DNA of 64,000 nt. Source: Bryobacterales bacterium. GTDB lineage: Bacteria; Acidobacteriota; Terriglobia; Bryobacterales; UBA6623. Location: positions 3,876,050 through 3,940,049 of the forward strand of contig OZ243965.1 in the NCBI GenBank assembly GCA_965214655.1, given 5' to 3'. Below, piece after piece: positions 1 to 64,000 of the stretch. Under the pieces are notes generated by a model, which was given only the letters and a program-made list of their open reading frames with translations, did not search any database and was not told the origin of the DNA. The position numbers were made by a program, and so were the translations under genes. Positions within the stretch are counted from its first letter, which is position 1; each line of letters starts with the position of its first letter.

Positions 1-1
1 C

Positions 2-967
2 CTGGCCATCTCCGGCACCGGCACGGCGGGCATGGAAACCGCGGTCATGAACTTCGTCGAAGCCGGAACCAGGGTGGCGATGTTCGCCAACGGCTACTTT
101 TCCGACCGCTTGACCGAGATGTGCGAGCGGCAGGGGGCGGAGGTCGCGCGCCTCGAAAAACCTTGGGGCGAAGTCTTCGGCGACGATGAAGCGCGCGCGT
201 TCATCGAGCGCGAAAAGCCGCAGGTCGCCGCGTTCGTCCATGCCGAGACGTCCACCGGAGCCCTGCAGCCGGCGAAAGCGATCTGCGACGCCGCGCACGA
301 GGTCGGCGCGTTGGTGATCGGAGATTGCGTGACCTCGCTGGGCGGCATGCCCGTTGCAATCGACAAGAACGGCATCGACATCGCCTACAGCGGCACGCAG
401 AAATGCCTCAGCGCCCCTCCGGGGCTCTCTCCGCTGACCCTTTCGCCGCGCGCGCTCGAACGGTTGCGCGCGCGCAAGAGCCTTTGCGTGTCGTGGTACC
501 TCGACCTGAAGCTGATCGACGCCTATTGGGGAGAATCCCACCGCTACCACCACACCACGCCGATCAACATGTTCTACGCGCTGCGGGAAGCGCTGCGCCT
601 GTGCAAGCTGGAAACGATGGAGGCTCGCTTCGCGCGCCACCGCCTCAACCACCGCGCTTTCGTCGCGGGCATCGAAGCGCTGGGCATGCATATGCACGTG
701 GCCGCCGAGAATCGCCTGTGGACGCTGAACACCCCCGTCCTGCCCGCGGGCGTCGACGAGGCGGCGCTGCGCAAGCGACTGCTGAACGATTTCGGCATCG
801 AGGTGCTGGGCGGTTTCGGGCCGCTTACGGGCAAGATCCTGCGCATCGGTCTGATGGGCGCCTCGTCGCAGCGTCACTATGTCCTGCTCCTGCTGCAAGC
901 CCTGGAAACCTGCCTCGGTGCGAGCGGCGGCGCCCGCGCGGCCGAAGCCGTGTACGCGGGCGGCTGA
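2..967 (+). CDS. Class V aminotransferase (alanine-glyoxylate / serine-pyruvate aminotransferase-like); 5' end lies outside the window
   Basis: The frame of ORF 32..967 stays open to the window edge (LAISGTGTAGMETAV...). The SGTQKCLSAPPGLSP block, with the PLP lysine in SGTQK, is typical of AGXT/SPT-type enzymes. Confidence 0.8.
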   Translation: MAISGTGTAGMETAVMNFVEAGTRVAMFANGYFSDRLTEMCERQGAEVARLEKPWGEVFGDDEARAFIEREKPQVAAFVHAETSTGALQPAKAICDAAHEVGALVIGDCVTSLGGMPVAIDKNGIDIAYSGTQKCLSAPPGLSPLTLSPRALERLRARKSLCVSWYLDLKLIDAYWGESHRYHHTTPINMFYALREALRLCKLETMEARFARHRLNHRAFVAGIEALGMHMHVAAENRLWTLNTPVLPAGVDEAALRKRLLNDFGIEVLGGFGPLTGKILRIGLMGASSQRHYVLLLLQALETCLGASGGARAAEAVYAGG

Positions 968-1102
968 CGCCGCCCGGTTGCGCCGGCGTTTTTGTTACCA
1001 AGCTCCAGGGCCGTTCGCCTATGTAGTGTGGTCCTGTCTCTGCCTGCAAATGAACCTTCCGAGTCGTCTGCTTTCGGTGCGAACCGCGGTCGGGGCGGGT
1101 CG

Positions 1103-3805
1103 TTGACGCCGCCGGCGTTGCGCCGTCTTGCTATCCGTTATCCGCTATCCGCTATCCACTGGGCGGCGTCAGCCGCGCTTGCCGCGCTGCTCTGCGCTTC
1201 TCCGCTCGGTGCCCAAGGCCAGGAATCGCCGGCCGCGCAATCCGCCAACGGCGACGCGGCCGGCGGCGAATCCGAAGCGGACGCGCCGGCTGCGGTTGCG
1301 GAGGTTTCCGCCGACCGCACCGAGCTCAACCTGCTGGGCGAGGTCGACAGCGAGCGCGGCGAGGGGCGGCGCAACGAAAATCTCGGCCTCACGCTCATCG
1401 ACAACAACGTCCTGCGCGATCTCAACGAGCGGCTGGGAACCACGGCCACGCTCGTGCGTGACTCGAAGATCGAGCAGAGCTACTGGGGAACCGAGCTCGG
1501 CGGCCCCCCGTCGCGCCCGCTGCATCTGCCGCCCGCCCGCGCCGCGGCCGTCCATGGAAACCTGTTTTGGACGCACAACAACAGCGTCTTCAGCGCGCGC
1601 TCGTTCTTTCAGGTCGGCGGGGTTCTGCCGGCGCGGTCGAACGATTACGGCTTCTCGGTCAGCGCGCCGCTCTGGGACGGGGCCGCCTTCACCGTCGACG
1701 GCAGCCAGGGCAAGAATCGCGGTCAGGTCAACGGCAACGTGCTGGTGCCGGCGCTCGACGAACGCACCGCGCTGACCAACGACCCGCGCGTGCGCCCCCT
1801 GGTCGAGCGCATCCTGGCGGCGTTCCCCGCCCAAACGCCCAACCGCACCGATATCAACAAGCGGGCGCTGAATACGAATGCGCCGCAGGATATCAACAAC
1901 AACCGCCTCTCCGGCAAGCTCGATCAAAGCCTCGGCGACAGAGACCGCGTCACCGCCGGCTACAACTTCGTCCGCCAGCGCGTGGACGCCTTTCAGCTTG
2001 TCGGCGGGCAGAACCCGAACACGACGACCCAGAACCACCAGACCCGTCTGACCTGGAACCGCAGTTGGACGCCGGCCACGACGACCGATTTCACCGCCGG
2101 CTTCGACCGCGTAGGCTCGGCGCTGGTTCCCGACGAAACCTCCTTCGGGGCGTGGATCCGCATCGGCGGAGAGCTCACGAGCCTGGGGCCGCCGGGGCGG
2201 TTTCCGGTGGACCGCGCACAGAATCAATTCCGCTACGCCGTCCGCGCCAAGCACGTTCGGGGGAAGCACAATCTGACTTTCGGGTTCGCCCTCAGACGCC
2301 GCCAGGTCAACGGCGCGGAATTTCAAGATCACCGCGGGCTCTTCGTTTTCCGCCGCAACTTCGGCCTGGACGGCGTGACGAGCCTTCGCTACGGAAGGCC
2401 GAGCCGCTATCTCGTCGCCATCGGCAGCATTCATCGCGGCTTTCGCAATTGGCTGACCCAGACGTACGTCGGCGACGACTGGAAAGCGACTCAGAATCTG
2501 ACTCTGAGCGTCGGGCTGCGCTGGGAGCCGGTCACGAGGCCGACCGAGGTGAACGACCTGACCCAAGTCGGTTACAACTCCGATCTCAACAACTTGGCCC
2601 CGCGGTTCGGCCTCGCCTATCGGCTGCCGGGATGGGGAGGCGTCCTGCGCTCGTCCTACGGCGTGCATTACGGCGAGGTTTTCACGGCAACGTACATCCA
2701 GGCTCGCCTGAACCCGCCGCAGAACGTCTCGGTCGATGTCCAGGCGCCGGACTTGGCGGATCCCCTCGGCGGACTGGATGCGAGCGACATCGACCCCAAC
2801 GCCCGTTCCACGCGCTACACGCTCGCCCCCGATCTGGCGACGCCTTACACGCACAACTACAATTTTTCATGGGAATTGGAGCCGGCCCGCGATTGGAAGC
2901 TCGAATTGGGTTACGTCGGCAGCCGCTCGCACAAGCTGCTGGCCATGTGGTATCTCAACCGGGCGCGGCCGGTGGAAGGGACGTCGCAGACGACGCGGAC
3001 GGTGAATCAACGCCGCCCCGACCCCACCGTCTTCGACGTCCGGCACGTGACCAACGGCTCGCGGGGTTACTACGACGCGGCGAAAATCCGGCTGCGCATC
3101 CCCCAATGGGCGGGGTTCGGCATCGAAGCGTCGTACTGGTACAGCAAAGCGATCGATCTCGGCGGGAGCTATCTCAACACCGCGGCGAACGCCAACCGCC
3201 TGCAGACCATGGGCCCGTCCGAGTTTTTGATTCAAGAGGAGTTGCGCGGGCTGAGCAATTTCGATCAGCCGCACGCCATGCTGTGGAACGTCAGCTACCG
3301 CACTCCCGCGTTGGCGGGCCGGGCGCGGCAACTGTTCGGCAACTGGCAGCTCAGCACGGTGCTCCTGGGCAAGTCGGGCACGCCGTTCTCGGTGCTTTCG
3401 GGATCGGACGCGCCGGGTTTCGGCAACGTCGACGGGACGCAGAACGACAATCCGACTCTGCTCGATCCGTCGATTCTGGGCCGCTCGATCGACCATCCGG
3501 ATACGGCGGCCGAGCGGCTGCCCAAGTCGGCGTTCGGCTTCATGCAGCCTACCGAGGCGCGGGGCAACCTGGGACGCAACACGTTCCGCAGGGACGGCAT
3601 CTTCAACATCAACATGGCCCTGTCGAAGCGTTGGACGCTCTCGGGCGATCAGTCGATCCTGTTGCGTGCGGAATCCCTGAACGTCACCAACCACCCCCAG
3701 TTCGCCGAGCCTGGCAACGGCATCGCCTTCGCCAACTTCGCTCAGATCACCAACACGTTGAACGACGGCCGGACGTTCAAGTTCACGCTGCGCTACAGCT
3801 TTTGA
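1103..3805 (+). CDS. TonB-dependent receptor-like outer-membrane beta-barrel protein
   Basis: Long ORF 992..3805. An in-frame TTG at 1103 gives a signal-peptide-like N-terminus (...AALAALLCASPLGAQG). Barrel-like sequence ends ...TFKFTLRYSF with a terminal aromatic residue, as in TBDR/OMPs. The start is uncertain. Confidence 0.7.
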   Translation: MTPPALRRLAIRYPLSAIHWAASAALAALLCASPLGAQGQESPAAQSANGDAAGGESEADAPAAVAEVSADRTELNLLGEVDSERGEGRRNENLGLTLIDNNVLRDLNERLGTTATLVRDSKIEQSYWGTELGGPPSRPLHLPPARAAAVHGNLFWTHNNSVFSARSFFQVGGVLPARSNDYGFSVSAPLWDGAAFTVDGSQGKNRGQVNGNVLVPALDERTALTNDPRVRPLVERILAAFPAQTPNRTDINKRALNTNAPQDINNNRLSGKLDQSLGDRDRVTAGYNFVRQRVDAFQLVGGQNPNTTTQNHQTRLTWNRSWTPATTTDFTAGFDRVGSALVPDETSFGAWIRIGGELTSLGPPGRFPVDRAQNQFRYAVRAKHVRGKHNLTFGFALRRRQVNGAEFQDHRGLFVFRRNFGLDGVTSLRYGRPSRYLVAIGSIHRGFRNWLTQTYVGDDWKATQNLTLSVGLRWEPVTRPTEVNDLTQVGYNSDLNNLAPRFGLAYRLPGWGGVLRSSYGVHYGEVFTATYIQARLNPPQNVSVDVQAPDLADPLGGLDASDIDPNARSTRYTLAPDLATPYTHNYNFSWELEPARDWKLELGYVGSRSHKLLAMWYLNRARPVEGTSQTTRTVNQRRPDPTVFDVRHVTNGSRGYYDAAKIRLRIPQWAGFGIEASYWYSKAIDLGGSYLNTAANANRLQTMGPSEFLIQEELRGLSNFDQPHAMLWNVSYRTPALAGRARQLFGNWQLSTVLLGKSGTPFSVLSGSDAPGFGNVDGTQNDNPTLLDPSILGRSIDHPDTAAERLPKSAFGFMQPTEARGNLGRNTFRRDGIFNINMALSKRWTLSGDQSILLRAESLNVTNHPQFAEPGNGIAFANFAQITNTLNDGRTFKFTLRYSF
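1131..1158 (+). repeat. Four tandem 7-bp units (CTATCCG TTATCCG CTATCCG CTATCCA) inside the predicted signal-peptide region of the receptor gene
   Basis: Read directly from the sequence; it encodes AIRYPLSAIH. Confidence 0.7.
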
Positions 3806-3825
3806 AACGACGGCAGTCCGCGGTT

Positions 3826-3849
3826 CTTGCCGCCCCGCGCAGCGGCAAG
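3826..3849. terminator. Possible bidirectional hairpin between convergent genes (CTTGCCGC-N8-GCGGCAAG)
   Basis: An 8-bp perfect stem lies between the receptor stop (3805) and the ArsC-like stop (3850). There is no clear T-run. Confidence 0.3.
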
Positions 3850-4188
3850 CTAGAGCTCGCCGAGCGCCTCGCTGTCGAATCCCAGCACGATCTTCCGCCC
3901 TGCAACAGCCACCGGCCGCTTGATCAGATTGGGATTTTCGGACATCAGGCGCAGCGCCTCTGCGCGCGGCGGGGGATTTTGTTTCATTCCCATTTCGCGG
4001 TAGAGGGCGTTGCGGGCGTTCAGGAACTGCTTGTAGTCGCGCTCGCCGATCAACGCTTCGAGCGCTGCGACGCTGAGACCCTTGTTGAGATCGATCAACT
4101 CCAGCTCGGCGCCTCGTTCCGCCAGGAAACTCCTGGCCTTGCGGCAACCGGTTCAACCGGGTTTTTGGTAGAAGCGGATTTTGGCCAT
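3850..4188 (-). CDS. ArsC/Spx-family thiol-redox protein with an in-frame UGA (putative selenocysteine) replacing the first Cys of the CxxC motif
   Basis: The minus strand from ATG 4188 reads MAKIRFYQKPG-TGA-TGCRKARSFLAERGAELELIDLNKGLS... and runs in frame into track ORF 3850..4098. The N-terminus aligns by eye with Spx/ArsC YxxPxCxxCRKAxxxL. The C-terminal ...NPNLIKRPV...GF block also fits the family. Confidence 0.65.
4121..4137 (-). promoter_or_regulatory. SECIS-like stem-loop (GCCAGGA-GUU-UCCUGGC), 15 nt downstream of the in-frame UGA at 4153..4155
   Basis: Perfect 7-bp stem with G and U in the apical loop, read directly. Its position is comparable to bacterial SECIS elements. Confidence 0.45.
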
Positions 4189-4323
4189 CCCCCGAGTTTA
4201 CCGCGCCCGCCGCCGCCAATCCCTCAACGGCATGACTCCCCTCCGGCGCATCTGTAATTTCCGGCCTTCAGAACCCCATGGATTCAGACGTGATCCTTCC
4301 CATCTCTTGCCGGAACCGCACGC

Positions 4324-5478
4324 CTAGCTTGCGGGGGCGGCGCCTGTGGATGCGGCGGACAGCCGGGACAGACGAAAGCGCCGGATGTTCCAACTTGACG
4401 GCCGGTCCAGACAGAACTCGGCTACGATCTTGCCGATCACGCTGCAAAATTTGAAGCCGTGGCCCGAGAAACCGGTCGCCACGAATACGTCCGCCTCTCC
4501 GGGGCAGCGGTCGAGAATGAAATGTTCGTCGGGGCTGTTGGTAAACAGGCATGCCCGGAGTTTGCGGGCCGGTCCGTTGGCGGCCGGAAAATACTCTGCG
4601 ACGGCTTCGCGCAGAACCGCCTCGTCCGCGGCGCCGCATTCGCGGTCCATTCGGTCCGGATCGTCCACGTACTGCCGCAAGTGGTGGCATTTGCCGATCT
4701 TGAAGCCTTCTCCCCGATGGTCGGGGAAGCCGTAGAAGCGCCCGGACGGCGCTTCCAGAACGAAGACCGGGAATCTTGCGGGCGCGAAGAGCGCGGGCTC
4801 CGTCGGAACGGTCCACAGCATGACCTGTCTCTCCGGCCGGCACATGTCGCGCAGCGGCGGGCACAGCTTGTCGGTCCAGGCCCCAGCGGTAATCGCCAGG
4901 CGCGCGGCGCTGTAGCTCCCTGCGTCGGTCTCGACGCGCAGGCCGCCGGCGTCTCGGCGCCAACTCCGCACGCGTTCTCCGGCGTGGATCTCGGCGCCCC
5001 GGGCGCGGGCGGCCTCGGCATAAGCCGCGATGGCCAGTTCGGAAAGCAGATACCCGCTTTGGGCCTGATAGACGGCGCGCGCGGAGGCCGGCAGGCGGTA
5101 GCCGGGAAACCTGCGGTTGACTGCGTTGCCGTCGAGTTCCTCGAACTCCAACCCGTGGGCCAGACACGATCTCCGGGAGCCTTCGACCGTCCAACTGTTT
5201 TCGGGGCCGACGTCGAGTCCGCCGGTGAGGCGCAGGATGGATTTTCCGGAGACCGCCTCCAGTTCCCGCCAGTAGGCATAAGCGGAGCGCAGCAGCGGGA
5301 CGTACTCGGGGCCCTCGGCATACCCCAGGCGGATGATGCGGGTCGAGCCGTGCGACGAGCCGTAGCCATGCGGGATGTCGAATTGCTCGATGCCCAGCGT
5401 CTTGAGGCCGCTGCAAGCAAGGTGAAACACGGCGGCGCTGCCCATGCCGCCCACGCCGATGACAATTGCGTCGTACAT
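4324..5478 (-). CDS. solA: FAD-dependent N-methyl-L-tryptophan / monomeric sarcosine oxidase family protein
   Basis: N-terminal dinucleotide-binding motif MYDAIVIGVGGMGSA, followed by the GYGSSHGSTRIIR block typical of SolA/MSOX. Confidence 0.8.
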   Translation of the reverse strand: MYDAIVIGVGGMGSAAVFHLACSGLKTLGIEQFDIPHGYGSSHGSTRIIRLGYAEGPEYVPLLRSAYAYWRELEAVSGKSILRLTGGLDVGPENSWTVEGSRRSCLAHGLEFEELDGNAVNRRFPGYRLPASARAVYQAQSGYLLSELAIAAYAEAARARGAEIHAGERVRSWRRDAGGLRVETDAGSYSAARLAITAGAWTDKLCPPLRDMCRPERQVMLWTVPTEPALFAPARFPVFVLEAPSGRFYGFPDHRGEGFKIGKCHHLRQYVDDPDRMDRECGAADEAVLREAVAEYFPAANGPARKLRACLFTNSPDEHFILDRCPGEADVFVATGFSGHGFKFCSVIGKIVAEFCLDRPSSWNIRRFRLSRLSAASTGAAPAS

Positions 5479-5486
5479 GGCCGGGT

Positions 5487-5801
5487 TCAGAAGCGGGCGC
5501 TGGAGGCGGCCATGACGGGAATCTTCAAGATCCGCTCCCGGTTCAGCGCTCCCGAGAACGCCGGCATCCCGTTGCCGCCTTGCAGCGCCTTGTCGGCGAA
5601 CCGGCTGGAATCGAGGCGGGTCGGGAAGAGACGCGGGCCGCCGCCCCCGCCTGGTTTATGGCGGGCGATGCGGCGCGCGCGGTGCATGCCCGCCGCATTC
5701 TCGAGTTCCGCGAGAGTTATGGGTCGGGCCGGGACGGGCGGCGCCGAAACCGCCTGCGCGGCAAGCAGTGCGCCGAGCGCTGCAATGGAGCGCGACAACA
5801 T
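5487..5801 (-). CDS. Small secreted cytochrome-c-like protein whose heme-attachment motif reads RIARH instead of CxxCH
   Basis: Signal peptide MLSRSIAALGALLAAQA. The layout RIARHKPGGGGGPRL...GGNGMPAFSGALNRERILKI mimics class I cytochrome c (CxxCH...GP.L...MPAF). Both Cys positions are CGC codons. Confidence 0.45.
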   Translation of the reverse strand: MLSRSIAALGALLAAQAVSAPPVPARPITLAELENAAGMHRARRIARHKPGGGGGPRLFPTRLDSSRFADKALQGGNGMPAFSGALNRERILKIPVMAASSARF

Positions 5802-5867
5802 CTTCTTCCGCCGTCTCCCGTCCACTCCATTCTAGCAAATTTGACGCCCGCCTTACGCTTGCGTCTT

Positions 5868-5925
5868 TTCCAATACAAGATGAGCCTGAAGGGAGGGGTG
5901 ATTCCAATACAAGATGAGCCTGAAG
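5868..5925 (+). repeat. Two identical direct copies of the 24-bp IS terminal motif (5868..5891 and 5902..5925)
   Basis: Read directly from the sequence. Confidence 0.85.
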
Positions 5926-5967
5926 GAGCGGGAGGTATTGGGCTAGTGGTGGGGCAAGCTGCGGGCG

Positions 5968-7212
5968 ATGGGAGTCGCTATGCAGCAAGCGGAAGAGTTG
6001 AGTCTCGAACAGATCGAGGCCTTCCTGGGGGGGACGGAGAACGTCGCCTTTCGAGCGGAGGGCCGCAGTGCGCGCTATGAGTTGTTCGCGGCCGTGTTGA
6101 GCCGGCATCACTATGCCCAGTTGGGTCGTAGGCAGAAGGGTCTGCTGCGGCGTTTTCTGCAGAAGTTGAGCGGGCTAAGCCGGGCGCAGACGACGCGGCT
6201 GATCGGGCAGTTTCTGCGCGAGCGCACGGTGCGTCCGACGGTCTACCGCAGGCGGCGTTTCCCCACGTTCTACACGCGGGCGGACATCGTGCTGTTGGCG
6301 CGCGTGGACGAGGCGCACCGGCAGTTATCCGGGCCGGCCACATGCGCCATCCTGCGCCGCGAGCACCAACTCCACGGGCGGAGCGAGTTCCAGCGCTTGG
6401 CGCGGCTCTCGCCGGCGCACCTGTACAACCTGCGCCGCAGCCCAACCTACCGCCGGCAGCGGCGGCCAATAGAGCAGACCCGACCGACACCGATAGCCAT
6501 CGGCGAGCGCCGCCAACCGCAGCCTGAAGGGCGTCCGGGCTATCTGCGCGTGGACACCGTGCATTCCCCCGAACAAGAGGGCGTCAAGGGCGCCTACGCC
6601 CTCAACCTGGTCGACGCAGTCACGCAATGGCAAGTACTTGGCTGCGTCGAGCGGATCAGTGAACAGTACTTGGCGCCGCTGCTCGCAGAGTTGCTGGAAC
6701 AGTTCCCCTTCCCTGTGCGCGGCTTCCATTCCGACAACGGCAGCGAGTTCATCAACCACACCACGGCGCGGCTGCTGGAGAAGCTGCACATCGAGTTCAC
6801 CAAGTCGCGGGCGCGGCGCAGCAACGACAACGCCCTGGTGGAAACCAAGAACGGCGCGGTAGTGCGCAAATGGTTGGGCTACCGTTTCCTGCCTTCGGCG
6901 GCCACAGCCCACATCCATGCCTTCTACCGCGACTGGCTCAACCCCTATCTCAACTTCCACCGACCCTGCGCTTATCCCTCCTGGCAGCCTGATCGTCGCG
7001 GCAAGCTGCGCAAGGTCTACCGCCGCTGGCGCACGCCTTACGAGGCGCTGCTCGCCCTGCCCGCCACGCAGCGCGCCTTACGCCCCTCTCTGCACTGGGA
7101 ACAGTTGCAGGCACAAGCCACGGCGCACTCTGCCACCGCCTTCGCCGAGCAACTCCACAGCCGCCTGCTCGACCTCCAGCGCACCTGCCAAGACCTCGCC
7201 CTACCCTGGTGA
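5968..7212 (+). CDS. DDE transposase with integrase-core (rve) domain
   Basis: 414 aa. The N-terminal HTH-like region is followed by RVDTVH ... GFHSDNGSEF ... SNDNALVETKNG (a D, D, E pattern). It is homologous to ORF 44437..45684. Confidence 0.85.
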   Translation: MGVAMQQAEELSLEQIEAFLGGTENVAFRAEGRSARYELFAAVLSRHHYAQLGRRQKGLLRRFLQKLSGLSRAQTTRLIGQFLRERTVRPTVYRRRRFPTFYTRADIVLLARVDEAHRQLSGPATCAILRREHQLHGRSEFQRLARLSPAHLYNLRRSPTYRRQRRPIEQTRPTPIAIGERRQPQPEGRPGYLRVDTVHSPEQEGVKGAYALNLVDAVTQWQVLGCVERISEQYLAPLLAELLEQFPFPVRGFHSDNGSEFINHTTARLLEKLHIEFTKSRARRSNDNALVETKNGAVVRKWLGYRFLPSAATAHIHAFYRDWLNPYLNFHRPCAYPSWQPDRRGKLRKVYRRWRTPYEALLALPATQRALRPSLHWEQLQAQATAHSATAFAEQLHSRLLDLQRTCQDLALPW

Positions 7213-7325
7213 GCGCACACTGCTCGCGCCCCCTCGCGGCGGCGTTGGCCGGGGCGGCCCCCCCGGCCAACGCCCCTCTCTTGCCCTCTGCTACACTCCC
7301 TTTACCCGCAGCTCCCACAGCCCCG

Positions 7326-7350
7326 CTTCAGGCTCATCTTTCGATTGGAA
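7326..7350 (+). repeat. Right terminal inverted repeat of IS copy 1 (CTTCAGGCTCATCTTTCGATTGGAA)
   Basis: Reverse complement of the left-end motif, with a small indel. Confidence 0.8.
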
Positions 7351-7437
7351 TAGAGGCCGGAGCCGCGGCGCTCGAAGTCGGATCGCGCAAGCCGGTTGCC
7401 TGCCGTTTGTGGTAGTGTCTGCTTGGGGAGCTTCACT

Positions 7438-8793
7438 ATGGCAAGCAATGGAATCGACCGTCGCCGCTTCGTGCGGACCGCCGCCGCCGGCATGACCCTG
7501 ATGGGCGCGCGGGCCGCCGCCCGGCCCCGCCGGGTCGGCCTCGTCGGGAGCGGCTGGTACGGCAAAAACGATTTGTTCCGTCTGGTCCAAGTCGAAGACG
7601 TCGAGATCGCCGCGCTTTGCGATCCCGACAAGAAGAGCCTGGCCGCGGACGCCAGGACGGCCTCCGCCCGCCACAAGTCCGGGAAGACTCCGCGCACTTA
7701 CGGGGACTTCCGCGAGATGCTCGAGCAGGAAGAGCTCGATATCGTCGAGGTCGCCACGCCGGACCACTGGCACTGTCTGCCCGCCATCGCAGCCATGCAG
7801 GCCGGGGCGGACGTCTACGTTCAAAAACCGATTTCCGTCGATGTGATCGAGGGGCAGGCGATGACGTCCGCGGCCCGCAAGTACGGCAGGGTCGTGCAGG
7901 TCGGCACGCAGCGGCGTTCGGCGCCGCATCTGATCGAGGCCCGCAAGCGCATCCAGGACGGAATGCTGGGCAAGATCTCGCACGCCGAGGTTTGCTGCTA
8001 CGTGTACAGAGGGAAACGCGGCAATCCGCCCGACATCGATCCGCCGCCGCACCTGGACTACGAGACGTGGACCGGCCCGGCGCCGATGCGGCCTTTCTGT
8101 CAGTGGACCCACCCCCGCCGCTGGCGCTACTTCATGGAGTACGGCAACGGCGTCATCGGCGACATGTGCATTCACATGATCGATCTGGTGCGCTGGACTC
8201 TCGATCTCGGCTGGCCGCGGGAAATTTATTCGACCGGCGGCATCTTCGTGGACAAAGACAGCAAGGCCAACACCCCGGACACGCAGACAGCGACGTTCTC
8301 GTTCCCCGATCTCAACGTCGTCTGGACGCACCGCAACTGGGGGCCTCCGGTCGATCCGGACTATCCCTGGGCCTATTTCATCTACGGCGAGAAAGGCGTG
8401 TTCAAGGGTTCGACCAGGAAGTGGGAGTTCATCCCGGTGGACAAGAACGCCAAGCGAATTCGCGTGGATGCCGTGACCGAGCGGGAAAAGTACGCGGCGG
8501 ACAAGATCGACAACGTGGAATCCCGGTTGGGCTGGCACGAGTTCCCCGTCCTGCGCGATCACATGAGGAACTTCCTGGAGGCCATCGACAACCGCAGCAA
8601 GCCGGTCGCCGACATCGAGCAAGGGCACATTTCGACGGCGTGCTGCCTGTTGGCCAATCTTTCGCTCGATTTGGGGCGGTCGCTGCGCTGGGATCCGGTC
8701 AAGCACGAGGTAATCGGCGACAAGAAGGCGACGCGGATGTTGGCCAGGCCGTACCGCGCGCCCTGGAAGCATCCCGACCCGAAGACGGTGTAG
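7438..8793 (+). CDS. Gfo/Idh/MocA-family oxidoreductase with twin-arginine signal
   Basis: ATG at 7438 gives MASNGIDRRRFVRTAAAGMTLMGARAAA (TAT motif), then the Rossmann block VGLVGSGWYG. Track ORF 7396..8793 is in the same frame. Confidence 0.8.
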   Translation: MASNGIDRRRFVRTAAAGMTLMGARAAARPRRVGLVGSGWYGKNDLFRLVQVEDVEIAALCDPDKKSLAADARTASARHKSGKTPRTYGDFREMLEQEELDIVEVATPDHWHCLPAIAAMQAGADVYVQKPISVDVIEGQAMTSAARKYGRVVQVGTQRRSAPHLIEARKRIQDGMLGKISHAEVCCYVYRGKRGNPPDIDPPPHLDYETWTGPAPMRPFCQWTHPRRWRYFMEYGNGVIGDMCIHMIDLVRWTLDLGWPREIYSTGGIFVDKDSKANTPDTQTATFSFPDLNVVWTHRNWGPPVDPDYPWAYFIYGEKGVFKGSTRKWEFIPVDKNAKRIRVDAVTEREKYAADKIDNVESRLGWHEFPVLRDHMRNFLEAIDNRSKPVADIEQGHISTACCLLANLSLDLGRSLRWDPVKHEVIGDKKATRMLARPYRAPWKHPDPKTV

Positions 8794-8827
8794 CGCCGGC
8801 GCGCCCTGCGGGTATAATCGGAACGTC

Positions 8828-10018
8828 ATGCTTACCAGACGCGAATGGGGAGTTTCCGCCGCCGCTCTGCTTGGCGCCTGCGCCGCGCCGCCCGAGCCGT
8901 CTGCCGAGCCGGAAGCGCCCGCCGGGCCGCTCTACGTCGATCTGCACATCGACACGCCGTCGCGCCTTCTCAACGAAGGCCTCGACTTGGCCGAGAGCCG
9001 CGAATACACGCACGTCGATATCCCCAAGATGCGCGAGGGCGGCCTTCACGCGGGCTTTTTCGCCGTCGCCACGCCGGCCCGCAGCCAGACGCCGCTCGCG
9101 GCGGTGAAGCAGGCCCTGCGGATTATCGACACCCTTGTCGAAGAGGTGCGGCGCCACCCGGCAGACCTCTTTTTGGGAACGACGGCCGACGACGTGGAGC
9201 GCGCGCGGCGCGAAGGCAAGATCGGTGTATTCATAGGCGTCGAGGGCGGCCAAATGATCGACTCCAGCCTCGAAGTGCTGCGGCAACTCTACCGCCTCGG
9301 GGCGCGCTACATGGGCCTGACCCACAGCGGCAATACCCCTTGGGTCGGCGCCGCCGAATACGACGACGGCCCCGAGGGGCTGACCGATTTCGGCAGGGAA
9401 GTCGTCAGGGAAATGAACCGGCTGGGCATGATGATCGACATGTCGCACGCCTCCGACCGGGCCTTCTACGACGTAGTGGAGACCTCCGCCGCGCCGATTC
9501 TCAATACTCACGCGGCCTGCCGCGCGGTTGCCGGCCATCCGCGCAATCTCACCGACGACATGCTCAAGGCTCTGGCTCAAAACGGCGGGGTGCTGGGCGT
9601 TGCCTATTACGCCGCCATGCTCGATGACGACTACCGCTCGCGTTTGCCGCAATTGCGCGAGATCGGGCGGCGGCGCGGCGCGGTGCGCAAGCAGTTCGCC
9701 GGCGAAAAGCAGAAGCTCTCGGAAGAGCTTTGGAAACTCGCCAAAGCCGAGGTCGAAAAGATCGGGCGGGTACCCTTGGCCAGATTGGCGGACCACATCG
9801 AACACGCGGCGACCGTAGCCGGAATCGACCACGTGGGCATCGGCTGCGACTACGACAGCATCGGCCTGAAGGCGCCCGAAGGTCTGGATCATATCGGCCA
9901 AACCCCGAATCTCGTCGCGGCGCTGGAAGACCGCGGGTTTTCCGCGGAAGACGTCGAGAAGATCATGGGCGGCAACGCTCTGCGGGTCATGCGCAAGGCC
10001 GAGGAGGTTGCGGCGTAA
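8828..10018 (+). CDS. Membrane dipeptidase (peptidase M19 family)
   Basis: The motifs YVDLHIDTP, GVEGG, GLTHSGNTPW, DMSHAS and GIGCDYD match the renal-dipeptidase-type metal-ligand layout. Confidence 0.85.
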   Translation: MLTRREWGVSAAALLGACAAPPEPSAEPEAPAGPLYVDLHIDTPSRLLNEGLDLAESREYTHVDIPKMREGGLHAGFFAVATPARSQTPLAAVKQALRIIDTLVEEVRRHPADLFLGTTADDVERARREGKIGVFIGVEGGQMIDSSLEVLRQLYRLGARYMGLTHSGNTPWVGAAEYDDGPEGLTDFGREVVREMNRLGMMIDMSHASDRAFYDVVETSAAPILNTHAACRAVAGHPRNLTDDMLKALAQNGGVLGVAYYAAMLDDDYRSRLPQLREIGRRRGAVRKQFAGEKQKLSEELWKLAKAEVEKIGRVPLARLADHIEHAATVAGIDHVGIGCDYDSIGLKAPEGLDHIGQTPNLVAALEDRGFSAEDVEKIMGGNALRVMRKAEEVAA

Positions 10019-10079
10019 GAGCGCCGCCGCTGTTGCCTTGACGCCCCCGCGCGGTTATCCTGGGAAGAAGAGTCCGGGC

Positions 10080-10155
10080 GGGCGCGTAGCTCAATTGGTA
10101 GAGCAAGTGACTCTTAATCACTAGGTTCCGGGTTCGAGTCCCTGCGCGCTCACCA
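10080..10155 (+). tRNA. tRNA-Lys (anticodon CUU), CCA encoded
   Basis: Acceptor stem GGGCGCG/CGCGCUC. Anticodon stem AGTGA/TCACT with loop CT-CTT-AA. T-loop GGTTCGAGTCC. Ends in ACCA. Confidence 0.85.
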
Positions 10156-10188
10156 CCGTTGTATCTCTTGAAGCGCCCCTGCGGGCCG

Positions 10189-12996
10189 CTATTGTTTCGT
10201 AACCCAGATCGGGCTCGACCAGGCGACGTTCCCGTCTTCTTGCTCGACGCGCACGTAATAGTAGTGCTCGCCCGCCTCGAGCGACTGCTCGCGGAAAGCG
10301 AAGTCCATCCGCTCGCCTTCGCCTTTGCGCGTGTGGACGTATTGGTTGTCGCGCACCACGGCGACTTCCTTGATAGCGCCGGTTCCGCGGATCGTCGCCG
10401 TCACGGTCGGGATGGACGATGCGGCGAGCTCGTCTCCCTGAATCCACTCCGCATCGCCGGCGCGCATCCGGTAGTCGAGAACGATGTTGCTCGTCGCGGC
10501 GTAGGTGTGTCTCTTGCGCATGGCGTCGACGAGGCCCTGCCGGGTGTAGTCTTCGGCGAGCGCCATGGCGTACGAAGTGTGCGTCGAGACGTGATCCGAG
10601 CTGGCTTGCACGCCGAGCTTGTAGCCTTTTTCCCAGGCCAGCCAGACGAAGCCCTTGGGACGGTAGTTGCCGGCCCAAAGGTCGCTGCGCGCGGCGGACG
10701 AGGCCAGCGGCGCGCCTTCATGCTCGGCCGACGTGCGCGCGCCCTGGAAGATTTCGACGATCGGCTCCAGCTCGGGATCGTTGTCGCGCCAATCGGTGCC
10801 CATCGTCGTGTGCGAGGTGTGCGAGGTGGCGATGCCGTTTTGCTTGCGCAGCGCGTCGTAGAGGAACGGCCCGGTGCTGGAGTCGCGTTCTTCCCGGGTA
10901 ATCAGAATCGGCCTGCGCCCGCGCTCGGTCAGGATGATGTTGCGGTGGCCGTTGGGGTACGACATGCTGCGCTCGTAGCCGAACAGCGTCACGAACCGGC
11001 CCGGCACGTGGAACATGTCTTCGGCCTTCTCGGTCCGCCACCAATTGTACTCCGTGTCGTTCCCCCCGCCTTTGTGATCCGTGACCAGGAAAAAGTCCAT
11101 CGCTGCGGCGTCCATCATGTAGCGGAAGGCGTCGTACAGCGAGCCGTCGCCCGAGCCGTCGAGCGAGATGTCGGTGTGGCGGTGCAGGTCTCCGCGGTAG
11201 ATTTTGTAGCGCTTGCCGCCCGAGCGGATCGTATAGTTGCGAATCGCCGCGACCTGCTCGGCCTCGCGGGGCTCGAGCGGCAGCATCGCCGGATTTTCCT
11301 TGCCGCGCGGCCCGAGGACGAACGGCTCGATCTTCTCCGCGCGGAACTGTGCGGAAAGCTCGGCAAAGAAGATTTGGTTTTCCTTGGGGTAGTGGCCGAA
11401 GGTCGGCCCGCCCCAGAGTTTCTGATCCGTTGTCCAGGAGGCGAACATCTCGCCGCCAGGGCCGGCGGCCGCATCCAGCGGACCCTCGTTGCGCCCGACG
11501 CTTTCGGGGATGCCGAACGGGTCCGCCCAGCGTCCGCCGGAGTAGTAGGTCGCCGCCGCTTCCCATTTGCCTCCGGCGGCCCAAAGCGACTCCGGCTTGG
11601 TGGCGCGCACCCGCGGCCGCAGCAGCAGCCACATGCGGCCCCGGTTGTCGGGCGCCAGCTTCGGCGTCTGCACGTAGCGCCGCACGCTGGGCCGGAAGCG
11701 GCGGTTGGCATCGTCCAGCGGGGCCAGCCACTCGCTGCCGTTCCAGATGGCGACCCGGCTGGCGCGCGATTGATAGATGCCGCTCCCGCCGCGCAGAAGA
11801 AAGCCCGTATCCTTGCCCCAGTTCTCTTCCGATTCGTCGTAAGCGATCCAGACGCGGTCTTCGGCGTCGACGGCAACGCTGGGGCTGCCGTGATAGCGGG
11901 GCGTGTCGGTAACTTTCATCAAGTCGCCCGCGCGTCCTTCGCGCACCGGCCGCATGCGGATGTTGTAGCTGCCGCCCTCGTAGCTGTCCCAGACGACCCA
12001 GGCCGTTCCTTTGGTGTCGGCGGCGATATCGGGGCGCCACTCGTTGGCCGCCGCTCCCGGATCGCTCAGCGGGAGCTCGTCGGACCAGGCCGAGCCGTCG
12101 AACAATTTGTAGTAGATCGCCGAAAACCCCTTGCGCGCCGATTGCCAGGCGGCGTGCAGGTTCCCCCGGCTGTCGCTCGCCATGACGGGAAAGAGGTCGT
12201 TGCCCTTGCCCGGCGTAATCGTCTGGGGCGCGTTCCACGAGCCGCCCGAGCGCCGGGCGTGCATCAGACGCCAGTTCCCCGCGAAGCGCTTGGACCAAAC
12301 CAGGTGCAGCGCGCCCTCGGCGTCGTAGGCCGCGGCCAAGCCCTGCAAATCCCCGGAAGCTTCCGGCACGCGGGCGATCTCGCCCCAGGAACCGTTGACC
12401 CGTTCCCGCACGAAAACCTGGTCGTTCTCGTTTTTATAGCCGATCCAGGCCAGCGACAGAACTCCTTCGCCGGAGACGGCCATGACGGAATAGTCGTCTT
12501 CGAACTCGTCCGTCGTTACCGCCTCGACCGGCGGCACGCGGCGCAATTCGACGCGCGTGGACAGGATGTGCATCGCATCCGACGGCGGCAAGTCGGAAGG
12601 TTGGAAAAAGAAGTCTCCGTTCACCGTCGTGACGGAGATCACGGCGTCCTCGGGGGCGCGGTAGTACGCGGTCACGCCGACCGTCTGCACCCGCGTGACG
12701 TGCGGGAAGGGCAGTTCATGGGGATGCATGCCGCCCGTGGGCTGCACCCAGGGGTCGGTGCGGGCCGTCCACGAGTTGTCCGCGCCGATCGACTCGCCTT
12801 CCTTGAACCGGTGTCCGCGAAGCTCGACGATCTCTCCCTTGTCGATGCTCAGCGAGCCGTTCCACGAGCGGGGTTCGTGGTCTTTGATGCCGAACTCGAT
12901 ATTGAGGGCTCGCAAAGGATATTCCGCGGCAAAAGCCGGCAGCGCGAGAACGAGTGCAAGCAGCGTGGGAGCAAGGCGTGTCATGGGCGCCTCCAT
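10189..12996 (-). CDS. Large secreted protein: repeat-rich N-terminal half plus PHP-type (CehA/McbA- or DUF3604-like) metallohydrolase region
   Basis: Signal peptide MTRLAPTLLALVLALPAFA. Later, GDLHRHTDISLDGSGDGS...FFLVTDH...GYERS...HRN gives a His-rich metal-site pattern. The exact family is not resolved. Confidence 0.65.
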   Translation of the reverse strand: MEAPMTRLAPTLLALVLALPAFAAEYPLRALNIEFGIKDHEPRSWNGSLSIDKGEIVELRGHRFKEGESIGADNSWTARTDPWVQPTGGMHPHELPFPHVTRVQTVGVTAYYRAPEDAVISVTTVNGDFFFQPSDLPPSDAMHILSTRVELRRVPPVEAVTTDEFEDDYSVMAVSGEGVLSLAWIGYKNENDQVFVRERVNGSWGEIARVPEASGDLQGLAAAYDAEGALHLVWSKRFAGNWRLMHARRSGGSWNAPQTITPGKGNDLFPVMASDSRGNLHAAWQSARKGFSAIYYKLFDGSAWSDELPLSDPGAAANEWRPDIAADTKGTAWVVWDSYEGGSYNIRMRPVREGRAGDLMKVTDTPRYHGSPSVAVDAEDRVWIAYDESEENWGKDTGFLLRGGSGIYQSRASRVAIWNGSEWLAPLDDANRRFRPSVRRYVQTPKLAPDNRGRMWLLLRPRVRATKPESLWAAGGKWEAAATYYSGGRWADPFGIPESVGRNEGPLDAAAGPGGEMFASWTTDQKLWGGPTFGHYPKENQIFFAELSAQFRAEKIEPFVLGPRGKENPAMLPLEPREAEQVAAIRNYTIRSGGKRYKIYRGDLHRHTDISLDGSGDGSLYDAFRYMMDAAAMDFFLVTDHKGGGNDTEYNWWRTEKAEDMFHVPGRFVTLFGYERSMSYPNGHRNIILTERGRRPILITREERDSSTGPFLYDALRKQNGIATSHTSHTTMGTDWRDNDPELEPIVEIFQGARTSAEHEGAPLASSAARSDLWAGNYRPKGFVWLAWEKGYKLGVQASSDHVSTHTSYAMALAEDYTRQGLVDAMRKRHTYAATSNIVLDYRMRAGDAEWIQGDELAASSIPTVTATIRGTGAIKEVAVVRDNQYVHTRKGEGERMDFAFREQSLEAGEHYYYVRVEQEDGNVAWSSPIWVTKQ

Positions 12997-13089
12997 TATG
13001 CGCGAAACCGACGGCGAAACGTATCCGTTGCTGTATTCTTTCGGTCGATTTCGGGCCGGAGCGGCGGGAAACGGGGAACAGGCCGTGGA

Positions 13090-14109
13090 CTACGGGCGTT
13101 CGAGCCGCCGAACCACAAGCTTTCTGAACTCGACCGCCCCGCGGTCCCCTTGCAGGGTAATCGGGCCCGGCTCGGCCTCGCGCCAATCGGTGGCCAGCGC
13201 CGTCAAGCCTTCCGCCGTTGCCTTGTCGATGACTTTGCGGCCGTTCAGCACGACGGTCAGATCGCGTCCGATCAGCGTGACGTCCAACGTCTGCAGGCTT
13301 TCCGCGGGCCTGCCGGCGTTCACGCTCGGCGCGATGCGGCCGCGCAGCGCGCCGCTGCTTTTGGGTGAAGGCGGCCGGCCGTGGTCGCCGGCGATTTGGA
13401 TCTCGTAGCGCCCGCGCAGCCCGATGCCGCTGTCCGCGCGCGTCCCGATGCGGTATTCGGCATGCATCTCGAAGTTCCAGAATTTCTCTTTGGAAACCAG
13501 GATGTCGGCGTTTTCGCTGTTGCGCAGCACGCCGTCCCGGAGAGGCCATTCCGATTCGCGGCCGGGCCGCAGCGTGGACCATGCCTCGGCGATGCTTTGC
13601 CCGTCCAGCAGATCGACCGCTGCGCCCTTGCGCCACGAGCCGTCGTCGCGGTCGGCGATCGCGGGCGCGCGGCGCCCCACCCATTCCATCTCGGGGTCGC
13701 CCGAGCGCGTGGCGCCGTGCAACTCATCGCCGACCAGCCGCGCATGCGACCGCGTCGACTCGGTGCGCAGCGTCTCGCCGCGTCCGCGGCGATGCTCGAC
13801 ATGATAGGTCAGCACGCCGTCGACAATCTTGGCGCCGCGGATGGGGTCCATCTCCTCGCCCGAAGCGCCGCCGACCGCGAAACCGCCGACCGCGCCGCTG
13901 CCGGCGCCTTCGATCATGAGCCAGAGTACGCGCCCCGCCGGGTGTTCTTCGGGCGCGAGGAGCCACCGTCCGTTGAATCCCTCGTCGGGCCGGGCGGCCT
14001 GCCCGTGCAAGAGCGCGGCGGACAGCAGGGCCGCCGAAAAAAGCAGCCGGCAAGGGCAAGACCAGCGGCCGCCGGCGTTGCGCTTGCCTGTCAGGCGAGC
14101 GGCGTGCAT
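13090..14109 (-). CDS. DUF1080 (3-keto-disaccharide hydrolase-like) domain secreted protein
   Basis: WPLRDGVL...FWNFEMHAEYRI...DSGIGLRGRYEIQI...LDVTLIGRDLTVVLNGRKV...ITLQGDRGAVEFRKLVV matches the DUF1080 pattern. Confidence 0.7.
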   Translation of the reverse strand: MHAARLTGKRNAGGRWSCPCRLLFSAALLSAALLHGQAARPDEGFNGRWLLAPEEHPAGRVLWLMIEGAGSGAVGGFAVGGASGEEMDPIRGAKIVDGVLTYHVEHRRGRGETLRTESTRSHARLVGDELHGATRSGDPEMEWVGRRAPAIADRDDGSWRKGAAVDLLDGQSIAEAWSTLRPGRESEWPLRDGVLRNSENADILVSKEKFWNFEMHAEYRIGTRADSGIGLRGRYEIQIAGDHGRPPSPKSSGALRGRIAPSVNAGRPAESLQTLDVTLIGRDLTVVLNGRKVIDKATAEGLTALATDWREAEPGPITLQGDRGAVEFRKLVVRRLERP

Positions 14110-14185
14110 CGCAATCCCCGGTTCAGTTTACACCGGCGCGGCATGACATCGATTCCGTGCGGCGGCGGGTACACTGTTTCCTGCC

Positions 14186-15454
14186 ATGTCGTTCTTTGGC
14201 CCTTTTCCGCCTATCTTGCTGCTCGCGGCCGTTATGGCGGGCTGCGGCGCGCCCGAGAGGGGTAATTTCGAAGCGGTCGGAAACGGCTGGCCGCGCCACG
14301 TCATCGACGATTCCTCGTTCGGCGCGGACGGCGTGCGCATGGGCGACATCGACGGCGATGGCCGACTCGACGTCACCTCTCCCTGGGAGCAGGGCGGGCT
14401 GGTGCGGGTTTACCGCAACCCGGGCGCATCCGGGTTGCGCGAGCGCTGGCCGGCCGTCACCGTCGGGGAAGTCGGCGACCCCGAAGATTCCTTTTTCGTC
14501 GATCTGGACGGCGACGGCAACCTCGACGTCGTCAGCTCGTGCGAGGGCGACACGCGCGCGATTTACGTTCATTGGGCGCCGGCGGACCGCTCGCGGCTGC
14601 TGGATGCGGACGCCTGGACGACCGAAGAGCTCCCCGCGGCCGCGGGCACAGGCCAATGGATGTTCGCCTTCGCCATGCAAGCGGACGGCAAAGCGGGTGT
14701 CGATCTCGTCGCGGGATCAAAGGGTGAGGGCGCCGCGCTCGGCTGGTTTGAGGCACCCGAGAACCCCCGCGATCTCAGCGCCTGGCGCTGGCGGCCGCTC
14801 TATCGGGCCGGCTGGCTGATGACTCTGCGCCCGAGCGACATCGACGGCGACGGCGATCTCGATATCGTGGCGACCGACCGCAGGGGCCCGCGCCGCGGCG
14901 CTTTCTGGCTGGAGAATCCCGGCGCAGCCGCGGCGGCCGCTGCGCCCTGGACGGAACATCGCATCGGCGCCGTGAATGCTTACGAGGCGATGCACAATGC
15001 CGTCGCAGACCTTGACGGCGACGGCCTGGAAGACGTGCTCGTCGCCGTCAAGGGCGGCCCCCTTCGCTATCACCGCCGCAGCGGGCGTTTGCCGCCGGCG
15101 TGGGAAACCCACGCCATTGCGCTGCCGCCGAACGCCGGCGGCGGCAAGGCCGTCCAAGCGGCCGACATCGACCTCAACGGCCGGCTGGACCTGGTCGTCT
15201 CCTGCGAGCATGCGACCGACGGCAAAAGCGGGGTCGTCTGGTTGTCGTACGACCGCGAGCCGACGGAGGAGCGCTGGCGCGCCACGTCGATCAGCGGCCC
15301 CGACGGCTTCATTTTCGACTTGGTGCGGATCATCGACCTCGACGAGGACGGCGACCCGGACGCGGTCACGCTGGAAGAAAAGGGGCCGTACCTGGCGCGC
15401 GGTTACCAGGGCAGGGAACTGGGAGTGGTCTGGTACGAGAATCCGGCCCGCTGA
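14186..15454 (+). CDS. FG-GAP/VCBS-repeat lipoprotein
   Basis: Lipobox LLLAAVMAGC. Repeated Ca-binding-like motifs DIDGDGRLDV, DLDGDGNLDVV, DIDGDGDLDIV, DLDGDGLEDV, DLDEDGDPDAV. Confidence 0.8.
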   Translation: MSFFGPFPPILLLAAVMAGCGAPERGNFEAVGNGWPRHVIDDSSFGADGVRMGDIDGDGRLDVTSPWEQGGLVRVYRNPGASGLRERWPAVTVGEVGDPEDSFFVDLDGDGNLDVVSSCEGDTRAIYVHWAPADRSRLLDADAWTTEELPAAAGTGQWMFAFAMQADGKAGVDLVAGSKGEGAALGWFEAPENPRDLSAWRWRPLYRAGWLMTLRPSDIDGDGDLDIVATDRRGPRRGAFWLENPGAAAAAAAPWTEHRIGAVNAYEAMHNAVADLDGDGLEDVLVAVKGGPLRYHRRSGRLPPAWETHAIALPPNAGGGKAVQAADIDLNGRLDLVVSCEHATDGKSGVVWLSYDREPTEERWRATSISGPDGFIFDLVRIIDLDEDGDPDAVTLEEKGPYLARGYQGRELGVVWYENPAR

Positions 15455-15474
15455 AAGCCGCCCGAACAGCCTTT

Positions 15475-16869
15475 TTACGTCTGGAAATGCTTTTGAACCA
15501 CGTCTTGAAAAAACCGTTTGCATATATTGTCAATTTTATATGGTCGAGATGGCCCAGAAGATGAATATGATTTTTCTATAAATCTCTCGTTTTTTTGCTT
15601 ATACCCAATTTCAATTATATTCGGAATATTCGACTGGGAATGTGAAAGAACAGAAAGGCGCTCATAATGAAAAGAGCCGACAGGATTTTCTCGTGCAATA
15701 TGCAGGGTTACATCTGTGTCAGCTTTTAATTCATAGGATGGTGATCCGAAAAAAAATAAATAACGGGCGGCTTTATTTTCTCTTTTAAAATCTACTCTAA
15801 AAAACCAAGTTCTTTTGGTGGATTTTCCGTTTCGTAACCCCAGGTACTTCTCAAATTCAAGTTGCCCAAAATCTCGAACCCAAATACGACCTGCATTACT
15901 AGTTTCATCTATAGATTTCGCGATTTGTACAAAATAGCTTTTTAATAATTCCATAGCATTTTTCCAAACTTCGTACTCATTCCTCGCATGAATAATTGCT
16001 TGTTCTGAAAAACTTGCAGCAAGTGAGGCAGCCCATTCTTCGTTTTCTTGTTGTCTTTTTGCAGCTTCTTCATATTCTTCTAGGCTTTCATAAAGACTCT
16101 CTATTATCAACGCGAGGAACGGTGATAGATCTGAACTTTGAGATATTTTAAGGGCATCGTAATATCGAATTCGGTCCTCTTTTGTGATTATTGCGATAGG
16201 GTATCCATAGCGCATGAAAATGAGATTCATTAAAAGTCTGGCTACACGTCCATTGCCGTCAGTAAACGGATGAATATAAACAAGCCATGTATGTGCCACA
16301 GCAGCCATTAAGATTCCATTCATTGTATTCATTCTATCGACTACAATAGATGATTGTTTCAGCCAATCTCCGAATATTTGCATTTCCGGGGAAACAGACT
16401 CAGGGCGTGGTGGTTCAAAATCTGATCCGCTTATTTTTACTGGAACAGTCCGATATTTCCCAGCATTAGTATCATCAATTCCTTTCAAAACAAAACGGTG
16501 TAACTCCCGAATGTCTATTTCGGAAATAGGATTTTGTAAATCTCCAGCAAGTTGTTCTAGGAAGTCCAGAGCATCTGACAAGTTTTTTGCTTCTGCTTGA
16601 TCTTTTAGAGATTTCCCTGTAATTGTAAGGCCACGCTCGATCACTTGTCTTGTTTCACCAACGGTGAGTTCATTGCCTTCGATAGCACTCGAATGATAAA
16701 TGTTCTTAATCCTAAAGTATCTCCGGATATTGCCGAGTACTTCCGGGCTGAGCGCTCCACGGTCGCGAAGACTTTTCACTCTATCCGCGATTTTTTGAAG
16801 CTTGTCAGTCTGTGATGAGTCATAAGAGTATAGAGTGCCTTCGATATCGATATTGGAGTTCGTGGTCAT
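15475..16869 (-). CDS. Fic-domain protein (putative AMPylase) with N-terminal inhibitory-helix motif and a long unassigned C-terminal region
   Basis: Canonical Fic motif HPFTDGNGRVAR. Upstream SSAIEGN fits [ST]xxxE[GN]. The gene lies in a visibly AT-rich block that contrasts with GC-rich flanks. Confidence 0.9.
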   Translation of the reverse strand: MTTNSNIDIEGTLYSYDSSQTDKLQKIADRVKSLRDRGALSPEVLGNIRRYFRIKNIYHSSAIEGNELTVGETRQVIERGLTITGKSLKDQAEAKNLSDALDFLEQLAGDLQNPISEIDIRELHRFVLKGIDDTNAGKYRTVPVKISGSDFEPPRPESVSPEMQIFGDWLKQSSIVVDRMNTMNGILMAAVAHTWLVYIHPFTDGNGRVARLLMNLIFMRYGYPIAIITKEDRIRYYDALKISQSSDLSPFLALIIESLYESLEEYEEAAKRQQENEEWAASLAASFSEQAIIHARNEYEVWKNAMELLKSYFVQIAKSIDETSNAGRIWVRDFGQLEFEKYLGLRNGKSTKRTWFFRVDFKRENKAARYLFFFGSPSYELKADTDVTLHIARENPVGSFHYERLSVLSHSQSNIPNIIEIGYKQKNERFIEKSYSSSGPSRPYKIDNICKRFFQDVVQKHFQT

Positions 16870-17003
16870 TGCTAATTGTTTCTCCTATGGAGCTTTGATA
16901 TTGCAGGATACCATAGGGGTGTTCCGTTTTCGGGCTGCCCGGTACGCATGGCGTACATTATATTAGCAAGCCGCCGAGTCTGCTCCCGCCTCCGGCGCTG
17001 CGA

Positions 17004-18371
17004 TCAAGACGCCGCCGCCGCTTGCCGGCGATCGCTTCCGCCGTTTTCCAGCGGCAGGGCCAGCAGCAGCCCCAGCATTACCAACAAGGGGAACTCATCG
17101 AAGATCGTTCCGCTAAACATGCTCCAGAGGGCCAGCAGGCCGATCAGGAACATGCCCGGCAAGAAGCGCAGTCTGTAGAAGCTGCGAAAACCGGCTGTCA
17201 GCAATGCAATGTAGCAAAGGAACCCCAAAATGCCGAAATCGATCCACATTGCGAAGTAAGTATTGTGAGGAAGGATACTTTGGCGACCGCTGAACCGGGT
17301 TCCGTGCCCCCAAATCGGAGAAGCCGCAATCGCTTCAAGAGCGTTCTGCAGGGCGATCAGCCTCGGTGTCTCAAGGTACGCATATTCGCCGTCCGTCCGC
17401 GGGGCCGGCGCAGCGCGCCTTTCCCGCGTCCAGCGCATGCTGTCGTTCCGTTCGGATAATTTTTTGATCTCGTCCTCTTCGCGGATATCGACACGGTGAT
17501 AAAACCAATTCTCGGTCAAGCGGTCGACCCTTTCCCGGGCTGCTTCAGTCGAGAAGAACCCGAAGAACGATATAGAGACCCAAACGGCAACGACCAGGAG
17601 GACGGTCCCGGCGCCGAGAGCGAGACAAAGGAACAAACGGCGGCCGGGAGAGCGTGCAACCGCAACCAGCAAATAACCGCAGCACAGCAGCAGATAGGTC
17701 AGCGATCCCCCCCTGGACAGGGTCGGAAAGATGGTCAGACCCGCCAAGCCAAGCGCGGACAGGCCGGCTATGGAGGGGAGGCGGTGGGCCAGCAACGGCA
17801 CGGCCAGCATGGAAACCATATAAGCTCCCGTATTGGGATTCATGGCCAAGCCGGCCGCCTCCGTTATCCGAAAAGAAAACGTGCCGGGCCGCCAGACATC
17901 TACCCAAACGGTCAGGCAATAGACCGCAAAGGCAACCCAAAAACAGGCTTGCGGGCATTGCCGCACATGGGGGAGCGCCGGCAGCATGGCAGCGGCGGCG
18001 CACGTGCAGAATGCAGCCGGGATGATCAGTCCATCCCTGAGAGTCGCATCGGGACGGGCGAACCAGCAAATCAAACTGAGGCCGCCCAGCGCCAAAAACG
18101 CCGACAGGAAGGTTCGATAACGGCGCAGGAAGGGGGCGGCGAGAGCCCAAAGCCGAGCCCGCAAACGTCCGCGGCCTACTGTAAGCCAGACTGCAACGGA
18201 AGCCATGCACGAGGCGAACAGGGCAATGCCGGGCACGGGCAGCCAGCCTCTGCGGACGAGCTCCTGGTCCATGCCGGTGAGGAACACCGTCAGGAAAAGG
18301 GCGAGCGGAACATGGGCGGCCGCGAACCGGGTCGGGAGCGCCCGCTCCCTGAGCGAGCCGATTCCGTTCAT
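17004..18371 (-). CDS. O-antigen ligase/polymerase-like (Wzy_C) polytopic membrane protein
   Basis: Many TM segments. The C-terminal block GHGTRFSG...LPHNTYFAMWIDFGILGF is typical of the O-antigen ligase family. Confidence 0.7.
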   Translation of the reverse strand: MNGIGSLRERALPTRFAAAHVPLALFLTVFLTGMDQELVRRGWLPVPGIALFASCMASVAVWLTVGRGRLRARLWALAAPFLRRYRTFLSAFLALGGLSLICWFARPDATLRDGLIIPAAFCTCAAAAMLPALPHVRQCPQACFWVAFAVYCLTVWVDVWRPGTFSFRITEAAGLAMNPNTGAYMVSMLAVPLLAHRLPSIAGLSALGLAGLTIFPTLSRGGSLTYLLLCCGYLLVAVARSPGRRLFLCLALGAGTVLLVVAVWVSISFFGFFSTEAARERVDRLTENWFYHRVDIREEDEIKKLSERNDSMRWTRERRAAPAPRTDGEYAYLETPRLIALQNALEAIAASPIWGHGTRFSGRQSILPHNTYFAMWIDFGILGFLCYIALLTAGFRSFYRLRFLPGMFLIGLLALWSMFSGTIFDEFPLLVMLGLLLALPLENGGSDRRQAAAAS

Positions 18372-19021
18372 CCCTTTTCAGGTCCTCCAGGCGCCGGAGG
18401 ACAACATGCCGGGGCGCCGCTCCTCCTCCGCGCGACCAGATAGGTCAACCAGGGCAGAGCGGTCACCCCGGCCCAGGCCGCTCCCACGGCCAGCAGCGCG
18501 GCCAAGCGGCCCGGCGAGTTCGCTGCTTTGCGCAAGTGGCGCCACGCGTTCGCCGCTTCTTTGTAATTCCGTGGAAGGACTTGGCCCTTCGCGTACATCA
18601 AGCCAAGTTTGAATTGAGCGCCGGCATGCCCCCGCTCCGCCGCCCGTAGGTACCACTTCAGCGCGGGCGGATAGTGCGCCGGGACCCCTCGGCCGTAGTA
18701 ATACATCGACCCGGCGTTGAACTGGGCTTCGGCGTGCCCTTGTTCCGCCGCCCGCAGATACCAGTACAGCGCTTTGACGTAGTTGCGGGGAACGTCTCGG
18801 CCCTCGGCATACATCGCCCCGAGCGTGTTTTGCGCAGCGGTGTCTCCAGGCTGCGCCTGCGAGTGCAGTTGTTCGATCGTTGTCGATTGAGCCGCTGCGG
18901 CCGCAAGGAGCGCCGCCGCCAGGATCGCAGCTTTCAGGATGAGGGCGTTCCGCCTCATCCTCGATTTCAATTTCAGCAATCCGCGCAAGGGCGCCAATGC
19001 GTACGATTGTGCGTCATGCAC
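18368..19021 (-). CDS. Sel1-repeat protein with C-terminal membrane anchor
   Basis: Three Sel1-like units (AQNTLGAMYAEGRDVPRNYVKALYWYLRAAEQGHAEAQFNAGSMYYYGRGVP...). There is a 4-nt overlap with the downstream gene. Confidence 0.8.
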   Translation of the reverse strand: MHDAQSYALAPLRGLLKLKSRMRRNALILKAAILAAALLAAAAAQSTTIEQLHSQAQPGDTAAQNTLGAMYAEGRDVPRNYVKALYWYLRAAEQGHAEAQFNAGSMYYYGRGVPAHYPPALKWYLRAAERGHAGAQFKLGLMYAKGQVLPRNYKEAANAWRHLRKAANSPGRLAALLAVGAAWAGVTALPWLTYLVARRRSGAPACCPPAPGGPEKG

Positions 19022-19119
19022 AAGGGACTTCAGCGCCAGTTTAACATAGTGGAAACTCCCTTCGAGAGTCGATCCAATGACCGACCGCCCCGCGTGAAGT
19101 AGTAAACTGTTCCGAATCC

Positions 19120-20100
19120 GTGCGCTGCCTTGCCGCCTTCGTCTGTTTCGCTCTTTGGGGCTGCGGCGCCGAGCGCTCGGTTCACCGCTTCCGCTACGCC
19201 AATTCCCAGCCGCCGCAGCACCCGCGCAGCCTTTCCATGGACTTTTTCGAGAAAGAGCTCGAGAAGCGCGCCCGAGGCCGCATCGACGTAGAGACGTATT
19301 ATTCAGGCGTCCTCGGACAGGAGCGCGAGTTGATGGACATGGTGGCGCTCAATATTTTGCAAGGAACCCGCGGCGGATTTTTCGCCGACGCTTCCCCGAA
19401 GTACACGCTGTTTCTGTTGCCGTTTCTGGTCGAGGACTGGGATCAGGCGCTGCGGCTGGTCAACAGCGAGTTCGCGGCGCGCATCAATCGCGGGGCAAGG
19501 AAGAACGGTTTTCACGTTCCGGCTTGCGGCATCTCGCAGGGCTTCCGCGCGCACACCACCAGCGTGCGGCCGATCCGGCGTCCGGAAGATTTCAGCGGCC
19601 TGAAAATGCGCGTCCCCTCGCAAGAGGCGAACGTGATTACCGCGCAAGCCTTCGGCGCGAACCCGCAGGAACTGCCCTTCACCGAGGTCTATCAGGCGGC
19701 CAAGACGGGCGTCATCGACGGCCAGGACAACGCGCCCTCCAACCTGTGGGACATGCGCATTCACGAAGTCCAGAAATATCTGACGATCTCCAATTACAGC
19801 ACCGGTCCGGACCCCTTCATGGTCAACCTCGACTGGTACGAATCGCTGCCCGCCGACTTGCAGGGGATTTTCGACGCAGTCGCCCGCGAAGCGATCGCCT
19901 ACAGCGACCGGATGAATCGGGAAAGCGAGGAAGAGTACATCCGCAAGCTCTCCGAGCGCCTGGAGACGAACTACATCGAAGGCGCCGATCTGGACCCCTT
20001 CCGCGAGGCTGCGCGTCCGGTTTACGACTATCTCATCGGCAAAGGCTATTTCACCTGGGAAGAAGTGCAAGAAGCCCGCCGCGCGGCGAGGGGGGAGTAG
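19120..20100 (+). CDS. dctP: TRAP transporter substrate-binding subunit
   Basis: DctP-type sequence, followed by small and large TRAP permease genes in canonical order. Confidence 0.8.
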   Translation: MRCLAAFVCFALWGCGAERSVHRFRYANSQPPQHPRSLSMDFFEKELEKRARGRIDVETYYSGVLGQERELMDMVALNILQGTRGGFFADASPKYTLFLLPFLVEDWDQALRLVNSEFAARINRGARKNGFHVPACGISQGFRAHTTSVRPIRRPEDFSGLKMRVPSQEANVITAQAFGANPQELPFTEVYQAAKTGVIDGQDNAPSNLWDMRIHEVQKYLTISNYSTGPDPFMVNLDWYESLPADLQGIFDAVAREAIAYSDRMNRESEEEYIRKLSERLETNYIEGADLDPFREAARPVYDYLIGKGYFTWEEVQEARRAARGE

Positions 20101-20104
20101 GCCG

Positions 20105-20584
20105 ATGCCGTCGTCCGCGCCGGCGCGCAAGCTCTCCGCCGTGCTGGAGGCCGTTCTGACGTTTGCTCTGTTTTTGATTTTCGCCATGATCGCGGCGCTC
20201 GTCGTTCTGCGCTACTTTTTCGGCGCCGGAGTAGTCGGCGCCAATGAGGGCGCGACGATCGTTTTCGTCTACGCTTCGTCGCTCGGGGCGGCGCTGGCCG
20301 CGGGCAGGGAGGAGCACATCCGCGTCGGGTATCTGGTGGAGCGCTGCGGAGAACGCGGCCGCCGGGCGGCCGATGCGGCGGCCCTGGTTCTGGCCGGCCT
20401 GTTCAACGTCGTGCTGGTCGAGCGCGGCATCGAGTGGATCCGCGTCACCGGCGGCTACCTGATGCCGGCGACGCAACTGCCCCGCCTCGCCGCGCAGATC
20501 AGCGTGCCGCTCGGTTGCGGCCTCGCGGCGCTCTATTGCTTCGCGCGCCTGGCCGAGACATTGCGCGGGGGCTCCGGCGAATGA
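20105..20584 (+). CDS. dctQ: TRAP transporter small permease subunit
   Basis: 159-aa 4-TM protein between the dctP and dctM homologues. It has an ATGA overlap with the next gene. Confidence 0.8.
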   Translation: MPSSAPARKLSAVLEAVLTFALFLIFAMIAALVVLRYFFGAGVVGANEGATIVFVYASSLGAALAAGREEHIRVGYLVERCGERGRRAADAAALVLAGLFNVVLVERGIEWIRVTGGYLMPATQLPRLAAQISVPLGCGLAALYCFARLAETLRGGSGE

Positions 20585-21861
20585 TCCCGCTTCTGTTCGT
20601 TTCCCTGTTGCTGCTGATCGCCTTCGGCGTGCCGGTCGCCTATGCGCTCGGGCTTTCGGCGCTGCTCTATTTCCTCGTGGACGATCCCCAACTGATCCTG
20701 GTGCTGCCGCAGCGGCTGTTTTCGGGATTCGATTCGTACGCCCTGATCTGCCTGCCGCTTTTCATTCTGATGGGCCAAGCGATGAACGCAGCGCGGATCA
20801 CTGCTCAACTGATCGATTGCAGCTTGATTTTTGTCGGCCGCTTTCGCGGAGGTCTGGGCTTGGTCAACGTTCTGGCCAGCATGTTGTTCGGCGGGATCTC
20901 GGGTTCGTCGGCTTCGGACACCGCTTCCATCGGCTCCGTCCTGATTCCCGAAATGGAGCGCCGCGGCTATCCGCGTCCGTTCGCGGCGGGGATCACCGTG
21001 GCCTCGGCGACGATGGGCATGATTATCCCTCCGAGCATCCCCATGGTTCTGTACGCCGTGGCTGCGCAGCAATCCGTGGGGCGGCTTTTTTTGAGCGGAG
21101 TGCTTCCCGGCCTGCTGGTGGGCGCGCTGCAACTCGGTCTGACGGTTGCGGTTGCGCGCAGGCGGAACTACCCGCGGGAAGACGCGCCGCGCGGCTTGGG
21201 TCATGCCGTTCGTGAAATCGCGCGCTCGCTGCCGGTGCTGTGCATGCCGGTTTTCGTTGTCGGCTCCGTCGTGCTCGGCATGGCCACGGCTACGGAATCG
21301 GCGGCGCTCGGCGTGCTTTACGCTCTGCTCGTCGGCTTCGTCGTCACGCGGGCGCTGACGCTCGCGGCGTTCCGCGACTGCCTGCTGTCGGCGGCCTTGA
21401 CCAGCGCCAAGATCATGCTGATTATCGCCATGTCGCAGGCGTTCATCTGGGTGCTGGCGCTGGAGCGCGCGCCGCAGGCCATCGCCGACGCCGTCGCCGC
21501 GCTCGGTCTGGGCGTCACGGGAACGCTGCTGTTGATCGACCTGATCGTGCTTGCGGCCGGAACGGTGATCGATGTCAGTCCGGCGATCCTGCTGCTGACC
21601 CCGGTGTTCCTGCCGGCGCTCGAGCAGGCCGGGGTTTCGCCGATTCTGTTCGGGGTGCTGCTCGTCTCGGGTCTCGCGGTCGGGGCCTGCACGCCGCCGG
21701 TGGGCACGTGCCTGAACGTCGGCGCCGCGATCTCCGATCTCGGCATCGGCACGATTTTCCGCGGCGCGGCGCCGTTCCTTGCGGCCAACGTCGCGGCGCT
21801 GCTGCTGCTGACCTTGTTCCCCGACCTGGGGCTTTGGCTGCCCAATCTGTTGATGGAGTGA
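20581..21861 (+). CDS. dctM: TRAP transporter large permease subunit
   Basis: ATG at 20581 gives MIPLLFVSLLLLIAFGVPVAYALG..., a typical DctM N-terminus. The upstream part of track ORF 20434..21861 overlaps dctQ and is unlikely to be translated. Confidence 0.85.
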   Translation: MIPLLFVSLLLLIAFGVPVAYALGLSALLYFLVDDPQLILVLPQRLFSGFDSYALICLPLFILMGQAMNAARITAQLIDCSLIFVGRFRGGLGLVNVLASMLFGGISGSSASDTASIGSVLIPEMERRGYPRPFAAGITVASATMGMIIPPSIPMVLYAVAAQQSVGRLFLSGVLPGLLVGALQLGLTVAVARRRNYPREDAPRGLGHAVREIARSLPVLCMPVFVVGSVVLGMATATESAALGVLYALLVGFVVTRALTLAAFRDCLLSAALTSAKIMLIIAMSQAFIWVLALERAPQAIADAVAALGLGVTGTLLLIDLIVLAAGTVIDVSPAILLLTPVFLPALEQAGVSPILFGVLLVSGLAVGACTPPVGTCLNVGAAISDLGIGTIFRGAAPFLAANVAALLLLTLFPDLGLWLPNLLME

Positions 21862-21934
21862 CGGCGCGGCGCTCACAGTCCGCGGTGAAAGCGTGGGGAA
21901 AGCCCCGTGGGAGGCGCGGCGGGATCCTGTGGTG

Positions 21935-22021
21935 TTTTGCCGGCCCGCGCAAGCGGTTTTGCCGGCCTGCGCAAGCGGCTTTGCCGGCCCGCGCAAGCGT
22001 CTTTTTGGCCCGCGCAAGCGG
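21935..22021 (+). repeat. Four tandem 21-22-bp units, each T-run + GCCGGC + CCGC-GCAA-GCGG mini-hairpin
   Basis: Units at 21935-21956, 21957-21978, 21979-21999 and 22000-22021, read directly. They lie in the intergenic space between convergent dctM and the PqiC-like gene. Confidence 0.8.
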
Positions 22022-22055
22022 TTCGGCGAGGAGTGGGAATGGCGGCGCCGGAGGC

Positions 22056-22667
22056 TCAGTCGATGGAGCGCAAATAGCTGTCGAGCTTGCCGGCCAATTC
22101 GTCGATTCCCTGGTCGGCGGCTTGACTCAGTCCGCGGACCACCGAGCGCACGTCGGCGCTCGCGACCGGCCCCGTTTTGGTGGCGGCAGCCGACCAGACG
22201 ACCTCCGCGCTTTTGCCGTCGATCAGTTCCAGGGAAATTGCGACCGCAGCGGAGACCGGAGGGTCGTAATCTACTTCTTCCAGCCTGTCGATGCTGCCGC
22301 GCAGGATGTAGTCGCCCTTGGCGCGGCCGTCGAAGAGGGTCAGGCCGGCAAAGCTGCCTCGGGCCAGAAGCTGTTTGATCAGCGCCTCGGCGATTTTGGC
22401 CCGCGGGTTCTCCGCCCATTTGTGGTACTCGTAAAAGCCGACTTCCTCGCGCGACTCACGGTAGACGATGCGGTTGCGGTCGACGATTCCGGCCGTGCGG
22501 AACGGCATCACGACGCCGGAGAACTCAAGACGCTGCGGCGCGGGCGCGGGCGCTGCAAGATCGAGGGTGTAATAGCGCGTAAGCGGTATCTTTCCGCCGC
22601 CGCAGCCCCACAGGACAAGCAGCGCCGCGCCCCCGACGGACAGGCGTAAATTACTGACGGAAAACAT
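22056..22667 (-). CDS. PqiC/YmbA-like (DUF330) transport-associated lipoprotein
   Basis: Start at ATG 22667 gives MFSVSNLRLSVGGAALLVLWGC (lipobox), then the LTRYYTLD signature of the DUF330/PqiC family. Confidence 0.6.
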   Translation of the reverse strand: MFSVSNLRLSVGGAALLVLWGCGGGKIPLTRYYTLDLAAPAPAPQRLEFSGVVMPFRTAGIVDRNRIVYRESREEVGFYEYHKWAENPRAKIAEALIKQLLARGSFAGLTLFDGRAKGDYILRGSIDRLEEVDYDPPVSAAVAISLELIDGKSAEVVWSAAATKTGPVASADVRSVVRGLSQAADQGIDELAGKLDSYLRSID

Positions 22668-22918
22668 AGAATCGACCGCGCCTTGGATCACGGCGCCATG
22701 CGCAAGATCTTATCAAGGAGCGCCTGCATGCCTGACGCCGGTTGATTGCTCATTCTGTAGACTCTGAGACGCAGCACAAACATGCCTGCAACAGGATGCG
22801 CGTAAGCGAAGGATACCAACAGGCGTTTGCAGAGACCAAGTTCACGGCCGCCGACTCCCGGCAACGGCGCTTGGATGCTTTGCTGCCGGCCGCGTGCGCC
22901 TGGGTGTAGAGCAGACGG

Positions 22919-23605
22919 TTAGCCGCCCGGCATCGCGCTTGCCGAATCGGGAGCGGGTTCCGGCTTGCGCATGCGGGCCTCGGCTTCGAGCAGCGCCAGC
23001 CTTTCGTTGAGATTGGCCATCGTCTGGCCGACGGGGTCGGGCAGTTGGCCGTGCTCGAGCATCTGCCACTCGTCCGCGGTCATGGCTACGCCTTTCACCG
23101 CAACGACCCTGCCGGGAATGCCGACCACGGTCGAGTGCGCGGGGGCGGGCTTGACCACGACCGACCCCGCCCCGACCTTGACCCACTCGCCGAGCTCGAT
23201 GTTGCCCAGAACCTTGGCCCCCGAGCCGATGACCACGTGGTTGCCCAGCGTCGGGTGGCGTTTTTCTTTTTCGTGGCCGGTCCCGCCGAGAGTGACGCCC
23301 TGGTAGAGCAGCACGTCGTCGCCGATGACGGCGGTTTCGCCGATGACGACGCCCATGCCGTGGTCAATGAAGAAGCGGCGGCCGATGCGGGCGCCCGGGT
23401 GGATTTCGATGCCCGTCATCCAGCGGGCGAAGTGCGAGAGCAGCCGGGAGACGACGTAGAGGCCCTTGCCGTAAAGCCAGTGCGAGACCCGATGGATCAG
23501 GATTGCATGCACTCCCGGATAGCAGAGCAAGACCTCCAGCGCGCTCTTGGCCGCCGGGTCGTGCTTGAAGACGGCTTGGACCTGTTCTCGGATACCGTTG
23601 AACAT
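22919..23605 (-). CDS. cysE: Serine O-acetyltransferase
   Basis: [30 protein letters not shown], then left-handed beta-helix hexapeptide repeats. The ATG overlaps the upstream stop (TGATG). Confidence 0.85.
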
Positions 23606-24777
23606 CACTGACTCCGGGATAACCGGTCACTGGTTGCCGGAGCGTGCGCGGCAGCGGCGGCCCTCGGGAAGAAACGCTGCGCCGCGGCCTCGCAAGCCAC
23701 CTGCGTCAAGCGGCCCGCGCTGTAGATCGTCGAGGCGTAATGTCCGCATTCGTGCGTGCAGAAGCAGCCGCCGGCGGCCTCGTCGGCGATCTTGCGGGCG
23801 TTTGGCGAGAACCAAAGCCTGGGGAAATCGTAGTCGACGTCCCGCAGGTTTCCGAGCGGCGAGTTCTTGATCTCGCACTCCGTTACGCCGCCGTTGCTGT
23901 AAATGACGCAGGCCAGGCGTCCGGAAACGCAGGAAAACTGCGGGCGCTGCGTGACGGCGGTCCGTTCGACGCTTGCGCGCACGCGGCGGTCGAGGGCGTG
24001 ATTGGCGGCGCCGAACGCTCCGCGGCGGAAGGCCCCCGAGCGGGAGTCGCGCGCAACCCGCTCGGCGAGACGGCGGTAGACGGCGGGATCCACTTCCGTT
24101 TGCGCGGGGTCGAGAGGGTTGCCGCGGCAGTAGTTGTACGCGGCGCCGTCAGGGTCGAAGAGGCGCTTCAACTCCTCGTGGATTTCGAGAATGTCGCGCT
24201 GGTTGTCTTTCATGACGGTCGTCAGCGTATGCACGATCAGATGCGGAAAACGCTCCCGCAGAGGCCGGATCGCCGCATACGTTGCCAGCAGCTTTGCGAA
24301 GGCTCCCGTCTTGCCGCGGATGCGGTCGTGCTTTTGCGCGTCGACGTGGTCGACGCTGAGATTGAGATGAAAGCGCATCGCCGGGGCGCCGGCGAGAACC
24401 GTTTCGAGCGTTTCCACCGTGCGCCGGGCATGCTGCCCGTTGGTGGGGACATAGACGTTGGCGACGCGGTTGGCCGCGTAGGCCGCCAGCAGGATCGCCG
24501 CCAGATCGGGTCTGAGGAACGGCTCGCCGCCGCCTATGAACAAGTTGTAGATTTCGCCCATCGAGGCCAGTGTCTTCTCGAATTCGGCCAAGGTGAAATC
24601 GTGGTTCGGCCGGGGGTTGAGCTCGTTCCAGTAGTAGCAGTGGATGCACCGCTCGTCGCATTTCGTCGTGACGTAGAGCGTGACGAAAGGGGGCGTAATG
24701 CGTCTGCCGAAGGCCGTTCGGGCCTTGACGCCGATGAAATGACGCAAGAAGCTTCTGCCTGCGGTCGGGGCGGTCAA
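23605..24777 (-). CDS. Radical SAM enzyme with SPASM/twitch-like C-terminal Cys cluster
   Basis: CDERCIHC (CxxxCxxC) near the N-terminus. C-terminal [19 protein letters not shown] ... CFCTHEC. The start is set at in-frame TTG 24777 ([15 protein letters not shown]...). The track ORF extends to 24963 across a palindrome, so the start is uncertain. Confidence 0.7.
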
Positions 24778-24879
24778 AGTAAAGGGCCGCGGCGGCCGCG
24801 CCCTCCCCAAACCATAGCAGGAGGGGCCGCGCGCTGCGGGTCGATGCGTTCCGGCGGCGGGTCCGGCAGTCCGGTTGAG

Positions 24880-24921
24880 GCAAACCCAAAACATTCTCTG
24901 AATCGAATGTTTTGGGTTTGC
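24880..24921. promoter_or_regulatory. Perfect 17-bp inverted repeat (GCAAACCCAAAACATTC-N8-GAATGTTTTGGGTTTGC) in a divergent intergenic region
   Basis: Read directly from the sequence. It is AT-richer than its surroundings and lies between the radical SAM/cysE operon and the E1 alpha/beta operon. Confidence 0.5.
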
Positions 24922-24961
24922 CCGATCGGCTTGCAAACCGCCCGGCCATGTTATATCGTGC

Positions 24962-25999
24962 ATGGATGGTATGGGCGCATTAGCTGTCGCATTCCCATCC
25001 GCGGAGGTAGACCTCGATCTGTCTCGAACGCTTCTGCATCACATGGTGATGATGCGGGAGTTGGAAGACCGCATCGAGACCAAGCTCTACCGGCAAGGGA
25101 AGGTCGTCGGCGGTTGTTATACCGGTCGCGGCCAGGAAGCGATTTCGGTCGGCAGCGCGATCCTTTCGCAGCCCGGCGACTGGCTGACGCCTTCGCACCG
25201 CGACATGGGAGCCCTGCTGATTCGCGGCATTGCTCCGAAAGAAATCCTGGCGCAGTACATGGGCCGCGCCGCGGGGTTGACGGGCGGACGCGACGGCAAC
25301 ATGCACATGGGCTGCGCCAGGCGCCATTGCGTGCCGATCATCTCGTCGATCGGCGCCAGCGTGCCCGTTGCCGGGGGGCTGGCGCTGGCGATGAAATACC
25401 GCGGGGAGTCGAACGTCGTCTTCAATTACTTCGGCGACGGCGCGACCAGCCGCGGCGATTGGCACGAGGGGCTCAACATGGCCACGGTGATGGCCCTGCC
25501 TATCGTTTATTTGTGCAATAACAACCAATACGCTTACTCGACTCCGCTCGCCGGCCAAATGAACATCGAGGACGTGGTCGAGCGGGCGCCGGGCTACGGC
25601 ATGCCGGCGGAGATCGTGTCCGGCAACGATGTTCTCGCGGTTTTCCAGGCGACGCAGCGGGCGTTGGAGCACGTGCGCGGGGGCAACGGGCCGTATCTTG
25701 TCGAGTGCAAGACATTCCGCATGAGCGGGCATTCCGCGCACGATCGAGCCGAATACGTCCCGGGGGCGCTGCGGGAAGAGTGGTCGCGGAAAGACCCGAT
25801 CCTGATGCTGCAGAAATACATGGTGGATCGGGAGTGGGCGACGGAGCAGGACTTCAAGCAGATTCGCAAGGGCGTTCTCGACGAGATCGACGCCGCCGTC
25901 GAGTGGGCGCTGGCGCAACCGTTTCCCGATCCCTCCACGCTCGAGGACGACGTTTACGAGACCGCGTCGGCCCGCGGGGGGTTCCGCCCGGCGCGGTGA
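24962..25999 (+). CDS. Thiamine-diphosphate-dependent 2-oxoacid dehydrogenase E1 component, alpha subunit
   Basis: MRELEDRIETKLYRQGKVVGGCYTGRGQEA and the GDGATSRGDWHEGLN TPP-binding motif. Confidence 0.85.
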   Translation: MDGMGALAVAFPSAEVDLDLSRTLLHHMVMMRELEDRIETKLYRQGKVVGGCYTGRGQEAISVGSAILSQPGDWLTPSHRDMGALLIRGIAPKEILAQYMGRAAGLTGGRDGNMHMGCARRHCVPIISSIGASVPVAGGLALAMKYRGESNVVFNYFGDGATSRGDWHEGLNMATVMALPIVYLCNNNQYAYSTPLAGQMNIEDVVERAPGYGMPAEIVSGNDVLAVFQATQRALEHVRGGNGPYLVECKTFRMSGHSAHDRAEYVPGALREEWSRKDPILMLQKYMVDREWATEQDFKQIRKGVLDEIDAAVEWALAQPFPDPSTLEDDVYETASARGGFRPAR

Positions 26000-26007
26000 A
26001 TGCAGAC

Positions 26008-26982
26008 ATGACCGAAACCAGCTATGTAGAGGCGATCCGCGCCGGCATCTGGGAAGAGATGGAGCGCGATCCGAACGTTTTCGTCATGGGAGAAGACGTT
26101 GCGGAGTACGGCGGGGCGTTCAAGGTTACAGCGGGGATGCTGGAGCGCTTCGGCAAGAAGCGCGTAGTGGACGCCCCGCTGTCCGAATCGGCCATCGTGG
26201 GCGCGGGAACGGGCGCGGCGATCAACGGGCTGCGCCCGGTGCTCGAAATGCAGTTTGCCGATTTCATGGCTTGCGGTTTCGATCAGATCACGAACTTCGC
26301 CGCCAAGTGCCGCTACCGCTGGGGGCAGCAAATTCCGATGGTGATCCGCGCCCCCGCGGGCGGAAACATCCACGGCGGCCCGTTCCATTCGCAAAACGTC
26401 GAGATGCCCTATGTGCACACGCCGGGGTTGAAGGTCGTGCAGCCGGCGACCGCATACGACGCCAAGGGCTTGATCAAGGCTTCCATCCGCGACAACGACC
26501 CGGTGATTTTCCTGGAGCACAAGTATTTGTACCGCTCGGTCAAGGAGCGGCTGCCGTCAGGAGACTATACGGTTCCGTTGAGCGAAGCCAAGGTCCGGCG
26601 CGCAGGAAGCGACCTTTCGATCGTCGCCTACGGCTGGATGACGCATATCGCGCTCGATGCCGCTGCGAAGCTGGCGGCCGAGGGAATCGACATCGAGGTT
26701 CTCGATCTGCGGACGCTGGCGCCTCTCGACCGCGAGGCGGTTCTGGCCACGGTGCGCAAAACCAACAAGGTCATTTTTCTGCACGAGGACACCTTGACCG
26801 GCGGCCTCGGAGGGGAACTTGCCGGCATCGTCGGCGAGCACGCTTTCGAGCACCTCGACGGCCCGATGATGCGCATCGCCGCTGCGGATACCCCGGTTCC
26901 CTTCAGCGAGCCGTTGGAGCAGGCGTTCCTGCCCGGAGTCGACGAAGTGATCGAGCAGGCGCGCAAGCTGCACCGCTACTGA
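26008..26982 (+). CDS. 2-oxoacid dehydrogenase E1 component, beta subunit
   Basis: ATG at 26008 gives MTETSYVEAIRAGIWEEMERDPNVFVMGEDV...GGAFKVT, a typical E1-beta N-terminus. It directly follows the alpha subunit. Confidence 0.9.
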   Translation: MTETSYVEAIRAGIWEEMERDPNVFVMGEDVAEYGGAFKVTAGMLERFGKKRVVDAPLSESAIVGAGTGAAINGLRPVLEMQFADFMACGFDQITNFAAKCRYRWGQQIPMVIRAPAGGNIHGGPFHSQNVEMPYVHTPGLKVVQPATAYDAKGLIKASIRDNDPVIFLEHKYLYRSVKERLPSGDYTVPLSEAKVRRAGSDLSIVAYGWMTHIALDAAAKLAAEGIDIEVLDLRTLAPLDREAVLATVRKTNKVIFLHEDTLTGGLGGELAGIVGEHAFEHLDGPMMRIAAADTPVPFSEPLEQAFLPGVDEVIEQARKLHRY

Positions 26983-27008
26983 GGCGCGGCGCCTGAGCGT
27001 CGCGCGGC

Positions 27009-28187
27009 CTATCTGCGCTCGACGAATTCGCTTGTAATGGCGGCGATGTTCGGCGTGCCCGCGAGCGACATGTCGTAGACCATCTCGGCGTGGAACAGAT
27101 CGAGCGCTTTCTCGACGCCGGCTTGACCGAACGCCCCGAGCCCCCACAGGTACGGCCTGCCGATGCATACCGCGTCGGCCCCGATGGCCAGCGCCTTGAA
27201 GACGTCGGTGCCGCGCCGAAAGCCGCTGTCGATCAGAATCGGGATTTTCTTGCCCACGGCCTCGACAATATCGGGGAGCGATTCGATGGTCGAAAACAAG
27301 CTGTTGAGTTGCCGCCCGCCGTGGTTCGACACCCACACGCCGTCCATTCCCCGGCGAACGCACTCCTCGGCGTCCTCGGGCGTCTGCACGCCTTTGGGGA
27401 TGAGCTTCATCTCGGTTGTTTTGCGGATGCGGTCGATCAGTTTCCAGTCGTAGCCTCTCTGGAACGTCTTCAGACGCGAGACGTCGAGGCCCCGGAAGTT
27501 TGCCTTTCGGCCGATGGATTCGGGGAATTCATACCTGTGGCAGACGTTGCAATCGACGCCGCTGGCGCGCTTGGCGAACTTCAGCGTCTCGCGGTTGGAA
27601 TGGGTCGCCGTGTCCACCGTCAGCGCAAGCAGGGGGCAGCCGGCATCCTCGGCCCGCCGGATCAGCCCCTCGGTTAGCGGCCATTCGGGCGTGGGGTAGA
27701 GTTGGAACCACAGCGGATGTCCGTAAGCTTTGGCGACGTCGCCGACGGACGTCGAAGACGTTGTGGAAAGGGTCATCTGATGTCCTTTGGCGCCGGCCGC
27801 GCGCGCCGCGGCCAACTCCCCCTCGGGGTGGAACGCCGCTTGCGAGCCGGCGGGCGAGAGGAAGATCGGCGAGGGATACTTGCGGCCGAACATCTCGATG
27901 GACATGTCGATCTTGCTGACGTCGTTGAACCGCCTGGGCCGGATACGGAACCGGTTGAAGCCCTCGCGGTTGGCCTGGATGGTCGCATCGTCGTCCGACC
28001 CGGTCATCAGGTAGCCCCAGTGCTGCGGCGCGATATTTTTTTGCGCGGCGTCTTTCAGATCGAACAAGTTGATCGCATCGTCGGGATTGCCGATAGTCTC
28101 CGGCGATGCGCTTGCAGCCGGCGAAAGAAACAGAGGCGAAGCGGCCAGGTGCTGCAGGAAGCGGCGACGGCACATAGCTTGTGACAT
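27009..28187 (-). CDS. FMN-dependent alpha-hydroxy-acid oxidase/dehydrogenase (glycolate/L-lactate oxidase family) with TAT-like signal
   Basis: CRRRFLQHLAASPLF signal. Family blocks VSNHGGRQL and DSGFRRGTDVFKALAIGA. Confidence 0.85.
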   Translation of the reverse strand: MSQAMCRRRFLQHLAASPLFLSPAASASPETIGNPDDAINLFDLKDAAQKNIAPQHWGYLMTGSDDDATIQANREGFNRFRIRPRRFNDVSKIDMSIEMFGRKYPSPIFLSPAGSQAAFHPEGELAAARAAGAKGHQMTLSTTSSTSVGDVAKAYGHPLWFQLYPTPEWPLTEGLIRRAEDAGCPLLALTVDTATHSNRETLKFAKRASGVDCNVCHRYEFPESIGRKANFRGLDVSRLKTFQRGYDWKLIDRIRKTTEMKLIPKGVQTPEDAEECVRRGMDGVWVSNHGGRQLNSLFSTIESLPDIVEAVGKKIPILIDSGFRRGTDVFKALAIGADAVCIGRPYLWGLGAFGQAGVEKALDLFHAEMVYDMSLAGTPNIAAITSEFVERR

Positions 28188-28222
28188 TGCGCTATAGCTT
28201 AGCGAATTGCTTCGCTATAATC

Positions 28223-30115
28223 ATGCCCGGCATGAGCATCAGCCGCAGGACATTTCTGAAATCCGCCGTTGCCGCGCTGCCGGGCGCCGCCGCTTGGGCG
28301 CTGCCGGGGCCGCGCCGGTGGCTTTCCGACGGGCCGCACCGCGAGTGGCGGCATTACGGCGGCGATGCCGGCGCTTCGCGCTTTTCTCCGGCCGCCCGGA
28401 TCGACCGCTCCAACGTATCCGGCCTGAAGCCGGTTTGGGTTCACCGCACGGGCGACGCGATGCAGCGGCCGCAAACGACAATCGAATGCACGCCGATCGT
28501 GGTCGACGGCGTAATGTACCTCACCACCGCGCGGGTGAAGACGCAGGCGCTCGAGGCGGCGACGGGAGAGTTGCTGTGGACCTTCGACCCGGCGGCCGGA
28601 GGGCGCGGCCGGCGCAGCGCCGGGGTCAGCCGCGGCGTCTGCTATTGGCAGTCCGAAGACGGCTCCGCGAAGCGCATCTTCAGCACTTTCCGCAACCTGC
28701 TGTACAGCCTCGACGCGGAAACCGGAAAACCCGACCCGCAGTTCGGCGCCGCCGGCGCCGTCGATCTCAACCGGGACATCGACCACGACATGACCGGCGT
28801 TTCCGTCAAATGCACCAGCCCGGTCGTAGCCTACAGAGATTTGGTGATCGTCGGCGGGGGCGGCGGCGAAGGGCCGTATCCGCAAGCGCCCGGCCACATC
28901 CGCGCCTACGACGCCGTGAGCGGCAGGCGGCGTTGGATCTTCCATACGACCCCGCGGCCGGGGCAGTTCGGCCATGAAACCTGGCCGCCGAACGCCTATA
29001 AATACGTCGGCGGGACGAACAACTGGGCGGGCATGAGCCTCGACGTCGCGCGCGGCGTCGTGTTTGCCGGAACCGGGTCGCCCTCTTTCGATTTTTACGG
29101 CGGCGACCGCATCGGCGCGAATCTCTTCGGCAACTGCGTTCTTGCCCTGAACGCCGAGACGGGCGAGCGCATTTGGCACTACCAGACGGTGCGCCACGAT
29201 GTCTGGGACTACGATCTGCCCGCGCAGCCGGCGTTGATCCGCATGACCCGCAACGGCCGCGCTTTCGACGCCGTAGCGCAATGCACCAAGCAGGGCTTCC
29301 TGTTTTTTCTGCACCGCGAGAGCGGTCAACCGGTGTGGCCCGTCGAGGAACGTCCGATTCCGATGTCCGACGTCGGCGGCGAGCATCTTTGGCCCACGCA
29401 GCCGTTCCCCACGAAGCCCCCGCCGGTCAGCCGCCAGGGCTTTCACCAGCGGGACATCACCGACATCTCGCCCGAGGCTCATGCGGCGGTCGCCGCCGTC
29501 TGGGACGCGACGGATTCGGGAGACCTGTTCACGCCGCCGAGCACCCGCGGCACGCTGGTGCATCCGGGGTTCCGCGGCGGCCCGCTATGGGGAGGCTGCT
29601 GCTGCAATCCGCATAAGAACCGCGTGTTCGTCAGCTCCGATGAAACGACCAACCGCATCCAATTGGCCGCCGCGCCCGGCGAGAAGTTCGACTACGCGCT
29701 GCCGGACCGCAGCGAGTTCGAGGATCGCGAGGGCTACCCCGCGATCAAGCCGCCTTGGGGCTATGTCACGGCCATCGATCTGGAAAGCGGCGAGTTCGCA
29801 TGGCGCGTGGTCAACGGCGAGTTCCCCGAGTTGACCGCGCGCGGCATCCCCAAGACCGGCTCGCCTTCTCACGGCGGCACGATCGCCACCGCCGGCGGGC
29901 TGGTTTTCATGGCGGGCACGTTCGACAAGAAATTCCGGGCGTTCGATCAGGACACGGGCGAGGTGCTGTGGGCGACCGAGTTGAACGCGGGCGGCTTTGC
30001 TACTCCCTGCACTTACGAGGCGGACGGCAGGCAGTTCGTCGTGATCGCCGCAGGCGGGGGCAAAGGGAATACGGCTTCCGGCGATGAGTTCGTTGCTTTT
30101 TCGCTGGGGGTCTGA
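28223..30115 (+). CDS. PQQ-dependent (quinoprotein) sugar/alcohol dehydrogenase, soluble, TAT-like signal
   Basis: MPGMSISRRTFLKSAVAALPGAAAWA. EWRHYGGDAGASRFSP and repeated W-containing propeller motifs. Start is 28223 or 28232. Confidence 0.8.
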   Translation: MPGMSISRRTFLKSAVAALPGAAAWALPGPRRWLSDGPHREWRHYGGDAGASRFSPAARIDRSNVSGLKPVWVHRTGDAMQRPQTTIECTPIVVDGVMYLTTARVKTQALEAATGELLWTFDPAAGGRGRRSAGVSRGVCYWQSEDGSAKRIFSTFRNLLYSLDAETGKPDPQFGAAGAVDLNRDIDHDMTGVSVKCTSPVVAYRDLVIVGGGGGEGPYPQAPGHIRAYDAVSGRRRWIFHTTPRPGQFGHETWPPNAYKYVGGTNNWAGMSLDVARGVVFAGTGSPSFDFYGGDRIGANLFGNCVLALNAETGERIWHYQTVRHDVWDYDLPAQPALIRMTRNGRAFDAVAQCTKQGFLFFLHRESGQPVWPVEERPIPMSDVGGEHLWPTQPFPTKPPPVSRQGFHQRDITDISPEAHAAVAAVWDATDSGDLFTPPSTRGTLVHPGFRGGPLWGGCCCNPHKNRVFVSSDETTNRIQLAAAPGEKFDYALPDRSEFEDREGYPAIKPPWGYVTAIDLESGEFAWRVVNGEFPELTARGIPKTGSPSHGGTIATAGGLVFMAGTFDKKFRAFDQDTGEVLWATELNAGGFATPCTYEADGRQFVVIAAGGGKGNTASGDEFVAFSLGV

Positions 30116-30126
30116 GCGGCGGCTTT

Positions 30127-31053
30127 TCAGAAGTTGAACTCGAGCGGCGCCGGCGTGAAGCAGAGGACGAACGTTGCGGCAAGCAGCCAACCGATTTTCT
30201 TGCGCCGGGGGTCGAGCGCAAGCGCATCGTTCATCGTCGGCGGATGCCTGATGCCGAACACGAGCAGCAGGACGAGAAACAGGGCATAGTTCACGCTGAT
30301 CGTCACGGTGATGAGCAGCAGGCCGCCGAAGGCCAGCTTGGCCAGCAGCCGGCTTCGTTGTCCGAAAACGGCGTAGCCGATGTGCCCCCCGTCGAGCTGT
30401 CCGATCGGCAGCAGGTTGAGCGCGGTGACGAACAGCCCCACCCATCCCGCGAACGCTACGTCGTGCAGCAGCAGAATCTCACCGGGCGCGCCGGGGCCGA
30501 AAGCGATGCGCTCGAAGATTTGAAACAAGACCGGATCTCCGAGGATGATCGATCCGGCTTGGCTGTCCGCCTGCGCCGTTCGTTCGGAGAGCATGATGCC
30601 GATAAAGCTGAGCGGCGCCGCCAGCGCCATTCCGGCCAGCGGCCCGGCTGAGGCGATGTCGAACAGCGCGCGGCGACTCGGTATATACGGCGACATGCGG
30701 ATCACCGCGCCCATCGTGCCGAAGAGGGAAGGCGCCGGGATGAAGTACGGCAGACTGGCTTCGACCCGGTGAAAGCGCGCGGCGAAGTAATGGCCGAACT
30801 CGTGCGCCGTCAGGATGCCCATCAAGCAGAGCGCATACAAAGGGCCGGCCATGAGCGTGGTGGACGCCGCCGTCAGGACGAACAGCAGGACGTGCAGCCA
30901 GACGCGCGGTTTCCTCGGGCGCAGCGGCCGCACGGCCGGCGGGTCGTCCGCGCCTCTCAACTGTTGAAAGGGACGGCCGAGCTGCAGCGGCCTCAAGCTT
31001 GCTTGCGGCTCCTCTCGGCGGCCGCCGTCGAAGGGAAATCGATCGAACGGCAC
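30127..31053 (-). CDS. Site-2 protease family (peptidase M50) membrane metalloprotease
   Basis: HEFGHYFAARFH (HExxH) in a TM segment, with downstream LLPIGQLDGGH. Confidence 0.8.
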   Translation of the reverse strand: MPFDRFPFDGGRREEPQASLRPLQLGRPFQQLRGADDPPAVRPLRPRKPRVWLHVLLFVLTAASTTLMAGPLYALCLMGILTAHEFGHYFAARFHRVEASLPYFIPAPSLFGTMGAVIRMSPYIPSRRALFDIASAGPLAGMALAAPLSFIGIMLSERTAQADSQAGSIILGDPVLFQIFERIAFGPGAPGEILLLHDVAFAGWVGLFVTALNLLPIGQLDGGHIGYAVFGQRSRLLAKLAFGGLLLITVTISVNYALFLVLLLVFGIRHPPTMNDALALDPRRKKIGWLLAATFVLCFTPAPLEFNF

Positions 31054-31081
31054 CTCGGGTTTTGCCTATCCGGTTTGCAGC

Positions 31082-32026
31082 CTATGCCGCCGCTCTTCGC
31101 GAGGCGTCCAGAGGCGTGAGCCAGCCGTGCCGGTCTGCTATGCGTCCTTCGACGATGCCGAGAAATTCGTTCTGAATGCGCTCGGTGATCGGCCCTCGTT
31201 TGCCGGCCCCGATGGAAATGCGATCCACTGAGCGGATCGGCGTTACCTCGGCCGCCGTGCCCGAGAAGAACAGTTCGTCGGCGATATACAGCCACTCGCG
31301 CGGAATCGCCTGCTCTTTGACCGTGTATCCCAAGTCGCCGGCGATGCGGATCACCGAGTCGCGGGTGATCCCGGGCAACGCGGACGCGCCCAGCGGAGGC
31401 GTATAGATCTGCCCGTCATGGATCAGGAAGATATTTTCGCCGCTGCCTTCGGAAATGTAGCCCGAGGCGTCGAGAGCGATGCCCTCGGTATAGCCGTTGA
31501 GCGTCGCTTCCATCTTCATGAGTTGCGAGTTCATGTAGTTCGCCGCAACCTTGGCCATGGCGGGCAGCGTGTTGGGAGCGATCCGGGTCCACGAGGAAAT
31601 GCAGACATCGACGCCTTGCTTGAGCGCCTCGGCGCCCAGGTATTTTCCCCATTCCCAACAGGCGATGTAGATTTCGATCGGATTCGCGAGCGACAGAACT
31701 CCGACTTCGCCGTAGCCGCGGAAAGCCACCGGGCGGATGTAGCAGGCGCTCAACCGGTTTTCGCTGACGGTCCGCCGGCATGCTTCGGCAATTTGCGCAT
31801 GAGAAAAGCCGAGTGGCTCCATCCGATAGATCTTCGAAGAGTCGAACATGCGGCGGACGTGGTCGTCGAGCCGGAAGATCGCCGCGCCCCGGGCGGTTGC
31901 GTAGCAGCGGATTCCCTCGAAGACGCTGGTGCCGTAATGCAAAGCGTGTGTCAGCACGTGTACTTTGGCGTCGTCCCAAGCAATGAACTTCCCGTTGTGC
32001 CAGATCTTTTCGGTCGCCTGGATCAT
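31082..32026 (-). CDS. ilvE: Branched-chain amino acid aminotransferase
   Basis: [35 protein letters not shown] and the later ...GITRDSVI... block are characteristic of class IV IlvE. Confidence 0.9.
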
Positions 32027-32087
32027 AGCCGCTGCAAGACCCCTCCTATCAGAGTAGCACCCATTGCTCAGGCCGCCGGAGGCCGTC

Positions 32088-32606
32088 TCAAGGCTTACGG
32101 ACGAACACCATGACGGCCGCGGCGATTCCCAGGACGAATTTCGCCATGTCGAGGCCCGTGTAGGCGTGGTGCAGCGTCCAGAACATTTCGCTTGCGGCAG
32201 CAGCCTCGCCTTCGCGGACGAAATCGATCGTTCGGCCGAGCCGGATCGTTTCCGGGACCACGTAAAGCTGCAGAAAAAGCGTCAGCGCGGTCATGGCGCC
32301 TACCGCGGCGAGGGCGAGTCGGTTGCGCAGCCGCCAAGCCAAAAAAACGGCCGGCGCGGCGAGCAGGATTTGCGCCCAGCCCCAGCGGTTAAAGAAGAGG
32401 CGGTTGACTTCGGAAGCCTGGTAGCGAACCGCCGCCCGCAGATTTTCGGCCGGCACGCCTTCAACCGCCGTGATGAAGCCCGGGTTGTCGGATTCGGCCA
32501 GTGCGTTGGCGACGGTGAAGCTGCCCACCGCGACCTGCCACATGAAGACGGTTGCGCCGCACCAGACGCCGAGCAGGAAAACGAGCGGCAGAGCGGACCG
32601 TTTCAT
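32088..32606 (-). CDS. Hypothetical 4-TM membrane protein (DUF4149-like)
   Basis: ATG at 32606 gives [17 protein letters not shown]... It has an ATGA overlap with the yggX-like gene. The upstream part of track ORF 32088..32762 overlaps yggX and is unlikely to be coding. Confidence 0.5.
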
Positions 32607-32878
32607 CGTTCCGGGGCGACGTACTCGGGCGGGGGCGCCGCGCCGCCGCCGAAAAAGAATTCTTCCATCTGCCGCATAATCAACTCTTGCGCCTGGAGAG
32701 TGGCCGGGTTGAGTCTGTACTCGTTGATGACCATCTTGAGGTGCTCGGCCCACTGATCCCAAGCGATTTTGGAGACTTTGTCGTAGATTCTGCGGCCCAG
32801 CTCGTTGTCGAAGGGAACTTCATCGAGTCCCGGAAGCTTCCGTTTCAGCTTGGCGCAATAAACCATCCTGTCGGCCAT
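32603..32878 (-). CDS. yggX: Fe(II)-trafficking / oxidative-damage protection protein YggX family
   Basis: MADRMVYCAKLKRKLPGLDEVPF...WAEHLKMVINEYRLN is near-canonical YggX sequence. Confidence 0.85.
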   Translation of the reverse strand: MADRMVYCAKLKRKLPGLDEVPFDNELGRRIYDKVSKIAWDQWAEHLKMVINEYRLNPATLQAQELIMRQMEEFFFGGGAAPPPEYVAPER

Positions 32879-32952
32879 AAGTTCCTATTTTAGCCGCAGT
32901 GGAAAGCGGTGGTCCCATGGATGCCGGTCGGACCGCGCAAAGCCGGCCGCGG

Positions 32953-34425
32953 TTACAACTCGAGCAGGGCGTCGATATCGTCCGCGGGCGTCTCTTGCGG
33001 CGTCAACAGGGATACGCCGATGAACACGAGGGTCGCCGCCAGCAACGACACCGCTCCGACGGCGATGCCGTGCGGCAGCGCGTATATCTCGTGCCGGGCG
33101 GAAAACTCCAGGGCAAAATTCAGAACGATGCTGGTTGCGATCGACGCGGCGCAGCCGGCGCCCGTGGCGCGCTTCCAGTTCATCCCGATGGCGACGCTGG
33201 GAACGATGGCGGCGGCGAACGTGCCCCAGCCGAACGTTCCCAGCAGAGCGATCAGATTTTCCATGTAGAGCGCGAAAAACGCCGAGAGCACGAGCAGCGC
33301 TCCGGTGGCGACCCGCGACCAATAAAGCTCGTTGCGCAGGGGTTTGCCCCGCAGCGCCGCGGGAATGTCTCGGACGACGGCTGCCGCGCCCAGGTTCAGA
33401 AAGGAATCCGCGGTGGACATGATGGCCGCGAGCAGGCCCGCGAACACCAGACCGGCCAGCAGTTCCGGCGTATAGCGCAGCAGGAACAACGGGGCGGCCA
33501 AATCCGGGTCTTCCAGAGCCGGCTGCGCGTTCCGTTCGACCAGGGCGCGCATCGTCAGGCCGATGCTCATCCACAGCAAGGCCAGCACCAGATAGCTGGC
33601 GCCGGTCGCCAAGGCGCTCCATTGCAACTGGCGGATGTCTTTCAGCATCATCATCTTCGTGATCGCGTGCGGCTGGCCGACCGCTCCGATGCCGAAAAGC
33701 AGCAGCCAACTGAGCGAGGTGACCGCTCCGCGCGTCCCCCAGGGGCCTATGTATTCGGGGTCCATCGCCCAAAGCGTTGTGCTGATCGCCGTCATTCCGC
33801 CGCCGACCTTCAGGCATTGCAGCAGCACCGCGACGGCGACGAACAGCATCAGAATGCCCTGGAACAAATCGGTATAGACTCCGGCGACAATTCCGCCGGC
33901 GATCGAATAAAACGCCAACACGCTGAGTCCGACCGCGAGCGCGGGAATCAATTCGATGCCCAGCACAGCCCGCAGGACCATCCCCACCGCCATGATCTGC
34001 GTGCCGAGGTAGCCCAGCACCCCCAGAGTGATTGCGAGGCCCATCATGAGCGGCGGCCAGCGGCCTCCGTAGCGGGCGGCCACCGCGTCGGGAATGGTCA
34101 GAACGTCGCGGACCTCGGCCAGCAGCCGCAACCGCTTGCCGACCAGAAGAAACGCCAGCGGCAGGCTGAAAGCCGCCACGAACACCATCCACAGCGAACT
34201 GCTGCCGGATTGGTACACCAAGCCGGGGCCGCCGACGAATCCGAAGCCGCTCATCACGCTCGAAATCGTGGCGATGACCACTACCAGGGGGCCGAGCGAT
34301 TTTCCCGCCAGGAAAAAGTCGGAAGACGTGTGCGTGCGGCGCATCGCCCAGACGCCGATGCCGAAACAACTCGCCAGGTAAGCGACGACGCACAGAATGA
34401 TCAGAGGGGAATCCGCCAGGGGCAT
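32953..34425 (-). CDS. Sodium:solute symporter (SSS) family transporter
   Basis: 490-aa polytopic protein with SSS-like blocks (FFLAGKSLGP..., ...AAIMSTADS...). Confidence 0.85.
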   Translation of the reverse strand: MPLADSPLIILCVVAYLASCFGIGVWAMRRTHTSSDFFLAGKSLGPLVVVIATISSVMSGFGFVGGPGLVYQSGSSSLWMVFVAAFSLPLAFLLVGKRLRLLAEVRDVLTIPDAVAARYGGRWPPLMMGLAITLGVLGYLGTQIMAVGMVLRAVLGIELIPALAVGLSVLAFYSIAGGIVAGVYTDLFQGILMLFVAVAVLLQCLKVGGGMTAISTTLWAMDPEYIGPWGTRGAVTSLSWLLLFGIGAVGQPHAITKMMMLKDIRQLQWSALATGASYLVLALLWMSIGLTMRALVERNAQPALEDPDLAAPLFLLRYTPELLAGLVFAGLLAAIMSTADSFLNLGAAAVVRDIPAALRGKPLRNELYWSRVATGALLVLSAFFALYMENLIALLGTFGWGTFAAAIVPSVAIGMNWKRATGAGCAASIATSIVLNFALEFSARHEIYALPHGIAVGAVSLLAATLVFIGVSLLTPQETPADDIDALLEL

Positions 34426-34437
34426 CGGTCGGGGGCT

Positions 34438-34842
34438 CTATTTCCGCGAGCCAAAGCGTTCGAGAAAGGCTTTCCGCCGCTCCTCGGGCAGGATTTCGTT
34501 GTTGAAAGAGAGCGCGTAGAGCAGGCCCAAAAACAAGCCCAGCGGCCCGATCGCATAGATCAGAACCGCGGTGCCGGGAGGGAACCCCGCGAATGCAACC
34601 AGCGGCCCGTCGGGGGCGTGCAGGGCGTGATTCAAGTAGATCAGCAGACAGAAGACGGCGCCGAAGCAGGCGACGGCGGCGGCGGTCCGCCTGGACGCGC
34701 GCGCTCCGAAGCCCAAGGCCGCCAGCAGCGCGATCAGGATGATCGCGCACCAGCCGAAGAGCAGGCTGCGGCCGGCGAGTCCGGCTGCCAGAGCGGCGGC
34801 CGACAACACGGCGCAAGCGGCCGGAAGTCGATTCCCGCTCAC
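34438..34842 (-). CDS. Hypothetical small membrane protein upstream of the SSS transporter
   Basis: GTG at 34842 overlaps the sulfatase stop (GTGA). Hydrophobic segments run throughout. The start is uncertain. Confidence 0.4.
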   Translation of the reverse strand: MSGNRLPAACAVLSAAALAAGLAGRSLLFGWCAIILIALLAALGFGARASRRTAAAVACFGAVFCLLIYLNHALHAPDGPLVAFAGFPPGTAVLIYAIGPLGLFLGLLYALSFNNEILPEERRKAFLERFGSRK

Positions 34843-36311
34843 CTCCAGGGTTCCTCGCGGTCTTCCAGCAAGGGATAAACGTCCTGGTATGCCTCGATCA
34901 TCCGTTCTTCCCAATACTCCGGGATTGCAGGGTCTTCCGGCTCCGCTCCGCGGTCGCCGGTTTGCTGCATCCACAGATCGAGCACGGACGCCATTTTCGT
35001 CAGCGTCTGCTGATGTTCGGGCGAATCGGCCAGGTTATGCAACTCGTCCGGGTCGGCCTCGGTGTCGTAGAGTTCCTCCGGCGGTCTGGTTTTGGCCAGG
35101 AACGGGTATTGCTCGGCGGAGATTTTGCCGGCTTTTTCCAGACGCTGCATTTGCCGCCAGATCGGATACGAGACTTCCTTGTAGCGGTTGAGCTGCATGT
35201 AAGGCCGCTCGGGATGGAAATTGCGGATGTATTTGAAGCGCTTGCCGCGCACCGCACGGATGCGGTCCACGGTTTCGTCGCAACGGTCCCGGGCGGCGAA
35301 GATGTATTCACGGTCCGGCATTTTGCCGCTGCCCAGGAACACTCTGCCCTGCATGTGCTCGGGAACCGGAATGCCGGCAAGCGCAAGCGATGTCGCCGAG
35401 ATGTCGATCGAGCTGACCAGCTCATCGCGCACGCTGCCGGGCTCGAGGCCGCCGGGCCAACGGATAATCAGCGGGATTTTGATGCCGCCGTCGTAAAGGA
35501 ACTGCTTGTCGCGGGGCATGGGGCGGCCGTGGTCGCCGAAGAAAAACACGATCGTGTTGTCGGTCAGACCGTCTTCGTCGATGCGCTCGAGCGTGTTTCC
35601 GACCTTCTCATCGAGCAGGCGAACCGCGTCGAGATAGCCGGCCTAGTCCTTGCGCGAAATCTCATCGTTCGGGTAATAGTCCGGGGGCGTTACCTTGTCC
35701 GGGTCGGTCTTCGCCGCCAGCCGGTCGGTAAACGCCCAGATGTCGGGCGGCCGTCCCCGGTGCGGCTCGAAGATGTTCACCTGCGCGTAAAACGGCTGCC
35801 CCTGCGCTCTGTCGCGCCAGTCCGTCCCGTCGAACGGTTTTTCGTGGCTGAAGTTGTAGTCGGTCTTGTTGCGCCCGCCGAGTCCGCTTTCGTGATCGTT
35901 GACCGTGTAGTACCCTGCTTCGCGGAAAGAATCGGTGATCATGCCGACGGGGGCGGGCAGGGCGTAGCCGTCCTCGCGGTGGCTGCGGTGGCGATGGGCG
36001 CCGATCGAGGTTTGGTGCATGCCGGTGATCAACGCCGACCGCGAAGGCGAGCACACCGGACAGGTGATGTAGGCGTTCGTAAACCGCGCCCCTTCGCGCG
36101 CCAAGCGGTCGATGTTGGGGGTATCGACTTCGGTCGAGCCGTAGCAACTCAGGTCAGGCGAAAGATCGTCGGCGATGATCCAGACGATATTCCACGGCTG
36201 CGCCTGCCGCCGGCCGGAGGGCTCGCAGGACGCCAGCAGGGCCGCGGCCATACCGCCGCCCAGAAAATCGCGTCGATGCAGGGGAGAGCCCGCAGTTGTT
36301 CTGTCATGCAC
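34839..36311 (-). pseudogene. Cys-type sulfatase interrupted by a single in-frame TAG (35643..35645) at a conserved Trp position
   Basis: Track ORFs 35643..36311 and 34839..35549 are in the same frame. The N-terminal part carries the TAT-like signal and CPVCSPSRSALITG (CxPxR). The junction reads ISRKD-TAG-AGYLDAVRLLDEKVGN...NTIVFFFGDHG, where sulfatases have D-W-A. Confidence 0.75.
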
Positions 36312-36324
36312 GAATCGACTTGCC

Positions 36325-37704
36325 TCAGCGCGTCTTCATATTGTAGAGAAACGTGAACTGCAAGCGGATATCGTTGCCCGTGAATTCGGCCGGCAGCGGC
36401 GGAAACGGATTCGAGGCGCTGATGCCGGCAACCGCGGCCCGGTCGAGGGGCGGCGTGCCCGAGGGGCCGGCGATCACCAGCTTCGGCACCGAGCCGTTAC
36501 GCGCGACAGAGAACTGAATCAGCACCCGCCCGCGCGACATTCCCAAACGGGCGCTCTCCGGGATTACCGCGAACCAGTTGCGGCGGACGGCGCCGAGAAC
36601 CTGCATCAGATACGGCCGAAAATCGATGCCTCTGGGATCGCTCAGCAGCTCCAGCCGGCTGCCCGAATTCGTCGGGGACGGAGGAACGTAGCCCCCTGCG
36701 GCGGCGCTGCCGAGCCCGTCGCCGACTGCTTGCCTGCCGCCCCCGCGCTGCATGTTGGCAATCGCCCCGGCGATGACCTGATCCGGACGCGCGGTCAGCT
36801 CGGCGTTGCCGAGCTGCGCCGCCCCGGCGCTTCCCGGCATCATCGCCTTGGGATCTTCAAGCTCCAGCTTGGGTTTCTTCACGGACGGGGCTTGGGGCAT
36901 CGGCAACTCCCGGGGGCTGCGCGCCTGGGCCAACTCGCGGCCGCGTTGAAACCGGTCCGGCGCCGGGCTGCGGGCCGCCGGCTCCGACGTTTCTTCGGGC
37001 GGCTTTTCCGGCTCGACAGCCGGCGGCTCGGGCTCGGATTCCGGCGGTTCCTCCGGCTCGATCGGTTGCGGGGTCTCCGCCGCCGGCTCGGGCTCCGGCG
37101 CCGGCGGGGCCTCGCTCTCGACCGGCGAAGGAGGCGCCGGGCGCGGCGGCGCGGGCAGCCCCTTGAATCCGCCGTCCCCGTCGCCTTCGATTGCGGTTTG
37201 CTCGGTCAACTCGGCCAACTCGGCCGCAGACGGCGCCGTCAATGCGATTTGGGAATATTGCCGCTCCGCGGGTTCGCTGAGATCGGGCGTCTGCGCAGAC
37301 GGCAGCGCCAACAGCAGCAAGGCCAACCCGTGCGCGGCCGCCGACGCCAGTTGCGCTTTGCGCCGGGGGAACGCATCGGGCCGCCAAGCGACCTCCAGCC
37401 TGAGCGGAGTCTCATGGTCGGGCGGCCAGACTCCGCTCCCCGGACTCTGGGCATAGCGGCCTATCGGGTCGAAGCCCTTCGTCAAAAAAGCCGGCGGAGG
37501 CGCGTCCGACGGAGCGATATCGGCCCTGCCGGAGTATTGTTCGAGCCAGTCCGAGCGCAGCTTCGGGTAGTCGTCGAGCAAAAGCCGCAACGGTTGCGGA
37601 TCGGGCGCAAGAACGGCGGTTCCGCCGGCACGGGCGCGGGCGGATACGCTCTTGGAATAGTCCTCGAGCAGAAAAAATATCTCGCCTGACGGCTCTTTCT
37701 TCAC
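36325..37704 (-). CDS. TonB-family energy transducer with long Pro/Glu-rich linker
   Basis: GTG start at 37704. EPEPAAETPQPIEPEEPPESEPEPP linker. The C-terminal TonB_C-like domain ends ...RLQFTFLYNMKTR. Confidence 0.7.
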   Translation of the reverse strand: MKKEPSGEIFFLLEDYSKSVSARARAGGTAVLAPDPQPLRLLLDDYPKLRSDWLEQYSGRADIAPSDAPPPAFLTKGFDPIGRYAQSPGSGVWPPDHETPLRLEVAWRPDAFPRRKAQLASAAAHGLALLLLALPSAQTPDLSEPAERQYSQIALTAPSAAELAELTEQTAIEGDGDGGFKGLPAPPRPAPPSPVESEAPPAPEPEPAAETPQPIEPEEPPESEPEPPAVEPEKPPEETSEPAARSPAPDRFQRGRELAQARSPRELPMPQAPSVKKPKLELEDPKAMMPGSAGAAQLGNAELTARPDQVIAGAIANMQRGGGRQAVGDGLGSAAAGGYVPPSPTNSGSRLELLSDPRGIDFRPYLMQVLGAVRRNWFAVIPESARLGMSRGRVLIQFSVARNGSVPKLVIAGPSGTPPLDRAAVAGISASNPFPPLPAEFTGNDIRLQFTFLYNMKTR

Positions 37705-38661
37705 TTATCGATGCGCCGCGATCGTGGCCGCCACAACTTCGGCATGACGGTCGATGGCCTCTCTTATTCTAAGTGCGAGCTCGAGCGCCTTCCGCGCCTC
37801 GCGTCCGCCCACGCGGGGCTGCGCGCGATTTTGCACAGTCGCGAGAAAAGAGCGCAGTTGGCGCTCCAGCGGCTCGCCGTCCTGAGCGGTCAGGCGCTCG
37901 AACTGCAGCCCGCCCCCCGCGTCCATGCCGATGCGGACGCCGTTGCGCCGCGCGTAGTCCACCGACACGTATCGGCGCGGTTGGAAGAAGCGCAGCTTGC
38001 GAACCTTCTCCGTCGAAATGCGGCTGGCGGTGAGATTGGCCACGCATCCGTTTCGGAAAACGATGCGCGCGCCGGCGATATCCGTCTGCGTCGAAACGAT
38101 CGGCAATCCGGAAGCCTCGATGCGGTCGATGGGCGACGCGACCAGCGCCAGCAGGATGTCGAGATCGTGAATCATCAGGTCCAGAACGACATCGGTATCC
38201 AGGCTGCGCGGGCTGAACGGGCTCATGCGGTGAACCTCGAAGAACAACGGCAGATCCGCCATGTCGATTGCCGCTTCGACGATGGGGTTGAACCGTTCGA
38301 GATGGCCGACCTGGAGGATTCGGTCGTTGCCGTCGGCGGCCTCGATCAGCGCGTCGGCCGTCGCCAGATCCGCTGCCAGAGGCTTTTCGACCAGCACGTC
38401 GAGTCCCGCTTCGAGCAGGCCCGCGCCGACGCTGCCGTGGGCCGTGGTGGGCACGGCCACGCTGGCGGCCCGTACGCGGCCCGCCAGCGTGGCCGGGTCC
38501 GTGAGCGCCTCGCAGCCGAATTCCGCCGCCGTTTCCTGCGCGCGCTCCCGGTCGGCGTCCACAACGGCAACGAGCTCGGCCTCTTTCATGCCTGCATAGA
38601 CGCGGGCATGCTGCTTGCCGAAGGCTCCGACGCCGACGACGGCTACCGGAATGGCTTGCAT
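37705..38661 (-). CDS. Gfo/Idh/MocA-family oxidoreductase (cytoplasmic)
   Basis: MQAIPVAVVGVGAFGKQHARVY Rossmann N-terminus and an EKPLA block. Confidence 0.8.
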   Translation of the reverse strand: MQAIPVAVVGVGAFGKQHARVYAGMKEAELVAVVDADRERAQETAAEFGCEALTDPATLAGRVRAASVAVPTTAHGSVGAGLLEAGLDVLVEKPLAADLATADALIEAADGNDRILQVGHLERFNPIVEAAIDMADLPLFFEVHRMSPFSPRSLDTDVVLDLMIHDLDILLALVASPIDRIEASGLPIVSTQTDIAGARIVFRNGCVANLTASRISTEKVRKLRFFQPRRYVSVDYARRNGVRIGMDAGGGLQFERLTAQDGEPLERQLRSFLATVQNRAQPRVGGREARKALELALRIREAIDRHAEVVAATIAAHR

Positions 38662-38665
38662 GCGT

Positions 38666-40129
38666 TTACGGTCTCAAGTCGTAGGCGGCCATCTCGGTCT
38701 GGTTGCGCACGATCAGGTGCCCGTCGGCCAATGCGGGCACGTTCCAGGTCTTTCCGTTCAGCGCCTCGAACCGGACAAGTTCCTGATGGGATTCCGGCGA
38801 TGCCTTGACCAGCGCCAGATCGCCTTGCTCGCTGATGACAATCAGATGCTCCGAGGCGTAGAGCAATTGACCGAAGCGGTAGCGGCCGCCTTTCCAGAGC
38901 CGCTCGCCGGTCCAGACGTCAACGGCGGCCAGAATGCCCTCGTCCAACCCGTAAACGACCCCGTCGACCAGAACCGAAGGGTTGAACTTGTTTTTCATGC
39001 TGCGGCTGAACCACACCTCGCGGGCCGCAAACCCGTTTCCCGAGGCGGTGATCTTGAGCAGCGTTGCGCCGTGACCGTAGCCCGAGGACAGGAAAACGTG
39101 ATTGCCGTCAACGATCAGCGGCTGGGCGCAGTTTGCGTCGTAGTCGGTTTTCCATTCGTGCGCCCACAGCAGCGCGCCGTCTTCGACGCTTGCCCCGAAG
39201 ATGCGCTCTCCGCTGACGATCACGAGTTGGCGGCGGCCGGCCAGAGTCGCCACTTGCGGCGACGTATAGCCTTGCTTGTCATTTTGAGAAGTCCAGCGAA
39301 TCGCGCCGGAGTCGCGGTCGTAAGCGGCGACCGATTTGCCGGCGCGCCCGCCCGGCAGGACAACTACGAAATCGTCGACGATCAGCGGCGCCGCGGCCAT
39401 GCCCCAAGTCAGGTTGACGGCTCCTGCATCGGACAGGATGTTGCGCTTCCAGAGAATGTCCCCGCTGCCGGCGTCGAGGCAATAAAAATCGCCGGCCGCG
39501 CCGAGCGCATAGATTTTTCCGTCATGCCAGGTAGGCGTCGCGCGCGGCCCGTCGCCGCCCATCGATTCGGAAAATCTTGCCCGCCATGCCCGTTCCCAAA
39601 CCTGACGCCCGGTTTCGAAGTCGTAGGCCGCGACGACTTCCCTGTCCCGGCGCTGCTCGATGGTATAAATCTTCCCTTGCGCAATCGCCAGGGAGGCATA
39701 GCCCCCGCCGATTTTCTGCCGCCAAAGCTCGGGCGGCCCCTCTGCGGGCCAATTCGTGTCGATCGGCTGCTCGGCGTATAGGCCCGCCCGGCCCGGGCCG
39801 CGGAATTCGGTCCAGTAGTTTGCAGCAGGTTCGACGGCGGCGCTTGTTGCGGCGGAAGTCTCCGCGGCGGGCTTTGCTGCGACGCCGGACGGAGCTTGCG
39901 GCGCGGCCGCGGCAGGAGCGGGGGCCGCATTCTCCGCCCGGTCGGCCTCGATTTCGCTATAGTGCGATTCGCTGTCCGGCCGCTCGAACACCGGGTAGAA
40001 GCCCGATCCGCTCAGAGTAACCCGGATGCCGGCGACGTTTGCAACGACGATGCCGGCGGCAAGCGCGCCGACCCCGGCAAGCAGGACGATCGGTAGCAAG
40101 CGGCGGCGTCCGGGGCGTTTCGAGGTCAT
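38666..40129 (-). CDS. PQQ-like (BamB-type) beta-propeller repeat protein, membrane-anchored
   Basis: N-terminal TM, then repeated ...G.IYA/V..dG.l.a.D..tG..lW motifs (e.g. GKIYALGAAGDFYCLDAGSGDILW). Confidence 0.75.
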   Translation of the reverse strand: MTSKRPGRRRLLPIVLLAGVGALAAGIVVANVAGIRVTLSGSGFYPVFERPDSESHYSEIEADRAENAAPAPAAAAPQAPSGVAAKPAAETSAATSAAVEPAANYWTEFRGPGRAGLYAEQPIDTNWPAEGPPELWRQKIGGGYASLAIAQGKIYTIEQRRDREVVAAYDFETGRQVWERAWRARFSESMGGDGPRATPTWHDGKIYALGAAGDFYCLDAGSGDILWKRNILSDAGAVNLTWGMAAAPLIVDDFVVVLPGGRAGKSVAAYDRDSGAIRWTSQNDKQGYTSPQVATLAGRRQLVIVSGERIFGASVEDGALLWAHEWKTDYDANCAQPLIVDGNHVFLSSGYGHGATLLKITASGNGFAAREVWFSRSMKNKFNPSVLVDGVVYGLDEGILAAVDVWTGERLWKGGRYRFGQLLYASEHLIVISEQGDLALVKASPESHQELVRFEALNGKTWNVPALADGHLIVRNQTEMAAYDLRP

Positions 40130-40274
40130 TACCCTCTATTGTGGCGGTTCGCCGCCGAATGTCGAGCGCGAAATGACGGAATCGTTGCGCAGCGGCCGCA
40201 AAGGGCGCAGGCTCGCGGCTCTTGGTTATCCGTAATCCGCCGGCGCGGCGGCAAGCCGCCGCCGCTCGCCGCGC

Positions 40275-41948
40275 TCAGCGGACAAAGCGTTGCGCGATCG
40301 GAAACCGCCGCCCGATGCCGAACGCCTTCGACGTTACGCGCAGGCCGGGAGCCGCCTGTTGCCGCTTGTATTCGTTGCGGTCGACCTTGCGCGTAATGCC
40401 GGCTACGAGATCGAGCGGAAGGTCGAGCCGCTCGGCGATCTTCGACGCCTCGAAATTCTCTTCCACGTAAAGCTGCAAGATCGGGTCCAGCAGTTCATAC
40501 GGCGGGAGCGAATCGGTGTCTTTCTGGTCCGGACGCAACTCGGCGGACGGAGGCTTGGTGAGCACCGAATCGGAAATTGCTCCGGGATGCCTTTTGTTCG
40601 CCTCATGCGCCAAAAGGTAGACCAAGGTCTTGGGGACGTCGCTGATAACCGCCAATCCTCCGCACATATCGCCGTAGAGCGTGCAGTAGCCGACGGCCAG
40701 CTCGCTCTTGTTTCCGGTCGTCAGCACCAGACCGCCGAACTTGTTGGAAAGGGTCATCAGCGTATTCCCGCGCAGGCGGGCCTGGAGATTCTCTTCCGCG
40801 ATGTTCCGCTCAGCGCCTTGGAACAGCTTCGCGAGCATCGCCTCGAAGCCGCGGTAAACGCCGTTGATATCCAGCACCTCGAAACGGATGCCCAAGGTCT
40901 CGGCGGTATGGCGCGCATCGATCACGCTGCCCGCGGAGGAATAGGGGCCCGGCATGGCCACCCCCGTCACGTTCTCGGCGCCGAGCGCATCCGTTGCGAG
41001 GACAACGGTCAGGGCCGAGTCGATCCCCCCGCTGAGGCCGACGATCGCCTTGCTGAATCCGCACTTGCGAACATAATCCCGGACGCCGAGCACAAGCGCG
41101 TCGTAAACCGCTCGATGCTCGGCCGGAGAGCCCGCTTCGGGCCACTGTTGCCCATGAAAGGCATCCGCCCGGCCCGGTTCCCCCGGTTCCCAGAAAATGA
41201 GATCTTCCGCGAAAGAATCGGCGCGGGCGGCCAGAGCGCCTCCGGCGTCAACGGCAAAGCTCGATCCGTCGAAGACCAGATGGTCGTTGCCGCCGACTTG
41301 ATTGACCATGGCCGCCGGAACTCCGTGCCGCCGCGCCGCGGCGCGGATCATCTCCAGCCGCAGACCGCGCTTGCGCATGTGGTACGGCGATGCGGAAATG
41401 TTGACCAGAATGTCGATCCCTTTGGCGGCGAGCTCTTCGACCGGGTCGCGGGCGTACAACGAGCGTTCCCAAAACTGCTTGTCGTTCCAGGCGTCCTCGC
41501 AGATCGTGATGCCGACCCGCCGGCCCTTGACCGCGCACACGGCCTGCTCGGCGGCGGGAGAGAAATGGCGCTGCTCGTCGAAAACGTCGTAAGTGGGAAG
41601 CAGCATCTTCTGTTGGCGGAATGCGACCGCGCCGTCCGCCAGATACGCCGCGCAATTGCCGGCTTCGCGCGGGCCGGGAGTCAGGGAGAGTCCGGCGTAG
41701 CCTACGATCAAGCCGGCGCCGAGGCCGCGCGTCATCTCCGCGAGGCGTTGCAATTGCTCCTCGCCGCCTTGCAGGAAAGCGGTTACGTTCACCAGATCCC
41801 GCGGAGGATACCCGCTCAGGCACAACTCCGGGAAGACGACCAGATCCGCGCCCTGTGCGTCGGCCCGCCGGGCGAAATCGAAGATGCGGGCGGCATTGCC
41901 CCGGAGATCTCCCACGGTGGGATCAATCTGCGCCAACGCCAGCTTCAT
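40275..41948 (-). CDS. nadE: Glutamine-dependent NAD+ synthetase
   Basis: N-terminal CN-hydrolase domain (MKLALAQIDPTVGD...FPEL...ICED). C-terminal NAD synthetase domain with SGGIDS P-loop. Confidence 0.9.
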   Translation of the reverse strand: MKLALAQIDPTVGDLRGNAARIFDFARRADAQGADLVVFPELCLSGYPPRDLVNVTAFLQGGEEQLQRLAEMTRGLGAGLIVGYAGLSLTPGPREAGNCAAYLADGAVAFRQQKMLLPTYDVFDEQRHFSPAAEQAVCAVKGRRVGITICEDAWNDKQFWERSLYARDPVEELAAKGIDILVNISASPYHMRKRGLRLEMIRAAARRHGVPAAMVNQVGGNDHLVFDGSSFAVDAGGALAARADSFAEDLIFWEPGEPGRADAFHGQQWPEAGSPAEHRAVYDALVLGVRDYVRKCGFSKAIVGLSGGIDSALTVVLATDALGAENVTGVAMPGPYSSAGSVIDARHTAETLGIRFEVLDINGVYRGFEAMLAKLFQGAERNIAEENLQARLRGNTLMTLSNKFGGLVLTTGNKSELAVGYCTLYGDMCGGLAVISDVPKTLVYLLAHEANKRHPGAISDSVLTKPPSAELRPDQKDTDSLPPYELLDPILQLYVEENFEASKIAERLDLPLDLVAGITRKVDRNEYKRQQAAPGLRVTSKAFGIGRRFPIAQRFVR

Positions 41949-41987
41949 GCGCTTCTGTTTCTGAGTTTAGCGGCCGGCGGCGCGCCG

Positions 41988-42932
41988 TCAGGGTCCCGGC
42001 TGCGTTTCCCGCTCGGCCGTGAATCGGCGCGCTTCCTGCATGGAAATTTTCAGCGGGCCTTTTGCTCGTTGATCGATCTCCAATTCGATAGCGGAGGAAG
42101 AATTTCGAGAGACGATAAAAAGAGTCTCCGGCTCGAGCACGGTTTCGCTCGACCCCTCGACCGAGGCCCGCGTGTAATTCGCCGGCAGGGCCGCCCGGAC
42201 GTCTTTTGCCGCCGCTCGCAGCGCGCCCGCATCGATCCTGCCGTGCGCCGCCGCCAGTTTCTCCGCGTCGGCGCCGTAAATCTGACGAAGCTCCAGGCAT
42301 TGCCGCCGCCCGCAACTCTTCAACTCGCTGACTTCCGTAATGACGTATAGCGGAATCGTTCCGCCGTAGGGCAGGGCATAAGCCCTCGCCGACGCCTGAG
42401 CCGTTCCGGGCGTGAACGTCTTGCCGATGAATTCTTCGTACCGTTCCCTGTGCTGCGCCTCGTCACGGAGACGAATCGAGCGATAGTTCAGCAACGGCGC
42501 CATGGCTTGCGAAAGGGCCGGCGGGAACTTCGTTTTCAGCGCATCGGCCAGCTTTTCGTAACCCGTGATCTCCAGCAGCTTGCCGTCTGCGTCGAGTCGA
42601 TACGTCAACTCGAGATCCACCATTGCAGCGAACAACGGGCTGGCGATAGGGTGGCCCTCATGCTCGAATCCGGCGGACAAGACGGTTACGGCATTCGCGA
42701 AACCATTTTCCGTCCGGTGCGCGACGATTCGCGACTTCGTCCTGCTGACGTCGGTCTTCGGTTCCTTTTCTCCGATGGCGGCGGTTCGCGTCACGATGCT
42801 CGCGTTGACGAACGCCTCTCCATCGTCCGGGGCATAGCGAACCCGGACAGGCTCGGCGGCGAAAGCTGCGGCGACTCCGGCGGCGGCGACCGGGAAGAGC
42901 AGAATCCCTTTGCGAAGCACGGTTGGCGCCAT
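41988..42932 (-). CDS. Hypothetical secreted protein
   Basis: Signal-peptide-like N-terminus (ILLFPVAAAGVAAAFAA). No family recognised. Confidence 0.5.
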   Translation of the reverse strand: MAPTVLRKGILLFPVAAAGVAAAFAAEPVRVRYAPDDGEAFVNASIVTRTAAIGEKEPKTDVSRTKSRIVAHRTENGFANAVTVLSAGFEHEGHPIASPLFAAMVDLELTYRLDADGKLLEITGYEKLADALKTKFPPALSQAMAPLLNYRSIRLRDEAQHRERYEEFIGKTFTPGTAQASARAYALPYGGTIPLYVITEVSELKSCGRRQCLELRQIYGADAEKLAAAHGRIDAGALRAAAKDVRAALPANYTRASVEGSSETVLEPETLFIVSRNSSSAIELEIDQRAKGPLKISMQEARRFTAERETQPGP

Positions 42933-43001
42933 TGCAAAGCAGCCCGAAAAAACCCGCTCGCGGCGAAGAACGACCGCTTTTGACCGGGGATCGAGCAGCC
43001 G

Positions 43002-44222
43002 CTAGAAAGTGTGCCCGTCGTTCAGCACCAGCCTGAACGGAGCTTTCGTCAGCGACGTCGCCACGCCGTCGATGGTGAGCTTGCTGCCCGACCTGACGCC
43101 GGTGCGCCTGCGGTTTTCGAGATTGAGCACGACTTCGGTCGCGGCTCCCGGCTCGCTTGTCAGGTTGATCGTCGCGGGCCGCTCCGGCGGCGACGCGGAC
43201 ACCACGTAGAGGTTCATCTTGGGCGTCAGCTTGCCCCTGAGATCGCCCCAAACGGCATCGCCGCCGGCGCCGGTCAACGCCGCCTTGAGGTCGATGTACT
43301 TGTAGAGCAGCGGGTCTTCCGCGCGGGCCTTTTGCTCAGCCTCGAACGCCAATTCGGCTTTCGACTTGAAGTTGAGATCTTCGGTTGGAAACGCCGAAGC
43401 CTTGGCCATGGCCTCGAGACGCGGCCAATATTCGTTCAATCCCGTTTCGCCGGCGTATCCTTCCAGCAAATTCTTCACGTAGTCCGCGATTTGCCGGCGG
43501 CCTTCGGGCGGCATCGCGTTCGGGCCGTCGTATACCGCCGCGCGGGCGAAGGAGAACATCGCCAGATCGTTCTTCTTCACGTCTTTCTGTTTCAGCACTA
43601 CGTCGCCCAGCCAGTAGGAAACCTGCGCCTGAGTCGGGTCGATTTTCAGCGACTTCGTGAAGGACTCTTCGGCCGCGGCATTGTCCTTTCTCTGCATCTC
43701 GGCCCAGCCGGTCGTCTTGTGCGCCAGCGCTTCGGCCTGCTTGCGGGCGTTGTCCCACGCCTCTTGCGGGACCTTGTCGGGCTTGGAGGCAAACTGCTTG
43801 TCCATTCCGGCGAGCATACCCTGCGAAGCTTTGGAGGCGGCGTCGAGCGTAGCGGCGTCCGCCTTGCCGAGGTACGGGCTCAGCAGAGTGATGGCGTAGT
43901 TGGCGGTAAAGTCTCCGGGAACCTTTTCGAGCAGTTCCTTGGCCGTCTCCACGGCCTTCTCGCTCTGGTTGGTCTTCTGGTAGCTGTCCAGATAGAACTG
44001 CGTGCGTTCGACGTGCCAATCCGATTCGGGATACTTCTCGGTCCACTCATCCAGCAGCGCAAGCTTCCTGGTCAAGTCGGCTTCCGCGTAGACTTTGGAC
44101 ATCACGTCGTATTCGCCGCGGTCCTTGTATTCCTTTTCCGCTTGCGGATACGGAACGGCGACTGCGGCCACCATGACCAGCAGGCACGTCGTAACGGCGA
44201 AGGGGGTAATTTTTCTCAACAT
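43002..44222 (-). CDS. Hypothetical secreted protein, TPR-like helical repeats
   Basis: Signal peptide MLRKITPFAVTTCLLVMVAAVAV. Helical-repeat-like composition. No specific family recognised. Confidence 0.55.
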   Translation of the reverse strand: MLRKITPFAVTTCLLVMVAAVAVPYPQAEKEYKDRGEYDVMSKVYAEADLTRKLALLDEWTEKYPESDWHVERTQFYLDSYQKTNQSEKAVETAKELLEKVPGDFTANYAITLLSPYLGKADAATLDAASKASQGMLAGMDKQFASKPDKVPQEAWDNARKQAEALAHKTTGWAEMQRKDNAAAEESFTKSLKIDPTQAQVSYWLGDVVLKQKDVKKNDLAMFSFARAAVYDGPNAMPPEGRRQIADYVKNLLEGYAGETGLNEYWPRLEAMAKASAFPTEDLNFKSKAELAFEAEQKARAEDPLLYKYIDLKAALTGAGGDAVWGDLRGKLTPKMNLYVVSASPPERPATINLTSEPGAATEVVLNLENRRRTGVRSGSKLTIDGVATSLTKAPFRLVLNDGHTF

Positions 44223-44343
44223 ACCGGTTCGTCTCCCAAATTTCCGTGTCGATGGCGTTTCCCTCCATCATCGCACGGATGAGTGCAGCAGGACTAACCG
44301 GCAAGTATATAAACAAACACGCCCGGATGCAAGAGGCAGCCTT

Positions 44344-44402
44344 TTCCAATGAGAGATGAGCCTGAAGAGGGGGGCGGTTTCCAACGAGAGATGAGCCTGA
44401 AG
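44344..44402 (+). repeat. Two direct copies of the IS terminal motif (left end of copy 2)
   Basis: Read directly from the sequence. Confidence 0.85.
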
Positions 44403-44436
44403 GGGCGAGAGAGCGGGATGTGGGAATCATCGGAGG

Positions 44437-45684
44437 GTGATCTTGCATTTGGAGTTGGAGACGCACAGGACGTTGGAGCAGGTGCGGTTGTTTGTGGAGG
44501 GCAGCGCGGGGACAGCGGCGCTGGCGCCACAGCGGGAAGCGGCCTACAGGCACATCGGGAGCGTGTTGGCGCGTTTTGGCTACTGGCGGCTGGGCAAGGC
44601 GGAGCGGGGTCTGCTGCGCCGCTACTTGCAGCGCACGACGGGCCTGAGCCGGGCGCAGTTGGCGCGGCTGATCGCGCGCTACCTGGCGCAGGGGGAGTTG
44701 CGCGATCGACGGCAGAGGCCGGCCAAGCCCTTCGTGCGACGCTATACACGGGAGGATATCGTGCTGCTGGCGGAAACGGACGAAGTGCATGGCAGGTTAT
44801 CCGGGCCGGCCACGCGCAAGCTCTGCGAGCGCGCCTGGAAAGTGTTCGGCGACGTTCGTTTCGAGCGCCTGGCAGGCATCTCCAACGGGCACTTGTACAA
44901 CCTGCGGCAGACGTGCATCTACACCCGCAAGTATGTCGCGCCGCAGCGCACGCGGCCCGTCGCGGTGGCCCTCGGCGAGCGCCGCCGCCCGCGCCCGCAA
45001 GGCCGGCCGGGCTTCCTGCGGGTCGACTCGGTGCATCAGGGAGATCGCGATAAAGTCAAAGGGGTCTATCACCTGAACCTGGTTGATGAAGTAACTCAGT
45101 ACCAGTACATCGGCAGTTGCCAGAAGATCAGCGAGCGCTACCTGCTGCCGCTGCTGGAGGCGCTGTTGCAGAGCTTCCCTTTCTCCGTGCGCGGCTTCCA
45201 CTCTGACAACGGTTCGGAATACGTCAACCACACAGTGGCCGCGCTACTGCAAAAACTGCACGTCGGAGAGTTCACCAAATCGCGCCCGCGGCGCAGCAAC
45301 GACAATGCCCTGGTGGAGGCGAAGAACGGCGCAGTGGTGCGCAAACATCTGGGCTACGGGCACATCCCCGCCCGCCATGGCGGGCGCTTGGATAGCTTCA
45401 ACCGCACCGTCTTGTCCCCCTACCTGAATTATCACCGGCCCTGCTTGTTCCCCAGCGAAACAGTCGATGCCAAGGGGCGGGTGCGCAAGCGCTACCGCCA
45501 ACAGGACGTGATGACGCCTTATGAAAAACTCAAGTCGCTGCCCCAAGCGGAAAGCTACCTGCGCCCTGGGATAAGCTTCGTCATGCTCGATGCCGAGGCC
45601 AACGCGCTCAGCGACATGGCAGCTGCGCGCCGGCTCAACGAGGCGCGGGACGCGCTCTTCCGGCAGATCCGCGCCGCCGCTTGA
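44437..45684 (+). CDS. DDE transposase with integrase-core (rve) domain, paralogue of 5968..7212
   Basis: 415 aa. Shares blocks such as RGFHSDNGSE and TKSR.RRSNDNALVE.KNGAVVRK with copy 1. Confidence 0.85.
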   Translation: MILHLELETHRTLEQVRLFVEGSAGTAALAPQREAAYRHIGSVLARFGYWRLGKAERGLLRRYLQRTTGLSRAQLARLIARYLAQGELRDRRQRPAKPFVRRYTREDIVLLAETDEVHGRLSGPATRKLCERAWKVFGDVRFERLAGISNGHLYNLRQTCIYTRKYVAPQRTRPVAVALGERRRPRPQGRPGFLRVDSVHQGDRDKVKGVYHLNLVDEVTQYQYIGSCQKISERYLLPLLEALLQSFPFSVRGFHSDNGSEYVNHTVAALLQKLHVGEFTKSRPRRSNDNALVEAKNGAVVRKHLGYGHIPARHGGRLDSFNRTVLSPYLNYHRPCLFPSETVDAKGRVRKRYRQQDVMTPYEKLKSLPQAESYLRPGISFVMLDAEANALSDMAAARRLNEARDALFRQIRAAA

Positions 45685-45694
45685 GCATGCCCGC

Positions 45695-45719
45695 CCTCAG
45701 GCTCATCTCTCATTGGAAA
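45695..45719 (+). repeat. Inner right inverted copy of the IS motif (copy 2)
   Basis: CCTCAGGCTCATCTCTCATTGGAAA, read directly. Confidence 0.8.
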
Positions 45720-45818
45720 GTGTTGCCGCCCCCCCACCGCGTTGACCCACAAGTGCGCGCTGCGCGCTGAGAAAAACGCTATACTCCAGTAGTTCCCACT
45801 CCTCCTCTCACTCTCCAG

Positions 45819-45843
45819 CTTCAGGCTCATCTTTATATTGGAA
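45819..45843 (+). repeat. Outer right inverted copy of the IS motif (copy 2)
   Basis: CTTCAGGCTCATCTTTATATTGGAA, read directly. Confidence 0.8.
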
Positions 45844-45976
45844 ACAACTGAGGCATCGCCGCCCTGCGGCGCTCTTGCCTCCGCTGATTTTCCACTCTCA
45901 GCGGCCGCTCTCCACCGGCTGCGCGGCTGCTCATCCGTCTGCTACAATCCACGATTCCCGCGGGGGTTCCTGTTTC

Positions 45977-47449
45977 TTGCCGGATCGTATCCTGGATCTC
46001 GCCATCGTCGCGGGATACCTCGTCGCCGTCACCGTTTTCGGTTCTCGCTTCCGGCATTCGCAGAAATCGCTGAAGGACTATTTTCTGGGCGGACGGGACA
46101 CTCCCTGGTGGGCGATTTCGCTGTCGATCGTCGCCGCCGAAACCAGCACCTTGACCATCATCGGCACCCCGGCTCTGGCCTTCGGCTCCGATCTCGGGTT
46201 TCTCCAGCTTGTTTTCGGCTATCTGCTCGCGCGGATATTCGTTTCGCTGGTCTTTATCCCCGCCTACAGGCGCGGCGAAATGTACACCGCCTACGAGTTG
46301 ATCCGGCGCAGATTCGGCGAGGGGCTGCGCCGCTTCACCGCCGGAACTTTTTTGATTACGCGTGCTTTGGCGGAAGGAGTGCGCGTGTTCGCCATCTCCA
46401 TCGTGGTGTCCGTCGTGCTCGGCACCGGCGATACCGTCTCGATCGTAATCATTACCCTGCTCACGCTGCTGTACACCTTTCACGGCGGCATGACCGCCGT
46501 TATCTGGACCGACGTTGTCCAAATGCTCCTCTACGTTTCGGGCGCGCTGCTGAGTTTTTGGATGGTGCTGGCGAATATCCCCGGGGGATGGGACGCCGCC
46601 GCGCCGCTCGCTTCGGCTGCCGGCAAATTCCGCATTCTGCACTTGGAAACCTGGGTATCCGATCCCGGTTTCTTCAGCGAAACCTACACGTTCTGGGCAG
46701 GCGTTTTGGGCGGCTGCTTCCTGAGCACGGCGACGCACGGCACCGACCAATTGGTCGTCCAGCGCCTCCTCGCCGCGCGCACCGAAGCCGAAAGCAAGGC
46801 CGCGCTGCTGGCGAGCTGGGTCGTGATTTTTTTGCAGTTCACGCTTTTTTTGCTGATCGGGGTTCTATTGTTCGTCTTCTACCAACAAAACGGTCTGACG
46901 GCTCCGGAACGGCTGGACCGGCTCTATCCCAGTTTCGTCTGGAACTTTCTGCCGCCCGCGGTATCGGGCGTCGTCATTGCCGCCATTCTTGCCGCCGCAA
47001 TGTCGAACATCAGCGCCGCGCTGAACTCGCTGGCATCGACGACCGTCATGGACTTCTATATTCCCTTGACCGGCCAGAGCGGCAAGGCGCAAAACAAACT
47101 GCTGGGCGTTTCTCGAATCGCGACTCTGTTTTGGGGCGCCGTTTTGCTCGGCATCGGCATCGCGGCGGGGCGCCTCAGTCAGTCGGTGCTCGAAGACGGG
47201 TTGGCCATCGCCTCCGTGCCGCTGGGAGCGATGCTGGGCGTTTTCAGCCTCGGCGTGTTCACCAAAAGCACGTCGCAAACCGCCGCCGGCGTGGGCATGG
47301 GCGCAGGCTTCGCCGCGATTGGATACGTTACATTTGCAACGTCCATCGCCTGGACCTGGTACGTGGTAATCGGCGCGACAGTTACTTATCTGGTCGGTCT
47401 GCTGGCGTCGAGAATTTTCGCTTCCGGCCCTCCTCCGCGCGCCGCATAG
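45977..47449 (+). CDS. Sodium:solute symporter (SSS) family transporter
   Basis: In-frame TTG at 45977 gives (M)PDRILDLAIVAGYLVAVTVFGSRF..., a typical SSS N-terminus. The earlier part of track ORF 45875.. lies just after the IS end and is unlikely to be coding. Confidence 0.8.
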   Translation: MPDRILDLAIVAGYLVAVTVFGSRFRHSQKSLKDYFLGGRDTPWWAISLSIVAAETSTLTIIGTPALAFGSDLGFLQLVFGYLLARIFVSLVFIPAYRRGEMYTAYELIRRRFGEGLRRFTAGTFLITRALAEGVRVFAISIVVSVVLGTGDTVSIVIITLLTLLYTFHGGMTAVIWTDVVQMLLYVSGALLSFWMVLANIPGGWDAAAPLASAAGKFRILHLETWVSDPGFFSETYTFWAGVLGGCFLSTATHGTDQLVVQRLLAARTEAESKAALLASWVVIFLQFTLFLLIGVLLFVFYQQNGLTAPERLDRLYPSFVWNFLPPAVSGVVIAAILAAAMSNISAALNSLASTTVMDFYIPLTGQSGKAQNKLLGVSRIATLFWGAVLLGIGIAAGRLSQSVLEDGLAIASVPLGAMLGVFSLGVFTKSTSQTAAGVGMGAGFAAIGYVTFATSIAWTWYVVIGATVTYLVGLLASRIFASGPPPRAA

Positions 47450-47597
47450 GAAATCGAAGCTGCCGAAAGCCGATTTCTTGCCGCCGCGGAATCTCGCCTG
47501 CGCAACCCCGATGTGCGCTGCGGCAGGTCGAATGCCGTCCGCCGTTTACCGCTGCGCGGAGGCATTTCCCATTCGTTCCATTTGGCGACAAAAATTC

Positions 47598-47627
47598 TTG
47601 ATTTTGTGAATTGCCCTTTGCTATAAA
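47598..47627 (+). promoter_or_regulatory. Candidate sigma70-type promoter (TTGATT-N18-TATAAA)
   Basis: Read directly in an AT-richer 320-bp intergenic region, about 145 nt upstream of the small ORF at 47771. The spacing is slightly long. Confidence 0.3.
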
Positions 47628-47770
47628 TTCAATTGAGAACCAAAGGATTCGATCCGGGTTCCAATTGCAGGACGGTTTCGGTCTTCGCTGCATGATTGGA
47701 AGAGTTGGAAGTGAGGCCGAGGCGCGCTGCAAACGAAAACCGATTTTACAATCAGGAGGTTGAAATCAAG

Positions 47771-47941
47771 ATGGACGTCAGCAAGATCATCGCGGAGTTG
47801 CGCAGTGAGCGCGAGCAGATCGAAGAAGCGATCGAGGTGTTGGAGCGGCTCGCGCAGGGAAGAGGCAAGCGCCGCGGCCGTCGGCCCGCGTGGATGAAAG
47901 AGGCCGAAGACCGCCGCAAAGCCAAGGAAAGCACGAAGTAG
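47771..47941 (+). CDS. Small (56 aa) helical, highly charged protein of unknown function
   Basis: AGGAGG lies 10 nt upstream of ATG 47771. Sequence: MDVSKIIAELRSEREQIEEAIEVLERLAQGRGKRRGRRPAWMKEAEDRRKAKESTK. Confidence 0.45.
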   Translation: MDVSKIIAELRSEREQIEEAIEVLERLAQGRGKRRGRRPAWMKEAEDRRKAKESTK

Positions 47942-47964
47942 GAGTTGTCATCCGCGCCGGGCCG

Positions 47965-50328
47965 TCAAGGGCCGTAGAGCAGGAAACGGCCCCGGCGCTC
48001 TTTGAATGCTTCGATCGCCGCGCCGTCCGGCTCCGGCTCCAGGCCGGCGGCGAGGGCGTCGATAACCCGTCGATTTCCGATGAGCTTTTCGGTTTCGGCA
48101 AGGTTTACTCTGTTCGGATACAGTTCGATCAGGGCCGTTGCGACGGCCAGTCCCAGAGCCGTCGGGCGCAAGGAATTGCGGTCGGCGATGAAAAGCTGCA
48201 CGCCGCTGATTTCCCTCCCTGCAAAACGCGAGGCGGCCGGCGTCAGGCTTCGCGCATAAACGCGGATTCCGGGAAGCGCGCGTTTTCTGAGGGCGGCCGC
48301 CAAGTCGGAACCGTCGATCCAATCGGCGCCGACGAATTGAAACGGGGTGTCCGTTCCCCGTCCGACGGAGTAGTTGTGGAGCCCTTCGAGCAAGGCGATT
48401 CCGGGGTAGAGAATCGCTTGGTCGAGGTTTCTGATGTTGGGCGACGGGTTCACCCAAGGGAGCTCCGTTTCGTCGAACCAGAGGCCGCGGCGCCATCCCT
48501 CCATCGGCACGACCTCGAGGGCGGCCCCGATTTTCCGCTCCGCATTGCACATCCGCGCCAGCTCGCCGACGGTCATTCCGTGCCGCACCGGCAGCGAGTG
48601 GTAGCCGATGAAAGAGCGCAAATCGTCGTCCAGCAGCGGGCCTTCGACCTGCGTCCCGCCGATGGGATTGGGTCTGTCCAGAACTAGAAACTCGATTCCG
48701 GCCGCGGCCGCGGCCTCCATCGCGTAACCCATCGTGGTGAGGTAGGTATAAAATCGGGCGCCGACGTCCTGGATGTCGAAAACCAATGCATCCAGCCCTT
48801 CCAACATTGCCGCCGTAGGCCGCCGCCGGTTTCCGCGGTAGAGACTGAGGACGGGCAGCCCGGTCTTGCCGTCGACGCCGTCGTCGATTTCGGATTGGTC
48901 CAACAACCCGTCCAGCCCGTGCTCGGGCGTCAGGATCGACTGCAGACGCACGCCGTCCGCGGCGGCGAGCAGGTCGACGTTGCGCCGGCCCTCGCGGTCG
49001 ATGCCCGTCCGGTTGGTAATCAAGCCGATGGTTTTGCCCTTGAGCCGCGCGAATCGCTCGGCCGCCAGCACGTCGAGCCCGGTGCGGACAGCGTACGCGG
49101 TCGGAATGTCGCCGCCCGGCAGGCCCCAGCGGCGCTTGCGCAGAACGCCGTCGTCGATCCCGTCGACCGCCGCCGCCGCAATCGACGCGGCTCGGTTGCG
49201 CAGATCGACAACCGAAGTCTTGCGCGTGGGGTGAACCCGGTTGGTCATCAGCAGGACGAACGAATCGCTGAAGGGGTCGAGCCACATCGAGGTCCCCGTG
49301 AATCCCGTGTGACCGTAAGAGCCTTCGACGAAAAGATCGCCGCGCGGCGAGGCGTAGGGGGAATCGATGTCCCAGCCGATGCCGCGGTCGCGTTTGTCGC
49401 CGGGGCTTTGCGGCGTCGTCATTTGCAGCACGCTGAGCGGACTGAGGATGCGCGCGCCGTCGAGGCGTCCGCCGTTGAGCATCATGCGCGCGAATCGAGC
49501 GAGATCGTCCGCCGTCGAAAACATTCCGGCATGCCCCGAGACCCCGCCCATGAACCGCGTCGTGGGGTCGTGGACGACACCGCGCAGGATGGTTCCGTCT
49601 TCGAGGCGCTCCGTCGGCGCAATGCGCGGCCGCAAGCCGGGGGCCGGTAAAAATCCCGTGTCGGTCATACCCAGAGGATCGAAAATGCGCTCTTGCGCGA
49701 AGGCATCGATGCGCGTTCCGGAAACCTCGCGAACGATCTCAGCCAGCAGAATGTAATTGATGTCGCTGTAGATAAAGCGAGATCCCGGCGGAGCAACCGG
49801 CTTTTCGGCATAGGCCAGGGCGATGCCCGTCTCGTATCCGCTCCATTCGGGTTCGATGTCGAGATCCGGACGCAGGCCCGAATAATGCGTCAGCAGATGC
49901 CGAACCGTAATCTCCGGCGACCCCCGAAAACCGGGCAGATAGCGGGTCACGCGGTCGTCGAGGCGGACCTTGCCCTGCTCGACCAGCATCATGACCGCGG
50001 GCGCCGTCGCAACGACCTTGGTCAACGATGCGCAGTCGAAAATCGTGTCCGGGGCGGTCTCCTCCGGTTCGGGGAAAAGGCTGCGCTTGCCGTACGCCTT
50101 GCGGTGAAGAACCCGCCCGCGGGACTCGACTATGGCGACGGCGCCGGGAGCGGCTCCGTCCGCGAGCGCCTGCTCGATGGCCGCGTCGAGATGCGCGGCG
50201 CCTTTCCAGGAGTCTGCGGCTCGCGCGTGAGGCGCCGCCGCCCAGACTGCCAGGGGCAACAGAAGGGCAAAGGCCGGCAGTCGGGCGCTTCCTTTGCGGA
50301 TCGTGTGTTTCCGGATCGCAGACGACAA
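47965..50328 (-). CDS. Fusion protein: beta-lactamase-fold serine hydrolase (N-terminal) + DUF1343/NamZ-like exo-muramidase (C-terminal)
   Basis: Signal peptide. SxxK motif in CASLTKVV. The later GLITNRTGIDREG...ILTPEHG...FDIQDVGARFYTY blocks are typical of DUF1343. Confidence 0.8.
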   Translation of the reverse strand: MSSAIRKHTIRKGSARLPAFALLLPLAVWAAAPHARAADSWKGAAHLDAAIEQALADGAAPGAVAIVESRGRVLHRKAYGKRSLFPEPEETAPDTIFDCASLTKVVATAPAVMMLVEQGKVRLDDRVTRYLPGFRGSPEITVRHLLTHYSGLRPDLDIEPEWSGYETGIALAYAEKPVAPPGSRFIYSDINYILLAEIVREVSGTRIDAFAQERIFDPLGMTDTGFLPAPGLRPRIAPTERLEDGTILRGVVHDPTTRFMGGVSGHAGMFSTADDLARFARMMLNGGRLDGARILSPLSVLQMTTPQSPGDKRDRGIGWDIDSPYASPRGDLFVEGSYGHTGFTGTSMWLDPFSDSFVLLMTNRVHPTRKTSVVDLRNRAASIAAAAVDGIDDGVLRKRRWGLPGGDIPTAYAVRTGLDVLAAERFARLKGKTIGLITNRTGIDREGRRNVDLLAAADGVRLQSILTPEHGLDGLLDQSEIDDGVDGKTGLPVLSLYRGNRRRPTAAMLEGLDALVFDIQDVGARFYTYLTTMGYAMEAAAAAGIEFLVLDRPNPIGGTQVEGPLLDDDLRSFIGYHSLPVRHGMTVGELARMCNAERKIGAALEVVPMEGWRRGLWFDETELPWVNPSPNIRNLDQAILYPGIALLEGLHNYSVGRGTDTPFQFVGADWIDGSDLAAALRKRALPGIRVYARSLTPAASRFAGREISGVQLFIADRNSLRPTALGLAVATALIELYPNRVNLAETEKLIGNRRVIDALAAGLEPEPDGAAIEAFKERRGRFLLYGP

Positions 50329-50788
50329 ACTTCTTCAACCTCTCCGTGTGCCTATGATAGCCGCCCGAAACGGTTTCCCCAGACCGTGAGGCCAGTAACC
50401 CCGCGGCGGCGCGCCAACGCCGGCGGCGCCCTCTTCCGCGCCCTGCGCAACGCCGACGTGGAGGCCGAGTCGGCCTACGCCGCCGTCGAGGAAGTTCGCG
50501 ACATGGCCGGCCACAACGTAGTCGTCGAGATCGGCGCCCGCATCGACCGCGTGGAAACCAGTCTCGGCGCCCGCATCGATACGCCGGCCGCCCGTATCGA
50601 TACGCTCCAGAAGGCGCTCCGGCCGCTTGTCATCGCCGCATCCGTCGCACTGCTCAGCGCGGTCGGCGGCGGCCTGTTCGCGTTGCTCAAGAGTTGACCG
50701 TAGTACGGGTATTTCTCCGGGACAAGACTCCCGCGCTAAACTGGTCGTTCCCCCTTGCTCACTGCCCGGCTTTTTCCCCCTGAAAGAA

Positions 50789-52081
50789 ATGCTTGACCCA
50801 GGCTGGCTGCGCCGCAATTTCGAAGAAGCGAAGCTTCGCCTCAGAGATCGTGTCGATGCGCAAGTCCTGGATGAATTCCTGGATGCCGACAACCGCCGGC
50901 GCGCCGCAGTCACGGAAATCGAGGCGTTGAAGTCGCAGCGCAACCAACTGAGCGCGCAGGTCGCCAAAGCGAGGCGGGCGGGGCAAAGCGCGGACGCCTC
51001 CATGGAGCGGTCGAAGGCTGTAGGCGCCCGAATCAAGCAGCGCGAGGATGCGGTCAAGAGCCTCGATGCGGCGCTGCGCGGCATTCTGAACAACATCCCG
51101 AACGTTCCTCACGAATCGACGCCGCCGGGCAAGGACGAATCCGGCAACGTCGAAGTCGCCCTCTGGGGCGCGCCGCCCGAGTTCGGCTTCGCGCCGAAAC
51201 CCCATTGGGAGCTTGCAGTCGATCTGGGCATCCTCGACTTCGAGCGGGCCGCCAAGATCACCGGCGCGCGGTTTGCCGTGTACCGCGGCGCCGGCGCAAA
51301 ACTCGAGCGCGCGTTGATCAATTTCATGCTCGACGTGCACACGCGGGAACACGGCTATGAAGAAGTCCTGCCGCCGTTCCTGGTGAACTCGAGCAGCCTT
51401 TACGGCGCCGGGCAGCTTCCGAAATTTTCCGATGACCTGTTCAAGCTCGAAGGCACGGGCTATTGGCTGGCGCCCACCGCCGAGGTACCGCTGACCAACC
51501 TGTTCGCCGGAGAAACCCTGAGCGCCGCCGAGCTTCCGCTCAAGCTGACGGCGTTCACTCCGTGTTTCCGCAGCGAGGCCGGCTCCTACGGCCGCGATGT
51601 CCGCGGCATCATTCGCCAGCACCAATTCCAGAAGGTCGAGCTGGTCAAGTTCGCCTTGCCGGAACAAAGCTACGACGAGTTGGAAAGCCTGACCGCCGAC
51701 GCCGAGGACATCTTGCGCCGCCTGCAGCTTCCTTACCGCAAGGTCGTGCTGTCGGCCGGCGATACTTCGTTCAGCTCCGCCAAGACTTACGATCTCGAGG
51801 TCTGGCTGCCCGGACTCGGGCAGTACAAGGAAATCTCGTCGTGCAGCAATTTCGAGGCGTTCCAAGCCCGCCGCGCCGGGATTCGCTTCCGCGACCGGAG
51901 CGTCAAGAAAGGCAAAGCGCAACTGGCGCACACTTTGAACGGCAGCGGTCTCGCCGTGGGGCGCACCTGGCTGGCGATCGTCGAGAACCGCCAGCAGGCC
52001 GACGGTTCCGTGAAGCTGCCCGAGGCGTTGCAGCCGTACCTCGACGCCGAGCGCATCGCCCCGGACGGACGGCTGGTTTAG
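50789..52081 (+). CDS. serS: Seryl-tRNA synthetase
   Basis: [13 protein letters not shown]... N-terminal coiled coil. Class II motifs include [14 protein letters not shown] and FRSEAGS. The stop TAG is at 52079..52081. Confidence 0.95.
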
Positions 52082-53849
52082 CCCGGATTTCTCACCAGGC
52101 ATGGCTGGGCGGGCAGGAAGCGGTTTACGGAACGAATTTGAGGGGCAGTTGATGCGGGTCGCCCAGTACAGTGGCCGTTGCGCACGCTGGGTGTAGCGTC
52201 CGGCGCTACACGCGGGGGCGTCAGGAGGGTTTGGGGCCGAATTTGCGCACACTCCGGCCAAGCCCCCGCCGGGGCTGCTGCGCTTGCTGTGACCTTCGAA
52301 CCCGCAGGCGCCAGGCGCCCCTTCAGCAGCCCTGCGGCGGCGGCCTTCCCAGATTGGCGTAAACCGCAGCAAACAGCGCCTGCGCCGGATGGCCCGTAGC
52401 CATCAAGACTCACACCTTGCGCGCCGTCACCCGCACCCGCGCCCCGATCTTGAGCAGCCGTACGCGGATCGTCGCGCATTGCGCCCGCGCCATCTGCGTG
52501 CCCGCCAAGCCCAACTCGCGCAACGCTTGCAACAGACAGTAGGCGATCGCAGAAAAATACAAACGAATCTGGTTCGAGCGCAGCAGCGCCGTCGAGGTGC
52601 GGTCGGCGAACAAAGCCAACTGTTGCTCTTTGATGCGCTTCTCCATCTCGCCCCGCGCGCAGTAGAGATCCTCGTACAAGCTCTGCGCGGCGTACTGTGC
52701 GGTGCTGAGCGAGGTCACCACGAAGCGTAGATTGGGAAGCGCGGATTGGCGCCCTTGGCCAGCCGCTCGGCCTTGCCCACCACACGCCGTTTGCGCCGCC
52801 AACTGTGGCGCGTGCGATAACGGAACTCGGCGAACGCCCGCGCCGGCTTGCCGCTGGCAGCGTAGCGCCGCTGCGCCTTCTGCAACGGCTTGTGCAGGCG
52901 GCGCAACAAACGCTGGTTCTTGGCCAGTCCGAACACGTAGTCCACCCCCTGTTGCTCACACCAACTCATCAACTCCTCGCGGCAAAAGCCTGCATCGGCG
53001 CGCAGCAGAATCTCCACCCCGGGCCATCTCCGGCGCAACTGCCCCACGATCCGCACGACCTCTTCCAGCGCCCCCGCCGCAGCGTCTCGGTTCGCTGTCC
53101 GCAACCGCGCGCAGACCAACTGCTCGTCAATGAAGATGTACAACGGCAAGTAGCAGTAGGCGCCGTAGTAGCCGTGAAAAAAACGCCCTTCCTGCTGCCC
53201 GTGCAGACGGTCGTCGGTGGCGTCGAGATCCAGCACGATGCGCTGCGGGCGGCAACTCTGCCGCTGGATGTAGAGTTCAACCAACAGCGCATCGACCGCT
53301 GCGCTGTCCAGGGCGATCTTCTTGTAGCGCGCGCTCGCTTCGACCTGCGCAGGGGTCAACTCCAGCCGGTTCAGCGTGCTCTTGCCCGCCCCGGCCCGGC
53401 CCCGATCCCGCCGCCGCCGACGCTTGCCGCCCGCCACATCGGCCTTGCCCGACAACAACGCCAGCAGCGGGTCGCTGCGCAGTCGATCGTGATCGTTGAG
53501 GTCTTCGTAACCCAAGGCCAGCCCATAGACCCGTTGGCTCACCAACTCCGCCACGCTGTGCTCGATCCGCTCCGCTTGGCGGGAGTCGCGAAAGCAGCCC
53601 GCGAACTGGCGCAGAATGCCGGTCTGCCGCTCGGTGCGCTGCAACAGCAGGGCCCCGGCCTCGCTGGTGATCGTCCCGCCATCGAAACGGGCTACCGCCT
53701 CCCGGCGGAATCCAGTAGCAAAATGAAAACTCGTTTGGTTACACTGTGTCCTAGCGAAAAGTCGTTCGTTGCTGGCTGCAACATATTCATCTACATACGT
53801 TTATGCCACAATCAGCGGCTTTTCGCTACCCCCTGGTGAGAAATCCGGG
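52082..53849 (-). mobile_element. IS1380-family insertion sequence with 18-bp perfect terminal inverted repeats and a 4-bp TTAG target duplication
   Basis: CCCGGATTTCTCACCAGG at 52082..52099 and its reverse complement at 53832..53849. TTAG lies at 52078..52081 and at 53850..53853. Confidence 0.85.
52410..53800 (-). pseudogene. IS1380-type DDE transposase, frameshifted, with no canonical start codon
   Basis: The N-terminal part (...RFDGGTITSEAGALLLQRTERQTGIL...) and the C-terminal part (...RFVVTSLST...LLKIGARVRVTARKV) are in different frames. They join at a 14-bp tandem near-duplication (52722..52749). Confidence 0.8.
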
Positions 53850-53877
53850 TTAGCGCCTGCGCGTCCTGCAAAGGGAG

Positions 53878-53900
53878 CGCGGTCTCCGAGACCGCGTTTT
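53878..53900 (+). terminator. Rho-independent terminator-like hairpin (CGCGGTCTC-C-GAGACCGCG + TTTT), probably the original serS terminator displaced by the IS
   Basis: A 9-bp GC-rich stem followed by TTTT, about 25 nt after the right-hand TTAG duplication. Confidence 0.5.
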
Positions 53901-54128
53901 CGAGATGGAGCGGATCAGACCCTTTTGCCGCTGCAGCCGCTCCAGATTGTCGACAGCCAACGCCGCCGCGCGCTCGGCCGAGCGGCGCTCCGGCGCCGGC
54001 GGCTTCGAGCGGGGAGTCGAGCGGCGCCTGCGGGATCGATCTCCAGACCGGGACCGAAAGGCGGCGGCGAACTGCCGGGGTCATGGCCGACGCGCCCGGA
54101 GATTTTCGAAGCAATTCGCCGCGGCGGG

Positions 54129-54920
54129 CTATGGCTCGATCCACTCGATATCGCGGGCCGGCAGCCAGCAGCGCCGGCCGTCCGGCAGCTCTACTTGGCG
54201 CCAGTCGGTCCGCTGCTCGATGAGCCGGACTTCCGCCCCGGCATGCAGCGGATCGGTGAAGCTGGGCTCGTACGTTTCGCCGTCGCCCTTGCGCGCGACC
54301 ACGTCGGGCGCGGTGACGACCCCGTGCCGCTGCTTCTCGCCTATCGCGGCGTCGTAGAGAATCGAGCCGAAAAAGAGAGCGGCCGTCAGCCCCAAGCCCG
54401 CCGTCAGGCCTGTCGGCATCGGCATGCGGCGCTGAAGCTTCACGATCATCGCGCTCCAGAAAAGCGCTGAGGCAACCGTGAAAATCGCCAGCCGGGCAAC
54501 CGGCGCGAGATCGAAATGCCAGAAGAGCAGCGTGCGCAGGACTTGGGTTTGCTGGGTGTCCTCGAACTTGTCGTAGCGGCGGGTTCGGGCGAAGGCGAGA
54601 TTCCTGTCGACGTTGGGGTCGGAGGGATCGAGGCGCTGCGCGCGCCGGTAATTGAGGATCGCCCGGCCGATGTCGTCCATTTGGAAATAGGCGTTGCCCA
54701 GGTTGTAGTAGAGCTTTGCGTTGCGGATGCCGGACTCGGCGATCAGGCGCTCGTAGCGCAGCGCCGCGCGCCGGTAGAGGGCGCGGGCGGCTTCGGGATC
54801 GTTCGCTTGCAATTGGTTGGCTTGGCGGAAGAACGCGTTGGCTTCGTCGAAAACCGCCGCAGCATCCTGGGCGGCGGCGGGCAGCAGTGCCGCCAGAGCT
54901 GCGAGCAGCAGGCGCGTCAC
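54129..54920 (-). CDS. BatE-like protein (TPR + TM + C-terminal SH3b domain)
   Basis: The GTG start overlaps the upstream stop (GTGA). TPR unit KLYYNLGNAYFQMDDIGRAILNYRRAQRLDP. SH3-like C-terminus ...WRQVELPDGRRCWLPARDIEWI. Confidence 0.7.
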   Translation of the reverse strand: MTRLLLAALAALLPAAAQDAAAVFDEANAFFRQANQLQANDPEAARALYRRAALRYERLIAESGIRNAKLYYNLGNAYFQMDDIGRAILNYRRAQRLDPSDPNVDRNLAFARTRRYDKFEDTQQTQVLRTLLFWHFDLAPVARLAIFTVASALFWSAMIVKLQRRMPMPTGLTAGLGLTAALFFGSILYDAAIGEKQRHGVVTAPDVVARKGDGETYEPSFTDPLHAGAEVRLIEQRTDWRQVELPDGRRCWLPARDIEWIEP

Positions 54921-56764
54921 CGCAGTTTCTCCTCGATGGCGGCTATGACCGCCCGAGCCTCCGCCGGAAGATCGTCGGACGCGCCGAAAACCGCTCCGGC
55001 GTAGCGTCCGGCTTCGCAGCGTTCGAAGACGGTCTTCAAGCGGTCGAGGGCGCCGCCGTTGACCCCGGCATGGGCGAGGCGTTGTTGAATGTCCCGGTAG
55101 GTCAATGCGCCCGAGGCCAAGTTCAGCCGCGCCCCGAGGTACTCCTGCATTGCCGCCAGGATTGCATCGGGGCGTTCGCCGGACGCGGCCGCCGCGGCGA
55201 GCCAGCGGGCGTAGGCTTTTCGGGCGAGCCGTTCGGCCGGACTTTCTCGCTCTCGCAGAAAGCGCGCGCCGGCGAATCCGAGAAAAGCCAACGGGGGCAG
55301 CAGAATCGCTCCCAGCCAGAAAGGCGAAGCAAAACGTTCCGCGAGAGAAGCGGACTGCGGGATCAAGGCGTCGGCGCCGACGTAGTTGTGCGCGATACCC
55401 TGCTCGCTGCTTTCGATGCGGGTCTGCCGGATGTCCGCGCCGCCGACCCCCTCGGCGTCCTGGGCGGTGACGATGCGCGCGCCCTTGACCGACAGGCCGA
55501 TGGGCGCGGTCCTGGCCGTGCGGTACTCGCCCGCCGCCGGGTCGAAATAACTGATCTCGATAGGCGGAATCGCCGTGACGCCGGAGTGCTTGGCGCGGAT
55601 CGTCTGCGTGAAATGCTTTGCGCCGCTCTTGATTTCGCCGGCAGCTCTTTCTTCGGGGATTTTGAAATCGCGCGCCAAGGCGTACTGCTCGCCGAGCGGC
55701 GGCAGCCGCACGCCGCCCAGATAGCCTTTGCCGCTGATTTTCAGATTGAGCGTGATCGGATCCCCGACGTTGACCTCGGTCGGCCGGGCGTCGGCCTCGA
55801 TCGAGTATGCGCCGATCAGGCCGCTGAACGTCGACGGGCGTCCTGCATCGGGCAAGTCCAGCACCTTGAGAGTCGGCTTGTTGGAGGGAACGGTAAGCGT
55901 CTCGTAGACGGCCTGCCGTCCGAAGCCGCTGCCGGAGAAAAAGCTGTCGCTGAAAAAATCGTCGAGCAGGCCGCGGCGGCGCTGATAGCCCCTGAGCGCC
56001 CGGAAGGTCACCGTTGACGACGCCAGCCCGAGATCGCCGGCGGCGCGGGGGATCAGGATTTTTTCGAACTGCAGCGTGAGATAGTTGCGGCCGTCGAGCT
56101 CCCCGTTCCCTTGCAGCGCCGTTGCCCGGCGGTCTCCGAGGCGGATCTCGATGCGCTCCCGCTGGTTCGCGCCGGGCGCCTTCACGTTGGGATCGACGAT
56201 CTCGAAGCGGCGGTCGTCGAGCAGCGGCATCGTGAACGCATAGTCGTTGACTTCGCGGCCGACGTACCATGTCGTCTGCAGCGTGACGGGCTGCCCGACG
56301 TAAGCCGTTCGCTCGGAGAGCGTCAGGCGCAGCTTGAAGTCGTCGTTTTCGCGGGGCGGCTGCACCGAAATCTCGATCGGCTGCGTGCGCGCCGAACGGC
56401 CTTCGTGGCGGATCGTCAGCGAGGGAATGACGAACCTTCCCCGGCGCCGCGCCGCGAGACGATAATTGAACGTGTAGCCGCGCCGGACGATTTGGCGCAT
56501 TCTGCCGTTGACGAACGTCAGCGAAGTGCTGTTGTTCGCGCTTCCGCCGGCTTCCTGGACGATGAAATCCCGCTCGAGGGCGCCGATGTCGGCGGCTTCC
56601 GGCTCATCCGCTCCTTCCACCTGGATTTGGAAAATGAACCCCTGGCCGACGTAGACTTGTTGGGCGCCGACTGCGGCGCGGGCCTGCAGCGGTTGCTGCT
56701 GCTGTTGGCCCGACAGCATCGAGGCCGCCAGCAAAGCCGGGATCGGCATTGTCCGAGTCAACAA
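54917..56764 (-). CDS. BatD-like protein (aerotolerance operon)
   Basis: 615 aa with a signal peptide, an extended beta-rich ectodomain and a C-terminal TM (FWLGAILLPPLAFLGFAG). It sits between the BatB/C-like and BatE-like genes. Confidence 0.7.
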   Translation of the reverse strand: MLTRTMPIPALLAASMLSGQQQQQPLQARAAVGAQQVYVGQGFIFQIQVEGADEPEAADIGALERDFIVQEAGGSANNSTSLTFVNGRMRQIVRRGYTFNYRLAARRRGRFVIPSLTIRHEGRSARTQPIEISVQPPRENDDFKLRLTLSERTAYVGQPVTLQTTWYVGREVNDYAFTMPLLDDRRFEIVDPNVKAPGANQRERIEIRLGDRRATALQGNGELDGRNYLTLQFEKILIPRAAGDLGLASSTVTFRALRGYQRRRGLLDDFFSDSFFSGSGFGRQAVYETLTVPSNKPTLKVLDLPDAGRPSTFSGLIGAYSIEADARPTEVNVGDPITLNLKISGKGYLGGVRLPPLGEQYALARDFKIPEERAAGEIKSGAKHFTQTIRAKHSGVTAIPPIEISYFDPAAGEYRTARTAPIGLSVKGARIVTAQDAEGVGGADIRQTRIESSEQGIAHNYVGADALIPQSASLAERFASPFWLGAILLPPLAFLGFAGARFLRERESPAERLARKAYARWLAAAAASGERPDAILAAMQEYLGARLNLASGALTYRDIQQRLAHAGVNGGALDRLKTVFERCEAGRYAGAVFGASDDLPAEARAVIAAIEEKLR

Positions 56765-56777
56765 CGCGCTCGCCTCC

Positions 56778-58910
56778 CTACCAGTCCTTCTCGACGGGGG
56801 CGATGCGGGCTCTGAGCAAGGCTTGGCGGGCGCGTTTGTCGCGCTTTTCCTTGTCGAGGATATCCGCTGCGGTCATCGCCTGCTTCGCCGAATTTCGGGG
56901 TTGCCGCTGCTGCCCGGAGGGTTGCGCGGGCGGTTGCCGCCGCTGCTCGGCCTGCTGCCCGCTTTGCTCGCCGGCCTGCTCTCGATTGCGTTGGCCGTCG
57001 GCGGCCTGCTGCAACTCCTCGGCTGCTGCTCGCTGCTGCTCTTCGGCTTGCTTGGGTTGATTCTGCTCGAGTTCCTCTCGGGCCTGCCGCTGGCGCTCGG
57101 CGGCGTTGTCCAGATGCTGTTTGGTTTGCGGGTCGGCATCGCGGGCCATTTGCTCGGTTTGCTCGCGCAGGTCTTGCTGTTGCTCGGCCAGCCGCTCGGC
57201 TTGCTGCTGCCGGCGCTGCTCGGATTCGCTGTCTCGATTCCGCTGCCGGTCTTCGTCCAGTTGCTTGCTCTGTTCGGCAAGCTCCTTCTGCCTGTCGGCC
57301 GCTTTTTGCAGATCGCTCTTTTGCTCCCGGCCGGGTTCCTGATTTTGCTCTCCGCCTTGCTGCTGTTGCTGCTGCTCGGCTTTGCGGCGCAGTTGCCGCA
57401 TCAGGCGGCGGGCGATCTCGACGTTGTGCGCGGCGTTGGTCAGGCCGCGGTCGAGACGGAGGGCGTCTTTGTAGGAACGCGCCGCCTTGCCCAGCAGGTC
57501 GATTGCCGCCTGGGGATTCCGCTCGGCGAGTTGCTCGCCTTGCCTGTAGAGCGCGTTGCCCAGGTTGTAGCGCCCGCCGGCTTCCAGATCGGTTCGTCCC
57601 CGGTCGAGGCTCCGTTGCACCGCCTGTTCGTAGGCTTCGACCGATTCGCTGAAATTTTCGCTGCGATAGAGGGCGTTGCCGCGGTTGAGGGCGGCGTATG
57701 CGGAATCGGGGTCTTGCTCGGCGGCCCGGTCGTATGCGGCGATCGCCTTTTCGTACGCCTCTTGCCGGTAGGCTTCGTTGCCCTCGTTGACGAGGCTGCG
57801 CACGGACGCGGCCCGCGCGCCGGAGGGAAACGAGAGCAACGCCGCGGCGATGAGCGCGGCGGCGGCCGGCGGCGTTGCTCCGCGGTTTCGTTGCCGGCGG
57901 GGCCGGCGCTCGCGAAGGAGCATTTCGACCGCCAGCAGCAAAAAGCCGACCGCCAGGAAAATCTGGAATTTTTCTTCGTAGCGGTCGATCGTGCGCGACT
58001 CGATATCCTGCCGCTCGGCGGAGGCGATGAGCTGCCGGTAAACGTCGCCCAGGTCGATGGCGCCCGTGGAAACGTTCAGATAGCGCCCGCCGGGCGTAGC
58101 GTTGACCATTTCGCGGAGAGTCCGGGCGTCGAGCTTCGACCATACTTCCCGGCCGTTGAATTTGAGAAAGGTCATCTCGCCGCCGGCGTCCGTCAGGGGG
58201 ATGCGCCTGCCGACGTTTTCATCGCCAAGCCCGATCGCGATCAAGCGCACTTGCATCTCGCCCAGAGATTTTGCCGCTTCGACCGGAAAGCTTTCGTGGT
58301 CTTCGCCGTCGGTGATGAGCACGACATCGCGGTACTGGCTCTGCTTCTGATCGAAGACGTTGCCGGCGACTTTTCGTAACGCATCCCCGATCAATGTGCC
58401 CCCGCGGGTGACGCTCAGCGGGGAAACGTCGTCGAGCGCCATACGGAAAAAGCCGTAATCGAGGGTGAGCGGGCACTTGACGACGGCGGTCCCGGCGAAA
58501 ACCACCAAGGCCACGCGGTCGCCCTCCAGCTTGTCGACGGCGTCCATGATGGCCAGCTTGGCGCGGTCGAGTCGATTGGGCGCGAGGTCTTCCGCCAACA
58601 TGCTGCGTGAGACGTCGAGCAGGAAGACGACATCGCGGCCGCGTTGCTTGACCGTTTGGGGCAGACGGTTCCATGCGGGGCGCGCCAGAGCGACGACCAG
58701 GAATACGCTTGCCAAGGTGATTGCAATCGCCTTCCAGAAGCGGTTGGCGGCGTTGAGATGGGGGTTCAGTTGCGGCAGCAGGCCGGAATCGACGAAGCGG
58801 GCGAGCGCGTCCCGGCGCTTGCGGGCGGCGTAGTAAAAAAGGACGGCGAGCAAGGGCGTCAGCCAGAGCCAATTGAGCATGGCGATGTCGTGGAAGCGAA
58901 AGCCGCTCAC
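56778..58910 (-). CDS. BatB-like von Willebrand A protein fused to BatC-like TPR region and a long Gln/Glu/Arg-rich tail
   Basis: GTG 58910 overlaps the batA stop (GTGA) and gives VSGFRFHDIAMLNWLWLTPLL. VWA MIDAS motif LLDVSRSM. A second TM, TPR units, then about 190 aa of Q/E/R-rich sequence ending ...PVEKDW. Confidence 0.75.
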   Translation of the reverse strand: MSGFRFHDIAMLNWLWLTPLLAVLFYYAARKRRDALARFVDSGLLPQLNPHLNAANRFWKAIAITLASVFLVVALARPAWNRLPQTVKQRGRDVVFLLDVSRSMLAEDLAPNRLDRAKLAIMDAVDKLEGDRVALVVFAGTAVVKCPLTLDYGFFRMALDDVSPLSVTRGGTLIGDALRKVAGNVFDQKQSQYRDVVLITDGEDHESFPVEAAKSLGEMQVRLIAIGLGDENVGRRIPLTDAGGEMTFLKFNGREVWSKLDARTLREMVNATPGGRYLNVSTGAIDLGDVYRQLIASAERQDIESRTIDRYEEKFQIFLAVGFLLLAVEMLLRERRPRRQRNRGATPPAAAALIAAALLSFPSGARAASVRSLVNEGNEAYRQEAYEKAIAAYDRAAEQDPDSAYAALNRGNALYRSENFSESVEAYEQAVQRSLDRGRTDLEAGGRYNLGNALYRQGEQLAERNPQAAIDLLGKAARSYKDALRLDRGLTNAAHNVEIARRLMRQLRRKAEQQQQQQGGEQNQEPGREQKSDLQKAADRQKELAEQSKQLDEDRQRNRDSESEQRRQQQAERLAEQQQDLREQTEQMARDADPQTKQHLDNAAERQRQAREELEQNQPKQAEEQQRAAAEELQQAADGQRNREQAGEQSGQQAEQRRQPPAQPSGQQRQPRNSAKQAMTAADILDKEKRDKRARQALLRARIAPVEKDW

Positions 58911-59956
58911 GGCGCCCTCCGAAAAACCGTAGCGCGCAAAACCGATTCGCCGGCCAGCAGCAGAAGCGCCGCCAGCGCCCAGGGCATGAAAAGCTCGCGG
59001 TAGTCCAAAAAGCGCACCGCCTCGAACTCGCTCTTTTCCAAGCCGTCGATTTCCGCGTAAACGTCGCGTAGGGAGCCGGCGTCCGTGGCCAGGCGGTAGA
59101 TGCCGCCGGTGGCCTCGGCCGCGGCGCGCAAGGCTTTGTCGTCGAACCCCTGCCTGAACGGCATCGAGAGCCTGCCGAACGGGGTTTGCAGACCGCGTTT
59201 GTCGCCCACGCCGATGGCGTAAATTTTGATCCCCCATTCCTTGCAGAGCTCGGCGGCGTCCTGGACGCTGCGGTCCCCGGCGTTGTTTTCGCCGTCGGTG
59301 AGCAGGATGACGATCTTGCTTTTGATCTCGTAGTCCTGGCGGCTGCCTGCCTTTTCTTGCAGGAACGTTTCGGCCTGCTGGAGTCTGGCCGCGGCCAGCG
59401 CCGCGGCGTCGCCGATTGCGGTTCCGTCTTCATTGGGGTTGTCGGCGAGGCGCACGCTTGCCAGCAGCTCTTCCAACGTGTCGTGAGAGAGCGTCAGGGG
59501 GCAGCTGGTGTCGGCATAACGGGCGAAGGAGATCATGCCGATCAGGTCGTTCGGGCGTCCGGGCATAGCGCCGCTTGCGGGGTCGATGAAATCTCGGAAA
59601 ACTTGCTTGACCGCCTCCAGGCGGGAGACTATGCGGCCGTCGAGCTTCATTTCGGCGCCCATGCTGGAGGAGCGGTCCACGACCATGTGCATGGCGACGC
59701 CGCGCGAAATGTCGCGGATGCGCTCGGCGCCTTGCTGCGGCCGGGCGAGGGCGACGACGATGCCGATGAGAGCCAGCACGCGCAGCAGGCCGGGCAGGAA
59801 GGCGAGGCGCTGCCGCCACGATCCCGCGAGCGCCTCGGCGGCCGCGGTGGAGGAAAAACGCAACGATGCGCGGCTGCCGCGGCGCATGCTGCAGTACGCC
59901 AACGCCGGAACCGCCAGCAGAAGCAGCAACATCCACGGTGATTCGAAGCGCAGCAT
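58907..59956 (-). CDS. BatA-like von Willebrand A membrane protein
   Basis: MLRFESPWMLLLLLAVPALAYC N-terminus. VWA MIDAS VVDRSSSM. C-terminal TM. Confidence 0.8.
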   Translation of the reverse strand: MLRFESPWMLLLLLAVPALAYCSMRRGSRASLRFSSTAAAEALAGSWRQRLAFLPGLLRVLALIGIVVALARPQQGAERIRDISRGVAMHMVVDRSSSMGAEMKLDGRIVSRLEAVKQVFRDFIDPASGAMPGRPNDLIGMISFARYADTSCPLTLSHDTLEELLASVRLADNPNEDGTAIGDAAALAAARLQQAETFLQEKAGSRQDYEIKSKIVILLTDGENNAGDRSVQDAAELCKEWGIKIYAIGVGDKRGLQTPFGRLSMPFRQGFDDKALRAAAEATGGIYRLATDAGSLRDVYAEIDGLEKSEFEAVRFLDYRELFMPWALAALLLLAGESVLRATVFRRAP

Positions 59957-60235
59957 CGAAACTCGGGGCCGAACCTCTTATTTTAAGACCGCCGTCAAGA
60001 TTCTCGGGCGTTCGTTGACTGCGTTCGGACGGGCCGGGTTCAAGGCGCTGTGGGTTCGATGCCGTACTTTGCGCGCAAGCCGGCGGCCGGCCATGCCAGG
60101 TCCGGCGCCGGGGCGAAGGACGCGGCCAGGCGCTGCCAACTCACGCGGCGCAGCAACCCCGGCGCGCGGCAGGCGGCGAGCGCGTCGCGCGCCAACTGAT
60201 AGACCGCGCCGAAGGGGCTAAATTCAAAAACTCTT

Positions 60236-60328
60236 TTTAAGCTCTATTCAAAGCCTCATTATACTGGTAAATCTCTTTGTCTGCCCCTTCTAGATCATCA
60301 TTTAAATCATCCAAACTATTAATATTCA
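60236..60328 (-). CDS. Micro-ORF, 30 aa, acidic (MNINSLDDLNDDLEGADKEIYQYNEALNRA)
   Basis: Not in the ORF track (<60 aa). GGAG-N8-ATG, with a spacer nearly identical to that of the preceding micro-ORF. AT-rich block. Confidence 0.25.
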
Positions 60329-60361
60329 TTACTAATACTCCGTCCCATCCAAATAATTTTC

Positions 60362-60505
60362 ATTATTCAGAATTCTCCTCTTCCCTCAACTTATCCTCAT
60401 CTCTAAGTCTTTTTCTTACTCGAAAAAACTCAACTATAAAACAAATTATAAAAATTATAGGAAAATAAATTGTAAAAGCAAAAGCCCAAGGATTAAATGC
60501 ACCCA
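60362..60505 (-). CDS. Micro-ORF, 47 aa, single TM helix plus charged tail (MGAFNPWAFAFTIYFPIIFIICFIVEFFRVRKRLRDEDKLREEENSE)
   Basis: Not in the ORF track. GGAG-N7-ATG begins immediately after the stop of 60518..61246 (TAAGGAGATTAGTTATG). AT-rich block. Confidence 0.4.
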
Positions 60506-60517
60506 TAACTAATCTCC

Positions 60518-61246
60518 TTATCTATCGGTGATTTCCTCAATGTTCATGTCCGTCGCCATGCATTCGACAACCACGTCGATTTGCGCCTCGATAGCCGAGG
60601 CTTGTGAAGGGCGACGCCAATTACCTGCTGCCCGGTTTTTGAGCCAATTGCGCCACCAGGAAAGAGGCCCTGACACCTGCACAACCGGCGGCGTTTTGGC
60701 ATCTGCCTTGCAGCCGAAGCATTTCCGGGTTTCGCTCGCCAGGACTTCAAGGCTGGCTTCGACGACCGCGGCGTAGCGCAGCCCTTCCATCAGAGCGTGC
60801 ATCGGCGATTGGCCGAGGCCGCTGCGCGGGCATTTCAGTTCGACAACAATTACCCTGCCACGGTCGGTAACGCCGAAGAGATCGACCGCGCGGATTTCGG
60901 AGTCTGCACTCCTTGCCCGGAGCGGGAGCTGATAGTCGAGAAATCGATGCCAGCCGCCATTGGGCCGAGGCCCGAGGCATGCGAGGTTCCAGAACGCCAT
61001 TGCGTAGCGCGGCTCCCACTGAATTTTTGGGGTATCAAGCGGCAATTCCTTGGTTGTCCCGTCATGCCCTACAAAGTACTCTTTTCCGGCATCGCGGCGG
61101 CGCGGCGCGTTTTGCCGCAGCGCCCTGTATTCGGCGGCCAACGCATCCGCATCTACGGAGGCGATAGACTGTTCCAGTCCGGTGGCGGGCCAACAGTCGC
61201 GGTCACGCTTGTCGCGGAACAGGATCGGGCACAATGCGTTATACAT
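60518..61246 (-). CDS. Uncharacterised protein with NucS/DUF91-like PD-(D/E)xK nuclease core
   Basis: 242 aa. IRAVDLFGVTDRGRVIVVELK followed by SPMHALMEGLRYAA resembles the D...(D/E)xK...QLxRY layout of NucS-type restriction-endonuclease-fold domains. The N-terminal ~110 aa are unassigned. Confidence 0.6.
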   Translation of the reverse strand: MYNALCPILFRDKRDRDCWPATGLEQSIASVDADALAAEYRALRQNAPRRRDAGKEYFVGHDGTTKELPLDTPKIQWEPRYAMAFWNLACLGPRPNGGWHRFLDYQLPLRARSADSEIRAVDLFGVTDRGRVIVVELKCPRSGLGQSPMHALMEGLRYAAVVEASLEVLASETRKCFGCKADAKTPPVVQVSGPLSWWRNWLKNRAAGNWRRPSQASAIEAQIDVVVECMATDMNIEEITDR

Positions 61247-61248
61247 AG

Positions 61249-62370
61249 TTGATATATTATGACTATCAAAAGTTTTTTGTCAATCTTCAGCATGGAGCGA
61301 AAATCATTTTAGGCCAAAGACTCAAGCTGTCCCGTTCCGCCGCGGGTTTGTCGCTTCGCGGCCTGGAAGCCAAGATCGGTAACCGGGTGACGGCGCAGGC
61401 GATCAGTAAGTACGAGCGCGGCGAGACGATGCCGCGCGCGGGCGTCCTCGCCGCGCTGGCCGGTGCGCTCGGCGTGTCCGAAGCCTGGCTGACCGGCGGC
61501 CGGAGCATGGTTCTGGAAGGCGTCGAGTTCCGCAAGAAGACGCCCGCGGGCAAGCGGGAAGAAACACGGATCGAGGCCCGCGTGCTGCGCTTGCTGGAAC
61601 GCTATCTGGCGGTGGAAGAGCTTCTCGGCCTGCCGAGCACGGCTTGGGACAAGCCGCGGCAAGCTCCCTGGCCGGTGTTGCGCGAGCTTGCCGAGGTCGA
61701 GTATGCCGCGCGCGGGCTGCGCGCCCATTGGGGACTCGGCCTCAATCCGATCCCCAACATGGCCGAGCTTCTGCAGGAGCGCGGGATCAAGGTTCTCGCC
61801 ATGGACCTCGCCGTCGTGGACGGCTTGACGGCGCGGGCGCGGGGCAGGGACGGCGGCGGCGCGCCCGTGATCGTCATGCACAGCGGGCATTGGGGCGAGC
61901 GGCAGCGGTTTACGCTGGCGCACGAGTTGGGCCACATGGTGCTGGACGTTACCGCCAAGGTGGACGGCGAGGAGGCCGCGAACCGCTTCGCTGCGGCCTT
62001 CCTGCTGCCCGCGGAGACGCTGCGGGCGGAGGTCGGCCGGCGCCGCAAGTCCATCGGCTGGGGCGAGCTTCTCGAGCTCAAGCGGATATTCGGAGTCAGC
62101 GTGCAGGCTTTGCTCTTGCGCTGTCGGGATCTGGGCATATTCGGCCCGACCCTGTTCCAGAAACTGTTCGACGAGTGTGTCCGCCGCGGCTGGCGCAAGC
62201 CGCCGTATCGCGATCCCTGCGCCATGCAAGGGGAGAAGCCCCGGCGGTTCGAGCGCCTGTGCTTCCGCGCCCTCTCGGAAGGCGCGCTTTCCGCGGACGC
62301 GGCGGCCGAATTGCTGGAAATCCCGGTCAGCGCCCTGAACCGTATGATGGAGGAGCCGGCCTCCGAGTAG
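61249..62370 (+). CDS. XRE-family HTH fused to ImmA/IrrE (COG2856, peptidase M78) metalloprotease domain
   Basis: LGQRLKLSRSAAGLSLRGLEAKIGNRVTAQAISKYERGE (HTH_XRE). HELGHMVLD (HExxH). AANRFAAAFLLPAETL. The start (TTG 61249) is uncertain. Confidence 0.85.
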   Translation: MIYYDYQKFFVNLQHGAKIILGQRLKLSRSAAGLSLRGLEAKIGNRVTAQAISKYERGETMPRAGVLAALAGALGVSEAWLTGGRSMVLEGVEFRKKTPAGKREETRIEARVLRLLERYLAVEELLGLPSTAWDKPRQAPWPVLRELAEVEYAARGLRAHWGLGLNPIPNMAELLQERGIKVLAMDLAVVDGLTARARGRDGGGAPVIVMHSGHWGERQRFTLAHELGHMVLDVTAKVDGEEAANRFAAAFLLPAETLRAEVGRRRKSIGWGELLELKRIFGVSVQALLLRCRDLGIFGPTLFQKLFDECVRRGWRKPPYRDPCAMQGEKPRRFERLCFRALSEGALSADAAAELLEIPVSALNRMMEEPASE

Positions 62371-62480
62371 GCGATCGGGGAAGCCTGAACCCCATGCTTT
62401 CAAGGGCCGTTTCAGGCGCTTTGAAACGCCTTTCAAGCAGTGTCGAGTCGGCTCGGCGAAGAGGCGCTACCGTAGTGTCG

Positions 62481-63698
62481 ATGACTCGCGTTCGCATTCC
62501 CGTTCTTCTCGCGGTTTTGGCGCCGCTTGCTTTTTCGCAGATCGATCCGAGGGCGGCGCGCCGCGCCGGCATCGATCCGGACCGGCTGTCGCGCATTCCG
62601 CTACGGATGCAGGAATTCGTGGACGCGGGGACCGCCGCCGGATTCGTGACTCTGTTGGCGCGGCGGGGAGAGATCGTGCAACTCGGCGCGGTAGGCTTAC
62701 AGGATGTCGAATCGAAGACGAAGATGCGCGCCGATTCGATTTTTCAGATCGCCTCGATGACGAAACCGATCACGGCGGCGGGAATCATGATCTTGGCCGA
62801 TGAGGGGAGGCTGGCGACGGCCGATCCTGTGGAGAAATATCTGCCGGAGTTCCGCGGGCAGAAAATGGTCGTCGAGCGGAACGGCGGTCGGATGGTTCTC
62901 GAGCCGCCGCCCCGGCGCATCACGCTGCACGATTTGCTGACCCATACCTCGGGGATGCCGGGAGGGTTTCCCGAGGGCTTGCGCGAGATCTTTACAGCGC
63001 GCGACCGAACCCTTGCCGAAGCCGTCGCTGTTTACTCGCAACAGCCGCTCGATTTCGAGCCGGGAACCCGCTGGCGGTACAGCAACATGGGCATTGCCAC
63101 GTTGGGCCGCATTATCGAGGTCGTTTCGGGGATGCGCTACGAGAGCTTTCTGGCCCGGCGGATCTTCGAACCGCTGGGAATGCAGGACAGCTTTTTTTTC
63201 CCGCCGCAGGAGAAGCATTCCCGCATCGCGGCAATTTACGAGGCGCGGGACGGCCGCTTGATCCGCGACCCGCGGGACATTTTCCGCGCCGGCGCGAAGT
63301 ATCCTGCCCCGGAGGGCGGGCTTTACTCCACTGCCGAAGATCTTTTCCGCTTCTACCGCATGATGCTCGACCGCGGCGCGAGCGGAGAAACCCGTGTCCT
63401 TTCGCAGGCCGCTGTGGAGACGATGACCCGACTGCACACCGGAGAGCTTGAAGCCGGATTCGCTCCCGGCATGGGCTTCGGCTACGGCTGGAGCGTAGTG
63501 CGCAACAATCAGGGCGTCTTTCGCTTCAACTCGGTCGGGACCTACGGCCACGGCGGCGCTTACCGCACCTACGGGTTCATCGACCCGCGGAAGGAATTGA
63601 TCGGAATCGTCTTGTTTCAGCGCGTCGGCGGCGGAGGCGATCTGGCCGACGAGATCAGCGCGTTCATTCAGATGGGGAACGCGGCGGTTGTGGATTGA
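62481..63698 (+). CDS. Beta-lactamase-family serine hydrolase (secreted)
   Basis: ATG 62481 gives MTRVRIPVLLAVLAPLAFSQ. SxxK in IASMTKPITAAG, with YSN downstream. Track ORF 61644..63698 is the same frame, read through from inside the previous gene. Confidence 0.85.
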   Translation: MTRVRIPVLLAVLAPLAFSQIDPRAARRAGIDPDRLSRIPLRMQEFVDAGTAAGFVTLLARRGEIVQLGAVGLQDVESKTKMRADSIFQIASMTKPITAAGIMILADEGRLATADPVEKYLPEFRGQKMVVERNGGRMVLEPPPRRITLHDLLTHTSGMPGGFPEGLREIFTARDRTLAEAVAVYSQQPLDFEPGTRWRYSNMGIATLGRIIEVVSGMRYESFLARRIFEPLGMQDSFFFPPQEKHSRIAAIYEARDGRLIRDPRDIFRAGAKYPAPEGGLYSTAEDLFRFYRMMLDRGASGETRVLSQAAVETMTRLHTGELEAGFAPGMGFGYGWSVVRNNQGVFRFNSVGTYGHGGAYRTYGFIDPRKELIGIVLFQRVGGGGDLADEISAFIQMGNAAVVD

Positions 63699-63747
63699 CG
63701 GCCCATGAGACGAGGGCCTTGTCGATAACGCCGCCTTGCCGCGGCGC

Positions 63748-64000
63748 TCAGCCCCCGTTGTCTTGCGGTCTGGGCAGGAACGGGTCGTTCTCGTCCCAGG
63801 CCGGCTTGTAGCGGACGCCGTAGCGTTGCTTGGCGCGTGCGGGGTCGTAGTCGGGGTTCGGCGAGGTTTCTTTGACGCCGACGGATTCTCTCCAGGCGGC
63901 CAGGTCGGCCCGCAGCCGCTCCGCCAACTCCGGCTGCGCGGCGGCCAGATCGTTCGCTTCGGCCGGGTCTTCCGCGAGGTTGTACAACTCGACGCGGCTG
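63748..64000 (-). CDS. Sulfatase C-terminal fragment (gene continues beyond the window end)
   Basis: ...VELYNLAEDPAEANDLAAAQPELAERLRADLAAWRE is the typical sulfatase C-terminal LY(D/N)L..DP.E..NLA block. The reading frame is open to the window edge. Confidence 0.7.
   Translation of the reverse strand, partial: SRVELYNLAEDPAEANDLAAAQPELAERLRADLAAWRESVGVKETSPNPDYDPARAKQRYGVRYKPAWDENDPFLPRPQDNGG

Follow-up and report, generated by a model that had tools for sequence, protein, structure and literature searches.

Selenoproteins related to ArsC have been catalogued before: 'ArsC-like' selenoproteins were reported from Desulfuromonas acetoxidans and Desulfotalea psychrophila (Zhang et al. 2006), the GOS survey distinguished 'Arsenate reductase 1 (UxxS)' from 'Arsenate reductase 2 (UxxC)', and an 'Arsenate reductase-like protein' is listed in reviews of 2022 and 2026, the latter naming TIGR00014 (UxxS) and NF041106 (UxxC). 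NF041106, the ArsC family (seleno)protein, takes in the 'ArsC-like', 'Arsenate reductase 2 (UxxC)' and 'Arsenate reductase-like protein' entries; it belongs to the Pfam ArsC superfamily and comprises proteins of ~110 aa with an N-terminal U-T-S/T-C motif, Sec/Cys pairs and an in-frame SECIS. Two further groups have to be considered as relatives of the locus described here: the Spx/MgsR and arsC_related proteins (TIGR01617; PDB 1z3e, 6gho, 2m46 and 3gkx), which carry a CxxC redox switch in the same N-terminal place, and glutaredoxin-coupled ArsC (TIGR00014, E. coli R773), which has its nucleophile at the same position and whose Sec form is the UxxS entry of the GOS survey. Bacterial SECIS elements of the E. 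coli fdhF type are stem-loops in the coding region just past the UGA. The bSECISearch consensus quoted in PMC13188914 specifies a loop of 3–9 nt, an upper stem of 4–16 bp, a G within the first two loop positions (usually then G or U), a UGA-to-loop distance of 16–37 nt and an MFE of <= -7.5 kcal/mol.

The locus examined here lies in a 64-kb stretch of DNA from a Bryobacterales bacterium (the window, 64,000 nt). Comparative analysis indicates that the gene at 3850..4188 is very probably a genuine selenoprotein gene in which an internal UGA is read as selenocysteine (Sec). An earlier reading of this DNA, made without homologues (the sequence-only reading), had already pointed to it and had remarked that ArsC-like selenoproteins had been predicted previously; that remark is correct, and it lowers the novelty of the present case. 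The features of the locus are collected in Table 1.

Table 1. Features of the predicted selenoprotein gene and its putative SECIS element (window coordinates)
Feature	Position	Strand	Remarks
Predicted selenoprotein CDS, complete	3850..4188	minus	112 aa + TAG; U12-x-x-C15 redox motif; ArsC/Spx-family thioredoxin-fold
Start codon ATG	4188..4186	minus	nearest in-frame stop TAA 4200..4198, four codons upstream
In-frame TGA (codon 12)	4155..4153	minus	first, nucleophilic Cys position of CxxC
Cys15 codon TGC	4146..4144	minus	presumed resolving Cys of UxxC; invariant in every aligned homologue
Putative SECIS hairpin GCCAGGA-GUU-UCCUGGC	4137..4121	minus	7-bp stem; inside CDS, codons 18–23 (A-R-S-F-L-A)
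Apical loop GUU	4130..4128	minus	22 nt from UGA
Truncated ORF, 82 aa, TTG start	3850..4098	minus	what gene callers give
Stop codon TAG	3852..3850	minus	terminates 112-aa frame

Translation showed that the sequence-only reading had all coordinates of the frame right, from ATG 4188 to TAG 3850 with one UGA at 4155..4153, and that this TGA is the sole interruption. No alternative start codon is present on the minus strand between the upstream TAA and the ATG. The product begins with MAKIRFYQKPG-U-TGCRKARSFL (written onward as MAKIRFYQKPG-U-TGCRKARSFLAERG) and is predicted to be basic (112 aa, pI about 9.6). That the UGA takes the place of the first Cys in the CxxC motif, in a protein of the ArsC/Spx family, was likewise borne out, by a Pfam ArsC match and by aligned homologues with C-x-x-C. 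As had also been stated, the gene callers' ORF spans only 3850..4098; it is present in the ORF list and, the start residue aside, corresponds to the public 82-aa protein P0002. This 82-aa ORF is an annotation artefact caused by the UGA. Upstream, and on the same strand, the gene has a DAO-type FAD oxidoreductase gene as its neighbour in the window; the other neighbour, a gene for an outer-membrane beta-barrel protein, is convergent. Any one neighbour is common to at most 16 of 80 loci, so that there is no operon from which to argue function. Other TGA-split ORFs with a redox motif, or otherwise convincing, were not found within the 64-kb window.

With Cys substituted for the UGA, the window protein matched the Pfam ArsC family (PF03960; E=1.8e-16, 60.7 bits vs a cutoff of 24, residues 7–110). 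The best-scoring NCBIfam model was TIGR01617, on which the window protein obtained 65.3 bits and a distant relative 63.7 bits, both below the cutoff of 75.05. TIGR00014 gave 42 bits (cutoff 106). On NF041106 (cutoff 85), the window protein scored 28.1 bits and a distant Sec-type relative 27.3 bits, while the ArsC-like selenoprotein of D. acetoxidans, used as a positive control, reached 132.2 bits on this last model. Judged by these curated thresholds, the window protein lies outside both catalogued Sec-ArsC families. It differs from NF041106 in further respects: just 23 residues around the motif of the D. acetoxidans protein can be aligned with it, its C-terminal signature is NPNLIKRP instead of the GNLRAPT of NF041106, and the hosts of its clade are soil Bryobacterales, whereas those of NF041106 are deltaproteobacteria and organisms of marine metagenomes. 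One atypical UxxC read of the GOS survey shares 27% identity with the window protein. In comparison with the TIGR00014 group, the window protein contains UxxC instead of UxxS or a single Cys, and the arginine of the C-terminal 'GRP' of ArsC appears, from a reading of the alignments, to be replaced by LGFD. Taken at the level of sequence comparison, the window clade represents a third Sec-using clade in the ArsC superfamily, and it follows the known ones in motif and logic.

The closest solved structures by sequence were 2m46, a putative ArsC-related protein of S. aureus (E=6e-14), Spx (~2e-10) and YffB (2e-6). The structure was examined on the AlphaFold model of P0001, a Cys homologue 70% identical to the window protein. 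The model (pLDDT 95.3) shows a thioredoxin-like ArsC/Spx fold with the order E3–7, H12–23, E28–32, helices, E92–95, E98–101 and H105–113, in which the first Cys of the motif stands directly before helix alpha-1 (residues 12–23). Foldseek comparisons yielded TM scores of 0.76–0.85 to Spx, ArsC-related, YffB and ArsC structures; Spx gave the best matches (6gho and 1z3e, 0.83–0.84), and the glutaredoxin-coupled ArsC structures 1i9d and 1jzw, which have the same fold, gave about 0.78. Since Spx, YffB and ArsC are matched alike (TM about 0.8), the fold cannot decide the function. Spx residues C10-T-S-C13 align with U12-T-G-C15 of the window protein; however, the two differ in length (about 131 aa in Spx vs 112 aa), the window protein is without the Spx C-terminal tail, their identity is 21%, and Spx comes from Firmicutes whereas the window family is acidobacterial.

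The orthologues were sought in a collection with a single genome for each species, and the best 80 of 330 relatives were examined, giving a set of 81 together with the window. Nearly all of the best 80 are MAGs of Bryobacterales, Bryobacteraceae or Solibacteraceae (Acidobacteriota). The sequence-only reading had suggested aligning homologues and checking this column for Cys or Sec, and the codon aligned with the UGA was found to be TGA in 60 of the 81 orthologues and a Cys codon in the other 21 (TGC in 12, TGT in 9). Leaving the window itself uncounted, the UGA form occurs in 59 of the best 80 species-representative loci, and UGA forms reach down to 62% protein identity among these relatives. 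The topology of a neighbour-joining tree requires at least seven switches between Sec and Cys. The flanking sequence is conserved on both sides of the aligned codon in the 60 UGA and 21 Cys forms. The pre-UGA peptide is well conserved among the 60 UGA forms, with P at -2 in 60, K at -3 in 58 and Y at -5 in 57 of them, and in the alignment it matches the N-terminal part of the Cys-form homologues. An in-frame start codon lies 8–12 codons ahead of the UGA in 59 of the 60. Signs of degradation in relatives, which the sequence-only reading had named as evidence that would count against it, did not emerge: the start codon and the pre-UGA peptide are kept in 59/60, and none of the 60 UGA forms carries a lesion besides the UGA.

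The closest proteins in the databases could be sorted into two classes: full-length proteins of 110–114 aa and truncated proteins of 82–97 aa. The full-length Cys homologues are 60–70% identical to the window protein over 97–98% of its length, and all of them possess C-[TS]-[ST]-C-R-K-A at the aligned position. The truncated homologues show 72–99% identity, and the DNA around them contains the same in-frame TGA with the same N-terminal peptide ahead of it.

The hairpin of the window was confirmed as described in the sequence-only reading (7 bp, starting 15 nt past the UGA), and it is seen in the MFE fold of the region, with -10.7 kcal/mol for the hairpin by itself. Its compatibility with bacterial SECIS elements, also claimed there, is upheld by the published criteria: the loop of 3 nt, the stem of 7 bp, the G-U at the start of the loop, the spacing of 22 nt to the loop and the energy all fall within the bSECIS ranges, the 3-nt loop being the lower limit of that model. 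Considered alone, the hairpin is unremarkable (z = -1.79 vs shuffles; p=0.15 vs synonymous recodings, generic MFE), and its significance therefore rests on the comparative data. A scan against Rfam gave no family matching the hairpin, the sole match being a tRNA. Another small hairpin, CCGGU-UGA-ACCGG, surrounds the UGA itself (4160..4148); it is not conserved in relatives and was attributed to chance.

A hairpin is present in all 60 UGA forms, with the 5' arm in the same alignment columns, a UGA-to-loop distance of 21–22 nt, loops of 3–6 nt and stems of 4–8 bp. A G stands at loop position 1 or 2 in 59 of the 60, and GUU is found in nearly all loops. The uninterrupted stem is just 4–5 bp long in 7 of the 60 UGA orthologues. 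The local MFE (32-nt window) is <= -8.1 kcal/mol in every UGA form, and the perfect helix taken alone has an energy between -1.4 and -7.4 kcal/mol in 40 of the 60, short of the -7.5 kcal/mol threshold. For the 3' arm there are three pairing registers (i+j = 59, 60 or 61), corresponding to three sub-clades with loops of 3, 4 or 6 nt: (i) GGCCAGGA / UCCUGGCC with the loop GUU, in 27 sequences, the window among them; (ii) AGCAAGA / UCUUGCU with the loop AGUU, in 13 sequences; and (iii) GCGAAG / CUUCGC with the loop AGUU[UG]G, in 20 sequences. Compared with the bSECIS consensus, the stem sequence is thus family-specific, and three 3'-arm registers occur within one protein family. RNAalifold returned no consensus hairpin on the ungapped 60-sequence alignment, a null result explained by the shift in register of the 3' arm and not by a lack of structure.

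Covariation was read in each sequence's own register, an assignment partly fitted to the structure, and under this reading columns 24, 26 and 27 of the stem covary with 0–1 mismatches each among the 59 distinct sequences. Column 24 comprises C-G (19), U-G (5), A-U (12), U-A (1) and G-C (21) with a single mismatch, column 26 comprises G-C (37) and A-U (22), and column 27 comprises G-C (47) and A-U (12). In the window's own clade, where the alignment was left unfitted, 89.4% of the cells are paired, a proportion that falls to <=60% on sliding the 3' partner; in three pairs both bases have changed, and the covariation score was matched by 1 of 500 shuffles. The comparison of generic MFE with synonymous recoding gave a weak signal (mean z -0.85), since some folding is to be expected of any GC-rich 33-mer, and it was replaced by a position-specific stem statistic. 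By this measure, the Sec forms have a mean stem of 6.5 bp vs 3.0 bp after recoding with the codon usage of the same genes (p<=0.05 in 88% of them), whereas the Cys forms have 3.2 bp both as observed and as recoded. Locally, the Sec forms fold at -10.7 kcal/mol vs -6.9 kcal/mol for the Cys forms (p=4e-6). AGU encodes the loop Ser in 57 of the 60 Sec forms, while it accounts for 12 of 244 Ser codons (5%) elsewhere in these genes. The recoding and folding-energy controls indicate that the hairpin is not imposed by the encoded peptide. A hairpin not conserved among UGA-containing homologues had been listed in the sequence-only reading as one finding that would speak against it; the hairpin is in fact kept there, with compensatory substitutions, and the Cys forms lack it. 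The selenoprotein reading itself is supported by the joint conservation of the UGA, the upstream peptide and the hairpin in orthologues.

Among the stop codons of the window UGA is the most frequent, ending 23 of the 47 called genes, and it is also the terminal stop of 9 of the 60 Sec-type genes. Its use as an ordinary stop elsewhere implies that decoding at codon 12 depends on context. Genes for the Sec machinery were not found near the locus: neither selA, selB nor selD was detected in the 64-kb window (Pfam on 40 of the 47 called genes; tblastn with E. coli SelA, SelB and SelD), Rfam and ARAGORN revealed no tRNA-Sec there, and the fetched flanks of the homologues contained no SelA, SelB or SelD (tblastn) and no tRNA-Sec in the 60 loci (ARAGORN). 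A housekeeping serS is present in the window at 50627-52081. Solibacter usitatus possesses SelA, SelB and two Sec-containing FdhA (Zhang et al. 2006, supplements). A search with the Solibacter SelA yielded at least 8000 candidates, none of them with an E-value above 1e-30; the best 120 of these share 72–90% identity with the Solibacter enzyme and include several named as Bryobacteraceae. Going by these matches, SelA is widespread in Bryobacteraceae. Three SelA loci were looked up, and none lies in an assembly of the ArsC-like set, as judged by contigs and accession prefixes. A tRNA upstream of a Bryobacteraceae selA, suspected to be tRNA-Sec, turned out to be tRNA-Pro(CGG).

The most probable course of events can be outlined as follows. 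The mRNA would be translated from AUG 4188, and the hairpin, with its loop 22 nt downstream, would recruit SelB and Sec-tRNA(Sec) at the UGA, so that Sec is inserted at codon 12 with no termination. The product would be a 112-aa thioredoxin-fold protein of the ArsC/Spx superfamily, the fold being assigned by homology and modelling, with Sec12 at the N-terminus of helix alpha-1 and Cys15 one turn off. The catalytic Cys position is a classic site of Sec/Cys exchange. Judging from CxxC proteins that share this fold, the protein would be expected to cycle between the selenol/thiol state and a U12-C15 selenenylsulfide, in which Sec12 attacks and Cys15 resolves, and it is most likely a small cytoplasmic oxidoreductase or redox sensor. 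A more specific role, as an acidobacterial counterpart of Spx/MgsR, that is, a regulator that binds RNA polymerase and is switched by the U12/C15 selenenylsulfide, appears unlikely. Observations that fit such a role are TIGR01617 as the best model, Spx structures as the best folds, and a gene that stands alone without a conserved operon; the score below the cutoff, the missing Spx tail and an identity of ~21% count against it.

Decoding of the UGA by something other than the Sec machinery is an improbable alternative. A suppressor tRNA would insert Cys, Trp or another residue while the hairpin merely slows the ribosome, and candidates would be allo-tRNAs or tRNA-Sec-like tRNA-Cys, which have been described in Acidobacteria and deltaproteobacteria; allo-tRNAs in Acidobacteria are considered possible nonsense suppressors (Mukai et al., PMC5389517). 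The absence of tRNA-Sec and SelB from the 64-kb window is compatible with this, as is the JGI protein P0072, which has W at this position, probably owing to a different code table in the source pipeline. However, the true UGA stops would not be spared by a general opal suppressor, either in the window or at the ends of the nine Sec-type genes, and the ordinary use of UGA as a stop speaks against it. Moreover, the spacing of the hairpin, the loop size and the loop G-U are those of a SelB-dependent bacterial SECIS, SelA appears widespread in the family with Solibacter having SelA as well as SelB, and the site is the catalytic Cys position.

Termination at the UGA, with the downstream ORF (82 aa from TTG 4098, or longer) as the real product behind an 11-codon leader or non-coding sequence, has very little probability. 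It agrees with public records of 82–97 aa, among them P0002, P0013, P0027 and P0070, but the annotated starts of such records give different lengths (82, 84, 91, 93 and 97 aa) and are not placed at homologous sites, and the product would miss strand beta-1 and the entire redox motif. The peptide ahead of the UGA, in contrast, shows conservation at the protein level and can be aligned to the N-termini of the Cys forms. The kept start codon, this conserved peptide and the lack of lesions argue at the same time against a pseudogene and against an error of sequencing or assembly, by which a Cys codon (TGC or TGT) was mutated to, or misread as, TGA. Although TGA is one base away from either Cys codon and the window includes at least one apparently frameshifted gene (a sulfatase, 34839-36311), the TGA recurs without any other lesion in 60 independent genomes, with protein identities as low as 62%, as well as in seven separately assembled contigs of one metagenome sample, and it is accompanied by a hairpin specific to the TGA forms. 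On these comparisons, the pseudogene or error explanation can be regarded as effectively refuted.

The assignment of the gene at 3850..4188 as a selenoprotein gene leaves the knowledge of Sec decoding itself unchanged; its consequences concern annotation, the evolution of SECIS elements and the biology of the order. The UGA forms among the protein matches are recorded as fragments of 82–97 aa without the active site, and none of the curated NCBIfam models tried captures the family, so a Sec-aware model would mend many Bryobacterales annotations. The 60 Sec and 21 Cys forms, separated by at least seven switches, provide a natural data set on the evolution of coding-region SECIS elements, in which one hairpin persists, paired in three registers, as the encoded peptide varies. 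Bryobacterales are mainly a soil order, and Sec use in these bacteria would reach past formate dehydrogenase. If the unlikely identification as an Spx/MgsR counterpart were true, the protein would be the first selenocysteine-containing transcription regulator.

The 3' arm of the SECIS hairpin was found to occupy three pairing registers inside one protein family, with loops of 3, 4 or 6 nt (alignment A2 of the orthologues spanning the hairpin, columns 21-39, corresponding to window positions 4138..4120). In this alignment the GUU of the loop and the 5' arm are constant across the three registers, and the encoded peptide varies between A-R-S-F-L-A, A-R-S-F-L-L and A-K-S-[LW]-L-R. A second, smaller hairpin, CCGGU-UGA-ACCGG, is shared only by the window and the sequences most closely related to it; since it does not occur across the family, it is probably a chance structure.

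Two homologues deserve separate mention. Among the 60 UGA-type loci, which carry TGA at the Sec column (best 80 genomic homologues plus the window), L057 (3010-3063) is the sole one in which no start codon can be recognised 5-16 codons before the UGA; its pre-UGA peptide is divergent, its loop codon is AAU in place of AGU, and it may represent a decaying copy. In the JGI protein homologue P0072 (137 aa) the Sec position is occupied by W, in the stretch ...KPTWTTCRNA..., which probably reflects translation of TGA by the source pipeline with another code table.

One sub-clade of UGA-type genes is accompanied by a tRNA cluster, separated from the gene by a few tens of nucleotides (about 100 nt in L043) and extended by Gln(CTG) in seven of the ten loci. 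This Thr-Gly-Thr context is absent beside the selenoprotein gene of the window. In the window as a whole, Rfam and ARAGORN detected no RNA genes other than tRNA-Lys(CTT). The window also encodes a seryl-tRNA synthetase, an enzyme that also loads serine onto tRNA-Sec; it is a housekeeping gene, and its presence does not argue for a Sec trait. Two mobile-element genes were also identified, as well as a sulfatase in two pieces: its N-terminal and C-terminal portions, 94 nt apart, are not in the same frame, so that it is either a pseudogene with a frameshift or the result of a faulty assembly.

Features of the window and of homologous or selA-bearing loci
Feature	Location	Strand	Remark
5-bp hairpin CCGGU-UGA-ACCGG	window 4148-4160		UGA in its loop; scan gave a terminator-like flag on + strand
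rve-type integrase	window 5968-7212	+	mobile element; about 1.8 kb from selenoprotein gene
tRNA-Lys(CTT)	window 10080-10155	+	Rfam, ARAGORN
Sulfatase, C-terminal part	window 34839-35549	-	Pfam Sulfatase / SGSH_C matches across both parts
Sulfatase, N-terminal part	window 35643-36311	-	Pfam Sulfatase / SGSH_C matches across both parts
Seryl-tRNA synthetase	window 50627-52081	+	
DDE transposase	window 52715-53644	-	mobile element
tRNA cluster Thr(GGT)-Gly(TCC)-Thr(TGT)	L018, L023, L025, L032, L034, L037, L042, L043, L063, L066, about 3345-3998		convergent, 3' of gene
selA with adjoining convergent efp	L091 7868-9961; L092 7868-10106; L093 5918-7934		Bryobacteraceae; tRNA-Pro(CGG) directly upstream, opposite strand

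The arrangement at the three Bryobacteraceae selA loci bears on a published protein sequence. In the Solibacter 'SelA' of the Zhang 2006 supplement, the N-terminal ~45 residues, which include ...GEWIRTTGLLVPNQALYQAEPRPE..., look like the tRNA-Pro(CGG) gene read through as protein, and the annotated start would therefore be too far upstream.

Follow-up and report, generated by a model that had tools for sequence, protein, structure and literature searches.

A decaying version of a known regulatory theme, with an orphan insertion, at an HTH-M78 regulator locus of a Bryobacterales bacterium

In a 64,000-nucleotide stretch of a Bryobacterales genome, to which we refer as the window, a gene for a helix-turn-helix (XRE) regulator fused to an ImmA/IrrE-type protease lies divergent from a gene for a nuclease-fold protein, and the latter is followed by two micro-ORFs in AT-rich sequence. 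A first-pass annotation, made from the sequence alone, read these parts as a candidate for an undescribed, self-contained module in which the regulator controls a nuclease and a small membrane peptide. Do the parts belong together, are they intact, and is the arrangement new? What the window holds is a decaying version of a known regulatory theme together with an orphan insertion. The best explanation, which we consider likely, is that the locus is what remains of a two-nuclease, probably anti-phage operon under a repressor-protease switch of a known type.

The regulator and its shared promoter region

The longest ORF of the regulator occupies 61249..62370 on the forward strand (373 aa) and bears out the proposed fusion, with a Pfam HTH_3 DNA-binding domain (61333..61491, forward strand; residues 29-81, 2.1e-12) followed by a Peptidase_M78 domain (61774..62124, forward strand; residues 176-292, 1.2e-18) whose HELGH motif can be read directly at 61921..61935. 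Among PADLOC models, the best match was RmrA (4.7e-49), followed by capP (9.7e-18) and capH (4.8e-5), and 14 RmrA models align to residues 23-367, nearly the full length of the protein. The family is large and highly conserved, with more than 2000 XRE-M78 homologues, many of them 65-70% identical. The dN/dS of the regulator (0.19-0.22) is similar to that of the flanking batA gene and indicates purifying selection. A metabolic regulator of the ScfR/RamB type (XRE-DUF955) was considered and set aside, as no extra C-terminal Pfam domain was matched and the gene contexts are defence-like. The window locus is flanked by a Bat operon and by a beta-lactamase-family gene, the latter lying 3' of the regulator and not conserved at that place in the syntenic locus L043.

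Only 2 nt separate the start of the nuclease-fold gene, here called nuc, from the TTG at 61249. The divergent 242-aa ORF and its spacing are present as first described, but this TTG is probably not the true start of the regulator. In a start-site alignment, the ATG or GTG of the relatives falls on an ATT in the window (61306), which suggests an N-terminus near that position. Depending on the start chosen, the regulator has 354-373 aa and its start codon is 2-59 nt from that of nuc, with the nuc promoter inside the spacer. That the start codon conserved in relatives is replaced by a non-canonical triplet in the window regulator is an observation that we count against the best explanation.

The region between the two genes contains an operator-like inverted repeat of 35 nt, TTGATA-N23-TGTCAA (61249..61283), which is conserved in relatives. 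It encloses the shorter repeat noticed initially, TTGATA-N9-TATCAA (61249..61269), which is present, once in the window, but whose arms, paired across N9, are not kept in relatives. In L044, L045, L048, L002, and L043, the XRE-M78 homologue is likewise preceded by a repeat of 34-35 nt of the form TTGA(C/T)...(G)TCAA, and TTGA(C/T)-N24/25-(G)TCAA recurs at six loci of differing contexts, consistent with a putative operator conserved across the regulator family. A promoter scan identified a sigma-70-like promoter for nuc, TTGACA-16-CATAAT (61256..61283, reverse strand; 11/12 matches), whose -35 box is kept in all Bryobacterales relatives in the alignment. Only 9 nt lie between the end of its -10 box and the ATG, from which an mRNA with little or no leader would be predicted. 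One arm of the inverted repeat serves as the -35 box, and the other arm immediately adjoins the ATG of nuc. Since the promoter and operator region is common to both genes, regulation of the nuclease-fold gene by its divergent neighbor, as originally suggested, is plausible.

Repressors of the XRE type are cleaved by M78 metallopeptidases in ImmR/ImmA of ICEBs1 and DdrO/IrrE of Deinococcus, upon a DNA-damage or mobile-element signal. The window regulator shares this pairing of metallopeptidase and repressor, whereas ImmR/ImmA and DdrO/IrrE are two-protein systems governing genes of an ICE or of DNA repair; the window locus showed neither an ICE or prophage nor a repair regulon. The genes for CapH and CapP, fused forms included, are described as preceding an immune operon and being encoded on the other strand (Lau et al. 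preprint 10.1101/2022.04.27.489752; 10.64898/2026.05.16.725639). The window regulator resembles them in combining an HTH with an M78 Zn-peptidase carrying HExxH, in lying upstream of and opposite to the nuc operon with a promoter region in common, and in having in that region a conserved repeat that may act as an operator. In addition, the divergent neighbor of a family member with 68% identity (L048) is a type III operon of CBASS-NucC genes (cyclase 2.8e-146, HORMA, AAA, and NucC 1.2e-110), the layout published for CapH/CapP, and a DUF3368 gene accompanies the regulator there. It differs from CapH/CapP in that HTH and peptidase form one protein of 354-373 aa, in that the operon encodes a PD-(D/E)xK nuclease pair instead of CBASS and has decayed, and in that its relatives usually have the extra DUF3368 gene. 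Activation by ssDNA, a cysteine switch, and HTH cleavage would carry over from CapH/CapP to the window regulator by analogy.

RosmerTA consists of an RmrT toxin and an HTH-M78 antitoxin, RmrA, that neutralizes it (Millman et al. 2022; Ernits et al. 2023, PMC10440598). The window regulator resembles RmrA in sequence, and the locus differs in that nuc is divergent from the regulator, with no co-directional toxin gene or bicistronic TA operon. Because fused HTH-M78 proteins beside variable effectors have already been described as RmrA (RosmerTA) and CapH-CapP(-fusion), and because a 68%-identical homologue is divergent from type III CBASS, the description of the system as new is not supported.

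A truncated nuclease gene and the remnant of its partner

nuc (60518..61246, reverse strand) matches no Pfam family and belongs to an uncharacterized family of 85-86 homologues of ~265-285 aa (about 270). E78, D122, E136, and K138 are invariant in the family and correspond to a D...ExK motif, and confident models have the strand and helix order expected of an alpha-beta-beta-beta-alpha-beta core. The top Foldseek matches of the AF2 model of the window protein (pLDDT 84) were NucS, Shedu SduA, Can2, and Exo5, all of them PD-(D/E)xK nucleases, although weak (E 0.007 or worse); 2vld was matched with E 0.04 and probability 0.98, and 8ps4, 8ps5, and 8ti9 were matched as well, with TM-scores of only 0.2-0.3. 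Together, motif and models place nuc in the PD-(D/E)xK superfamily as a predicted nuclease. The nuclease core claimed at first reading thus stands, but membership of the NucS family was rejected: the NucS/EndoMS model NCBIfam NF003270 reached 12 bits over 32 residues only, against a cut-off of 216, and there was no Pfam NucS match. The D...ExK catalytic core is shared with NucS/EndoMS and SduA, which offer no counterpart to the first ~90 residues of nuc or to its C-terminal beta-subdomain. In PADLOC, which recognized the regulator, nuc and the micro-ORFs matched no model beyond weak PDC-S11.

The 242-aa protein is shorter at its C-terminus than its homologues, its stop codon being supplied by a 302-bp AT-rich block (60219..60520, reverse strand). 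In the model of a full-length homologue (pLDDT 94.6), the tail absent from the window consists of ordered beta-strands with pLDDT above 90, so the window copy is predicted to have lost ~35 ordered C-terminal residues. It also departs from five family-conserved columns, compared with zero to two in most of the nearest relatives. As a test of pseudogenization, dN/dS is uninformative, since the values for window pairs (0.34-0.39) overlap those among other relatives, the intact-operon pair included (0.30-0.41). Between the window and L001, an independent ENA contig, nuc differs by four synonymous changes and one non-synonymous change, which hints at possible continuing constraint on the truncated gene and counts against the best explanation.

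Downstream of the block lie the last ~59 codons of a REase-ARP nuclease gene (60040..60218, reverse strand), which lack a start codon and have also lost 105 nt internally, between ARxALAAC repeats. An HMM made from REase-ARP partners that are intact matched this remnant at model positions 265-323, and alignment to L043 agrees. In L043, the XRE-M78 gene is divergent from genes for a 276-aa protein and a 316-aa REase-ARP, next to the same BatA-BatB-BatD genes as in the window. Intact REase-ARP genes score above the Pfam cut-off in L043, L009, L022, and other loci, matching PF22558 at up to 3e-26, whereas the window has no full-length match. At 12 of 38 genome loci of the nuc family, REase-ARP directly follows nuc or forms a single gene with it, and at least three others carry it in degraded form; a neighbor scan of the 38 loci revealed neither additional M78 genes nor a recurrent partner besides REase-ARP, and no ADP-ribosylglycohydrolase or rhodanese-phosphatase genes were among the neighbors. 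The nuc family thus has REase-ARP as its conserved partner, destroyed in the window by the AT-rich block, and the reading of the locus as a self-contained, intact module is not supported.

PF22558 stands for 'Restriction Endonuclease associating with ARP', and the difference in nuc loci is that the domain is paired with nuc; a plausible origin may lie in the 'rapidly evolving REase' that belongs to ARG-centred systems (PMC9503650). The recurrent pairing and fusion with REase-ARP, including a fused gene in the cultured Antarctobacter heliothermus DSM 11445, makes the nuc family, which has no Pfam entry, a candidate immune effector. The pair corresponds to no PADLOC system, so its immune role is one that we infer, and we suggest only tentatively, at somewhat less than even chances, that the intact pair, fused in some genomes, constitutes an undescribed two-nuclease anti-phage system.

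Regulator and nuclease could also be neighbors by coincidence, a reading that we consider unlikely. The XRE-M78 protein would then be the orphaned antitoxin or autoregulator of an XRE-M78 and DUF3368 cassette that has lost its toxin, and nuc an unrelated island gene outside its control. A DUF3368 (PIN-like) gene follows the regulator co-directionally in four of five distant homologue contexts, with a gap of ~5-12 nt where intact, so the regulator could be primarily an antitoxin; no such gene was found next to it in the window or in the Bryobacterales loci checked. The gene-neighborhood check was also unfavorable to a general linkage: nuc lacks XRE-M78 at 32 of the 38 loci, and the six linked loci represent a single chromosomal site in one Bryobacterales clade, such that the juxtaposition could be a historical accident. 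The dS of nuc, two to three times that of both flanks, suggests a separate history. What argues against coincidence is the promoter, in which a repeat conserved across the regulator family provides the nuc -35 box and adjoins the nuc ATG, as well as the persistence of the arrangement in those Bryobacterales relatives that have an XRE-M78 protein with 74-92% identity to that of the window. The L048 subfamily member is, DUF3368 gene included, divergent from a bona fide immune operon.

The AT-rich block and its micro-ORFs

The strikingly AT-rich sequence reported after the nuc stop codon is indeed there, with a GC content of 29.5% against a window mean of 64%, and 6% C on the coding strand. Breakpoints relative to L002 and L043 indicate that the block replaces ~755 bp of ancestral sequence. 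It is absent from these two syntenic loci and from the other related loci compared, and it is present with both flanks in L001 (99.2% identical). Composition, breakpoints, and distribution mark it as a lineage-specific foreign insertion. Searches of phage and plasmid collections (blastn) returned only chance-level matches of 40 nt, repeats at the ends of the block, whether inverted or direct, do not exceed chance, and it contains no Rfam family and no terminator-like site.

Both micro-ORFs exist with the initiation regions described, GGAGATTAGTTATG and GGAGTATTAGTAATG. Micro-ORF 1 (60363..60506, reverse strand) begins 11 nt past the nuc stop codon and encodes 47 aa with one hydrophobic helix and a charged tail, preceded by a Shine-Dalgarno (SD) GGAG 8 nt upstream; micro-ORF 2 (60237..60329, reverse strand) encodes an acidic peptide of 30 aa, with GGAG 9 nt upstream. 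The two exceed chance expectation: a 47-aa ORF with SD arose in 28 of 5000 dinucleotide-preserving shuffles, and one accompanied by a second SD-preceded ORF of at least 30 aa on the same strand in none of 5000. No homologue emerged for either peptide. A word-indexed protein search gave no candidate, degenerate codon patterns had no match in viral and metagenome contigs, and HMMER against 1.84 billion representatives gave two spurious matches only, the stronger to 18 short stretches of a long protein. For the small membrane ORF, CLC_0170 (18.9 bits against 30) and DUF6773 were matched below threshold only. In L001, micro-ORF 1 has a +1 frameshift and a GAG>TAG change, and micro-ORF 2 is identical. 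Micro-ORF 1 as a conserved small membrane toxin (type I-toxin-like or RmrT-like) was rejected given the missing homologues and its disruption in L001. Since the block is a lineage-specific replacement, the peptides have no homologues, and the 47-aa ORF is broken in a sister strain, a place for the micro-ORFs in the module is not supported.

We also weighed the opposite reading, a swap of effectors, and find it quite improbable. Here the cassette would be functional, and an RmrA-like regulator would now control the truncated nuclease, a 47-aa membrane-depolarizing toxin, and a 30-aa acidic partner as a new RosmerTA-type module. RosmerTA toxins are hypervariable and include the membrane-depolarizing RmrT-D5, with predicted transmembrane regions (PMC10440598). 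Besides the excess of SD-bearing ORFs over chance, this reading has in its favor that micro-ORF 1, so close to the nuc stop codon, would be co-transcribed from the regulated promoter, and the two disabling mutations in L001 could reflect selection against a toxic peptide. It has to contend with a cassette found in one lineage only, with peptides lacking homologues in the searches made, with the loss of ORF1 in a 99.2%-identical strain, with genes divergent from the regulator and not bicistronic as in TA modules, and with a block that destroyed the conserved partner gene. If true, a switch of the CapH-CapP-fusion/RmrA type that formerly gated two nucleases would now gate orphan peptides from a low-GC donor, translationally coupled to a truncated nuclease, and modular effector replacement in an immune operon would have been caught in the act. 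That the block is an assembly or chimera artefact, as its abrupt fall in GC content of ~35 percentage points and its lack of homologues in all searches made might suggest, is barely credible and is rejected because L001, an independent assembly differing at 11 positions, carries it together with both GC-rich flanks, and both junctions lie inside alignable ancestral genes.

A probable ancestral operon and its decay

In the decayed-operon reading that we prefer, the ancestral state would have resembled L043, with a fused HTH-M78 regulator of the CapH-CapP-fusion/RmrA type divergent from a two-gene operon. Its products would have been two different PD-(D/E)xK nucleases, one from the ~270-aa uncharacterized nuc family and the other the ~316-aa Pfam REase-ARP. 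Binding of the regulator to the 35-nt inverted repeat over the -35 box of the nuclease promoter would keep the operon silent. If CapP/CapH, ImmA/ImmR, and IrrE/DdrO are a guide, the M78 peptidase would be activated by a signal of DNA damage or of phage, and would remove the HTH and allow the nucleases to be made; this repressor/protease mechanism is transferred to the window regulator wholly by analogy. A 302-bp AT-rich fragment from a low-GC donor has since taken the place of ~755 bp, depriving nuc of its last ~35 structured residues and REase-ARP of its first ~80%, with the two micro-ORFs as cargo of the fragment and not conserved components. In the present window, the effector half of the locus has decayed and the regulator is still under purifying selection.

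The value of the window case is mainly corrective, in that the conspicuous micro-ORFs belong to an orphan insertion, not to the module. In several lineages, the REase-ARP gene has been inactivated by differing routes and the regulator kept. Beyond this locus, the comparison delineates a subfamily of very conserved fused HTH-M78 regulators with a recognizable 35-nt operator-like repeat, which adjoin different effector operons: type III CBASS in one genome and the two-nuclease pair here.

A nuclease family and its partner

The ORF at 60518..61246(-) encodes a 242-aa protein without a Pfam match and starts 2 nt from the divergent regulator ORF. We gathered 86 relatives of this gene, here called nuc; nearly all are 265-285 aa long and none contains a Pfam domain. 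Aligned with these relatives, the window protein ends about 35-40 residues early. Residues E78, D122, E136 and K138 are invariant in the alignment, forming the classic PD-(D/E)xK constellation. AF2 models of the window protein (pLDDT 84) and of a full-length homologue (P0008, pLDDT 94.6) had only PD-(D/E)xK nucleases as top Foldseek matches in the PDB (NucS 2vld, Shedu SduA, Can2, Exo5, SfsA, EndoMS and BstEII), all of them weak (E 0.007 or worse, TM-scores 0.2-0.3). Of the NucS/DUF91-like nuclease proposed in the first-pass annotation, the PD-(D/E)xK constellation holds, and assignment to the NucS family was rejected at 12 bits against an NCBIfam cut-off of 216. The truncation removes part of the fold, since the missing tail is modeled as confident beta-strands (pLDDT >90) in the full-length homologue. 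At five columns conserved in the family the window protein has a different residue (L85F, G119R, L192S, L215Q and G224D, with G119R adjoining the catalytic D122); most of its nearest relatives have 0-2 such departures. We conclude from the alignment that the window protein represents a truncated copy from an uncharacterised family of predicted nucleases.

nuc evolves faster (dN/dS 0.30-0.41) than the regulator, which at 0.19-0.22 evolves like the housekeeping flank (batA, 0.17-0.22). For the same genome pairs, dS is 2-3 times higher in nuc (60518..61246; 0.54-0.83) than in both flanking genes (61306..62370 and 58907..59956; 0.21-0.35), which points to allelic exchange or to a separate history of this one gene. 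Synonymous differences outnumber non-synonymous ones 4:1 when the window nuc is compared with that of L001, a near-identical metagenome contig, which leaves room for some residual constraint on the gene.

We recovered 38 genome loci of the nuc family, from Acidobacteriota, Proteobacteria, Chloroflexota, Nitrospinota and other phyla. Many of these genomes are MAGs (e.g., L004, L018, L021, L023, L024 and L026), with bin names (RHO, IRC, SB066x) and taxa (e.g., Poriferihabitaceae) that we take to be typical of sponge-microbiome studies; these names and taxa hint at a possible enrichment of the family in sponge symbionts. In 12 of the 38 loci, a REase-ARP gene of about 316 aa (Pfam PF22558, up to 3e-26) directly follows nuc or is fused to it in frame, as in L012, L031 and L036.

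The nearest relatives of the region are Bryobacterales (Acidobacteriota) MAGs. One of these, L043, carries an intact version at the same chromosomal site: a 360-aa XRE-M78 regulator divergent from genes of 276 aa and 316 aa, the latter REase-ARP, followed by BatA-BatB-BatD. The window retains a REase-ARP remnant at about 60218..60040(-), which covers only HMM positions 265-323, lacks a start codon and has an additional 105-nt deletion between two ARxALAAC repeats. Relative to L043 (breakpoints 5714/6470), about 755 bp have been replaced by the 302-bp AT-rich block. From these comparisons, the second predicted nuclease, REase-ARP, is the true conserved partner of nuc, and the block destroyed the window copy. 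Further along, the BatB-like VWA/TPR protein (ORF 56778..59237) ends in a long C-terminal region rich in Q, E and R and strongly charged (~56800..57400(-)), which accounts for the extreme AT skew there (plus-strand minimum -0.74).

REase-ARP has decayed elsewhere. There is no AT-rich block in L002, the closest relative (88% nucleotide identity), whose REase-ARP is inactivated by another route, an in-frame deletion leaving an 80-aa ORF (L002/L003 6842..7084). Further independent decay is found in L010, by internal deletion (4329..4625), and in L029, where a deletion joins a shortened nuc straight to a truncated REase-ARP (4974..6134); in L020 the gene is split (5799..6736). The upstream nuc stays open where REase-ARP has decayed, L029 apart.

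The regulator and the shared promoter region

The regulator ORF (61249..62370(+)) combines an N-terminal HTH_3 domain (2.1e-12) with a Peptidase_M78 domain (1.2e-18) containing HELGH. PADLOC matched it over its full length to RmrA, the RosmerTA antitoxin (4.7e-49), and to capP (9.7e-18) and capH (4.8e-5). It fits the class of CapH-CapP fusions and RmrA, but membership of the locus in RosmerTA fails on operon architecture. The regulator family is large and unusually conserved, with >2000 matches and >100 clusters at 65-70% identity (about 361 aa).

In four of five distant homologues inspected, the next gene is a co-directional, conserved DUF3368 (PIN-like) gene. The pair, seen in L048, L044, L045 (frameshifted) and L046 (truncated), resembles a conserved two-gene cassette; we found no DUF3368 gene in the window or in the Bryobacterales loci checked. 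The regulator could thus be the orphaned partner of a lost DUF3368 gene and only a coincidental neighbour of nuc, a reading that the narrow phylogenetic linkage of the two favours. We consider it unlikely, given that the putative operator overlaps the nuc promoter and that the L048 regulator (68% identical), itself followed by the DUF3368 gene, sits 147 nt ahead of a divergently oriented type III CBASS operon (702..5586; cyclase 2.8e-146, HORMA, AAA ATPase, NucC 1.2e-110). Divergent placement upstream of an immune operon is the published arrangement for CapH/CapP, fused forms included, and the L048 arrangement matches it.

The putative operator is a 34-35 nt inverted repeat, TTGA(C/T)-N24/25-(G)TCAA, found upstream of the regulator gene in L044, L045, L048, L002, L043 and the window (61249..61283). 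On the minus strand its right arm doubles as the -35 box (TTGACA) of a strong promoter-like site for nuc (TTGACA-16-CATAAT, 61283..61256(-), 11/12 matches), whose -10 box ends 9 nt ahead of the nuc ATG. The inverted repeat first reported here, TTGATA-N9-TATCAA, survives in its left arm, which belongs to the conserved repeat; its other half is internal sequence that relatives do not share. The regulator starts with ATG in L043 and with GTG in L002, but the window has ATT at this position (61306..61308), and its sole canonical in-frame start is TTG 61249, within the putative operator.

The AT-rich block

The block (60219..60520, 302 bp, GC ~30%) begins directly past the nuc stop codon, in a window with a mean GC content of 64%. 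It contains two minus-strand ORFs, of 47 aa (hydrophobic helix and charged tail) and 30 aa (acidic), each preceded at the right distance by a GGAG SD. All sequence features noted in the first-pass annotation (HTH-M78 ORF, divergent 242-aa ORF, AT-rich block, two micro-ORFs) are thus present. In dinucleotide-preserving shuffles of the block, a 47-aa SD-preceded ORF arose in 28 of 5000 and the two-ORF arrangement in none of 5000. Together with the strong SD sites and a coding strand extremely poor in C, these ORF statistics suggest that the block derives from genuine coding DNA of a low-GC donor.

The micro-ORFs had been proposed as parts of the module, a role that the comparisons do not bear out. 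The other loci have no AT-rich block here, and neither the block DNA nor either peptide had a relative in phage and plasmid collections, IMG/VR, JGI metagenome contigs or protein searches (a word index of 5.8 billion proteins and HMMER run in full against 1.84 billion representatives). A functional effector swap, with the regulator now serving the membrane peptide, has a precedent of sorts in RosmerTA, among whose hypervariable effectors is a membrane-depolarising toxin predicted to have transmembrane regions (PMC10440598). We regard such a swap as very improbable, as the micro-ORFs are not conserved and the longer one is broken in L001, an independent ENA metagenome contig. There, the 47-aa ORF has both a +1 T frameshift and a GAG>TAG stop, and the 30-aa ORF is identical to that of the window. 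An assembly artefact was rejected because the block, together with its two flanks, is also present in L001 (1326 nt, 11 differences). Nothing indicates that the block is a conserved or maintained part of the locus; the window holds a decayed copy with an orphan insertion.

The window has a second low-GC island (15438..16933, 39% GC), with a gene for a 464-aa Fic/DOC-family protein (15475..16869(-); Pfam Fic 7.4e-21, motif HPFTDGNGRVARLL) that is probably another horizontally acquired gene.

The ancestral operon

The compared loci directly display the domain content, the divergent arrangement, the overlap of repeat and nuc promoter, the ancestral two-nuclease operon and the replacement event. 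By analogy with CapH/CapP, ImmR/ImmA and DdrO/IrrE, the HTH moiety would repress the two divergent promoters until a DNA-damage or phage cue activated the M78 peptidase, which would take off the HTH and de-repress the nucleases. With the partner gene gone and nuc truncated, the effector arm of the window is, judging from its sequence, largely dead.

Neither the nuc family nor its pairing or fusion with REase-ARP is described in PADLOC (2023), Pfam or the searchable literature, so the ancestral system would be a new form of protease-gated immune or toxin operon. In L036, from the cultured isolate Antarctobacter heliothermus DSM 11445 (NZ_FZON01000066.1), nuc and REase-ARP form one 576-aa ORF (3049..4779), and this fusion is a handy entry point for experiments.
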